A stretch of DNA of 64,000 nucleotides from Phoronis australis (GCA_002633005.1 NMRA01000123.1:402364-466363), one strand, 5' to 3'. Counted from the first letter of the stretch, positions 1-64,000 are shown. Notes: generated by a model from the sequence alone, not told the origin. Made by a program: numbers and translations.

Positions 1-1240
1 AAATTGTGAAATTGATTACAGCAAATTATATTGAGTAATGGATAAAAATCTGAGGAAGTTTTTTAATGTAAATTTCTGAGTTGCCGGGCTTTTAGCGTGT
101 CGATCGGGTGAGTTCAAACGAACTTAATTTTCAGGGATGAATGTTATACATTCGTACACATTGTTAAATACCAGTCTCTCATCTACACTTATAAGCCCTG
201 TTAACAAGAGATGTTATTTTAAGGTGATTTTTTGCATGTTTCAAGTGAAAATTTCGCAAGGGCATCAAAATAGACGGAGAGGTCAATGAGTGGATTATTG
301 CAGATTGTTTTGTTCGAGGTGGATAAGGATCGCGTACACTGTTTTGGTTGCATAGGTCATAAATACTTGCCACTTTGCATGAACCGGAATCTTGTGCTTC
401 AGGGCACGAGATCGAGCCTTTAACAACGACTCAAATATTCCACTCGTTCTTAGTTCTAGCTTTTCTACACTCCAATCAATTGTTCGTGAAATAGAGACGT
501 ACATGTACAGTTTTCACCAAACCGCAATCAAGCTACAAAATATCAAGTCTTAGAGAAAACAAAAGTTTTAAGATAACTTTTCTAGAGTTTATAGCCCCTA
601 ACGAATCGAGGGGCGCCCCAAACATAGGATCTATGATACCTTGCTGCGTGAATAAACACCACTCTTAGATGAGGAATCGGCTTGCTGAAGACGCACTGTT
701 CGCCCTATAAGTGCACATACTCAATCACATAGGGGCGCAGCAATAAAAAAGTGGGCTGCTAAAGCCAACACCCCTCCTGTGGTGCACCACCTATAGACCT
801 TAACTGGGCGGTGCAGCACTAAAAAAGTGGGGGGGCTATAGCCTACCAGCCCCCTATGGTGCTCGGCCCATTGATCACAATGTCTATTCACCATTTCCGG
901 CAAACCTTGTTTGTCCAGCACGTGACTTCGATGTCGCCAGCAGAACGTAACTGGTTGCACACGTACAGTAGGTTGATTTTAAAATACCGTCAACTTCGTA
1001 CAAATTGATGTTAAAAGCAATCGACCACGCGAGAAAAAAGAAGGTCATCTACATACAGCACCACGTCACATACCATGGCAATCAATATGTGTCGTCATAC
1101 AACGTAGTACAGTGTACATGTATATCGTTATTAATAATTCCCCGTTACGTAAACATTAACGAAAAAATTAAACTATATGGAGACTAGCCGCATTCTTAAA
1201 CTGAGAGAAATGGGCGTGTTTAGATTAGTCAGGTGACGCT

Positions 1241-2009
1241 GCAAAAGGTACCCGCTCATCCAAAACCTTTACGGCTAACAGATGGCGCTTTTCATCAATG
1301 ACGTGTCATTTTATCGCTCAAGTAAGACTGTCTGCCACAGAATCTTAACCAAGAACCTTGACCTACATTCTGCTGCTGCTGACAGACTGTAACCACAGGT
1401 CACGAGAGTTCATGAACCAGACAGTGTATGTCCTGATGAGTGGCGAATTAATTTGTGTGGAAAAGAAATCTTTGTGTCCGACATTCCATGTTTAAAATCC
1501 CATTTGTAACAACTATTTATAACATATAATTAAGATGAAAGTGTTAATAATATACGCTGTTGTGGTTGCTCGGCCTAAACGCTGGGGTAAAATATATACA
1601 TGTATTCAATGAACGTGACCATGGTGAGGCTACTAAACCGGGCCCGGCCACTTTTCCGCCCGGCGAGATTTTGGCAACTTCACAACCATAATTTTAATTA
1701 GGTTGAAACATAACCACTATATTTTTTAAATTATGCTTGAATTGTACATGGTGATATACATGTTAGGTTTTATTCTCTGCGATATTTTCTTTTTCGTTCA
1801 GTGTCTCGTTAGCCAACAACACTGAGCCCAGCAGACCGGACTGGCTGTGGCACGACACGGCACCTGATGGTTCACCAAGTAGAAACACAAGATTCAGTTC
1901 ACACAAGAATGTCACATGACTGTAAGCAGCGCTGCCTGTTAGTAAAGCATCATTGCATCCAGCGCCATCTGTTTGCCGTAAAGGTTTTGGATGAGCGGGT
2001 ACCTTTTGC
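1241..2009. mobile_element. Non-autonomous TIR element, Mutator/MULE-like
   Basis: ~49-bp inverted repeats (GCAAAAGGTACCCGCTCATCCAAAACCTTTACGGC.. at 1241; reverse complement ending 2009), G..C termini, perfect 9-bp flanking direct repeat GGTGACGCT (1232-1240, 2010-2018). Confidence 0.75.
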
Positions 2010-3689
2010 GGTGACGCTAGTGAATAACGGAAACACTTATGTTTTAACGTGGGCAAAGAGTGTCCTTGCCTGTATGAGGCAATGCCATTGGGAACAAGTT
2101 GGTCGGTAAATTTAATTGTTTGTTGAAGGATCGCATAACTGAATTGGCACTAAATGATAGATTTCTTTCAAAATTAAACAGCTGTAGACTGCATCATTAG
2201 ACATTGGTGCCAACTGCCGGAATTCAATGAGAAACGCGTATATGTATTTACATGTAGTAATGCATTGCTTCTCCTTTTCGCAAGTTTTCCGATGAGAAGA
2301 AAACACTAGATTACTTACACGGGTTTCGGCATTCCTCTTACGATACAATCGAATACAGCATTGTCACGGTGGCGTAGGAACTGACCACGGGGGTTTCCAA
2401 TAACTCTTGGAGGTACCATCACTGATTTGTCTGCACACCGGAAACACAAACAGCTTTGCACACAACACATCAAGAAATGACATTAAAACGACAACGGTGG
2501 ATAGTATCGACGTGTAAACGAATTTTAAGAATCAAACCTAGAGTGAATAACATTCGCTTTCATAACGTTTCAATCACCTTCTGGAAATGAAGGAAAATAT
2601 ACGTTTTACATGTATCTTGGAAAATAAAACAGTATAGCTCGGTAACAACCACTGGTGGTAATCTTTCACGACTGTTGTTGTTTTTCAAGGCAAGGTGACG
2701 TGACTTTATATATTCAGATAATAAAAATTTAAAGTCCATCATAAAATATAGTGCATGGACCGCCAACTCCGCATACTTTCAATGGACGAAATCTGTGGTC
2801 TTACGCCCAAGCTGTTACGTCACTATTCAGTAGCGACACTTGGCCAAATTATGGAGTTTTATTACTGGCAATGTACATGTACGTCGTCTGCTAATCGAGG
2901 TCGGCTGCAGTGTGGTCGAGTGGTTGTAGCATTGTTAAAAGTACTCACTACAATTGGAAGGCTTTGATCAGCGCTTCAGTGCCGAAGCTATTATTTGTCG
3001 TTGTACTAGATAGTATAATAGAAGCGTGAATTTCCTGTCCCAATACACTAACCGGAAAATGAAACTGATAATTTAGGAGAGTGGCGCCTCCTCTAGGACA
3101 GTACACAAGAAAGCGTCGGAGTTGCGAATTTGCTGTCTATAATCTCTGATTCCATCTATCACCAGGTTTGACAAGCTTAACGTAATCAATTCATCATAAC
3201 CGTCTTAAGGACATGTTTGTCACTGAAGTAATTATTAGACGCACAATATATGTTTTAGTGGAACTAGTGCTACAGCGTAAGTGCATTGTCAACACGAGAG
3301 TCAATACTATAAATGAAAGGCCTAACGTGGTTATCAACCAAAGAATTAGTATTAGCTTTGTTGAATAAAGCTTGTTTTATAAGTTGAAGTTTGACAAATT
3401 TTCAACAAAAATGTATAGTCGTGCTTTCAACGGAAAACAAAACAGGAAACATTTTCGTTCTTTAGTAGACCTTCTATAGTTTCTCACCCATGCACCGTCC
3501 GTACACCATAACTCTTTGAGCTAAATCACGGCAAACGCACTTTCGACCACTCTGCTGCACGTTACAACGTTGTTGGTCCTCGGGACACTTTAAGCCTCCG
3601 TCCTCTGGGTTGCAAGGTACCTCGGTTGAGTCTTAAAAACGTATATGGCGGTCTCATTAGTTCACATTCTTGCTACTATTACCTCCTCA

Positions 3690-4022
3690 GTCGTCACAAT
3701 CATCACTTTCGTCGTCGGCGTCATCGTCATCGTCATCATCACCATCATCGTTAATATCATCAGCATTACCTTCATCGGTTCTGTCAACGTGTAATCATCA
3801 TTGCCATCATCATCGTGAATCTATCGACATCGAGACAATCATCAGCATCGTCATTATATTCACGGTCACCGCCAATATTGTCATTGGCATTACCTTGGTA
3901 ATCACCAACATCATCGTCATTGGCAGCATCATCGCAATCAACATCGCTAACAATATCATCATCGTTGGCAATATCCTCGTCATCACCACAATGCATATCT
4001 TTGCGATCAACATCAACATCAT
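3690..4022. repeat. Degenerate (CAT/CGT)n trinucleotide low-complexity tract
   Basis: Visible ATC/GTC triplet periodicity; produces low-complexity ORFs in several frames. Confidence 0.85.
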
Positions 4023-4179
4023 TGTTTCGGGTGGCGTTGACTATGAGTAAAACTTGTTTACAGTAACATTAAGAGGGACGATGAAAAATAAATACTATAT
4101 CATTTCCTTTTCATGGTTAAACTCTTAGCCGATAGTTCATCGGCACTTGAGTTCTGTTAAAAATGAACGTAATACCTAC

Positions 4180-4299
4180 CTTTGCAGGTGTTGTTGTACT
4201 CTATCTTATTTCCAGGACATTCACACCGTCTTGATCTGCACGCCATCAAAGGGTCAGGGCACTTAAGACCAGACGCTTCACACGGGACCATTTCCGGCA
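4180..4299 (-). CDS. Internal exon, EB/EGF-like 6-Cys module (PEMVPCEASGLKCPDPLMACRSRRCECPGNKIEYNNTCK)
   Basis: Acceptor TGACCTTACAG|TG, donor AAAG|GTAGGT; 120 nt, phase 1-1, open frame, C..C..C..CxC..C spacing. Confidence 0.7.
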
Positions 4300-4729
4300 C
4301 TGTAAGGTCAATAGCTAATCTTAACAATAATTCCCCAGGAAAATTATTCGTAACAAAAATGCAAAGCGCCATCTTGTGCATCAAATTCCCTTCAATGCCA
4401 AGGAATGCAATGACATAGCACAAACAAAACGGCAGTCTGTGCCAGGCTTGTGGAACAACAAGAAGAACGTCCCGGGGCAACTTCGTGCACTAGCTCTGCA
4501 AAAGGTAAAGCTAGGCTGTCGAAACACATGAATAATCCTGCTAACGAACGCCTCTCGCGAAGACGTTTGTCCGGGTGAAATCGAAGCAAATGAGTCAAAA
4601 CTAGACTCACTGCTCAAAGGGACAGTCGGCTCATCTAGCGCAGGTGATGGAGAGCGGAATTTAAGGCTCAGAAAGTATTTCGGTTCCGACGTGAGAATAG
4701 AGGGCGATACTGGCAGGCCTTATCTGTAA

Positions 4730-6400
4730 GACTTGTTTGTTAACTGAACATCAATGAATTTCCTGATATTATACCTCTTGTACTTCTATGAGAATAGTTA
4801 CTGCCATGGTCAAAATGTTGTTCCATAATGATGTCGCGGTGCACAACTGGTAGTTGATGGTGTGTGAGCTGTTAGTGAATTGATCACGTTCAAAAAGCAT
4901 CTCGCTGTGGACAATCCTCGACAGCAAAAGGCAGTATTCAATGAAGCTGCAAGGAAGGAGAGTGTTAATGGGGGTAATGGGACCGCCAGATTAGTCTTGT
5001 TATATTATCTTTTCCTCAACGTCCTGTACAGCGCGTTAGGCAATAAGGTTCTAGTTCACGTTCTTGATGCCACTGATCTCAACAACTAACCTGTGGCAGC
5101 GTAGGAGCAACGATTCAAATCTCTTGGCTGGATCAAATCGAACGACTGCGGTGGGTCGATCGAGAGACCTCAACTCGACACACAAGTTTGCTCTCACAAT
5201 ACGAATATTAGCTGTCTTTTACGTTTGATGACGCCCATTACGAATGCAGCGCCCAAAGGCTCCAGGTGGGTCAGACGTTGACTGCCTCATTAGAGTGTGA
5301 AACGAGCTGCATCAGAGACAAGACGATGTAACCTGAATAATGGCGCAGTTTAGATCCAGAACAAAGTAGTAACGGTGAATCACAGACCAAAGTTGAATGG
5401 GCAGGTGAATTAGCTTCACATGGATGTGAGTAGACCATATAACGTGCCTGGGGTCTGTAGTAAATTCTCTTTCAGCCGTCCGTGGTACCTTCTTTCGGAC
5501 TACTGTAAGCCATCCCTGACAATGGAGGCAACTTTGAGGTACGGTTTAACGTACTTGATGTTCTTGGCTTTTTAGAATATCAAGTGCATTGAGTCACACA
5601 TGCATACGCTCTGCACAAGTCAGGAGCCTGGGATTGAAGGACTTTCTAGGCAGCCCTGGTGGTGCACGGTAGCGGAACACACCCTTTCAAACTTTAAAAT
5701 CAGTGCATATCTAAATAACGACACCCTTTCCAAGCAACTTGGTTAGATACGTGGTGAACTACGCTGTCTTCCGTGAAGGTCGCGAAATATGAATTTTGAC
5801 AACTGTGGGTAGCACAGAGCGAGGCATTCAGACAGGCAAAGTCGCGTGGGAGGTTCGCGTACCCAGTTAAACGGCCCACAGATACCTAATATCTACTGAC
5901 TCTCGCGGAGAAGGTTCACTCACAGACTCATGTAAACTTGCAAGTAAAATTTACTATATTTTGCATTGCATGTCACCTTTCTAGATTGAATAGTGTAGGA
6001 GCTGAATTCAGTCACCGCTGCTTTAATATATTGAGCTTCGATCCTACACGGTATCCAACTGACTTGACTTTTCCGTAACAAACTGCTGGAGTAGCCAGTT
6101 AAGAGTGGTTTGTCATGACGGGTGACGTACAATGTTGCGCCTTGGCCACGACGTTCTACGGACCTGTCAGTAACTATCCACAACAAATCACTGGGACGGG
6201 TAATTACTATACACTTCTTCGACGCCAAAACCCTTCTGACTGTCAGTGAACACGCACCTCACTTACGGAGTCCAAGGTGTCTTGAATGGAGACAAAAGAT
6301 GAAATCTTCCGGGGCCCAGATAATCGGTACAATGTAAAATGGCGCGAGACAGGATCTTGTAAGCTCCAAAATAAGGTCCCGTATTTCTATTACGATGGCA
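4730..6400 (-). mobile_element. Highly degraded non-LTR retrotransposon (LINE) relic
   Basis: Fragmentary minus-strand motifs in LINE ORF2 order: DRSVERRGQGATLYV (endonuclease DR..GGGV.LYV), TDPR..W, AASLNTAF; many stops and frameshifts; boundaries approximate. Confidence 0.35.
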
Positions 6401-6514
6401 GTTAGCGTGCAAATATCGTTTTGTCCATACACAACACAGTACTTGGTGGACCACTGGAAAATTTGCGGGATTACAGGTATCTCTGCGCCAGAGATGCTCA
6501 CAGCGCCATACAGT

Positions 6515-6516
<2 letters not shown>

Positions 6517-6551
<35 letters not shown>

Positions 6552-6559
6552 AACACACA
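6517..6559. repeat. (CA)n microsatellite
   Basis: Direct reading. Confidence 0.95.
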
Positions 6560-8185
6560 TAATATACATATATATGGTAGCTGCTACCTGTGCGCGAAAT
6601 CACGGGTAACGGGTAGTTTGAAAATAACTGCTTACGATCATAGAATATGCACTTTGTGTACGAAAAACTCCGTTGAAGACAAATTTTGTTCTTATTTTGA
6701 TAGGTTGGCCTTCATTCCATGATCTCAAGAAAATGTTCGTACTGTACGTGTTTTGGCGATTTCCAACCTTGATAAATTTCATTCAAATGAAGGTAGATAG
6801 TAAAAGCTAAACACATTTTACACGTTGAAAAGGTGAGAGAGGTTGTTGGATACTTTAATTAAGTTTTATGAGTTTGAACGATATTTATTTTAGCCAGGCT
6901 AAGTGTAGGTCTCTCGCCTTTTCTTTTACAACGGAAACAATGCGAGCTGCAGAATGCAATCTGTCTGGACTGTCTTTTTGCTAAAAATCACAATAGTATA
7001 GTCTACACCAGTGGCGGATTTAGGGGTGGGAGCACTCAAGGGGCCATGCCCCCTGAATTCTCCCAGATTCCAATTAGCAGTTGGGGGGTGCGAATGTCTG
7101 ACGGGTAAAATCCTGGCTAATACTCTGCCCTGCCCCCCAACTCAAAATTTTTGTTCTGCCTCTATGCACCAAATTTGAACAACACCTTTCCACGAACGGC
7201 CTTGACACGGTGTCGGTTTCTGATGTGACATTCAGGTTTTTGCACGAACATATGAATTCAACAGATAGCTTTTAAGTGACATCTAAACATTCACAGATAA
7301 GAGCACACTTTACTTTCAAAGAACTATGTGGAACTGATTTCACTGCAGCTCTCACTCGGCCAACACCAGTATATTGTCACAATTGTCGCCTGAAAACTTA
7401 GACGACCGGGATAGATGAGGAAATTCAGTTGAAAGGAACGGAATTGAGAAGAAAAACCTGTCGTCGTTTTGAAAACAGTGCCTAATCGTGACACGCGCAG
7501 GTACGCGCCATCTCCTAAAATTTTGCGATATCTCTTGAGAGCTTGTTTTCTGGTATAAAAATATTAGTGTTATTCATACTGTATGAATATAGGACAGTAT
7601 CGCAAACAAAAGTCATCGACATTAGAAAGATGCACTCTGAAAAGGCGCAACCACAATTTCTAGGATTCACATTTCTTGAATTTCATGAATTTTAAGCACC
7701 GATTTGTCTGTATAACAGACCACATTTACACTTCAGTCCATCAGTCATGCCAATTTGTTTGCGTAAAGCGCTGCCTGTTAAGAATTTGACTAGCCAATCA
7801 AAAACGCCGGTGTAAAAAAATTCCCGAGAAAAATTAAGTGATATCTGCGTGCTGGCTAACGACCACCTAGCGGCACGCAGGTAACCAGCGAGTTGAGCCT
7901 ACGGACTGACGTCATCAAGCCCAGTACGAAACTGGCCACCCTCCCTCCGCGTCCGCGAAAAAACGAGAAAAAATAGAACACCTCGAGTGCCTTTTGCACT
8001 GAAAAGGTTTCTTGTTGGATTGCATGTAATATAAATCCACCATTAATTCCTAATAAGACACATTTCTATTTCCATATTTTGGATCATGTTTTGATGTTCT
8101 ACATGTCCTTTTGAGCTGCGAATGGTATTCACACTACATTAACCTAAAGCTCAGTCATCAAAGTGGCAACTCTGGAGTCACTTAC

Positions 8186-8326
8186 TTGTGCATTTGCCGC
8201 GCGGAAATGCCACGAGAGGAGGCTTGCAGTAACATAATCCATTAGTCCTGTTGCATATCGTGCTGGTATTGGTACAGTATCTGCCGCCGTGCCCACAATG
8301 GAAATAATTTTTGTCTTGAGTGAACC
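8186..8326 (-). CDS. Internal exon, EB/EGF-like 6-Cys module (FTQDKNYFHCGHGGRYCTNTSTICNRTNGLCYCKPPLVAFPRGKCT)
   Basis: Acceptor CTGTCAATAG|GG, donor ACAA|GTAAGT; 141 nt, phase 1-1; same Cys pattern and strand as 4180-4299. Confidence 0.7.
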
Positions 8327-11300
8327 CTATTGACAGGCAATAACGGTAATCAGTGTTTCGACGAAATGCTGTTCTAAAAGGTCCATAAAAGGTGAAAGAG
8401 TGAAAAAACACTCATGCTTGTTTCTGGTTGCAGCTGAATGCAGTCATTTTCCGCTTGCAACACGACGCACTTCGGTTGGCATAGCGTGCCATAGTGCAGA
8501 ACGTGATGTTCAGTACTGAACACCTGGCCACATGTCACAATACGCGAGCGAACAAAGAGAACGAAATGTCGTCCGAATGGCTGGTCACGTTGGCACGAGA
8601 ATTCAGTTTGGAAAGAAAACAACTGGCAATGGTTCATGTCGATTTTCGTTCTGATGCAGTCTAGACACTACAATATAAATTCAGTTGTTCCAATGATGAA
8701 ACGGCAAAACGCAGTAGCTAGAAGGCGCTGTGCGCGACTAAACCAGTCGTCGTATTTCAAACGCGACCAACACTCGCAACATATAAGCTGACGAGGTATG
8801 ACATGTGACTGTCAGTGTCAAGCCTCAAACTACTTACATGCGTATATGACATGACAAACGATGCACTGAAACAATTTTAATTTTAGTAATGACAACGGAG
8901 AGATTCATACAACATGATTGAAAATGACTAAATTTAAACCTTGAGTTCTTATTGTACGTTTGAGACAGCGCAACTCAGTTCAGTTTCATCCCCGGAGTAC
9001 TCTTATCCGGTCGGACCGGCTCACACCTACATGTAGTTTAACTGGGTTTGCAGTCGATTGTTGGGATGCATTAACACGTCTGTTAATAACTGTCAGCTAA
9101 ACCCAGTGGATGGCAAATACGCAGATTGGACGCTAAAGTACTAAAAAAGAACGTTAGTAGAAGCAGAGAAAGCTAATTGAAAGGTAATTTTGTGAATTCT
9201 CTATTGCCTGCTCGTACGAGAGCGCTATTTTTCTATCTGTCACGAGTGTCAGTGGATGCCATTGCAACACACACACTATACGCGCTTATTGCAACCAAAG
9301 TTCAACGTCTGCGGCTGGATGTGCAGCCGGGCAACTAGCATAATTAGTGAACGCACGACTCGAGAGATTCTGTAAAATGTCGGACGTGAACACTTTGATT
9401 AATCAATGAAAAAATTAACTGTTCGTGAGGAACGAGCCATTGAATATACAAGTAGCACATGTTGACGTGTGTACCTTCTGTCTGTGACTACCCCCAACAC
9501 AATTCCGTTGGATTGGCTGGGGAGAAGAGGGCACTTATGCAGGACGTGTCACCTTCTTGTGTGCCATGTTCACGCTAATTATATTCCCTGTGAAGGTGTT
9601 TTTCCCAGTAAACTTACTGAAGAGGGACTTCGTTTTTTTTGGGCTGGAATTCAAACAGGACAATTCCATTCTTTCGCGCTTACTATCTAGGATTCAACAT
9701 AGCAAGCAGTCCCAGGTAAACGTGCACGGCTTATTTTGATAAATCTCTTGAATGTTGAGTGTCCAAATTTCCTAGCGGCACACCCCGATCATAAATGTAG
9801 TCCAGCGCCCCTTAGTGTTGACCACGTGAACTACCTGATCTGTGTTGCATCAGGTAGAATGAGGGAATAAAGTAGAAGGAGACTTGACACCAGAGTCCCA
9901 CGTGGTCTTTCGAGAGTCGTCACTATGTAAGGACCTGCATGGTGAAATGAAAAAACCCTGGTCTTGACTTGCACGGTCAGATTTTGCCAGCTTTGAGAAG
10001 AATTATTAAAATATAAAAAGATGCATCGACGAAGTATCAGAGGAGATTTTGAATCAGGATTTGAAAATAATACAGGGTCAGAGTTAACATTCTCGACAAA
10101 TTTTTTACATTCTCGAAATTCTACAGAAGAAAACATTGACATACGGAATCAAGATAGTCTGATTTTAAAGACGGATCAAGGGTATGACAAAATTAAAAAC
10201 ACAACACTAAAACAAAAATAAATAGATATATCTATTTCGATCCTCCAAAACTCTACTGGTGACCTACTGTATGCTTTACGTTGAACAACAAAAGACTAAT
10301 TTTGTTGCCGAGTATTCATTCGGTTTTTCGATTGAACAACTTATATTTACCTGTGGACTATTTTCGTTGAACCATTGGTTTATTTATTGACTTGCAAATG
10401 GTTTGGCAAACCACAATCTCATATTTTATAAACTGTTAAGGTTTTAAATGACCCTAGAAAAAATGTATAACTTTCGATAATTTCGTATCATCATACATGA
10501 GACAAGGCTAAATGGAATCATATGAAAATTGCAAATAATATGTTCTCGACACTGTTATCCAAAAAACTGCTACCGGGTAGGATTCGTTTTTGAAATGATC
10601 GACTTTTGGACGATGTCGAAGGAGAATTTGCTCATTAATTCGGTTCGATAGTAATGAAACACTAAAGACTTAAAACGAACAGGAATCACTTTCGGTTAGT
10701 TGCTATGAGTTGTTCTCAACATTTCTCAATCAAGAACAGACGCTTGAAAAATAGGGGAAAAGACAAATAAGCTTGTATACTGGTAACACATTTTATTTTA
10801 TGGAACTCAAAGCCGACGCATATTGGCTCTGCAAAGTTGGAGTGCAACGGCAATGTTGTAATCACCTGTTTATTATACTCTACTAAGAGATTGAATATTA
10901 ACTATTTTGGTTTTATGTATGATTTTATTTCGACATTCTTTGGCCAAAGTGCTTCCAATGTGCTTCAAATGTTTTCCATTTTGGTAACTATTGTTTTTGC
11001 ATGGCTTGGCCAATAGATTTGCGTCCATCGCAGACGCTTCTGACATATATCCTTGAGTAGGCGACAGATTTTGTTTCATTTGTCGATCTTATAAATTTCT
11101 GTGTATTTAGCATTGTTGGTTTGCATGCTTCGACATACATTGTATATGTAACTACACCAAGTTCCTAGAGAATTTAAACAAATGGATGAAAAGTGCTATC
11201 GTAAGAACATTTACATGTCCTTTGAATTGGAACGGTCATGCGACTGAACTATGTTGACGCTACAAGCACAACATTTTCTCGGTAGAAAGCGAAAACAACA

Positions 11301-11908
11301 GAAGATAGAAACACTCCTCCACATCTTTGACAGAGTGTCAAAACGCACGGTCGTCAGGTGATTGATCAATAAGTTTGATTTATGGAGTCTAATTCACTCT
11401 TTCCGTTCTATAAGCGAATGTTCTTCACCACGAGTGCTTCGCGACTGCCTCAGGCACATCATCCAGTTCTACATTATAACGATCTTTGTATTTTCCTGAA
11501 ATTTTACCTGCTCAACTCAAAACCCTGGCGGAAACCCAGTAATCTGAGTGACATGCCTTTTACAGTTTGTATCGTATGCGGGAATTTTTGCAGATTAGTA
11601 GACTGTTTGTGAGTCTTTGCTATGACTGTCAGCTCCCTCGTTACTAGACATATCCTCACAACACAATTTGGCCTTTCACTCCTGGAATCAAGGTCAAGTG
11701 GATCCTTACAGGGTTGGTTTGAAATAGGCACATCAAGAGTGGATTCTAGACCCTCAAAAAAGTTCTGATCAGTTTTAACCAATCGACAAGGCGATACACG
11801 CACAATGGATCCACCACGACGGACAAAATAACTTTCCATCGTGGAATAAAACTTTACACTGGCCTAGCCATCGATCCCTATCCTCTCGTTTGTAGTACAC
11901 GATACAAG

Positions 11909-14618
11909 CAAGGAGTGTACGAGTATAGGACAGTTCACTCCGCCATTTTACCATTCGCCGCAATGGTTACCGGTCGAAACACTAGCGCTCCAAGCGGCGA
12001 ATAATCAATACTAGGAGAGCAGTCCGAACAATGTAAACACTGATGAATTCATACTTTAATGACGTTCAACGTGCAATAAAATTACTGTATGATTGCAAAT
12101 GGTTAGAATACGTAAACTAACATCCACTTATAATCGAATGAGAATGAAAATGTGTATTTTAATCAATATTAAAGTGTATTTGTTTTTATTCTTTTGAAGC
12201 TCCCTTCAAAATCTATCACGGTTTTGTTTCATGTTTGAGTTCTTAACAAGGCAAATCATCTTTCCTTATAACAGTTCATACCTCCATGGACAATAAAATT
12301 TGAATGTTTGCTCCTGGGGGTTCAGAGGGTAATTCCCCACAGGTGACAGCTAAGGGGGTACAAGGCAAAAACCATGTGGGCGCCAAATGGGTGTTGACCA
12401 TCTCCCAGGGGGGTTACATGGGAGGAGTGCTAAACAGGTAAAAACCAATGGGGTATGCCACATGGGTGTTGAGCCATTCCCATTGTCATAAATTTTGGTT
12501 GCTCCCCTGACCATTGACAAACATGTTGCTCCCAGCTCACTGCTGGTTTCACCTCCACCCAATTTCGCATGTGTTCCTTATTCAATGCACCAGGATACTA
12601 ACAATGTGAATAATTGTTTGGTGTAGTGGGTGTTACACATGTAAGAAGAAGAAAGCAATTCATCACTACCACAAAATCGTAATATAATTTTAGAACATCC
12701 CATTATTTCTTAGACATTCCAGCATAGGGTAAACTCGATTGCACTCTCCCACGCGCGCACCCAGGGGGCTCGGGGGGCTTGAACGAGACAAAAAGTCCGA
12801 GAAAATGGGACAAAAGTCCACTAAAGAAACGGAAACGCGCAATTCACAGTGGTGGTCCCCGTTTTTTTTTTTTTTTAGTCCGCCCACTCACTTGTTAGCA
12901 AAAGGTCTACATCGTCGGGAATTCGAGCCCCCCCCACATTGAGTATATCCCCACCATAACCAGTCCAAGCTCAAAATGTCATGACAAAAAAGTTAAGAGG
13001 TGCTAAACAGCAATCAAAATATTCACTAGCCACACAACTTCATACAAAACTGAATTAAAAAGACTTTTAATGGATGATAAAACTAAAATTTTTATTTTCT
13101 ATACCCACTGTTCATATTATCAATAACAGTAAATATTTCAGGTAAGCTAAAGCTAGACCACAAGATCATATTTGTTACTTAGCCACAACTGGAGCTTAAA
13201 TTAATCACAATCTCCAAAAACGTACAAAATAGGCAACACATACACCAATACAACAAGAAAATCTAACCAACCTTCTCACTCTCTATTCACTAGAAAACAA
13301 CAGCTCTTTTTGCCAACGAAATGCGTTGAAGCTGATAACTAATTTACTCACAGAGGTGTTTCAGTGTCATTGAGAAGCAAAATGATATGGATAGCTTGGG
13401 TTTAACAAAATGTCAGCCCACCATTCAGACTCTAAAAGACCCATCAGTTTCACTTTGGCTCTCTTCAAATCACAGGCTAACCATTCATAAAATGTTTCAA
13501 TCTGATCAACCTTAGTAAAATACGAAAACCAGATTTTGACTAATTGTCCTTTCTACACGTGATGTTCCAGTACTTGCTTTGTGAGACGATAATCAGAAAT
13601 GCAAAAAGCCTATTCCACAGCTGTAACATAATTTCCGTAGAACTTTTTGACGTCTTCATTTTTGGTGGACTGGGGACATCAAATACTGCTCGGGCACTGC
13701 ATTCAATACCAGCTTGTTCTTCATTCATCAACATGGACTCCTCGAAGTGATGAGAGCATAAGTTGCAGTTCTTGGACAAGTAGGATGCACTCTATTCATA
13801 AGGTCGGCTCCCAGTGCTTGCACCTGAACAGAAATCAATGAGAGACTCAGGAACAAACCTCATACTCACCAGGTTCACAGAGACTGGTAGCCTACACTAA
13901 ACTACACTACAGAAGTCCTGTCGTACTGTGATTGTGATAGAGACAAAAGCGTCTTGGTGTCAACTAAAAAAACTAGGACTCAAATGTCGATCCACGGATA
14001 TTTTAAGGGCTGCACAACTTTTCACCGAGACCCACAGATTCTCTGACTTGACTAATGAAAGACTTAAAAGGCCCTGTGGCCTGTGGCTGTGATTGTGCCA
14101 TGGCCGTGTCACCACGATTCATATTCACCCATGGCCATGGGAATGTTTTCCTAAAATTATCCCTGCGATCGTTAGAGTGACATTTTGATTTGGAATACAT
14201 GGACTGCAAGTATCCAAAAAGCTGACGATCACATCGTACGTTAATCATAGTCCTCTTCCGCCGGCTGCCCAGTAGGTCTAGCCTACACTGCAGACAACAG
14301 ACAGTGCCGGGCACCGGGACTGCGATCGACTTGTCTAACAACCGTGAACAGAACACACAAAATGAAAGACAATGTATCATATTATTGAATAACAGATAAT
14401 CCTTACCTTTCTGGATCCTTAGGAAACCTACAAAATGACACGTCTGGGGTTTTCGTGGATGAATTCATGCATTTTATCGCACTGCAAAATGCATCCGTCC
14501 CCATTGCCGGGTTTTGGCGCTTCCTGGTTGACCGTAGCTTGTTCACCACTTGGCGGCGCTAGTAGTAGCGGTAACAGCGAACTCACAAGTGAACTCTCCT
14601 ATACTACTACACTCCTTG
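11909..14618 (-). mobile_element. Non-autonomous P-superfamily-like element with THAP remnant
   Basis: TIR CAAGGAGTGTA..AGTATAGGA(C/G)AGTTCACT at both ends, CA..TG termini, 7-bp TSD ATACAAG (11902-11908, 14619-14625). Confidence 0.8.
13645..14504 (-). pseudogene. Two-exon THAP zinc-finger remnant of the P-like transposase
   Basis: Exon 1 FCSAIKCMNSSTKTPDVSFCRFPKDPER|GTAAG (ends 14407); exon 2 after TTCTGTTCAG at 13823: CKHW..NCNLCSHHFEESM..AVFDVPSPP with indels; C2CH THAP signature. Confidence 0.75.
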
Positions 14619-16403
14619 ATACAAGTATCCCCACGCTCAAAAACCTGTTAGGATGCTTGAACCTTATGTCGCAATGCCAACCGTATTTTCTCATCAACCT
14701 CTGACGCAATAAATGCTCTCCTCGAAGCATACAACGCATTCAGATGTTAAGCAAGAGTCGCTGGTAGTCAAACCCTCCAAAGCCAGTAAACTACGTGACA
14801 TAATGTTTGGAAGATTATGATTTCTACCGAATACGAGTTCATACATGTAGCTACTGAAGCCACTCCACATTTGAAAACAATTACGAGCCACATCAGCGCA
14901 ACAGAGTAAAACTTCTATGTCAGTCTTGGGGTACTGCTGCTCTACCAACTTCACCAACATACTATCAGTAACCGCATGAATACGCTCACACAAACCAACC
15001 TGGAATGAACTACCTGCAGCTGTATTGTGGATGTCAAGATTTAAAACACTGGCTACCTTTCTGGTTTCGCCAGAACCTAAATTCACCCCCATTGTTAGAA
15101 AAAATCGCCCCATAAACCACAACCAGCACCAACCCAGTTTGTCATAATCTTGTCGATTACCAAACCCGGTTTCTTGCGATCAGTGAACACAGCAACACAG
15201 ATTTTTCGAAAATTTCAGCGGTATCAGTTTCCAGGTCCAAGTTTACCTTGGCAGTTTTCATAGCCTGCTTTGACAAGAGCAGAAATATCTCTGAATCAAC
15301 CACATCTGTCGTAATAGTAACATATTGCCCTTCCAACACTGCAGGGATTTCTAAGCTAGCAACCGAGGGAAGACTGTGACCACTACCAAACTTAAACACT
15401 TTCACACCTGGGTATCGCTAAACCTTCTGTAAGTCAGACTCACAGAGGAAATCTAGGTATGCATAATCATCTTACAAAATTTGACCACACACTGTACACG
15501 AAAATGCGCTATCCAACACAACTGAATTGTGGGTCTCCCGCATCAGTTCTGTTAAGCTGGCTTTCTGATGACACGTAAAAAGCACTGCATGCTCTCCCTG
15601 TTTGCCAAGCATGTCAAACGTTTATCTTACAGTGTATATCCGGTGGGATTCAAAGGTCTATCATTCACACTCATGTTCTGGTTATTTGCATACACGCGAC
15701 CACGCCCTGCAATTTTGATACGCTGTTTTCCGCCATCACCCCAAGCACCTCTTCTGACAAAGCCCTCCGCGAGAAGCGCATCCTTGTGTTCATGCAGCCA
15801 AAAACCGCCGGCTCAAGTTTAACTCCCAGTTCTAAGTGTTGCCGCTTTCCGCACTGCCGGGGTCACCTTTAATCATTTTGACGAGGGTTTTACCTGTCCA
15901 TAGAATGTCGACCGCTCACTGTAGTCTATTCCAGTTAAAACTAGAAGTTTTTTTCTCGTGAAATATTTGCTTTGCATAAGAGTGTACATGCCAAAATCTA
16001 CGCGCACATTCCTCAAAATCCTCATTTTTTTCAAGACTGTCCGCTAAGTCTTCTTTCCCAAGCTTAATATCAAAATACGCAATAAGTTTCGCCAGTCCGT
16101 CATCACGCTTAAGCTCATCAAACACCTGTTCGCGAATACCACTTGCACCCTCTGCCAAGGACACCGCCACTGCTATACCACGTTTCTGTCCTGTGACCTC
16201 ATTCCACGCTATAATCCAGTCATTTTAGAGCTCCAGAGCGCCCAACCTATAAAAACTGCAACAAAAGATGTTTTCCAATAAATGGCATCTTCGACAATCC
16301 CTTGTTGTCAGAAAAAAGTCTACCAAAATCAGAGTGGCGGAAGTCGTGTTTTCAAGATGGCGGGAAAATGTCAACCAAGACCAATTTTTAGTGCTTTCTG
16401 GCA

Positions 16404-17509
16404 TGTTACTCATATGCACAGGCGCTTGGGTTTATCGCAAATGACGTCACTCAATAATATATATAAGAAAACATAAAGGTTGGACACTTAAACATTGCCA
16501 AGCCGAGGCTCCCAACTTCAACCGTCCAAAATCCAAATAAAATCTGCGTGCACCTCCCTCAGTCTGGTGTTGCATAAACCTTCGAAGCCTTATCTTTCCT
16601 AGATCCCATTAACTGTCTTCGTGAGTGGTGAATTGGCGATGGAATTTCCAAAACAATCTCAAAACTCTGAATTCAAGGACCTGAAATAGTAAACATGGCG
16701 GATTTCAGTTGTGCTTCAACTTGTACGCCTGTCGTAGGTGAAACTTCGAGTTTGAGCAATTCTAATCCAAAACTCAACTAATTGAGAATGTTAAAGTTAG
16801 TATTTTAATGATTATTTGTAACTTTATTCCACTGACGGCTCATTTTAGCACATAACTTAGAATTTTATTACATAAACTGGCGTATCTTGTTTCTCATCTT
16901 GACATCACGCACTTTTTTGATTGAAGCACAACACACACTCGGCCAGGAAACGCAGTCCGTGCAAGTATTACAATGCGCGTGGCCGACGAGTTAACTCAAT
17001 GGTTTTGGCCAAAAGTAAAACCTTCATAAGAAATCAGAGTACACAAAAAGTACGCATATCAATACAGTATCAAGATAATTTATATTTGACACAAATATGT
17101 GAGTAATTACATTTATTTGGCAATAAAGTGCTCTCTGCTTCTCATGATCAAGTAGTAGAGGGATTGATGATGAAAGCCGCGCGAAATTAGACTTTCGGAT
17201 TTAGCTCGCGAGCGTCCTTCAAAACCCGGATGTGCGAAGACCGTCTGCCATGACATCACTGAATCACGTCCTTGAATTTGTGATTTTGGCATTCTTTTGT
17301 CATTTTTGTCGCCAAATCACCACTCGATGGCAATTTTAAGAGATCGAATGAAAGAAAGTATTCTAAGAGTTGTCCGATGCTCGTTCCATGCACGTTTGAG
17401 TAGAAAATTCTGAGCAAACAGATTTCGAGTGTCCAACCTTTATGTTTTCTTATAATTATTGAGTGACGTCATTTGCGATAAACCCAAGCGCCTGTGCTCA
17501 TATGTAACA
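16404..17509. mobile_element. MITE with ~85-bp TIRs nested in the Academ 5' region
   Basis: ..CACAGGCGCTTGGGTTTATCGCAAATGACGTCACTCAATAAT..GGTTGGACACT (to 16488) and its reverse complement at 17428-17509; TSD not resolved. Confidence 0.7.
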
Positions 17510-19050
17510 GCGCAAAATAAAACAATGAAGCTTGTCATTCATTAAATACTTCTATACCAACCAAACGATGCCAATTTTTCTGAAAATAAACCAATTTGGC
17601 AGACAAATTGGAGGCCGAAAGGACAATTTGGTACATCTTGCAAAATTTCTTTTTAGGTTTTGCCTAAAAATGGCAAAAAAATTATGCTTTTGTAAAATAG
17701 ACAGTTTAAAATATCTGAGCCTTACAGTTGGTCTTTGGTTGGAGAGAAAAATAAAAATGGCCGCTAACGCACAAACCCCAAACTAAGCGCATGTGCATCC
17801 TGCAAAATTTATTTTTAACCGGACAAGGGTTTAGACAAACCATTTTACAATTTACAGTCAAGCTTAATAACCTGTTTTTTTAATTTTTTTTAACAATTAG
17901 ATACTTAATGTGGAATATTACTCAATTTTTAGTTTACTTCACATAAAAGTTGGGGGGTTTCAGAGAATGCTTAGTTTAATTTGCATAGCAGATTTCACAC
18001 ACTCACTTACTTTTCTATAAAACATATTCATTTGAGGTACAGTGTAGGCTTGGCGAATTTCATATTGGAAATGAGATGACTTTTCTGATGTAAAGTACAC
18101 AAATTCTCGAGACCGCAAATGCACCAAGCAGTGAAATCAATTATGTTAAATAGAAAAAGTGCGGATAGAGCACTAAGAGGAATATGTTGGTAGACTCAGA
18201 ATTGAATAACAGCCAGAGCATTCGACATCCCACTTCCAAAGATTGACAGATCAAGTAGCGACAACCTAGAACCAATGACATCAGGATATGAAGAAAGAAG
18301 TTCCAGTTCTTCAGAAATTCCAGGAGTCCTCAATGTCACCAACACAGAACACGCATATTCCGTGCCAAGAGATGGGACAATTCAACGCTTGTTCACTAAC
18401 ATTGTATTCCCCAGCCATCAGAACTGATTGCATAACTACAGATTTATATGCACTGGGACACGCAAAGAACAGGCAGTGTCTTCCGATTCTTAACCTTGAA
18501 TGGAATACCCTCACGAGAATTCACTTCTGGCTTCCGAAATGCTGTTATTTGTAGATTTAAGCAAGAATGAATCAGAATAAAGGTTTTCAGAATTCGCAGT
18601 GACAGATAAGAATGGTTCTACGGAGGAGTCAATGGCCACTGATGTACTTGATGATGATTTGAAAGATGGCACATAAGCCAGAGTTGTCTTTGCAAAGTCG
18701 AACCAGCAGTCTCTGGCTACAGTGTGTGAATATGGTTGACATCGTTCGATTTTTTTCTGATATCAGAAGAACGTCAGATTGGGCACTTCCCCTAAAGCAG
18801 TTTCTGAAATGTTGCCTTACTTTACAGCTGCTGGTCACAATACATGCGCAAGATCTGGATCACTATACGTGTACTTGCAGCAGATATGACAATTTAAAGA
18901 CACACACCCAGATGTCTACAACAGCTTCGTTAACGACCTCCATCTGACCTTGCAATTGAACAAACGCTCGTGAAAGACATTCAACTGGTTTAACTAGAGG
19001 TCGCGGCATGAGAGATACACAGCGTAAATAGTGGCTGCTTTAAAGTTAAA

Positions 19051-20760
19051 AGGAGAATGCCACCCCGATTTAATTAGTCTTCTTTACCGTCTTAATCGGT
19101 CTATATCCACATCGCCTCTCATACGGTCGACCTCACCTTGCCAAGAGGTGTCGCGTTAACCTCTGAGCAAGGTGAGAAACGACGCAGCGACGTCAGTGGT
19201 ACGTCTACAGAGTGAATGCCGCTATATCTTTCCCGCTTGTCCGAACTATGAAGCTGCGAAGAAAGCGGGTTGTCGTTTTTTCGATTTCCTCGAGAGCCTA
19301 GACGCTTAGGGTGTGGCTTGCGGTAATGAGTGAAGAATGAAAGGTACTATGTTAATAGCAAGTATGAGGCCGTGAAAAATCTCCGCGTCTGTGGCCGGCA
19401 TTTTGTCGACAGTGATTTCTCTGACGAATTCCGGCTTGCCAAAGAACTATCCACACGTTCCATTGCCTTTGCATGTTCACGGCACCTCTGTAGTATTTCT
19501 CGATCACTGTACATGTATTCCAGTTCGAATTGATAGCCTGTGAAATCTAACGATCCGACCCTTGAAGTCTTCGTCGGATGACCTCTTGACTAACTACATG
19601 TAAGTCGGGATTGGCGCCGGTCGAGTTGCCATGTAGACGTTTATTATTCTGCATTCTGTTTCAAAATGAATTATTCTCATCCTAACCAATGCTTATATAA
19701 AACTGAAACAAAGTCTGTCTAATTTGATACAATTTTTAATGCCTTTGCAGTATTCGTGAGTGCAAATGTTGAGAATCCAGCAATGAATAAACCGCTGCGT
19801 TACCGGCTTTTGATGCCGGCAATAAAAGTAATTGACCGGGCACCGAGGCGGTGTGAGCGCATGCTAATTCAGTGTTTGCTGACAGAACGCTGTTGTGAAA
19901 CAATTACTCGATTTTATATGCTCTGGTCACATGTTAGGGGAATCTTTATTTAGAAATACAATTACATGTACATTATTCAAATCATTGTTACTATACAACC
20001 TTTGCCCTGACGGTCTGTGGAAGGCGAATCTGACTGATCGCGGCCCCCGACAAATGAGTAGATTTTCAGTTTCGTGGCTATTTCATATTATTTCTTTGGC
20101 TCACTGTTATAGTCTTTTCGTGACTGGAGGTTAGTAGTTTCCAACTCAAGCTGGTTTATGTTCGTGCCAGTCCCGGCGGCCGCGACGGGCCTGATCGGGT
20201 TCCGAGCCACTGGCAGGGATAACCAGTCAGTCCGGCAGCGACGGGCCTGATCGGGCTCCGAGCTGGTTGGGATAACAAGCGTTTTGTGTTAGAACTCAAA
20301 AAATCGTAAGTCTAAACAGCACAGTTCTAGGTTTCCCTGCCTGTATTTTACGGACGAATACTTCGAATTTATCTCCGAACAGACCCCAAACTCCTGCTAA
20401 GGAACTTTTTTAATTTGCCGAACTTTGTAGGTTACGGCGTGTCCAAATACCAATAAATCCGTAACAGCGAAATAAAACAACACGTTTTTATAAGAACTCG
20501 GTGTATTTTTAAGGGTTTTACATAGAATTGTGATTATTTATTGGTGTTAAACAATGAATTCAAGCGATGAGCTGACACCAGTAATCCGTGCTGTAAACTG
20601 CTGAACAGACTGCGTGTGAAACCAATGACGTGGTTGGATAATTTCAACACCTCCGTCTGCCGTCAGGTGTCAGGTAACGCAACCGAACGTGCCGTTATCG
20701 AGTAGAGCTACTCGATCTAAATTGGTACAAAATAGGTTGTTCTTTGGGTGGCATTCTCCT
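19051..20760 (+). mobile_element. Non-autonomous Kolobok element, copy 1 (inside Academ)
   Basis: TIR AGGAGAATGCCACCC..GGGTGGCATTCTCCT, TTAA/TTGA target; THAP remnant (LRVCGRHF); absent at the homologous site of the second Academ copy (~39207). Confidence 0.85.
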
Positions 20761-23366
20761 TTGAATGGTGCCATACAGAGTGGGACAAGCTTGGCTTGCA
20801 AAACAAGTGAGCAAGATAAAGAATGTACCCAGGCTAGACAGTCGCGGTATGACAAAGACATCCTCAGCCTTGTTGAATTCCTCCACAACAGAAACCCATT
20901 TGAAAAGGGAACATTACAAAACATCACCACTGATGTTACTGCAGGAACACGCGGCAATGCCGAAAATGCCAGAGAAGCGGGGGAGGCAATCCTATTGTCT
21001 ATGGAGGGGTCGAGTGTGAAAGACTTCACCTTGAGAAAGAAAACAAGGTTTTGTGGCAATGACAAGTTCATCAATTCATGTTGCCAATACTAATTTTACA
21101 CGAGTGGATCCACAACAACTATTTCAGTGAATATTGGCATCTGTAAAAGACAACAATGAGTTTATTAAGTTTGAACTGTGGGCTGTATCCCCGCTCTTTT
21201 TGAGACATCTGGCCTTCCTAGAATTGTTAATAAATCAATATTATCTAATGCACTCTGGTCAAGTTGGGGACTAATTGATGAATACCAATTTCCAGAAAAG
21301 ACTGGGATGCATGTAATTGACAGCGGTTCTTTCCGCCACCGTATTCCATGGCCTAGAGGTGCATCGTTTCAGTCAATTGGTGGAACTTATGTGGATTACG
21401 TCAGCAAGCACCTAGCGTACTGTTGCTTTTGATCGTTATGTCTCCAATGTTGGAAGACTGGTAGGGGCCGGTGTTGGAACTGAAGTTCAATGGAACGGTG
21501 ACATGGTGATCAAGTCAAGCTAGGAGCATTTTGGCAACCAGCAAAAACAAGCACATGTGTATTCACCCCTTTTCAAACTTGTTACCAAATGTTGGTACAA
21601 GCTAAAGGTGACGCAGAGGTTTTAATTGTAGAATTATCAGTAGAAAACGTTTCACATGGTCCATTGCAGACGACACAGACTTGTGGGTATTTTGTGTTAC
21701 CATGCTACGTCACAGCATTTTCCATTGCTCAAAAAATCAGACAAGAGGCACCAAAGCATGTGGGACATCAAGACGCTGCAGTTGTCTTGGTGCCAAAACT
21801 TCAGTGGTTTTGCCATTTGCGCATGTAACAGGTGACTGCGATACAAAATCAAGACTGTTTGGTATTGGCAAGGCTCTCCCTTTCAAGAAACTGCGTGATC
21901 AAGATTTGCCAAAACGTTAGAGTATTCGCTAGACCAATGCAGTTGAAGAAAGGCATATTTAAGCAAGTAAAATAACTGTGTCTATACTTTACGGTGGACC
22001 TGGCTTGGGAAGTTTGGATGACTTGCGAATACAGGCGATTTGTAGCATCAGTCCGAATATACTTTTTATCACCAACTGCTTCAGCAGCTATTCCATACTA
22101 TCAAGTGCAAACTGGTCAAAGTTCCTTAGCAGTGGGCTACACCCGCTGGGTTGGGGATGCGTGCTGGTAGGTGGAAAACTTCTTCCTATGACGACGGATC
22201 AGCTAACAGCACCAGGGAACCAACTAAGCAATAAGATGCTCGTAAAGGACTGACTACAGTTCAAAGAGATGTGTTTGCAAGAAGTAAGGATTGTCATACT
22301 TGGTTGCATGTTGAGAATGTCGTGGTATAAGCTGCAGCAATTCATTCTCAGTTGACACAGATTAGTTGTGTAAGTACTTGTTGATTGTGTACAGATTTTT
22401 ATCATGGACTGAGAATTACTGTTTCGGACAAACTTGTAACACCACTAAAGAGAATCCTAACGGGAGTTGTACAAAGGATTAGAAACTGTTTAACTTGCTA
22501 AACATATCTGGAGTGTCCCTTTCTCGATCCTGTTTCAACTGTTGCTGTACTTACATACATTTACAACTTACTGGAGGTGACAAAAAGGCTCAGCTGGTGA
22601 TGATAGTAAATCACTAAATTAATTGCAGATAAATATTTTCAATACAGCCTTTTTCAGGAGCAGGGTGACCCTTCAGTCCAGGTGAACCCGATGTTTTTCA
22701 CCGAAATTAGTTATTTTTGTTGAAGATTCGTGAAAATGATAGTCGTTATCATTAAAGCCAGACAAAAATTATTTTAACGGATGCATTGACCTAAAACGAA
22801 TGATATGGAATTTGTGAAGAAGGCGTGTCTCTCTAGCATATGAAGTTCATACATGAAGGTAGTATTTGGTGTCTAAGTTAGAAAATGGCGGAAGTAATCT
22901 CTACAGTCAAACGCAATGAGTCTCAATGGACTAGTCGACCCAGAAAACCTATGTGGCAATGTTTAAACGAAGACGTCACACTCATCTATTCGTTCTGAAG
23001 TTGTGCGACTCGAAGAAGTTTTGGACTTTGGCGGCCATCTTGTAAAATGGAGGACGGTGTCACCACAGCCATGCAAAATCATTTCAAATGGATTTGTTGA
23101 CCCATCTACAAATTTGGCGACCATTTTGTCTTCCTTCTGGAAAAACAACATGCGCCACTCCGTTTCAGGCAGACTTTTCTTCTCACACTAAGGGGTGTTG
23201 GAGGATTCGATTTATGCAATTAAACCTTTGTTGCAACTTTTCCCGGTCATCCGTAGAATGACTGGACTATTAGCAATTCTTGTCCGTAACGCTCGTAGCA
23301 TATACTGGGATGATAATCTGAAATGTTTATTCTGGTTGACATTGTAGAAATAGCACTTCAAACTTT

Positions 23367-23378
23367 GCTCTGCTACCA
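23367..23378 (-). other. Primer-binding site complementary to initiator tRNA-Met
   Basis: Minus strand ..TCAACA-AT-TGGTAGCAGAGC, just upstream of the gag ATG (23342). Confidence 0.8.
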
Positions 23379-23721
23379 ATTGTTGACGCTCGATTAGAAA
23401 ACAAACGTGGCTATTGCATAAATATAGATTATTTCACGGCGAAGTCGTTATCCCCCGTTATCTAGAGCCCGAGTGGATTTTGGACAATTATCGCCCGAAA
23501 AAACTTCGGGACTTTGTTCTAGTTGGAAGCAATTAAAAAATCGACGTAACTTACATGTACATGTTTTCATCAGTGTGAGGCACAATTCGTCGAACATCTT
23601 TCGGCGTTTGAAGTTCCTATGGCATAGCTTCACCGTCTCTACTGAGGCCAGTCGAGACGGTGGCATTGCTTAACGTACTCGCTGATTAATGGCAGAACGA
23701 TGATCGCCCAAGAACTATAAA

Positions 23722-23803
23722 TACGCGTAGATTAAGCAAAAGTACGTGTACATTAAGCAAAAGTACTCGTAAATTTAGCAAAACTACGCGTAGATTAAGC
23801 ACA
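23722..23803. repeat. ~21-bp tandem repeat x4 (TACGCGTAGATTAAGCAAAAG)
   Basis: Four diverged units read directly. Confidence 0.8.
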
Positions 23804-23836
23804 TTTCTACTTGCAGAGCTCAGTGTACTCGTTTAA

Positions 23837-24717
23837 AGGAGCATGTGAAATACAGACAGGAGAACCTAGATCTTTGTCGTTTAGACTTGTGATTTTCTGA
23901 GTTCTAAACACACAAAACGCTTGTTATCCGGCCAGTGGCTCGGAAACCGATCAGACCCGTCCGGGCCGGACTGACCCGTTATCACGGCCACTGTCTCGGA
24001 ACCCGATCAAGGCCATCGTGGCCGGACTGAAAACATCACGTGGTTTATTTTGGTGAATTAGCGGAAGCTGCAAATCTAGTTTCTAGTCTGGCGCCGCGAA
24101 TCCAGTATCTAATGAGGCAGAGTTTGTTTCAGTTTTATATAAGCATTGGTTAGGGTGGAAATATTTCATTTTGAAACAGAACGCAGAACGTCAACAGAAT
24201 CCTGACTTCTAGACGAGAGTTCATCTGACGAAGACTTTGCAGGTGGATCGTTAGGTTTCACAGACTATCAGTTCGAACCGGAATACAGTGATCAAGAAAT
24301 ACTAGAGAGGCGCCGTGAGCATGCACAGACAACGGAAAGTATGGATAGTTCTTCGGTAAGCCGGCATTCAGACACGGACATGTTTCAGGGCATCATACTT
24401 GCTATTAACAGCGTACTTTTCATTATTCGCTACCGCGAGCCATTTCCTAAGCATTTCGGACTCTCGAGGAAGTCCAAATAAACGATGTACCCGCTTTCCT
24501 CGCAGCTGCATTGTTCGGACAAGGGAGAACGATGCACCGCAACATAGCGGCATTCACTCTGCAAATGAACGACTGACGTCGCTGCGTCGTTTCTCATCTT
24601 CCTCACAGGTTAACGCGACACCTCTCGGCAAGGTAAGGTCGATCGTATGGGAGGCGATGTTGATATAAACCGATTAAGACGGTAAAAAAGACTAAATAAA
24701 TCGGGTGGCATTCTCCT
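23837..24717 (-). mobile_element. Non-autonomous Kolobok element, copy 2 (shorter, inverted)
   Basis: TTAA TSDs at 23833-23836 and 24718-24721; THAP N-terminus MPLCCGA..LFGLPRE..RKWL on minus; clear similarity to copies 1 and 3. Confidence 0.85.
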
Positions 24718-26184
24718 TTAAGACCCTTTGGTCCTTCATACAGTAGGACAGTGGTGTTCTATGGGAGTGCACCCGGGAGTGCACACGAGGACAACATGAA
24801 GCATAAAATATGGTAATAGTCACTTACTGTGATCAAGTTTCATCCACTGGATAACAGGCGTTACTCAGTGATTGGTTGCTTTTCGAAATCGGAGACCACA
24901 CTAAGTGACTATTACCTAAAAATGTCTGATCCAATGCAAAGGAGTCGATCAATCACTGGTTGGCAGCATAACTGAAAATTCTGGATAAATAATTGAAAAT
25001 CAGATAGACTCAGAGTGCTCATTACCACTGTTTGTTGACACTTGCGTTATTTTGGATCGTCCAACACTGGTTAACCGTCAAGCGAAGCTTTCACTCTGTA
25101 CGCCGCTGGACGTCGGGCCTCAGAAAGCCGCTACCGTCATTAGCGTTAGTGTCAATGATTGAAATGATTGTTCATAAACATGTTGGCATATACACCAGTA
25201 ATAATCTCATAATCGTGAGTGGGCTGCGTTCTTCCGGAGGGATATCCGCAATTTGGCATCCTACTTACTAGCACAGATAGGCAAGCACTCACCTCTGGCT
25301 CGTGATTGGACTTAGGGCTGGCGAGTTTATGTCTTCGGAATACTCAATACTCTTCCACTTGAATTCTGCGTCATTACATGCTCACGAATCAGTCTGATTA
25401 TTATACTGACTACTGTTAGTAAATATGATAACTGGTACATTTAAAATTTTCAATAAACTGCCTTCGGCACGCACACGTTGCAACCAAACGATATGGCGTC
25501 AGTAAACTGTAATTACCTAAGGCGACTGATTTAAAGCTAAGTCTCCAGAAAGGTCAAAAGCGACATGCTTAACTTATACATGTACATAAATAACTTTCCA
25601 TTATTAAAAAACACGGGTGGGTTACAATTCGTCATGGCTTATCCAAAGTTGCAGATAGCCAATTCGTTCCCATTACGGAGATACCATTGTATTAAATTTA
25701 CAAAACGTACATGTAATTACCAATCAAACTAAAAAATCGGATTTTGGCTGCGTTGAGGTAAAAATGAATGTTTAGTGGGTAGCGGTAAACTCGTGAAAGA
25801 AAACATTCACTTGGCTAATTGGCTGGTACTAGGGTAAATAGTCGATGTTATTAGGTGAAAGAGTGAGATTACAGGATGGCAGACAATTTGATTCGTCGTT
25901 GTAAGAGAGAGTTGAAAGGAGGCGAAATATAAACGGTAAGACTTTTTACAGTTCCCAAAATACTTCACAGGAATTCAGTTTAGTAAGTACTAACACAAAC
26001 AACACTTTTTTCTCCCGCACTGGTGATTCAGTTCACTCCGGGGACTGATATTGTGTCATTTTTTATTTGGTCATTTTTTACCCATACATAGGCAAAGCTG
26101 TATATTTAGTATATAACTTTGTACCACGGATGGTCTTAAGCGGCTTTGATTATAGGCTATATACGACTGTCATAAAATTATACG

Positions 26185-27150
26185 TTAGTCTCTAAGGCAA
26201 TTTGGGTAGTTCCTTTTTCTCGGACATGTAAAGGATATAGATTTAAATGACTTACGCGCTGGAATAGTGCCATTGAACATCATTGCTTTCATCAGGTATT
26301 GTGATGCATCCCTACAGTAGGTGTACGACATGACAGGGTAACCACTTTCACCGCACAAATACGTTACGGGTATGTCTCTGCGATTTGACTCAAAATATCC
26401 AAATTCAACAAGTTTGTCAATCTTCCTATTTACATCTCTGCCATGCAGTTTCGCCGTTTGCCAACATCGCAGTAACACGGCCCTTGCCAACAATTTTGGT
26501 GGCTTCACACGCAATTTCTCGAAGCTCTTGGATAGAAAGAAACCACTATAGCCTACATTCTTCATATCTTGCATCATCCCACTAAAATGAGCCCGCGTCT
26601 TCTCCGAAACGAGTACAGTAAATATTGAAAACCCTGTGCTCCGGTAGGCATCTTTGACAAAGTTGATGTCATACTTCATGGGATTCCTCGTCTTCATGGT
26701 AGAAGTCTCCTGTGTAGGACCATCCGTAAGGACCACTAATATACCCGATGTGTCTGATGGTGAAAATATTTTTAAACGAGTTTCCGACAGGGCAAGGGCT
26801 AAGAGCCTTTTTTGTTTGCCACAATTCAACACAAAGCTTGCTGGCAGTTTTAGATTATCTAAAGCATTATGCCAAGAGCTTTTGCTCAAGAAATCGATTC
26901 TGATATCAGTCAAAACATCTGAAAACATTGCCATGCTGAAAACTTGCAAGTCGTCTTCAAACTCGTCTGCAAATGCGTAGAGAAATTCTTTTACTTGTTG
27001 AAACTTTTTCGCTGTTATTCCGATGCAAGACACCAGAAAATTAACCCTCATTGCACAGTTATTCGGTGGTTCAGTTATAGAAATGCACTCAGTTACTGCC
27101 AATGTCGCAATAAAAATGATCTCTATTCTTGAAAGTGCACCACGAAGCAT
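26185..27150 (-). CDS. Secreted vWA-domain protein (degenerate MIDAS) with C-terminal Cys-rich, SRCR-like segment
   Basis: 321-aa uninterrupted ORF; hydrophobic N-terminus; vWA hallmarks C..RVNFLV, FQQVKEFL, LVVLTDG, GFSIFTVLV, SFEKL..LL.C. Confidence 0.8.
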   Translation of the reverse strand: MLRGALSRIEIIFIATLAVTECISITEPPNNCAMRVNFLVSCIGITAKKFQQVKEFLYAFADEFEDDLQVFSMAMFSDVLTDIRIDFLSKSSWHNALDNLKLPASFVLNCGKQKRLLALALSETRLKIFSPSDTSGILVVLTDGPTQETSTMKTRNPMKYDINFVKDAYRSTGFSIFTVLVSEKTRAHFSGMMQDMKNVGYSGFFLSKSFEKLRVKPPKLLARAVLLRCWQTAKLHGRDVNRKIDKLVEFGYFESNRRDIPVTYLCGESGYPVMSYTYCRDASQYLMKAMMFNGTIPARKSFKSISFTCPRKRNYPNCLRD

Positions 27151-27766
27151 CTTCGATACCCCATTCAGGAAATGGAAAAAGATCTAAGTCAACTTCACAG
27201 CGTCGTTAATTCACTATGAACGTGCTAACTTGTTGAAACATGACGTTACCTTTGAGATGCATGCGCTTTCACGTAGTTAAAACTAGTTACATATTTGTCA
27301 GCATGAGTCTGCCTACTGTGGGAAGGACAAACCTATCCCATGGAAAGACGGACCCAAAACGGAAACGACGGACAATAACTCGGATGCATGGGTGTTGAAA
27401 GTACTGCCATTGTTGATTAATAATGTACATGTACACAATTAAACTTCGCAGGGTACCTTTCGAAGTCTCCATCTTTAGCACTACTATGACGTACAAACCG
27501 AGCCCATTTTTAGTAGCTGTGTATGACTAAACGTCAAGTTATAATCAGTAAACTGCCTTGAATCAAAGCAGGGGTATGAAGTCCTTACGTTGAAAGTTCA
27601 TGATTTAGTGTTATACACATAACGCTCGAATTGCACACCAAGTATCAGCCTGCACACGTCAACATTACGAACGTGTGAATACATTTATACCACAACATTA
27701 GCTTCAAATGGCAGATACAGCCGTGTAATAACCCATAAAGTTATCTCACTAGCAAGAAAACATTTT

Positions 27767-27846
27767 GGCGGGAAACCGCGGCCGGATTCGAACCCGGGCT
27801 TCAAGAGTTTCGAGTCGCAGACTTTACCACAGCACCACTCAGCGAC
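27767..27846 (-). mobile_element. tRNA-derived SINE head / tRNA pseudogene
   Basis: A-box-like TGGTGCTGTGG and B-box GGTTCGAATCC; stems do not form a full cloverleaf. Confidence 0.45.
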
Positions 27847-28383
27847 TTACGTCATCGAACGTGAAAATCGAATACTTCAATGAGCGCTCGCAGCAATCGC
27901 ATGTTCAGCAAAGGGCATTGCACCGACATTTATACGCTATGAAAAATAAGACGCATAATTTCTATAAAAACGATATTTTTATTCAGTGAAATTTTTCTCT
28001 CGTGTTCTCTCACTTGTAAATCACCGATCTCCAATTCGAATGCGGGTATCGTGTTGTCGGGATCCTTTGACTTGAGCATTATAGTCCGTTACTAGTGGTA
28101 ACCTACTTTAGCAGACGATATTTTCCCGGTCGAAGCTTAGCGTGATAAAATGTGTAGTAAGCTATAATAGTTGCTAAACCTGAAATTATAGATTCACTTT
28201 ATTTCTAATTTATTTTAGTTTTCAATTCATTTTGCGTAAAAGCATTATTTGACAAAAATATCTCGGCTTTTCTTAAAAGGTCACGACCTCCGACCCCGAG
28301 CCTTTGACATAGAGGGTAGTTACCAAGTCGAGGCGAGTCGAGAAAGATCGATTAATTGCAATGTTTCTCGTTCAGTATGTGGT

Positions 28384-28558
28384 ATAAATAGATTTTTACA
28401 TATTCTCGGTAGTTATCCCCCGTTTTCTAGAGCCCTCGTGGATTTTGTAGAATTATCACCTTCAGGGCTAACGCCCCTCGGGCGGTAATTCTCCAAAATC
28501 CACTCGGGCTTTAGATAACGGGGGATAACGACTTCGCCATGTAACAATCTATATTTAT
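28384..28558. repeat. ~175-bp imperfect palindrome (hairpin MITE); one arm also at ~23418-23500
   Basis: GTTATCCCCCGTT.TCTAGAGCCC..GTGGATTTTG mirrored by CAAAATCCACTCGGGCTTTAGATAACGGGGGATAAC. Confidence 0.8.
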
Positions 28559-31312
28559 ATTCAGAAATAATACGGCCAATATAACTGCACGGAAACCAAA
28601 CTCTTGGAAGGGACTTATTCACTTGAAGTTTTTTCTTTTGGATGTGAGCTTGTCATCCCGTCATTTTTTCTTAGCGGTAAACTCGAGAACTTAAGTATGC
28701 CCTTGGCTGATTGGCTAAGATTCGGGTCAGTACATGACGACATTAGGTCAAAAACTGAGATTGCAAGATGGCAGACGATTTGGTTAGAGGAAGTTAAAAC
28801 AGGCGAAATATATCTGGTAAGACCGTTTATGGTTCTGTAAACGTGTCAAGAGATTTCAATTTAGTTTGCACTAACACATGCATTAACCATTTTTCTCCCA
28901 TTCTTTTCACTAATGACCATTTCACAAACGCTCCTTGGCTCTTCATCTCTGTCTCAGAGGAACATTTGCTTTTATGCAATAGGTGATACCGTGTATATTT
29001 AAGAGTGAATGGACGAGAAAATTAGGCAATAGTGGGAATATGAGATGTCACAGATGTTTTGACATGTAGCTCATTTGTATACCTAGGTGGAATGATTAAT
29101 TACTAACATATATTTAGTTTTGAAAAATTATCGATTTCTGTTAAATTTGCCGTCTTACATTTTGGGGATAAAATCTGTTGTATGATGGTGCCAATTTTAG
29201 CAAAGGTAAAACCACTACTGCGAAACACCTGCACATGCAAAGTACTAATTGTTTCTAGCATGAAATTTTCTTTCCTGTATTAGTTGCGATATGCAAAAAC
29301 AATCATGTAAATTCAATTACAAATCATTCATTTCAAACGTGTTTTAACCATGGTTGTTGATGAGTAAAATTTTGCGCTGAAAATGTATGCTACATTTGAG
29401 CGCAACATCCCACAGAATAAATACACACCTCTTGTGAAAGATGGATCTTTGGTGCAACTGTTGAGGTAACTATTTTTGAGAATTGTAACCCTTACAGCCC
29501 GTTGCCACAGACATAACCATAGTCACCTAATGTCTGATGCACAGCAGGCAATACGCTAGAGGTGATTTTCACAGCAAAATAACTAAAATTGCTTACTAGT
29601 CACTAACTAAACTTGAAATAGGTATATCACGTGGAAGTTAATCTTGTGCTGGATGCAAAACCGAAGTTGTCGGCGTGAATTTCACATTTGGAAGCTTTTT
29701 GTCAAAACACAGTGCTGGATTTCAAGACTACGCGAGCTTGACGTGTTGCTGTTGCTCGGCTTCAGATTATGAAACGACCCGGAGTAGAGAAAACTTGTTA
29801 CATACATTCCTCGAATTTTGTTTTTAGCAATGTTGGCTATAGTGAATGATACAGTAGTTCTGTGAACGACTAAATTTGTTTCTTGAGTGAAAATGAGTGT
29901 GATGTCTCAATAGGTGAACTGCTTTTGCAGGGTTCTTTCCTGTCTATTGGGTAAGGACTGTATACATTCAAAATCCAGACCAATGCAATACCACTTTGAT
30001 CGGGCAATGTAGATACCCGAGAAAATGACAGATGATGAAATCTCTCGTTCCATTTGCTTACCCATCCAAAGTGATATCAGGAAGTCAAAGTACTTATCAG
30101 AGAAAACAAATGACGGAGCACAATACCCACCTTGGAGTTGGCAGAATTTCCGTTCCCAACTAGCCTACTCCTTTGGGACCGACTCGGGGATTATAGTGTT
30201 AGAAATCTAAGGGTGAAATCATTTGAGTAATCTTTATAAATTCCCTGTCAGCGACTCTGCTATTGAAACCATGGTACTCCATAAAACTAGGATGTCAATT
30301 TGCATTTACTGACACCATAGACTAAAGTACACGGATCGCCAACTCCGTATACTTTCAATGGACGAAATCTGTGCTGTTTCGCACAAGCCGGGAGTTCGGC
30401 CACACACGCAAAATGCAAAGGCGTTAGATTCCATATCGTACGGAGACCCTATAATCGGCTGTCGGAGAAAAACCTTTCAATAGATAGTGATTGACGAACT
30501 CCTGTCCTTACCAGGAACTTCAGCCACAGTATAGTGAGCGAATTAACCCAATTAGTCATCTTCGCTGGCCCTAATCAGGCGGTTACTATCTCAGCAGAAT
30601 GCGCAAATTTCGTCGGGATTTGGATCACCGACTAAGCCGATATATAAATACGTAGACAAATATACTGAATGCTAGTAAAACCTTTAACATCAATAAAGAT
30701 CACGCTAATAGTCCAAAAATAACCTACTGGCCTACTCAAAATCTATCTCTAAACTCAACAGCAGGTTACACACTCATTTCATGTCGAATGTATGCCGCAC
30801 AAAATCTCTACCACCTTAGCCAAGTACATTGCAGTTTATGAAAATACAACCAACTTCTTTGCAAACGTGGAACAGGAACACCAGAGGGGTGTGAAGGTTG
30901 TTTTTATTCTTCAATGTTAAATTTTTGTAAGCGGACAAATGATTTTTAAATTTCCTCCTTAAGTCCTACCATTTCCGAACTTAAGCCTTTCAAACGAACG
31001 TTTATGACAAAAACAAAATTCCTCAACCACCTCTAGGGTAAATAATGAAAAAATCCCACTCCTAATGTAACAAAAGGGTCCCCGTGCATAAAGGATAGTA
31101 AATATTTTCCTTCTGAAATATTACGTAAAATGTCAAATCAGATCAAGCGGTTTCGAAGTCCAGTTTTATTTTTATGAGCTTCAGTTGCACTGCACGCAAT
31201 CTTTTATGAATTAACCGTGGTTGGCTACAGACTGACCCATTTTTATGGAAACTCGCAAAGCAGAGAAACGTTTACACACATTACACCCTATAGCCTATGC
31301 AGCTCCTGGAGG

Positions 31313-31440
31313 AGGCGGTGTTGCCTAGTGTGATTGGTGCCTGCTTTCTTTACTCGAGGTCGTGGGTTTGAATCCCACTGGGTCAAATTGCTAAACCCGT
31401 GAAACATGTTTCAAGCTCCTCAGGTCGATTTAGCTCCATA
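31313..31440 (+). mobile_element. tRNA-derived SINE-like fragment
   Basis: A-box-like TTGCCTAGTG and B-box-like GGTTTGAATCC. Confidence 0.35.
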
Positions 31441-34400
31441 TTAATAAACCATAAAATGGTTTGCAAGTGATCAGTACAATGGGCCACATGCGTTGCCTGC
31501 GCATGTCTGTTACAACGTGTATCAAACCCCCTGCAATCATTTTTCAATGCAGCTCCTTATATAAACAAGGGCCTCTTTTTACTTTTGGTCCGGTATAAAT
31601 AACGCCACTGACCAGTAAGTCCAGCGAAACACTTCTACCTTACAAATGTGACAATCCTTAGTCTCAGAAAATTTGAGCACCCGGCAAAAGATACTAATGA
31701 TGAAATTCCGGTAATGATAACAATCCACTTTGTTTATTTACTTCACCTACACAATTTGAAATAGTCGGTAAAATGAAGCCCATTCGAGAAAGCACCATGT
31801 GGGTCCCGATGCCAACCCCAATATGATAGAACCCAACAAGCTCAAGTTGCGGTCAAATCAGGATGGCCATAAATAAGGAAATTTACTGTATCAACAGATT
31901 GGCCAAATAAAAATAAGATACAGTGTTGCTAAAGTGCAAACGTGCACAGTAATTGGTCTATCATTTTCCCGCCGTAAGTGCAAGAACCAATCAGATCACC
32001 AACGGCGCAAAATTTTCGAAAACAAACTTGATTCTTAGGAAGTCCTGTTACTGCTCTATTTATTTTCAAAATTTCATTGTGTTACATTTAATTTATTTTC
32101 TGTTCAACTCAATGAGGCCACCTAAAGGAGAATGTTTTTTCCGAAGAAATACGGTAAATATTAGCCAAAATACGATGTCATTGTTTCTGTTGTTTTTACT
32201 GGATAGAGAGCGGAGTGTGCTCACTTTGATTCCGGACACACAATTGGTTGTGACTTGTGAGCTCCAACAAAAGATTGCAAGAAGGCTTTAAGATGTTACC
32301 TGATCCTGTAAATTCCTTTCGTCTGGAGTTGAAACTGTCCGGGGTACATTTTTGACCTTACCAAGAAACTACTGGTGTTAGGAAAAACAATGGAAAGCAC
32401 ATAGGGACACATCTTCGAATTCGAGCTGGCACATTTAATAGAATTTCATTCACAATCCGAGAAAGAAGGCGTAAAGTGAATGAACCGTGTTTCTCCGTGT
32501 GATAAATACCATGCAAACTCATGAAATATGACGTCGCTTTCGCAAATGTAACAATGGTACACTTCTCGCACGTGCATTTGACGTAAATTATAACAATTAC
32601 AAAAAATGCAACAACTTGTTATATTTCAGGAGAGACCTAGCAACGTAAAATGTAAAGCGCCATAAAATGTAACAGTTGTTACACTTTACAAAATTGTTAC
32701 ATTTTACGGCGTATCAGTGTTTGAACTATTACACCTAACCTCAAGATTACGTATACCGACATTCAACCAATATTGAGCTCGGGCAAATAAGAAATATATA
32801 ATATCCCAAATGTGAACAAGGCCAAATGAAACCTGCCTGTCTTCAATACATAAGACTATCTAATCTTGAGATTGCTTGAGCTAACTAGAGATTTCATGCT
32901 TATCCTTGTATTCCTATGCACACGACGTCTCAGAATATTATACCAGTATCGGGACATGACATACCTAATGTGTCACAGCTAGTATTGTGTATAAGGGACC
33001 GTTCACATACTGCAATACGTCACCACTCGAAGGAGGAGGGGATTTCGAAAAGATGACGATAGGGGAGGATGATTTAGATTCAGAGTGATGTCATCATTTG
33101 GTTCATTAGAATATCTACATCACAGTAGATATCACTAGAAACTGAATCACCCTTCTAGAGGAAATGACTAATTCCACAACAGGGACACTTTCAAGGTTTT
33201 TGCAAAACGATAGAGTTATAATAACTGATAAGTTAACATTAAGTATTTCAATGAAAAAAGAAGAATGCATGACACCAAAAACACCCTGTACTGGTTGGTA
33301 AGGCACACAAACATACATGTATAGTGTATACATCGGCGGCTGAAGTCAGAGGTCGACGTATGCACTTGCAAAGACCCAATTTCCCGAAAGATGATTGGAA
33401 TTGTCTACTTTATGTTATGCCAAGGAATAATAATTACACTTTTATGCAGACGTTTTTTTTTTTCAAAAAATAAAACGCATGTAAGGAGTGCTCAGGTGTC
33501 TCAAGGAAAGTTACATGTACTTCAGTGATATGTACGCTACTTTTCTTTAACTATCTAGTATTACCAGGAAGAGATAAACACTTCCTGGTATTACTTGTCC
33601 TAGTACCTAAATCATCTTAGCTTGGCGAACTGGTAATTTGTACAGTTTGAAACGACGTGGTCTCACAGTTCAAAATGTGGTGTTATAGACTCTGGTGTAA
33701 AACAACTTGACACGCCGCGGAACTAGAGTTTCAAAAAGGCGTTCGCATTATGAATTTTTACCATGATGTTAATTTCTACGCCATTCAATGTACCCCCTTT
33801 ATGTGACCATGATGTGGGGAAGCACACTTCCATATGATTGGCCATCCAGAACGAGAAGGACAAGAAAAATGTTCACACAGAAACAACACAATGAGATACT
33901 GTAACCATTTCAAACAATAAAGTTTTGATCAGATTTATTTCAAAATATATTTATTTCAAAATATCACGATCACGCAGTAAAATTACACCGTGACAGTAAA
34001 CGGGAAAAGTCTAGCACGTACAAAGTTACAGTACCGTACTGGTACCATGTACATGTATGCACTCCACTTCTGCAAAAGTCAGATTTTAACCAACTGTAAG
34101 TTAATCCGACATTTACTGGCACACAATTATGTTATTAGTACATTTATATTGACAACACTCCGTCACAAAATAAATAAAATGACAAAACTCAATGGTCGTA
34201 AACTCAACCTACCCTGATTTTCCTCGAGTAAGACTGTTATATATTTTAAAAGCTCGCCAGGCTACAGAATATTTGCCCAATCTCTTGAAATCTACCGAAA
34301 CAACCTATCTACCATCTCAATATAATATTGTGGGGTGTAGCATTCTTGGGATTTCCTTTCCTTCGATCCTGTTCTATTCTTAGTAACCTGGCTACATTAA

Positions 34401-35987
34401 TTTTAATAAATCTTCGATTTGATGTCCACTCTGTAAAAATGCTCAACTATTAATCTTGTAGTCACTTTATGTGTTTCTTCGTTGCTAGAAAACAACAGAT
34501 ATCTTGGTCACTAAACCCTTAATCACATATCGGACTAAGAAGGAAAGTCAAGTAAAAGACCATGTAACATCGACTTACATGTAAGTGGGTGTTCTAGGGA
34601 CCAAATTAAGTTGAACAATATTGTTTATGTGATGGGATTCTCACCCACAAAATCATTTTATTTCAGTTTCAATTTTTAAACCTCGAATGACAAAAAAATT
34701 ATATCATTGATTCTGGGACTAATCTTTATACTAGAAATCGTTATTGTTCATGTTTTTGTTATAACTAAAAACCCTTCAAATCTGTTCTCAAGCATGCAAT
34801 GGTTTTCTTGGATGATTTTCAAAAAATTCTAGTTTGGACTTGATGATACTAACATAAAAGCTATGAGTTCTTACTTGTTATCTCGTGTTGTTTCAATATT
34901 GGTTGGTAGATACTGTACAGTTGTACTACACAACTGCACACGCATCTCCACTAACATGGTTCTTCAGCAAGATGGCGGACCACTCGAAAACCACGTGCCT
35001 TTAACACTAGTTATATTTATCTCATTGACCCAGCCACTATCACATTTTTGGGGTTTCAAAAGCAACACGTTAACCGAGTGTAAAATTCAATAATTGTTTT
35101 ATTGCATGATTGCATTTTCTAAGTAATTCAGGCAAGGAGGCTGGTTGGGCCTTTGATCGCTTGACGATTACTTTTTCAACTTGTGTTATTTATCCAAAAT
35201 ATTATAGAGAAAAAATGCTTCAGAATGGTCAAAGGAAAATTAATGATATTTTGTTAAAGATATCATATTTGAAGTCGTACAAAAAGGACAACCCTCACTT
35301 TGTACTATCAATGCGATTTTCAGCTGGGTATCGTCCATTTCCTTGACCTGGCCTCCCTATGCGCCAGTTCAGGAAGGATTCTTTAAAGTGAAGGGCAATC
35401 GCTGTTAGTGTCATTTTTATTTAAATACGATTTTCTGGATATCCTAGATAAAAGTTGAAGTTTAATTTAATTTCTGGTCTCTAATTAAAAATGCATGCGT
35501 CGCTTCGGAAGTGATGTTTGGGGCTCGAATCATACCCCGCTAGCTTTGTTTGTGCGACGATTGTGGACATCTGTTGCTCGTATACCATTTTCCAAAAAAG
35601 TGCCGTAATTTCTTGTCTTTGACAACTATTCAGTCATAGATTGAACTAGATTTCAGATCATTTGAAATTCTTCATTGTTTGATCTGGAATGGACGGGATA
35701 TGCCTGCGTAGGCCACCACCAAAGGAACACTAAAGTTATCATGTTATGAAAACTGAGCTGGTTACTGCATTTGGACGCTGCTGCCAGTGTTCATACACAC
35801 GTGGCATTGACTCCTTGTATAGTGGATGCAGCTCGCGACGCTATGCGTTTCAAACTCCTAGAAGGGGGGAGTCAAACTTCAAATTATACAGGATTTCTAC
35901 TTTCAGAAAATATATACTTTTACTGATTTAAAAATTAAAAACTATAGGTTTGTATATATTCGGTTAAATACATAGACTTGTCGTCAA

Positions 35988-36260
35988 GGTCCTGTTCGTT
36001 ATCTTAAATGGATAACAAGAATAACTGGTCCTGTTCGTTATCTTAAATGGATAACAAGAATAACTGGTCCTGTTCGTTATCTTAAATGGATAGCAAGAAT
36101 AACTGGTCCTGTTCGTTATCTTAAATGGATAACAAGAATAACTGGTCCTGTTCGTTATCTTAAATGGATAGCAAGAATAACTGGTCCTGTTCGTTATCTT
36201 ATATGGATAGCAAGAATAACTGGTCCTGTTCGTTATCTTAAATGGATAACAAGAATAACT
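35988..36260. repeat. 39-bp minisatellite x7 (GGTCCTGTTCGTTATCTTAAATGGATA[A/G]CAAGAATAACT)
   Basis: Seven head-to-tail near-identical units with no spacers. Confidence 0.95.
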
Positions 36261-36323
36261 GGTTTGATGTTTTGTTGAAGACAATTTTGGACCTTATGTG
36301 CACTATTTGTTTTGAAATGAAAG

Positions 36324-36704
36324 ATCTCTGCAAGGACAGAACGGAATGATTCAACCTTGGGATATCAATGCCCACCCGTGCACCAAACTACTTGTCTCGG
36401 GTGATCAACCGACACCTAACCAGAGCATCGCGGTTTCGACCTCAATGAAGAATGCGGGACCGAGTAGGGTTCGTATATTTAGAACAACATGTAGAAGTGG
36501 TGGAAAAAAGGAGCGTGGTCTCCGAAAGTCTCGAAGGACTTTGAATGGCTAAAGTTTGACCTGGGTCGGCTTGGAAATGTGACAGGGATTGTGACCAAAG
36601 GACATTCACAACAAATAGAGGCTTTTGTCAAGTCGTACATGGTACAGTACACAGACGCGAATGGACGGTGGCATATGATAGAAGACGACCTTTATAACAA
36701 TAAG
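36324..36704 (+). pseudogene. Frameshifted F5/8 type C (discoidin) domain exon
   Basis: CTKLLVSG..SIAVSTS..GPSRVRI, then in the -1 frame GAWSP..EWLKFDLG..VTGIVTKG..FVKSYMVQY..GRW..NNK|GTAAAT donor; frame break at an A6 run (36504-36509). Confidence 0.7.
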
Positions 36705-37579
36705 GTAAATATCGTTCTATTTGGATTCTCGAATTACTTAGTTATCTTGTTCCTCTGCACTGTTCATGAAACTACTTAAAACAAGGCGTATATTTTCCGT
36801 CTAACGCCCGCTCCGAATCGTATAAACATACATGTACGTGTACATGTACGTATCAAACGGTTAGGAAACGGAGAATGCTCCCCTTAGACGACACTGTAGC
36901 CTATGATTTTTTACTTAGGTTGTCGAGAATAGTGAACAAGTTACGGGAGCGGAAGCTAGCTGCGGGGGAATGGGCAGCGATCGGGACAGAATATGATGGG
37001 GATTGATATCGGGGAGGGAGATTGGGACGCGGAGTGGCGTTTTCATCAGGTGGCTACTGGATTAACTACATTTACGCGGGAAGAGTTGGGGGTGGGGTGT
37101 AGGTGCTTTACCTATGAAAAACTTTTCTTACTTCATTTACTCATAGCGATCCGTGCTGTATAACAAGAATCGAAGCTACAGTTTAAAATGGGCCTATGTT
37201 AAATTTTAATAGCATAAGCATTATGTACGGATTAAACCCCTACACAACGATCGTGCCAAGCCGTTAAGTATGGCGCGAAAGCAAATGGGTCCCATGAAAC
37301 GTGACAGGATGGGGTTTTAAAGTTTCATTTTGCCCAGTAGGACACAAACGGAAAAATACAAAGAAAACGGGAGTCCCCGTAAAACTAAGACAAAAGGGAC
37401 TACCATTGGCCGGGAGTTTCGAGCATGCACCCAACTCGAGTAGGGGCGACTATGAACCTCCTTAAGTTGGCTTCAGCTACATGTAGTGATGAATGATCAC
37501 AAGCAAAAGAATCAATGTTGTAAGAAAGTTTCCGTTGAAGTTTCCATTGTGGTTAGAACTTCCACTAAGAACTCAACAC

Positions 37580-40243
37580 TTGTTCGCGAATACCACTTGC
37601 ACCCTTTGCCAAGGACAACGCCACTGCTACAACACGTTTCTGCCCTGTGACCTCATTCTACGCCTTAGTCCAGTCATTTTGGTGCTACACAGTATAAAAT
37701 ATCAAAGCCTTGCAGTTCGTCATTGGTTGGAGAGAAAAATAATCAAGATCGTTGAAAAAATGGCCTCTAACGGACAGAACTCCAACTTAACCCATGTGCA
37801 TCCACAAAAAATATTTTTAACCTGATAAGGGTTTAGATAAAACATTTTACAATATACAGTCAGGCTTAATAAGTTGTTTATTAATTGTTTTTAACATTTA
37901 GATACTTAATGTGGAATATTATTCAATTTTCATTTACTTAACATAAAAATTGGTGTTTCTCAGAGAAGGCTTAGTTTAATTTTCATAGCAGATTTTACAC
38001 ACTCAAGAAATTTGATATGAAATAAATTCATTTGGGGTATCAAAAATAACGTTTTGTAGAAATAAATGTAATTCTGGTGGAATTATTGGCCTATGCATTA
38101 CACCAACCGACAGTGATCTTCAGTCACTTGTATTTAGGCTTGGCGGATTTCATATTGAGATGACTTTTCTGATGTATGAAGTACACAATGTCTGGTACCG
38201 GCTTTCAAGAAGTTCTCGAGGCCGCAAATGCACCAAGCATTAAGATCCATTATGTTAAATGGAAAAAGTGCCGATAAGGCAGTGAGGGGGTATATGTTGG
38301 GAAACTGTAGACTCAGAATTGAATACTCTTATAACAACCAGAGCATTCGACATCCCACTTCCAAAGAATGACAGATCAAGTAACGACAAACTCCAGAACG
38401 AATGACCTGAGGATATGAACAAAGAAGTTCCGGTTCTTCAGAAATTCCAGGAGTCCCCAATATCACCAACACAGAACACAAGGATTGCTTGCCAAGAGAT
38501 GGATCATTTCAATGCTTGTACGCTAACGTTGTATTCCCGACACACCAGAACTGATCGCGTAACTATAGATGTATACACTGGGACATGCAAAGCACAGGAA
38601 GTGTCTTCAGATTCTGAACCATGAATGACAGTGAGTTTACATCTGACTTCCGACATGCTGCAACTTATGGATTCAAGCAAGAATAAATAAAAGTAAAGGT
38701 CTTCATAAATCGCAGTGACAGATAATGGTCCTGCGGAAGAGTCAATGGCAACTGATGTACTTGATGGTGATTTTAAACCTGGCAAATCAAGAGAGTTGAA
38801 CTTGCAAAGTTGAATCAGCAGTCGCTGGCTACAGTGTATGAAAATGGTTGACATCGATCGACTTTTTCTGATATCAGAAAGAACTTCAAATTTGGCACTT
38901 CACCTAAAGCAGTTTCTGATACTGTGTGTTGCCTTACTTTGCAGCTGCTGGTCACAACAGATACGCAAGATCTGAAAACATATACATGACTGTACTTGCA
39001 GCAGATGCAGGAATTCAAAGACACCCAACCAGAAGTCTACAACACCTTGTTAACGACCTCCATGCCCTAAGCCAAAGTTACAGATTCTGGGCAGGCTTGT
39101 CATGTGACCTTGTAATTGAAAAAACGCTCATGAAAAATATTACAACCGGTTTAACTAGAGGTCGCGGAATGGGAGATACACATCGTACACATTGGCTGCT
39201 TTAAAGTATAAATGATACCATGCAGAGTGTGGCAAGTTTGGCTTGTGAAACAGGTGAGAAACATAAAGATTACAACCACACAAGACAGTCGCGGGATGGC
39301 AAAGGCATCTTCAGCCTTGTTGAATTCCTTCACAACAGAAACCCATTTGAAAAGTTAACATTGCAAAACATCACCACTGATTTTACTGCAGGTACACGCG
39401 CCAATGCCGAAAAGAGAAGTGGGGAAGGCGATTCTCTTGTCTACCGAGAGGTCGAGTGTGAAAGACTTCACCTTCATAAAGAAAAACAAGGTTGTGGCAA
39501 TGACAAGTTAATCAATTCATGTTGGCAATTCTGATTTTACACAATTGGATCCACAAATGGTATTTCAGTGATTACTGGCATTTGCAAGAGACAGCAGTGA
39601 GATTATGAAGCCTTTTGAAGTTTGAAACTTTGTTAATTCCCCGCTCGTTTTTATACACGTACGTGTGGCCTTTCTAGAGTTGCTAATTAATCCACATTAG
39701 CTAAGGCACTCTGGTCCGGGGGGTTAAGTAAGGAATACCAATTTCCTGAAAACACGGGGATGCATGTAATCGACGGTGGTCCTTTCCTTCCTTCACCGTA
39801 TTCCATGGTATAGAGGTGCAACGTTTGAGTCAGTTGGCTGAGCTTATATGGATTACGTCAACAAGTACTACTGTTGTTTTTGATGGTTATGGAGGTGACC
39901 CATCAATTAAAGATGTCTCCTATTTTGGAAGTCTGGGTGGGGCGTTGGAACTGAAATTCACTTGAACGGTGACATGGTGATCAAGTCAAGCAAGGAACAT
40001 TTTTGGCAACAAGCAAAAACAAGCAAATGTGAATTCACCCCTTGTCAAAATTGCTACCAAATACTGGTACAAGCCCAAGGTGACGCAGAAGTTTTAATTG
40101 CAGAATTATCAGTAGAAAACGTACCATATACAATAGTTCATTGCAGATGACCCAGACTTGTTGGTTTTTTGTGTTGCCATGCTACGTCACAGCAGTTCCA
40201 TTGCTCAAGAAATCTGACAAGAGGCACTAAACCATGTAGGACA
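37580..40243 (+). mobile_element. Second, truncated copy of the Copia-gag/AcademX junction and Academ body
   Basis: 37580-37680 matches ~16127-16226 including the Academ end TAGTCCAGTCATTTT (37666); 37690-40243 is colinear with ~17705-21766 minus the Kolobok insert; MLPYFAAAGHNRYARS..RFWAGLSCDLVIE..GLTRGRGM. Confidence 0.85.
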
Positions 40244-40286
40244 AAACTCACACCATGAGTGTGCCACATATCCGTGCTCGTTCTTC

Positions 40287-40322
40287 CTGACGATGGCCGG
40301 AGAATAGATCGACCGAAACGTC
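40287..40322 (+). ncRNA. Minimal type I hammerhead-ribozyme-like motif (Penelope-type), degenerate
   Basis: CTGACGA-T-GGCCG..CGACC-GAAACGTC: both core boxes plus stem II with one mismatch; stem I poor. Confidence 0.45.
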
Positions 40323-40439
40323 GTGACAGTGTAAATAGACTAGAGGTCGGTGTAAATAGACCAAGAGATTTTAATAATAATTATAAGGATTTAAGGTGAG
40401 TACGAATTTTGATTTGTCTGTATGTCTTGGGCCAATATC

Positions 40440-42480
40440 CAATGCCTATCCAGTGTGGTAGAGTGCGTAAAATTGATGTAAACCAACTGTTTGAAATCAA
40501 TCAGACATCATGTACATAAACAATTATTTTGTGGGTCAAATTACCGGTAATTGGCAAAAATATTAAACAAAATTGTTGTCAGTAAGTACTCTACAATTTG
40601 TGAGTACTCCGGAAATACAGGCATTTGTAGTGAATACAAACATGTACCATAGATGAAAACATAAATGAAACCATCCCTTATTTACTAGCCACGTGAGCCA
40701 AGATATTGGTTTGGCGGCAAAATTCGTTTGAAAACAGTCGGTCTTCATAAAATTGGTAAAATATGCTTATGATAATCTAGTTTTGCCCAAACACGATGTA
40801 AATCTGTCATGGATGGGTGTTGACGGAAGTTAATTTTCAATATTGTCGGCAACCTTCCTGATACTATGTGTTGTTGTTGTAAGAAGTTATTAACTTCTTA
40901 AGCGCGTCGATGCCCTTGTACGACAAATATCTGAAGCTGGGATTAAAATTGGACAGGGAAATGAACCGCGCTCACTCGAGGAAAGTTTACGGTATGGTTA
41001 AAATTTAATAATCTTTCAGAAAAGCAGTTTTCAGATCAGCCTCAGCGTATCACCAAACATTCAACTTCTGCACTCGCAGCCTAGCAGTCTTTCTTATTGA
41101 GTTAAAAGCCATTTGATAAATGACCTTTTACGAGTGTTTAACCACAAAGTAACGTGTTTTAGTGTTTTGTAGGTCCTATCCAAACTGATAACATCCTGAA
41201 GTCTGTTCTGTGTAACTAAAATCTCAAAATGCATTTTCGGCAGTTTAAACAGAGCTCAGTGCTGCCGGGAACGAACGCGCCAACTTCAGAATTAGTGAAT
41301 TTGTTTGCATGTACATGTGCATCGATACAGTTATGGACAACCATCTTCCAGCTTTTACATATACAATGTAGTTCTGTAGGGCGCTTTGGCTTCTTGGGTT
41401 GATCTAGCTAAATTTTGGTAGCCCATCATTTTTATCAAACAGGGACACTTCATTTTACGGAAATTGTCTGGCATATAACTGCTGCACCGCTTGGAGTGAT
41501 GCTGGTGTTATACAGTTGGTTTAAACCGGTCACCTGGAGGGTTGGGGTAGCTCAAATCGGAGATTTGTATGGGTCTGAATACCATAACCCATCCCTGAGT
41601 TTGTCTGGCAATGTTCATTCATGTTAAATTGATCTGTGATGAATAATTTGTAACCAGTTGCATGGACCTCTTGGGTTGATCTAGGTCAAATTTTGGCCTC
41701 AGCTATAATCGTTTGGGTAAAGTTCCCATCAATGGAATTGTCTGGTAGTGGAAAATTTTGATACAGTGAATTTAGGTGTAGATGTTGCAGGTGACTTCAA
41801 GTAGTTATCGGAAAAGTTGATTTAGCTCAATTTTGAGTGCTAATCTCATGTCCCCTTGATCACACCCACGAGAGCGAACCACAGCCAGATGACCAATTCC
41901 TAGCATTACGATGCCCGTGCATCACTGTGGTATCAATTATGTTTGGTTAACTTTTCATCCCCAAAATAGCCCTGGGATCCTGGTCTATTCTTGGATGTTT
42001 ACTCTTCTTCAATTCGCTACAGGAACATCGGGAAATGTTTAATTCGATAACCTCCACTCGATTAGTATTGTCATTTGCCGTAGTGAGAGGGGGGAGTACG
42101 TGTACTATTTCTTGGATACCCCGTGCAATTTTTTATTACAGCGGATTTACAAAGCGACGAGAACGTGAATTTTCACGCATATATAATTCCGCGTCATGCA
42201 TGTCATTCTTGATTGTGGCGTAAGCCCCATAGTGTTTGCGTGTTTTACGGGAATAGAAGAGGTTCACGTTGCTTAAAACGCGAAACCTGTGGCCCACTTT
42301 TTATTGTTATTTGGCAAGACCTCGAAACGATTTTCATTCGATAAGGTTCTCAATCTATTTTCTTTGCTTCAGTATATAATAACACGGTTGTTTTGTCTAT
42401 ATGTTCCTCAAGTCCAGCTGGAGGAATGCCTTCTTTTACAAAATCCGTAAGCTTTATAAGATAAGGTGATTTGAGCATTT
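40440..42480 (-). mobile_element. Degraded CR1-like LINE relic
   Basis: Decayed motifs in ORF2 order: LCLNCR/DVISL, EVECLVI (endonuclease); KPISWLTWLVNKGWF, TNCRVLT..LPITG..HKIIVY (early RT). Confidence 0.3.
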
Positions 42481-43439
42481 TTCGCGGGAGTTCGTAGAAA
42501 CGACTTTTTCAAATTCACCGTACATTTCAATCATGCGTATCTGTAACAGAATGGAATACAATAAAATACAATATAATACAATTAAACGAAACATGTTTCA
42601 TTCAAGATGTGTAAAACGTACTTGTATTCATTGTCCATCAACTTCTCAAAGAATAACACGATGTAGAGTTGAAAATACGAGAGCAAGAGATAACACTGGA
42701 ACAGGAATACTTTGAAACTGAGAGAAAGAAAGGGAAGCGAGGCTTGAAATGGAGAAGAAAAAAGATAGGGGAGCCTAGCTGTAGATACAGCATGTTAAAT
42801 TTCATTCCAAAACTAACTTAAAGTTGACCAACTTGAATTGACTGACCTGTGTTAGATGATAATAGAATGAAAATAAAAGAAGTTGCATTCGCAGGGTGAN
42901 TCTTTGCTTCAGTATATAATAACACGGTTGTTTTGTCTATATGTTCCTCAAGTCCAGCTGGAGGAATGCCTTCTTTTACAAAATCCGTAAGCTTTATAAG
43001 ATAAGGTGATTTGAGCATTTTTCGCTGGAGTTCGTAGAAACGACTTTTTCAAATTCACCGTACATTTCAATCATGCGTATCAGTAACAGAATGGAATACA
43101 ATAAGATACAATACAATACAATTAAACGAAACATGTTTCATTCAAGATGTGTAAAACGTACGTGTATTCATTGTCCATCAACTTCTCAAAGAATAACACG
43201 ATGTAGAGTTGAAAATACGAGAGCAAGAGATAACACTGGAACAGGAATACTTTGAAACTGAGAGAAAGAAAGGGAAGCGAGGCTTGAAATGGAGAAGAAA
43301 AAAGATAGGGGAGCCTAGCTGTAGATACAGCATGTTAAATTTCATTCCAAAACTAACTTAAAGTTGACCAACTTGAATTGACTGACCTGTGTTAGATGAT
43401 AATAGAATGAAAATAAAAGAAGTTGCATTCGCAGGGTGA
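42361..43439. repeat. 539-bp tandem duplication across a single N (probable assembly artefact)
   Basis: 42361-42899 equals 42901-43439 apart from a few substitutions; N at 42900. Confidence 0.9.
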
Positions 43440-44321
43440 TTTGTAAGTAGCTTGTAATCTAGCGGATATGTACTACGATGACAGGACACCCTGAGCTCAG
43501 TTATTCGGCTCACGTTCACGTAAAATTTAGCTGTTGCGAAGCCAAATTTTTGTTTCCGTAACGTGAATCGGCATGCGCAAATACATGTGCTTGACAATGC
43601 ACGTTCACGTCGCTTTGCAAGACCTCTCTATTCCTCTCATCTTCGTCGTTATTTGCGCCTAATTTTCAAGAATTATAATATCACGTATTAATTATAAGAC
43701 TAAAGCTGCAAGTGCTTCCAATGATTGGAAAAACAACTGTCTGTGGACGCCCTAATTGCTTTTCGATGAAATGTACCATTAAAGCAGCTACCTAACGAGA
43801 GTGTTATGTGACTGATGTCGTAAATCAAAAGAACATCACTTTGTATACCTATATGGAATCATCTCTGATTGATATGATAAGCAATACCTTTCTTTGGCAC
43901 TACATGTGTGTGGCAGCTAGTTCACCGGGTACACCAGTGGGCTGGGACATCGCCTACACATCTCTTGCTCATACTTATAAATGTATACCGCATACGTGAA
44001 TTTCCGTTAACCCTTCAGGAACCACAAATACTGCGAACAAAATTAAGCATGTGCTTTGTCACTATATTAATGCATGCCTTTCAAAAAAACAACAAAAATG
44101 ACACGCCAAAGGAAACCGAGTGCGGGTAACATTGCCAAGGTTGCGTTTGGTACACCCAAGACATTCACAGGTCGCTCTCGATGGAAAATTGTCGCCTACG
44201 GAACGGAAATTCAAAGTGTATCCCACAATGCAACATTCCGAGCTCACCGACGTACAAAGTTTAATCACTATATTATTGTTTGGACACGCCACTAGGCCAA
44301 ATCTCTAACAGTGTGCACCTG

Positions 44322-44471
44322 GGCCCTGTTGCATAAAAGTTATACGCCGTATAGCAACAATGACGTAGCATTATCACGCGTCACGTTGTTATTGTTGAAC
44401 AATGCACCTGACGTCATGCAACAATCAAACTTATCCAGTGGATAACTTTTAAAGCTTTATGCAACTCAGCC
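44322..44471. mobile_element. PIF/Harbinger-like MITE
   Basis: GGCCCTGTTGCATAAAAG..CTTTATGCAACTCAGCC with 3-bp TSD CTG. Confidence 0.6.
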
Positions 44472-47205
44472 CTGGTGTAGATAAGCAATCCTAATTCCGA
44501 GATTGTCACGTGTACCACCGAACTAAGCTCACGACCCATTCGACAGGTTTTGCGTGGTCTTGTTTTTTAGCTAGTTTTTCAGATTTGCGGAATGCGCCCC
44601 TGTTCAAGAAATGGATTTGGCAAGTGTTCAACCGAAGTACTTTGCTTAGTTTTCAGAGAATTGTATAATGATTGACTCAAAGTCGGTGGAGTTCAGAATA
44701 TCGCTTTCAACACTTACAATTGAAGGAGATTTTAAACGGTGCAATTCTTTTACATATTTTAAATGAGCCACGTATAGGTATCGGGCTCACTTCTTGGTAT
44801 ATACATAGGTCGCATTTTTACTTTGAACAAGTCTGTATATCGCCCCAGATTCGGAAGACCCAGCTACTCCCTTAGACTTCTACATGTACATGTAAAATAC
44901 ACCCCTCAATTCCGGGACTGTCTCAATGTGTTCTCCAACCACAGTTGGTCACTATCAGATGGTCGCGGTTTCTCTCAAAACTTCGAACTTACTTCTGACA
45001 TACAACTTTGGTTGATATTCGTAACGATTTCTCCTAAATTGCTACGGTTCACAATGGTAGCCTGCCCGGTGGTTTACAGGTGAATGGTGACGAGAATGAT
45101 GCTACGGTTTGTCTACGATATTCATAGCCAAAGGTAGAGCTACAATGACTCAAGGTAGTTTGAAACAGTAACGTTGCACGATTTACCTAGGATGGAGCAC
45201 GTTTTTCACTGGTTTCGCTACGGACTTGACCAGTTGATCCCCGTTTCCATTACCTTAGTTCATCTCAGTATACAACGCGATATTTTTAACGGGTAGTATA
45301 ACATTTTTCTTTTCACATAGTAATAACAGTACTCAGCTTCATCTAAATTCACACTTGCCAATAGCAGTGTAGCCTGCCAGCTAGTAGCATGTAGACTATC
45401 GTCAAAATACAGCTACACTGTAGGTACCACTGTGTGTTTTTCTTCCTTAGACCCCGAAATGACACACAGTCAGGGTAGTTCCGTTCGTCACCCCGCCGTG
45501 AAACATGTATCTACATGTAGAGCTAAAGACCGGACGGGGTGCATGCAAAATATGGGAATCAAATGACACTCCCCTTACCCGTTACAGCCGTCTAAGTGCA
45601 AAGCAATCTAATAAACGTTATTTTCTTGCGTAATCCTACGCATTTTCTAACAAAAAAGACATGTCGTCGTTTCGAAAATGGCAATTTGATTTTAAATTTC
45701 TAAAAACCTGTAATTAAATGGAACCAGTCCCGATAATTTGTTGTGTCATCTACGCAAGAACAGTTGAATGAAGAATCGGTGAAAAAAGAAACTGACCAAT
45801 AGGTGGCACAATATTTCATGGCGCCAAAAGCCGTCGCTAAAGATCGCTCCACAATTTTAGCAGCAGAATAACGGTAGGACGCCATTTTCCCTACACCATT
45901 AAACAATTGTGTTTACTCAAGGAAGAGTGTAGTTTTTTACGACACTAATTTTGAGTCAAATTTTATCTTATCACTTTTTTACCCACATCGACCCAAAGCT
46001 GTATAATTTACCATACAGCTTTGGGCCAAGGCTAATAGCAATGTCGCCCATTAACGAACTTGAACCTATTCGGCGAAACCCCAGTAGGAAAGACAGAGTC
46101 TAAAATGCAGTAGAAGGGTGAAGGAGAAATATAGAAGGCGAAGCTACCAATGTGAACAAAGGACTATGAATAAAATACGTGAAATGGGGAAAGACGCAGT
46201 TGGAGTGTGAAAGACGGATCATGTTTTCATTTTGAGACCTTAGATCACGTTACTGAATATCATTGTTGGTTCGCGAATCAGACAGTAAAAATACCCAATT
46301 TGCTGCTACATTGTATTTCCCGGTTGCATGTAATAGTCCCAAATAGGGACTCAACTAAGTTTTCTAAGTCTAATGTATATTTGTGGACTTTTGAAAGCGC
46401 CGATTGTCCTTTCTCGTATTGTTTTAGTTGACGATAACATGTCGAGATTTGGCTTTGAAACAAGTCGAGAGTGAACTTTAAGTTGAGTTCGCAATACTAT
46501 CGACAATAAACAAGAAATGTTTTGGGCATCTTCCCTAATTTAAGTACTAAGCCCTTCAGAATGAAATAAATACGCAGTAGACTAAGGGAACTTATTTGAC
46601 TTCCTGTTTGGTACTGCTTCGTGCAAAAGGGCACATGGTACTAAAATACTCGACAGCATAAAAACTAGAAAATCAAATTTCATGATAAACAATATTCATC
46701 TCCTGAATCTGATTTTCTGGACCCATATTTACACAGTTGCTAGCGATCTCTTTTAAAAAGCTAACAGACACTGGAGGCTTTAGAGGTGTGCAGTTAGGTG
46801 ACTTTCACAATCCCGTACTGTCTATGTAGATTTCGCTCTTCGCATATGTGGGTCTATACGTCCCAACAGCATTTCGAGATTGACATTGGGTGGTTAAGAG
46901 TGACTAAAATCAGCGACCAATAATGGCAAAGTAGTCGACCTAAAGTATTATTCTACCATAAGTGCACAACAACATGTACACCGAATTACAAACTCTGTTC
47001 AAAATTATAACTCAATTTCAAAAATACATGTACGTATACGAACACCAACATGGAGCCTGCGTTCCGAAAATGTCATTCACACAGGACAAAACTGGACATG
47101 GCAACCGTCAGTAAACAATCACTTTAACTACATGGACATCTCAACACTACTGTCAATCCATTCTCGGCAAAACGGAAATCTAAATATTTTGAAAGGTCAA
47201 CGTAA

Positions 47206-50200
47206 TCATGGCGATTTTCGACTTCCTGCTGGAGTGACAAGTCGGCGGGACGGACTAGGCGAAGACTGCGGGGAAAGAGAACGAGGAGTTGTAGATGCTT
47301 GTGCCCTCTGTCTTTCGGCTTCAGCTAAGATGTGCCTTTGGCGCAGTCCCACGGCTGCCTTGGGCTTAATTTCACAGAACTGTAAACACTGCTCGCACAT
47401 ACCCAACGTCCAATCGTAGAAGATTGCGGCACCGTGACTTGTAGTGAAGATCTCGTGCCGTGTGTGACGCTTGATTACTTCTAGGCCCCTCGCAGCAATT
47501 TCTGGGTTCAGGTGCTTGAAGTCGTACTCTTTAATACGTTTTAAGAGGCCATCGTACTCGTGAGATCGAATAGTAGCGCACCTTTTCTGACAGGTTTGCC
47601 AGTCACGTGTCTCAGATTCTGGATCACCGAGAATCAACAGCGTAGCTACCATGACCTCATGAACGTTTTCTGGCGGATGAGCGTAATCGCGAATTTCGGA
47701 CATTTTCGATCTGTCCAGTTTAAAGATAGCTTCTTTTAACCGGTCAATCGTATCCAAACCATCGCAAAGTATCCTCGCCTTAGCTAGTTCCTTAAATATT
47801 GCCGTGTCCACCCCAAGTTTGTCGATAATACGCAGAAGTTTCTTCAGCTGTTTCCCATCTTTGGCTTCAATGGCTTCGTGAAGTTTTTCTCGATCTTCTA
47901 TAGCTAACATCATGTTATTTGCGTCGTTCAACAAGTTTCTGTCAATACACAGTGACGGTTTGTGCTTACTAATGAATTTTTCATAATCTGCAATGGCCTG
48001 ATTGATCAGATCTTCGTCCATTGCAGCGACCGCTTTCGCCAGAGCTTCTTTCAGAGAATTGTGTTCTTGAACCTCTTCTTTCTTCATCTTCTGCATTTCT
48101 ATCAGCGTGTTACGCGCTTGCTTAACAAGATCGTGATCGATGTCGAATTGGAGGACATAGATATGGCCAAATTCTTCGTACTTCGTCAACGCGTCCTGAA
48201 TAGCAACGCAATCAAATTCGTCCAAAACTTCTTGCAGCTTGTGTTTCAACTCCTCATTCATTTCATTAATTGAGTCATATGATTTCCTTAAATCTTTTAA
48301 ACGTTCACGCGTCCTGTGAATCAGCCCTTCATCTGGCTGTATTCGCATTTTATACCCCTCAATGAATGATTCGTACTCTGCAAGAACGGATTTAACCTCT
48401 GCATACTTATGAGATTCTTGTACTCCAACGAGCTTTCGTTTGAGGTCTTCATGCTCGGCGGCAATTCTTTCCTCTGTACGTTCCATTTCAGCGTACATTT
48501 TATAGTATCCCTCTATCTGACCTTCGTCTACAGATACACGGCCGTTGTTACGTTTTTTAAATTCTTCAATTTTCAGTAAACCTTCTCTCAAACGAACTTT
48601 ATTTTGAGTGGACGCTGCTTGACTAAGCTCGCATAGCACAAGCAGTAGCTCTTTCTCTAACCCCCTTTTTATAGCATTTGGATCATTCAAAAGACGATTT
48701 GCTTGAGATAACAAGTTTTTGTCAACACTCACCGACTTGTCTTTATCCTTAGCCAAATCACTATACGCTGCCAAGGCATTTCGGATCAGGTTTTCATCCA
48801 TTGACTCTACGGCACTCACCAATGCCTTTTTGAGATCACCGGCTTCGATGTTGCTTACTAGCGTGTTCTCCACTTGTCCAATAAGCTTCTCGTTAGCTAC
48901 AATTTCGTTCTGATGGCGATTTGCAAATTCTTTGTACTTAGACAGAGCGTCCTGAATCTTTTGCAAGTCTTTTCCACCTAGAGCCTTCTTTAGAGCCTTC
49001 TCCAGGTCGTCCAGTTCATTCTTTGCTTTCTTAGCATCTCCTTTGCAGGAGGCAAGAAAATTTTTTGCCTGCGACAGTAATTCAGCGTCGGGTGTAATTA
49101 GATGGCGTTCGTCCTTGACCATTTGATCATAACCGGACACGATTTCTTGAACTTCGAGGAAATGGCAAGACGACAAAGCAGATTTTAACTGCTCTTTCAG
49201 AAGTTGGTGCCTACTCTCGACAGTGTTCATGGCATCAGTTCTTTCATGTATGCACCTTTCTGCCATTTTCAAAAGCTTTTCGTCAGCCTTGAGCACATCT
49301 TTGTGCGTTTCAATGAAATCTCTATATTTTCCCAGAGCGTTTTCGATGGCACCAAGATTTTTCGAACCCAAGACATGCTTTAACTCTTGAGTTAAACGCT
49401 CGAAATCTTTATTAAGTTTCTTTTCATCTTGTTGTCCATGCTTAACTGCATCTCTCGCTTCTTTGATCAAGGACATGTCGGACTGCACAAGATCACAAAT
49501 GTCTTTATTTGCTTTACTTAAGTCGTCTATGACAACCAATGACTCCTTCACCTGTGCCAAACTGTGTGTAGAAAGAGCCGAAGATAATTGTAGCCTGGCA
49601 GCTTCATATTTCGGAGTAACCTCTTTCAAAATGTCTTTTTTCTCTTTCACAGTTTTGTCAGCTTCTTTCAGTAACTCGTCCCTTTCAGAAACAATGTCGC
49701 GATGTCGCTTTGCGAACTCGTTGTATTTATCCAAGGCACTCTCGATAGCAGATAACTTCCCGTTGGCAATAGCGTGCTTCAAATTCTGTGCTAAATGATC
49801 CAGCTCTTTGTGGAGGTTCTTGTTTTCTAGATCTGGGTTTTTCAAAAAATCCTTGCCTCGCTTAACAAGTTCAACACACGGTTCAATCATGCTCAAATTT
49901 TCTTTGACGAATTGTTCATAATTACGCAGCGCAACTTGCACCGCTTCAGAATCATGTTCATTTAGGGCACGCTCCAGTTGGTCCTTTAACTGGTCATGCT
50001 TCGGCCCAAGAATTTGCATCTGCATCTCTTTCTCCCTCACCATCATTTCCGCCTTCTCCAAAAGCGGTTGATTGATGCCGATTTCATTTTTGTAATGATC
50101 GCCAAATTCTCTGTACTTTTCAATGGCCTTTCGGATTGCCGCGACATCGCCTGTTTTCATGGCGTTCTCTATGTTATTTTGAAGACGTTCTATTTCCTTC

Positions 50201-51713
50201 ACATGTTTCCTGAATATGCCACTTTGCTGGTTTATTAATGTTCTTGCTGCACTGATCAACTTGTTATCCGGATCTATGAACCCGTCATATTCCTTTAAAA
50301 ACTTTTCGTAATTATGTAGGAGTGCTTGAACTTCAGATATATTGTTTGAAACAACAACCCGTTGAAGCTCTGATCTAAAATTCTCATCCTCGACCTGTTT
50401 GTCTTTAAGCTTGGACCGTATAATATCTTCCGCTGTGCTAAACAAGACGTTATCCACCTGAAAGTCCTCACCGAACTCCGCTGCAACGGTCTTATATTTT
50501 TCTAAGGCAGCATCTATCTGGTTCAAGTCGCCAGTTGCTATTGCCTTTTCAAGTTCTCTTCTCCTGTCCTCAAGCTGGGCTGCGTGCTTTCTGTAACTGC
50601 TACCATTTGTCAGGAGAAATGTATTGGCTGCTTTAATTAAGTCGTGATTGGGCTTAACCAATCCCCTGTTTTCTTTCAGAAAGTTGTTGTATTTGTGTAA
50701 AGCATCATGCACCGAAGATACAATTTTTGCATCAAGAGCCTTTTTGAGATTTTCCTGAAGTAGGGCTTCTAAAGGCTTCAAAGACAAACCTTTTGATTTC
50801 AATTCATCTAAAGAACATTCACACTCCCTGATGAAATCTTCATCTGAACTTAGGACATCGGGGTACTCAGCTACAAATTCTTTCAACTTTTTCAAAGCAA
50901 TTTCTGACCCAGATATGTCTCTACCTTTAAGTGCCTTCATTAAAGTCCTCTTTAATTCGCCACGTTTTTTTATTACTTTGCCGTATCCTGGACCAATTTG
51001 GTCAAGTGCATCGCACGCTTTCTTTATTATGTTCTGATCTGGCGACACAATGCCTCTGTGATCACATAAGAAGCATTCGTATTCATAGATCGCCGCATCT
51101 ATTTTTTTCGGGTCACGTGAATCTATGGCCTGTCTGAGCTTGTCCTTCAGTTGCACCTCTGTTTCTTTCACGTTGACCTGTTCCTTTTTTATATCGACTA
51201 AACGCGCTTCCGCCTCTTTTATCAAATCCTGATCATTACACAACTTACTCATGTCTGGGTGGAGTTTCGAAAACTCCTTTAGACGAGCCAACGCCTTTTC
51301 AATTGCAGAAACGTCATTGGCATCCATGGCTCGCTGCAAAAGCTTCTTGATCTCAATTTGCTCGCAAAACAACTTTTCGTTACCAATCCCCGTTGACAAC
51401 AGCACTTCCATGGCCTCTTTGACCAGCGCCTTGTCGGGATCTACAAAGTCGTGATGCTCTTTAACAAATATCTCGTAATCACATAGTGCAGACTGAATTG
51501 CGGCAGCGTCGCCTGATTCAATAGCATCTTCAAGGTTTATTATCAAGATGTCAAGCTCCTCTTCCAGCCCTGCCAACAGAGGATATGACGCCCTCAGCTT
51601 ACGACGCCTTCGCACATAAAAGAAGACCGCAGCGCAAAGAATGACCACCATGGCAATAACTATAATGGCTGGCCACAGTCTTCCATACTCGGTGGTAACC
51701 TTTTTCTTGGCGG
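47206..51713 (-). CDS. Terminal exon: TM helix + ~20 helical ~65-aa repeats + dynein MTBD-like domain + S/T-P-rich tail
   Basis: 4.5-kb open frame; acceptor CTAATCACATATCCTTTGTTTTTCCAG|CC (branch point + pyrimidine tract, phase 1); TM WPAIIVIAMVVILCAAVFFYV (51613-51675) followed by RRRRK; stop at 47206-47208. Confidence 0.93.
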
Positions 51714-52319
51714 CTGGAAAAACAAAGGATATGTGATTAGACCACAACGAAGAAATGTGACGGTATTTCAGCGTATTCCACGGGCAGAGCGTAGCAAAAA
51801 CTTAGTGAAGATATTGCTGACCCAGCACCACGATTTTCAATGCTCTTATGTACTTTATGTACAGTCGCCTGATCAAATTGTTTTATTGCAGTTTTAGAAA
51901 TGGCTGTATCCCTACACCTTTGCGATAAGGTGGCAATACCTTGATTGCTACGGGCAAGAAACAACGTAAATAGCTCATAAACTGGATTCAATTTATTATC
52001 AGCATGTATTGCCCAGAGTATTCATTCATCCCTATCAAATTGCGTTTTTCCCAGTTCGTTTCACTCGCAGAGGACACCAAGGTTTTCATGATATTTTACA
52101 ATATACTCAAGTCAATGATATTTCCGGACTTCTGGTGTCCAATGCTTTCGAAAAAGCTTATGATTTCTAGATTTATTAAGGAAATTCTACATTATTTCAG
52201 TTTTGATGACGATAGTATTCGTTGGTTCACAATATTCAATGCTGATCAAGTTTGAGTCTAATACTAAAATTAAAACTTACAAAAATTAGCGACGTTGCGT
52301 CCGCATATCACGGACTTAA

Positions 52320-54015
52320 ATGAGAATGCCACCCGATTTAATTAGTCTTTTTTGCCGTCTTAATCGGTCTATATCCACATCGCCTCGCATACGGTCGACC
52401 TAACTTTGCCAAGAGGTGTCACGTTAACCTGTGAGGAAGGTGAGAAACGACGCTAGCGACGTCAGTGGTTCATATGCAGAGTGAATGCCGCTATGTTGCG
52501 CTGCATCGTTCCAATTGCCCGAACTAAGCAGCTGCGAGGAAAGCGGGTATATCGTTTTTTTTACTTCCTAGAGAGTCCGAAATGCTTAGGAAGTAGCTCA
52601 TGGTAGTGAAGAATGAAATATATGTTGTAAATAGCAAGTATGAGGCCGTGAAACATCTCCGTGTCTGTGGCCTGCAGACGTCGTCGGACAGTGCCTGACG
52701 AATGCCGGCTTACCAAATAACTCCAACATTCCATTGTCTGAGCTTGTTCCTCGCGCCTCTCTAGTATTTCTTCATCACTGTATTCCTGTTCGAATTGATA
52801 GCCTGTAAAACTTAACGATCCACCAGCAAAGTCGGGACTGAAGATGTCTAGCTCGTCCTAAGTCGGGATTGCGAGTTGCCATGTTGGCGTTTATTACTGA
52901 GCGTTCTGTTTCAAAATGAATTATTCTCACCCTAACCAATATTTTTATAAAACTAAAACAAAGTCTGTCTCATTAGATGCGTTTTGTAATGCCTTTGGAG
53001 TGGTCGTGAGTGCAAATAATTTGAGAAGACAGTAATGAATAAATCACCGCGTTACCGGCTTTAGGTGCAATAAAACTAATTGACGGGACACCTAGGCCGT
53101 ACGTTTGAGCTCATGCTAATTTAGTGTTTATTGGCAGAAACTGTTGTGAAACAACTCGATTTCCATCCCACGGCCAGGTGTTAGAGGAATCTTGATTTAC
53201 ATTTACATTACCCAAATAATGATTGTCAATGTACAACTTCTGCCCTGACGGTGCTGTGGCCAAAGCGGAACCTGAATTCGCGGCCCCCGACGAGTAAGTA
53301 GATTTGCAGTTTCGTGGCTAATTCACCAACATAATCACGTGCACATCACTTTGGCTCACTAGTATAGTATTTTCTTGACTGGAAGTTTAGTTTACACAGA
53401 ACTTTGGCTGGTTTATGTTCGTGATATCTCAGTTTCCGAGCCACTGGCCGGGATCACGCCGAGTCCAATCCGGCCGGCCGCCGCGCGGGCCTGATCGAGC
53501 TCCGAGCCACTGGCCAGGATAACAAGCGTTCTGTGTTTAGAACAAACAAAATCACAAGTCTAAACAACACAGATCTAGGTTCTCCTGCCTGTGTGTATCT
53601 CACGGAAAATACTTCGAAATTATCTCCCTACAGACCCCAAACGCCTGCCACGGGACCTTATTGGCCTGCCGAACTTCAGTTTGTAGGCTACGGTGTGTCC
53701 AAATACCAATAAATCCGTGAGACCGAAATAAACAACACGTTTTTATAAGAACTCGGTGTATTTTTAAGGGTTTTACATCGAAGTTTGATGATTTATTGGT
53801 GTTAAACGATGACTTCAAGCGATAAGCTGACACCAGTAACCCGTGTTGTGAACTGCTGAACAAACTGCGTGTGAAACCGATGACGTCATTGGATAATTTC
53901 AACACCTCCGTCTGCCGTCAGATGTCAGGTAACGCAACCGTGCGTGTCGTTATGGAGTAGAACTACTCGATCTAAACTGATACAAATTAGGTTGTTTTTT
54001 GGGTGGCGTGCTCCT
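52320..54015 (+). mobile_element. Non-autonomous Kolobok element, copy 3 (within the predicted last intron)
   Basis: TTAA TSDs 52316-52319 and 54016-54019; colinear with 19051-20760. Confidence 0.88.
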
Positions 54016-57000
54016 TTAAGCTTGGCTTGTGACGTTATCGTTATTCTGGCCAATTGGTTGCGTTTTGGCTAAACGGCGCGGCACTGACGTCAGTACACCA
54101 TCCCATACGTGTGAAAAATCGAATCGTAAACTGCCTCTTTTATTTAAAGAGGGACTCTCAGTGCGCTCATGGAGAGCTTCCTTTACACCCCTTTTGAACC
54201 AGTCCTCCTCACAGTCTAAGATACTAACATCATCGTATTGAAATCATGTCTAGTAGCGCACATGTGTGCCCCCGTAACTAGGACGACGATGTTGTGACAT
54301 ATGCATTGTAAAGGTGGCAAGCTACCTTTTCTTGACTGTTAAGTCTCCATTAAACAGGACAGATAATTTGACACAAAGGTTTACCGCAAGAATACTCCCA
54401 CTGACCACTATCTTCAATTTGTCTCGAACCATCCTCTCATCCACCAGCTGGTGTAATTTGCACTTTGAACCACGCAACGTCGCTAATTTTTGTAAGTTTT
54501 AATTCCAGTATTAGACTCAAACTTGATCTGTTTTCTCAACTGGATGTCTCAAAATTTCCATGCTTTCAATATCCAATGCTAGTGTCGAACACTCGGCTAC
54601 CCCTACTCAATCTGAATACCTCAGTATAATCTTTTAAATATTTCATCTTCGATTTGTGTACGTTTACTCAAGAAATAAAAGCAAAATGATTAAAAATAAA
54701 TAACATTTCTGTGACGTTATCATTGGATCCGGTCTCCGTCTTGGAGTCGTTCTACACCATCTGCGAGCCGTAGTGGTCTCGAAAACTAAGTTGGCCTGAG
54801 TATTTCGAAAGGTTGCATATGCAGTTATAGCTGTCGGACAGACAATACTTCAGTCTTTGCATGCATGGTTGATGTCCGTGCATCGGACACGGGTATGGCA
54901 GTACACGATCAGTTAAGGGGTAACGCTGTGCGCAGCTCATTTTTGTAGAATCGTGTTTCGACCCGTTGCAGAAACGGATATTTTATGAAGGTTGTTCAAA
55001 CGTGTAAGTGCATTTGATGGAGAGAAAGTGTACTGTGTTGTACCATTACTGCAAACGTACACCTGTAGTTGTCAGGCGTTTATTAAATTTGAGCCTCAGC
55101 ATCATATTGTGTTTTGACTGAGATAATGACTATGACTTCAGTACGTTTCCATCAGTCTCTTTCTGCTCAAGATTTAATGGGAATGCATGCTATACACAAA
55201 TGCGTCAATATTTAAGGGTAGAAAACTGGAAACAGATGCCACGCTAATAACAGGAGATCACAAACGCAGCCGGAAATAATCAACGAATCACAACCTTCAT
55301 CATTTTGGAACGGACGAGACATAAACGAGTAGTATTTTCCAGAAATATAGTCCACTTAACATTACAGCGATTAGATGGCATTTGAAGAAACGATTTCAGT
55401 GTCCGCTATTCGCGACTGGGCTTGGACGGTCCATGCGCGCGGGGAGTTCGAAGTAGCCCCTCCATTTGGCGAAGTTGACAAAAAGGTCCGCCTCAGAGAA
55501 ACAAAAAGTCCGAGAAAACGAGACAATAGCCAGGAATTCAGCGAATGCGCAATTTACAGCTCTGAACGTACGACGTTGTTTTAGTATTTTGCTCGACAGT
55601 GAATAGGTTAGTGTGAATGAACAAAGGAATGCCCGCAGACTGAGTAGGCTCCGACTCGGATTCACTTGCCGAAGACGCCGATGAAGGAGGGTCGAGTTCC
55701 TATGGCCACAAACACGAAAAATCTGCCGATACGGCGAAGACTGTTTCATTACCTGTTTCACCTATAACCTCAGTGTCGTTTTCACCCCACGTCAACATAT
55801 GTGTTCGAAATACTCATCAAGCTCGCTCTCTGCGCATTAGTAAGTTACAAAATCACTGTTAGCCGTCATTGCATACATACTGTCAATTGATAAACGTCTT
55901 CCACTGATGACATCACGTGACAGGAAACAAAAAACGTTAGTTTTCTTTAAAATTCAAAATTCCTCACATATTGTTTGGTTAGGTCTTGATTTGTAAAATT
56001 AGTGTAGATGTTCGAATACCACAAAAAGTGCAAAAAGCCATTGTAGGAGGTTACAAACCCCTGTCACCTTATCTTTTCGTTGCGAGCCAAAATTATGGCA
56101 TCTACGCTGAGGAAATGCAAGAGCTTTAAAGGCATAAAAAGGCTTTTCGGAGAACAAATTAATACTATATACAGACGGCACGGTCCTCTTTCTAGATGGT
56201 TCAGTGACTCATCACTGGACCTTCTCGACCAATTTGGTGAGTATTTTGGTTTGACACCCAATACAGTGTATGGAATTATTCCAGAATATCTTGTCTTTAT
56301 CAACTTTGTTGTGAAAAAAATATTTAAAATGGGCAAGTTTCCTGTTCACATCCCTTAGAATTGCATTTTCTGTCACCTTATAATACATGATTCATTTAAA
56401 TTGCAAAGCAAAATTGAACGACGTTAGAAATGATATTATAGATTTGTCAAAAAGAAATTCATCACATTTGGTAAGATAAAAACTGTCAATTTTTAATTTC
56501 CAAAACTCACCGAACTCTTAGCGCACTTCCTCATTCAGGTGATACTTTTTTAAAATACACTGAATAAATATTGTTAATTACGTATGAGGTGCCTCTATTG
56601 ATAAAGTCTCTAGAAAGACCATGGTAAACAAATAAATACTCTATGTGAAAGTATTCCTAGTGTTGAAAAACATTTTTAATGGGGGCTTTGTTTTTCATGG
56701 ATAATTTTATGTTTTAAACAAATTTACCAATCGGACCCTTTGTACAGAGTGCTGTGGCATAACCCTGTAGTTTGTATTAGACAGTATTAGATTGTTTGAA
56801 AGGTATACTACACGTATATACAACTGTATACGACTTAATTGACCCTGATAAAGGCTACATTGATGACTATTATACCTTTGGTACACAATGTCAACTTTAC
56901 CCTTGTGTTATCAATTTCCAGGTATATCGAAGGTCATTACTTCATTTTTAGAAGTGTCTTAGAGACACGAGTACCATAATTATTCAATTTTTTCTGAACA

Positions 57001-58685
57001 TATTTTTGAATCCTGGGAAAATAAAGTGACGGGGAATATTTGTTAGTTATTCATGATCTTACGTACATGTATCAAACCTGTCGCCGAATTGAAGTGGGAA
57101 AGAAACCGTAACATGGTTGGTGAAACTGAGCCTTAAATATCATTTACCATTGTACTTTTGATATCAAACTCAGATGGTTTCAATTCCGTATCAAACAGCA
57201 GTGGTGGATCACAAGGGGGGGGGGGGCAAATTTTTGGTGTGTAAACATTTGAGCTATGCACGATTGTAGATGCACCGAATGGGGGGAGGTCGGGAGGGGG
57301 GTTTTTCCCCGTCCGCCAGGAAAATGTTTCTGTTTTTTGCTCTAAAAATCAAGCATTTTCCTTGATTTCTGAGGTGTTATCCAAGAAAAAAAGGCAAAAA
57401 AACGTGTCAAACTTGAAAATGCGCATTTACCACAGACTCGAACTCCCGACCAGGCCGATAAAGAGAGCGCACGCGCTTTAAAACTGCACCACCACGATTT
57501 CACTAGTACTTTGATTCTAAGAGACCTACTTTTTTATGGTCCACAGCGTTTGCGCACGAAACCTTCTTTTTGTAATGCTTATTATACTTTTTATATTTTA
57601 TGCAATCAGTTCGTAACGAATTTGTTGTATTTAAAATATTCTTCAATTGCCCAAAAGACCAAATCCGTTTTTTGCGTTGGAATTAATGAAGCGATTGCTT
57701 TGGAAATCGTCTCAAGTTAAGGTTTGACAAAAAGATAATTATGAGTTTCTGAGTGATTCACTAAGGCTTCGANGTTCACTTCTTTGGGATTTTTGAAGTT
57801 GTTTAAAAACATGAATGACAAATCAGTGAGAGGTCCCTCTGCATTTAATATGTCTACAGCCTCGTTTGGAGATCCAGCTTGTGGATTGGAAGTTGTAAAT
57901 GTAATTCTTTGCTTTGCGGAATTTCATTTCTTTAGGCAAAGCTTGCAAAACGCTAAGCCCAAAATTCAGCATTTTTAAGGGAGATGTTAAACAACTAAAC
58001 TGTTAATGGGGAAAACATTCATGTAAGTTTGGTACATGACCAGTTTGTTTGTATCGACGGAGGTTGATGTATCAGAAAGTGTGCCGTAGAAATTTACAGA
58101 CCAAATCAACGAAAGGCCTCCATTTGTGGAAAACTTTTAAGACTAGTAGGACTTCAAATGGTGCTTGTCGCTTTTGTGGAATCACTCCATTCCCAAAATC
58201 GCAATTGTGTAAGTTCTACCGATCTAAATAAAATCGTCGACTCTTACATTTATATGCTATTACGGGGACGTCGTTATAAGAAGTCAGAATGAAGACCAAC
58301 AGTAATACCTTACACTAAACCGCTTTAAAACGTTCCACGGGTACCAGACATGTTTTTTCAGCGCGCGACAGGGTTATGCTGTAGCAGATAGCGCCCTCCA
58401 CTGCAGAACACATGTAGCAGTTTAATCCAGAATAATTTCATTTACTGCAGAAAACGATTGATTAGAAGCATGTAATTTATTCATACAATACCACAAAATG
58501 TTGAACTGCACAGTATCTACTAACAAACATGATGACCCTGGCTTCGATCTAATTCACCAAAAGACTGACCGAGGCGCTCCAGTGTAGACAAAAATCTTAC
58601 GTTTTTTTCACGACCTAATCTTAGCACGGCTTTTGTCTGCAACCGAACGAGGTTGTCAAGTTACGGAAACCAAAAAGCACCTCAC

Positions 58686-58901
58686 CAGGAAGTCTAATTT
58701 TTTCGAAGATCACACAGCAGCCATCGGGTACCGTGTCAAAGGTGCGACCCGTTTCAACCACCTGGCATTCGTCTTTTCCCCACTGAGAGATTAAACAGTC
58801 TGTCATAATTTGGCACAGTTGAGCACACTCCTCCGCACTTTTGGCGTCCACTTTTTCAAGATAGTTTGAACGCACTCGCCGTCTTTCCTGTTGTAACACA
58901 C
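58686..58901 (-). CDS. PAN/Apple-like module exon 4
   Basis: CTGACATTTTAG|GT .. CCTG|GTGAG; 216 nt, phase 1-1; ECAQLCQIMTDCLISQWGKDEC..DGCCVIFEK. Confidence 0.85.
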
Positions 58902-59537
58902 CTAAAATGTCAGTAAAGTATAATAATGACTTAATCGAACCACGAATTTCAAAAAGAAACGCATACACAATTACATCATTCAAAGTGGTTTTCAGGAACT
59001 AAATCGAAAATAAAACGAACAGTTCGGCAGGTATTTTTACAGGTCGTTTTTAAAATTTTGAATTTCTTTTAACGTCAAAGCATTTTTCTTTTGGTTTCAA
59101 ATGGAACAAAACTATCTGTTAACTTCTCATCAATTTTAGTTCCCGATCTTTGCTCCCACAAAGCAAAGAATGTCTACGTATTTGGTATGGCAAGACACGT
59201 TTCTATTTTCTGGAAAGTGTCACCTTTTGACAAGGCATTCGTGCGACACCTGGGGAAAGAAATTTTCGAAAATAAAACGGAATCGGTAAATGTTTACCGA
59301 CAATTCAACATTAGAACTTACCTGACCAAACACTAGTGGTCATGATTTTGCTATACGGTGGTACGGTTTTGGTACTACATGCACGTGTAGTTATCAAGTT
59401 ATCCACTCGCATTTTTGCATGAAAAAATTCTCCGACAGAGATGCGACTAGAATTCTAAGTGCAACTCTCCCAGATACATCCTCCCGCTTGTTGGAAGCCG
59501 ACCGAAACCTTGACACGAAAATTGTAAACGACTTCAC

Positions 59538-59765
59538 CTGGTACTACATTCACGTCGCTTTCGAAGGTAGTGCAACAAGAATCAGCTTTCATTGTATACG
59601 TGCCACCTTCGCCCACAGCGACACATTCCTTCGTTTGGCGATTGTACTGCGCCGCTATGCAACCAACCTCGGCACATTTGCTGGCGCAATCTGGACCACT
59701 TGAGCTCAGGTGCGTCTCCGTGTTTGTCGCCGAGTCAAAGGCTGAATTGTCATACGCTTTCATCC
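59538..59765 (-). CDS. PAN/Apple-like module exon 3
   Basis: TTTTACTCAACAG|GG .. CCAG|GTGAAG; 228 nt, phase 1-1; DCASKCAEVGCIAAQYNRQTKEC..DSCCTTFE. Confidence 0.85.
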
Positions 59766-60195
59766 CTGTTGAGTAAAACCATGAAAAGCCCCAAGTATAA
59801 ACTTGAACAAAGGGTGGGTTCTAAATGACACTTAAATGTCGCCCCGAAAACAGACTAACATTTTGTAAACAAAAGGTCTATTTAGTCGATCAGTATGTAC
59901 AGCTGTAACTATTGATCATGTGACACGAATTTAGAAAATGAAAAAAGACACGTCGTCCTGTATATAGTTGCAAAATTTCTGAATGCCATTTTATTTTGCA
60001 TGAAATAAAAATGGTCAGAATCACAAATTGATAGGACTCCGAAAGTACAAGTACGCCAAGTTCCGTGACCCGTGACGCCACTGAAACGATCTTTTGTTTC
60101 GTTAAATTTCATGATGATGTTAAAAAATATTCGGGGAATGGAAAAATTGTATGCATTAGACGACCTGTCTTATATCAATACATAAAAATGCAAAC

Positions 60196-60420
60196 CGATC
60201 CGCTCCTTTTCCTCTTTTTCGTAGAGTTCGCAACATTCGTCATTTCTCACGGCGTAGTCTCCACCTGGATCAACCACCACACAGTCCAATGTCATCAAAT
60301 TCCAATGGGCGGCGGGGCACAAAGAGCGAACGCAAAGTTCTCCGCACTCGTTCCCGGTGTCCGTCACATGCGTTCTCGTGTGCTCTGAACTAAGGGCTTG
60401 TCCGGGTCGCCTGAACATAT
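60196..60420 (-). CDS. PAN/Apple-like module exon 2
   Basis: GAATTAG|AT .. ATCG|GTTTG; 225 nt, phase 1-1; ECGELCVRSLCPAAHWNLMTLDC..DECCELYEK. Confidence 0.82.
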
Positions 60421-61601
60421 CTAATTCAACGTGAAACGTTGTTTTAGAAGATACATGTTACCGTACAGTTTTATACCAAGAATTAGACAGATGCTCAATC
60501 AAATACTGGAACGCCATTTGTCGGCTAAATCTGCAGCTCGCCCTGTTTAGGTTGCTAAATGAAAACCAGTCTCGTGATATTCTTTACCGTGAGTGCATTC
60601 GATTTTTGTCTCATGCAATCTCGCATTTTTCTCATGACAATCATGAAAGTCTCGTTTTGATAGCCTCTCATGCAAATCTGGAACAACATGAAAGCAGTTT
60701 CTAATACTGCTTTGGAGAACACGGAACAAGGCATAGTGTCTGAAAGCTTCATTGGAATCTGATCAGTCATTTCTGAGATATGGGCATTGCCTATGGTCCT
60801 CCACAACTATAATTACGGTAATTATTCCTACGGCTACCACGTAATCCTCACATTACGTTCTCCACTGCCAGTGTTCGACTGCCTGTGCTCATCAGCAGGG
60901 GATGACGACATCTAAAACCACAAGGTAACTGTGGCGTAGGGAGGGTTTTAGCACCTTAGGGCAGCAGTTCCCGGCTAAAATACGCCGCTGAATGGATGTC
61001 ATGCAAACTACAGGAGGCACTTTTTTGAAACTATTGGATGCAAACAAACTACAATGAAATTTCAAAACAGGGGGGATGCAACATTGTGCGTAGAAGACCC
61101 TGTTCGTTCTTCTCTCTCCCCATCACCGTCAGCTGTTCACGCTTTGGTTCGTGGATTTCGAACGAAAAAATTGCTATTGACATAAACCTAGTGTGTCCCT
61201 GTCGGGGTCATTATAGGGATAGCAAACCTGGCTTTGGCTATAAACAGATACTAAAAACGTCTTTCCATTCCATGTCTCTGAAGCAAAACAATGTCCTCGA
61301 CAAACCCCAAAACTTAGGTAGAAATTTTAAAAACTCCTTTCAAAATATGTTAAGTGGATTATGCTCTTAGCGAATAACACGATAACAGAGGGAAAATGAC
61401 ACCCAACAAGGATCACTACGCCCAATTTTTGAGATAGGGTACATTAGGTCTTAGTTGACTTTACCCTTTATCTTTCAAGATTTTTATCAAGGATGCATTA
61501 GCAGGGGACAGATTGGTTGAACTCACCTAAACAGGTTCAGTATGTTTTTTAGCGGCAGCTGACTCAGGGATTGGGGGCACTTAGCACTTATCAATACTGA
61601 C

Positions 61602-61826
61602 CTGTGAACGGCTGTTCCTGCTTCCTACCGACAACACAACAGTCGCTTTTTACTAAGTTGAAGTTATCGCCTTCGCCAACCATCAGACATTCTTTTGTCT
61701 CCGGGTTCCACTGGGCCACCGCACAGTCGCTTCTGGAGCATTGTGACAAACAGGCGTGCGACGTTGGGGTCGTAGTCCTCGTTCCCTCGGTTGTTTCAAT
61801 GGCTTGGTTTGGTAACTTGTCCATAC
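61602..61826 (-). CDS. PAN/Apple-like module exon 1 (first seen in window)
   Basis: TTTTTACTTCTTAG|GT .. ACAG|GTCAGT; 225 nt, phase 1-1; ACLSQCSRSDCAVAQWNPETKEC..SDCCVVGRK. Confidence 0.85.
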
Positions 61827-62676
61827 CTAAGAAGTAAAAAAGAGCAGGTTCACTAACTTAGCCTTATTGCGAAGGAGTATACGTTAAAATGCAGATCGAC
61901 CTGAACAAACGAAATACAATAAAACATGAAACAAATTAATAACAATAATACTATGCTCTTGAAAAAGCTTTGATACAAGCGTAAAAACAATTCAGTTCGC
62001 CCGTTTTTGCAGTTTAATTAGTAGCGCAATTATGTGCTTATAAACATTGAGCACTACAAAAATGGAAACTTATTTGTTAGCGACTTGTTTTGGCGATTGC
62101 GAAATTAGCTGCCCTGACAGTCGTGCGATCTTTTGGCACGCACTGGCACGCGAAGTTAGGGAATGACGTTAGAAAACGACGTCCATTAGGTTATGTGGAT
62201 TTGAATGTCGGCAACGGACCAGGCAAGTGTCGTTTGAAAGTTTTTACAAAACTTTGCGCAGGGTTTGTTAGCTTGATTCTGCGAGAGGGTCCCTAAGGTA
62301 CAAAAACATCATGCTTCACTTATTAATAAACTAGTACCCACGAGTCAATATACCACCTGGCCTACAACAAATTGCAGCAAAATGTGTTACAGACGTTTCA
62401 TGCCTAACTGGAAATAATTGTACCCATTAACAGAAAAGGTCTACAAAAATATGACCACAGGAAATGGGTTGAAACTGGTTCATTTCCAAGATGGTCGCCA
62501 CGACTTTTCGAAACAGCTAAAAACAGATATAACTTCTTCAATAATTGTGATAGAGACATAATTTTGGTTCTAGTCTACGGTTTCAAGAGCTGAGCAATCA
62601 CTGGTGTGGGTAAAATTCAGATATAATCAGTATTTGATTTGAAATTCAAGAATAAAAAACCACCTTTATCCATATA

Positions 62677-63130
62677 CCGGGTGGCCAAGAAAAAACGTTA
62701 ACCTTTTTTGAAGAAAATTAATTGAAGTTGAACGAAATGTAGCACATTTGCGTATCGAACTATTTTCAGTACACGATAAAAGTTTACAATTGTACACTGT
62801 ATTTTCGCTCCAGGATAGGAAAGATATTTGTGTAACTCAAAAAATCCATGCCAAATTAGTCTACATATTTATACAATGTGCCATCATCGAGGATGGTGAC
62901 ACATCTCAATCAAAAACTCAGGTGTATGTTTTCAAGGGTTGTGTCATACAAACATTTTGTCAGTTAGGTGCTACATTTTGCAAAGTGAAGACGGTGTTGA
63001 GGAAGAGTTAATTGGGGTTAATGGCAACATGTTTTAACAAAGTCTTGACAGCGCTCTAATGGATTACAGCGTTTGGAATGCGTTGGCAGAGAATGTGTAC
63101 CAAGGTTTTGCAGACGGTATTATACTCAAT
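62677..63130 (+). mobile_element. Tc1/mariner-derived internally deleted fragment
   Basis: TA|CCGGGTGGCC terminus; LMDYSVWNALAENVY (63056-63100) resembles the post-catalytic PDLNP.DY..W motif. Confidence 0.5.
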
Positions 63131-63259
63131 AACATAAACTTGCAAAAGTTCTTCTTTACACTATCTGTCACTATCAAATGAACTGACCACCAGGTGCCAC
63201 TAAACTATTCATTCCTCAACATGACGTATGAGCGTATAGGCTACATCTCATCCATGAAT

Positions 63260-64000
63260 GTTATGTTACTTACACATACTGTCTCAGTTCAATCCTCATC
63301 GCTGTCTTCAACTTCCTTATGGACTTGGTTTAGCAGACTGCTACATTCTCTCGCTCGGAGCAATCCACATGCAGATGTACATCCAAGCCCATTGTTTCTG
63401 CAACTGCAAGTGCCGTGCTTCATTCTCTGGTGCCGTTGTACTGTACCATCTTCAGGAGAGTGTCTGGTGCAGCATTCATGGCAGTCAGATGGGTACGAAT
63501 CAATTGTCTTCACGCCTCCGACCCCAGTCTAGAGGATCGAGGTCATTTGCCATCCCCATCCAAACCATGACCTGGTAAACCTGGTGGATTCTTCCGTTGG
63601 TGGAAAACATTCGGGAATAAAGACAGACTTAACAGCAGCAACTCTCTTGGTGAACATAATGTAATGCATGGCTGCCAGAGAAATGGTACTTGCCCCATCA
63701 AATATGACCTTTGCTTGGCTGCCAAGCTTCTCTATCTCAGCGCCGCTCACACCTGTCGCGGTGAATGTGTTTGTGTACGACTGGATGACTTGGTCATCTT
63801 TCACGAGCTTCTTGTTCTAAATTCCTTCCGACGCCATACATACAAGACGTTGAATGGCATCCTGTGGAAAAGTGCAGAAATTGTAGCTGGGTACATAACT
63901 TGATTCTGAACACACTGTACATTCAGTCTATGCCACATACTTTCATCATGCTTCTCGAATGGTTGTCTGATCTGAAAATTAGTGGTTTCCTGTCAGCCAT
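63260..64000 (-). mobile_element. AcademX-type transposase 3' remnant (different family, runs off window)
   Basis: FLHFSTGCHSTSCMYGVG (H3TH-like), PPTEESTRF, and Cys-rich CSCRNNGLGCTSACG terminus with frameshifts. Confidence 0.7.

Follow-up and report, generated by a model that had tools for sequence, protein, structure and literature searches.

The dynein microtubule-binding domain (MTBD) is usually regarded as existing only at the tip of the motor's stalk, and links from the outside of the cell to microtubules are normally made by chains of adaptors. A locus of Phoronis australis raises the question of whether this domain can also stand alone at the end of a membrane protein. A first-pass annotation, made from the sequence alone, had read PAN-like exons here that run in frame into a membrane helix, a long helical rod and a dynein-like stalk head with no motor. 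The window analysed for this locus is a stretch of 64,000 nucleotides.

Structure and expression of the gene

The gene is encoded on the minus strand. Four small exons (61826–61602, 60420–60196, 59765–59538 and 58901–58686) of 225, 225, 228 and 216 nt, all multiples of three and in phase 1, are followed by a terminal exon at 51713–47206. All four introns are GT-AG, and the one between the fourth PAN exon and the terminal exon is about 7 kb long and rich in repeats. Joined by their coordinates, the five exons form an uninterrupted frame of 1,799 codons; the translation at the last junction reads IRLP followed by AAKKKV. Raw stranded reads from three runs (X1, X2 and X3) of one study served as RNA evidence. 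The joint 61602/60420 is crossed by 18 reads in X1 and 13 in X2, the joint 60196/59765 by 13 and 16 (X1 and X2, two listed rows), and the joint 59538/58901 by 2 and 6, respectively. The junction 58686/51713, which the annotation had singled out for an RNA check, is crossed by 7 and 5 stranded reads, and the read ends past 58686 match the 30 bases with which the terminal exon begins. The stranded depth over the terminal exon was 13.7–37.2 in X1 and 14.7–27.4 in X2 in all seven bins of 47104–51660, and zero in X3. Reads at all four junctions tie the PAN exons to the terminal exon and not to another gene, and coordinates and reads agree with the single-strand, phase 1, in-frame arrangement that had been claimed. 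The PAN exons, the membrane helix, the helical rod and the motor-free MTBD homologue are parts of one spliced, expressed gene.

Loose read ends at 61828 (17 in X1, 22 in X2) reveal an additional exon upstream of 61826. Their sequence has no counterpart within the 64,000-nt window, and with this exon beyond the window the N-terminus of the protein and any signal peptide also fall outside it. The membrane helix separates the N-terminus from the MTBD-like head.

All four small exons encode six cysteines. The curated cut-off of Pfam PAN_1 (PF00024), 21.4 bits, is passed by three of them: exon 1 in the window (phase 1-1; E 7.4e-6, 26.2 bits), exon 3 (E 8e-5, 22.9 bits) and exon 4 (E 5.2e-6, 26.6 bits). 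Exon 2, with reads at both of its junctions, is under the cut-off (E 0.0099, 16.1 bits). The terminal exon of about 4.5 kb is an open frame of 1,501 codons plus stop, whose product is referred to as P0001. A simple hydropathy scan predicts a single transmembrane helix at 51610–51675 (hydropathy 3.1 over 19 residues), the only hydrophobic segment, followed by the basic stop-transfer patch RRRRK. Since this patch fits the positive-inside rule, the C-terminus is likely to be cytoplasmic.

The helix is followed by a rod (47833–51555, P0001 residues 53–1293) in which a helical unit of about 65 aa is repeated 19 times in tandem. The repeats share a mean pairwise identity of 23%, and one of them is degenerate. 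The repeats were delimited with a self-built HMM that finds 19 units in P0001, matches 25 of the 150 listed relatives at E≤0.01 and gives no match to shuffled or reversed sequences. A Pfam TPR_Slam match on the rod (E 4e-18) was rejected as a family assignment: this bacterial TPR model sums six weak helical stretches. The dynein stalk-head homologue lies at 47377–47727 (P0001 residues ~1329–1445), with neither stalk coiled coil nor motor. It is followed by a basic tail of 56 aa (47209–47376) with 11 K/R, 3 D/E and six SP/TP sites, which is likely to be disordered, going by the low pLDDT of its modelled part. The annotated absence of an AAA ring and P-loop stands: the 1,501 aa of the terminal exon contain no Walker A pattern, the Pfam scan of the five exons at E≤10 returned no AAA family, and the frame ends 56 aa past the MTBD-like domain.

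Homology and predicted fold of the terminal domain

The single sequence of the last domain matches Pfam MT (PF12777) over profile positions 95–234 of 344 with an E value of 4e-5. The profile check that had been proposed for this block thus gave a significant dynein match but missed the Pfam gathering score (23.2 versus 24 bits); the model spans the whole stalk, and this protein has the head alone. A single-sequence search of the PDB likewise matched dynein heavy chains (best E 1e-5), the best of them axonemal-type dyneins. With a family profile built from non-dynein relatives only, dynein chains came out on top (E 3.1e-13, and 3.9e-15 in a second search), yeast cytoplasmic dynein having the best score; among the matches listed for the second search, all 60 fall in dynein-size chains or dynein MTBD constructs. 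The dynein stalk-head pattern is thereby found where the first-pass annotation had placed it, and sequence comparison firmly supports homology of the terminal domain to dynein MTBDs.

An AlphaFold model from the single sequence was unusable (pLDDT 41.3), and a model based on an 81-row family alignment without dynein rows was taken instead. It was confident for the MTBD-like head (pLDDT 91.9, pTM 0.86). A VIA search of 48,161 chains returned dynein stalk heads as the five best matches (Z 11.8–17.8), among them 5AYH with Z 17.8 and 6RZB with Z 14.0 (rmsd 2.4, 136 residues); across the dynein MTBD structures compared, Z was 13–18, and for 6KIO, 6L4P and 6RZB the rmsd was 2.3–2.4 over 124–136 residues. 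The top Foldseek matches of the model are dynein stalk heads as well, the outcome expected if the block had been read correctly. A six-helix stalk-head fold is thus predicted for the terminal domain. The long antiparallel stalk coiled coil (CC1/CC2) is absent from the model, in which a hairpin repeat precedes the head and one 20-residue helix follows it.

The motifs of the head have the same order and spacing as in the dynein MTBD (the middle of PF12777; 3ERR, 5AYH, 6RZB, 6KIO and 6L4P), and the helix-1 Glu and Arg, the PP turn, two Trp and the predicted six-helix fold are shared. Unlike dynein, the protein lacks an AAA ring, a linker and the long antiparallel stalk. The last rod repeat supplies the helix that leads into the head, the helix that leaves the head runs on for about 20 residues, the helix-6 Arg/Lys and one helix-1 Lys are lost, and the head sits behind a predicted membrane helix. 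Similar folds occur in three chains that are not membrane proteins and share 5–19% identity with this head. Two are from the Chlamydomonas radial spoke: 7JTK_C, which we take to be RSP2, is a motor-free MTBD-like bundle (Z 11.9, rmsd 4.6, 149 aligned), and 7JRJ_I aligns over 74 residues (Z 8.0, rmsd 1.6). The third, 9YA2_L of Toxoplasma intraconoidal microtubule 1 (162 modelled residues; Z 9.9, rmsd 3.3, 125 aligned), fits ICMAP2 by size and numbering. None of the three is among the listed PDB matches of the family profile.

Relatives without a motor

Homologues of the MTBD-like domain were found in 403 representative proteins at E≤0.001 and 85 at E≤1e-10, mostly unannotated invertebrate proteins, which bears out the earlier guess that such C-termini exist in other invertebrates. 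The closest relatives are far nearer than dynein (E down to 1e-36); those named come from molluscs, annelids, a brachiopod, a sea cucumber, a tunicate, amphioxus and a ctenophore. Two of the 150 listed matches, P0006 (YDG repeats) and P0085 (Tudor), were rejected as spurious repeat-sum matches and are excluded from the family counts. P0096, from a protist, contains four MT stretches and was retained as a distant relative.

In most relatives the MTBD-like domain is at or close to the C-terminus, and none of the 70 long matches scanned contains a motor domain or PAN. Forty of these 70 are KY/hillarin-type. Most long members carry transglutaminase-like and KY Ig-like domains and no membrane helix; the five exons in the window have no Pfam match to the KY/hillarin/LTD-1 domains (transglutaminase-like core, KY Ig-like). 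P0001 is a motor-free protein in which a helical repeat runs into a C-terminal MTBD-like head, as in the unnamed invertebrate family, and it shares 20–36% identity with the family in the alignment. Short helical repeats run into the head in KAK3098481.1 and XP_033763426.1 (KY/hillarin-like), Ridgeia KAK2168167.1 and Apostichopus PIK57548.1.

A hydrophobic segment precedes the domain in 13 other proteins. In a quick tree of low resolution the domain came to lie behind a membrane helix in several separate branches, with seven changes, at least four of them forced by starred branches. The repeated placing of the domain behind a membrane helix fits the expectation for a cytoskeletal anchor. Membrane-anchored members include the CLCA-like Branchiostoma proteins XP_035689228.1 and XP_078700756.1, the CD20-like XP_066272931.1 and Pleurobrachia EP00116 P002106. 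Like P0001, they lead from an ectodomain or membrane segment through a charged helical region and repeats into the MTBD-like head. They differ in their ectodomains (CLCA/VWA, Cys-rich, tetraspan) and in their much shorter cytoplasmic parts, and their domains fall in other branches than that of P0001 in the same low-resolution tree.

A weak word-index protein search with the domain found nothing among 323 candidates, a blank that reflects limited sensitivity, since the profile search gave 403 representatives. The same weak search with the rod gave no match among 7,992 candidates, and at this sensitivity the 19-repeat rod had no detectable similarity in other family members. Of 7,996 candidates in an alignment-based word search, eight were matched, and PAN is absent from all of them. 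The architecture is not unique in all its parts: a membrane segment with an MTBD-like head is also found in the 13 other proteins, and no second case of a PAN ectodomain joined to a 19-repeat rod was found, either among the 70 long relatives or among these eight matches. PAN/apple type I membrane proteins share with this gene the tandem six-Cys PAN_1 domains on symmetric phase-1 exons ahead of a membrane helix; they end in a short tail, ZP domain or kinase, compared with about 1,465 aa of repeats and MTBD-like head here. The literature search found no paper describing the motor-free MTBD-like family. An 'MTBD-like' motif of TTLL11 is unrelated; in the part of PMC12366701 that was available, the term refers to TTLL6/7 and not to dynein.

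Tubulin contacts and possible function

According to the available part of PMC4298687, dynein E3390 of helix 1 pairs with R403 of alpha-tubulin, and R3469 and K3472 of helix 6 bind alpha-tubulin E416. Residues were mapped to dynein through the 3J6P numbering. The E3390 position corresponds to E1339 and is acidic in all 80 relatives; two residues further, helix 1 has an Arg here and K/R in 68 of 80. R3469 and K3472 correspond to T1423 and H1426; each of the two positions is K/R in only 10 of the 80 relatives, and the former is D/E in 35. The helix-1 Lys-Lys pair of dynein is Asp-Arg here. The net charge of the domain is −1 (family median +2, range −8 to +12). A basic G-K/R-x-x-L-x-R-R patch past helix 3 is conserved in the family, as are the core motif residues across the 81 alignment rows. 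On this alignment, the tubulin-contacting residues of dynein are kept only in part. The reading of the first-pass annotation is partly upheld: the junction reads and the profile and fold matches bear out one spliced gene that joins PAN exons, a membrane helix, a helical rod and a motor-free MTBD homologue, and the microtubule tethering it suggested is a candidate function.

An MTBD-like tip without a motor on a predicted membrane protein suggests that the protein likely anchors microtubules to the cell surface. We propose a static tether from an extracellular partner to the microtubules beneath the membrane, and consider the case for it evenly balanced. The PAN array would bind an extracellular protein or glycan, the rod repeats would act as a spacer of fixed length, and the head would dock on the microtubule lattice through helix 1 with its conserved Glu and Arg. 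With neither a sliding stalk nor an ATPase ring attached, the affinity of the head would not cycle, and the protein would hold or slide, not step. The basic SP/TP-rich tail would add affinity for the acidic tails of tubulin, and phosphorylation could turn it off. Loss of the helix-6 basic pair probably makes binding weaker than in dynein, or differently posed. The replaced helix-1 Lys-Lys pair also counts against the tether. The chain 9YA2_L was counted on both sides: for the tether as a microtubule-structure chain of similar fold (Z 9.9), and against it for its 5% identity, its middling Z and a domain that binds between protofilaments and is not described as dynein-like.

A real possibility, if not a probable one, is that the head has been repurposed to bind another protein (a dynein light-chain-like, septin, actin-linked or other cortical partner) and has lost microtubule binding; the protein would still be a membrane-to-cortex adaptor or receptor. 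This reading is favoured by points that were also counted against the tether: P0001 and most of the family have lost the helix-6 basic pair, the net charge is −1, and 40 of the 70 long relatives are KY/hillarin-type. The KY/hillarin family has been connected with muscle, septin and cytokinesis structures and is not known for a connection with microtubules. The MTBD fold also serves protein binding elsewhere, as in the gamma heavy-chain MTBD bound to light chain 1 (6L4P) and the radial-spoke chain 7JTK_C. However, the surface residue that the family conserves best is the very helix-1 Glu that contacts tubulin in dynein, the basic residue two positions on is widely retained, and the basic patch past helix 3 is conserved.

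A special case of the tether, improbable in our judgement, would be a ciliary one, in which the protein attaches the ciliary membrane to doublets of the axoneme, or in which homophilic PAN contacts hold neighbouring cilia or sperm structures together. The axonemal-type dyneins among the best single-sequence matches point this way, as do expression in two runs with absence from the third run of the same study, and relatives from heavily ciliated marine invertebrates, including the membrane-anchored ctenophore protein. The runs carry no tissue label, however, the family profile scores yeast cytoplasmic dynein best, and the ctenophore interciliary protein CTENO189, rejected as a counterpart, has another layout, with metalloprotease and death domains in the available part of its description (10.1101/2022.03.27.486007). 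That the locus is a remnant of a decayed dynein gene, or a reading artefact with PAN exons of another gene, is very improbable and largely refuted: the missed Pfam cut-off and short reads that give the junctions singly, with no full-length molecule, speak for it, but the 1,799-codon open frame, the stranded reads at all four junctions including that over the 7-kb intron, the much closer motor-free relatives and the conserved core motif speak against it.

Returning to the tether, an MTBD that stands alone on a membrane protein would make a direct link from the outside of the cell to microtubules. The head is also a natural experiment: free of registry control and with one of two key salt bridges lost, it would test what determines the affinity states of dynein. 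We tentatively suggest a large undescribed invertebrate family of non-motor microtubule anchors that may have arisen from the dynein stalk head and been fused repeatedly and independently to surface proteins, in which this gene would encode a PAN adhesion receptor whose extracellular ligand is tied directly to microtubules by a 19-repeat spacer, with no motor or adaptor between. For hundreds of invertebrate proteins that lack annotation, among them KY/hillarin-like and CLCA-like proteins, the family offers a first clue to what the C-terminus may do.

Gene structure and transcription

The window is about 41% GC, eukaryotic and rich in introns. Within it, the gene has four small PAN-like exons on the minus strand (61826-61602, 60420-60196, 59765-59538 and 58901-58686), each with six cysteines, and a terminal exon (51713-47206, minus strand), which starts with a hydrophobic helix followed by RRRRK. 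The first, third and fourth small exons match Pfam PAN_1 above the cut-off (E 7e-6, 8e-5 and 5e-6, respectively), and the second matches below it (E 0.0099). As the first-pass annotation had proposed, the five exons join in frame on the same strand. All of the introns are GT-AG, and the joined frame runs over 1,799 stop-free codons.

Transcription was assessed by mapping raw RNA reads carrying the same species label to the region. The terminal exon is covered in each of its seven bins, at a depth of 13.7-37.2 in run X1 and 14.7-27.4 in run X2. The first mate of the reads over this exon is always on the plus strand, which in most stranded libraries corresponds to minus-strand RNA. In run X3 of the same study the depth is 0 in seven of the seven bins, though intron repeats are covered. 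Because transcripts of the gene (47104-51660) occur in X1 and X2 but are absent from X3, its expression is likely to be tissue- or stage-specific. In a second mapping, which omitted the repeat-rich intron, all three PAN-PAN joints are found in reads; the short reads display the joints one at a time, never one whole molecule. Loose read ends at 58686 (seven reads in X1 and five in X2) are identical to the terminal exon's first 30 bases, so the proposed 58686|51713 junction is present in the RNA. Further loose ends at 61828 (17 and 22 reads) derive from an exon beyond the window. Their reading terminates like the other PAN exons, and a fifth PAN domain is therefore likely upstream of the window. 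Minor splice forms may occur within the terminal exon; the first mapping contained 53 joints beyond those described here. Over the four PAN exons (58686-61826), reads and window differ at 20 sites in 894 bases, 12 of which change an amino acid, and a five-site haplotype is seen among the reads of PAN exon 2. These differences may be ordinary allelic variation.

The long intron harbours a dispersed repeat of 1.7 kb (52312-54019). Further copies lie near 19064-20762 and, in the opposite orientation, near 23852-24725; the copies are 82-93% alike. Reads over the repeat are abundant on both strands, and some of them skip it or connect its end back to its start. Its short frame has no Pfam match. 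The element looks like a non-autonomous transposon. Elsewhere, a single open frame of 332 aa (26185-27183, minus strand) has a hydrophobic stretch at its N-terminus and matches the Pfam VWA domain at E 1.7e-7. Two isolated exons are parts of neighbouring extracellular-protein genes: one (36495-36779, plus strand) encodes an F5/8 type C (discoidin) domain (E 1.7e-11), and the other (4157-4489, minus strand) matches the EB module weakly (E 0.003). The window also contains a tandem array of a 39-bp unit (35949-36302) and a tandem duplication with 540-bp spacing (42361-43200), 98% alike over 300 nt.

Homology and fold of the last domain

The first-pass annotation had read the last domain as a dynein-like microtubule-binding domain (MTBD). 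A single-sequence search retrieves PDB dyneins at E 1e-5; the match to Pfam MT has E 4e-5 and, at 23.2 bits, lies below the cut-off. Among 1.84 billion representative sequences, 403 proteins match at E≤0.001, of which 85 reach E≤1e-10, and many of the named ones are invertebrate, as had been suspected for such C-termini. A profile built from 81 non-dynein rows matches the MTBD of yeast dynein at E 3e-13, and a tighter 30-row profile does so at E 4e-15. The AlphaFold model from the 81-row alignment has a pLDDT of 91.9. Foldseek places dynein chains on top, with four matches at E≤0.001 (6RZB, rmsd 2.9 across 147 columns). The structure comparison tool VIA, run against 48,161 chains, gives Z scores of 17.8 (5AYH), 17.7 (3ERR), 15.3 (8I3J) and 14.3 (6L4P); a separate comparison with 6RZB gives 14.0 (rmsd 2.4, 136 residues). 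The Atlas model of P0003, the nearest short relative, matches dynein stalk clusters as well (TM 0.65). The profiles and the predicted structure confirm the domain as a dynein MTBD homologue. The gene is not a dynein, and no Walker A pattern is found in the terminal-exon product, in line with the reported absence of a P-loop.

The fold of the model recurs, with middling scores, in two solved chains that are not dyneins: 7JTK_C of the Chlamydomonas radial spoke (Z 11.9) and 9YA2_L of the Toxoplasma intraconoidal microtubule (Z 9.9, 5% identity), the latter probably ICMAP2. Judged from the model, both may be solved motor-free dynein stalk-head folds. The term MTBD is absent from the text of the 9YA2 paper; a published remark on the MTBD-like fold of the radial-spoke chain may exist.

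Rod, tail and possible microtubule contacts

In the predicted cytoplasmic part, the domain is preceded by a rod of 19 repeats of about 65 aa each (residues 53-1293 of the terminal-exon product; mean identity 23%). An HMM of the repeat has matches in 25 of the 150 proteins related through the C-terminal domain, but in none of the shuffled or reversed controls, which argues that the rod is an expansion of short helical repeats preceding the MTBD-like domain within its family.

Dynein contacts microtubules through helices 1, 3 and 6 (PMC6629372), and it docks by way of the helix-1 residue E3390 and of R3469 and K3472 at helix 6 (PMC4298687). Numbered as in chain D of 3J6P (3382-3489) and placed by its profile alignment, these residues map to E1339, T1423 and H1426. 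All 80 relatives have an acidic residue at the E1339 position, and 68 have K/R two residues further on, where the Phoronis protein has arginine. At the R3469 position, 10 of the 80 have K/R and 35 have D/E; the residue before it is K/R in 43 and Phe in the Phoronis protein. The helix-1 Lys-Lys pair of dynein is Asp-Arg here, and the domain has a net charge of -1 vs a family median of +2. With E1339 and the arginine conserved and the helix-6 basic residues missing, half of the canonical interface is retained under strong constraint and half is lost.

The main rival to a microtubule-binding role is that the MTBD-like head has been repurposed as a protein-binding module. We regard the putative microtubule tether, whose chances are about even, as the best single model for function, with one contact feature, the helix-6 basic pair, missing. 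The tail after the domain (56 aa; 11 K/R, 3 D/E and six SP/TP sites) is basic and might provide a second microtubule site.

A family of motor-free MTBD-like proteins

All 70 relatives of at least 400 aa among the 150 matches listed were scanned with Pfam at E≤0.001 and E≤0.0001. No dynein motor domain is found in any of the 70. The proposed combination of PAN, membrane helix and MTBD recurs in part: membrane segment and MTBD occur together elsewhere, whereas PAN is found in none of the 70 at either threshold, which divergent PAN domains could escape. KY Ig-like domains are present in 40 of the 70, often with a transglutaminase-like core, and other long relatives carry CLCA/VWA, LRR, CARD or CD20-like parts. 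P0002, P0010, P0016, P0018 and others are KY/hillarin/LTD-1-like proteins with the MTBD-like domain at the end, some with a CARD-like domain. Two of the long matches are spurious and not family members. The named relatives (30 checked) come from molluscs, annelids, Lingula, Apostichopus, Styela, Branchiostoma and Pleurobrachia, besides one protist transcript and unnamed records. In the literature covered, which takes in a minority of subscription papers, neither an animal family of motor-free dynein MTBDs nor a PAN-membrane-MTBD protein was found described; the family is apparently large and undescribed.

A hydrophobic segment precedes the domain in 14 of 121 full-domain proteins, including the Phoronis protein. 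The membrane-type relatives are amphioxus proteins of the CLCA-like and CD20-like kinds, together with a group centred on a Pleurobrachia protein whose ectodomain is Cys-rich. The Branchiostoma CLCA-like proteins P0051 and P0077 combine a membrane helix with an MTBD-like end on the cytoplasmic side, which sets them apart from the known CLCA proteins of vertebrates. On a quick tree of the domain (129 columns, many open forks), the Phoronis domain has a loose placement among proteins of annelids and unnamed ones, apart from the other membrane forms. The membrane label requires seven changes on this tree, at least four forced by starred branches, which makes repeated independent fusion of the MTBD-like domain to membrane proteins likely. 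The Phoronis gene is thus not a one-off: it adds a new architecture to those of a large family.
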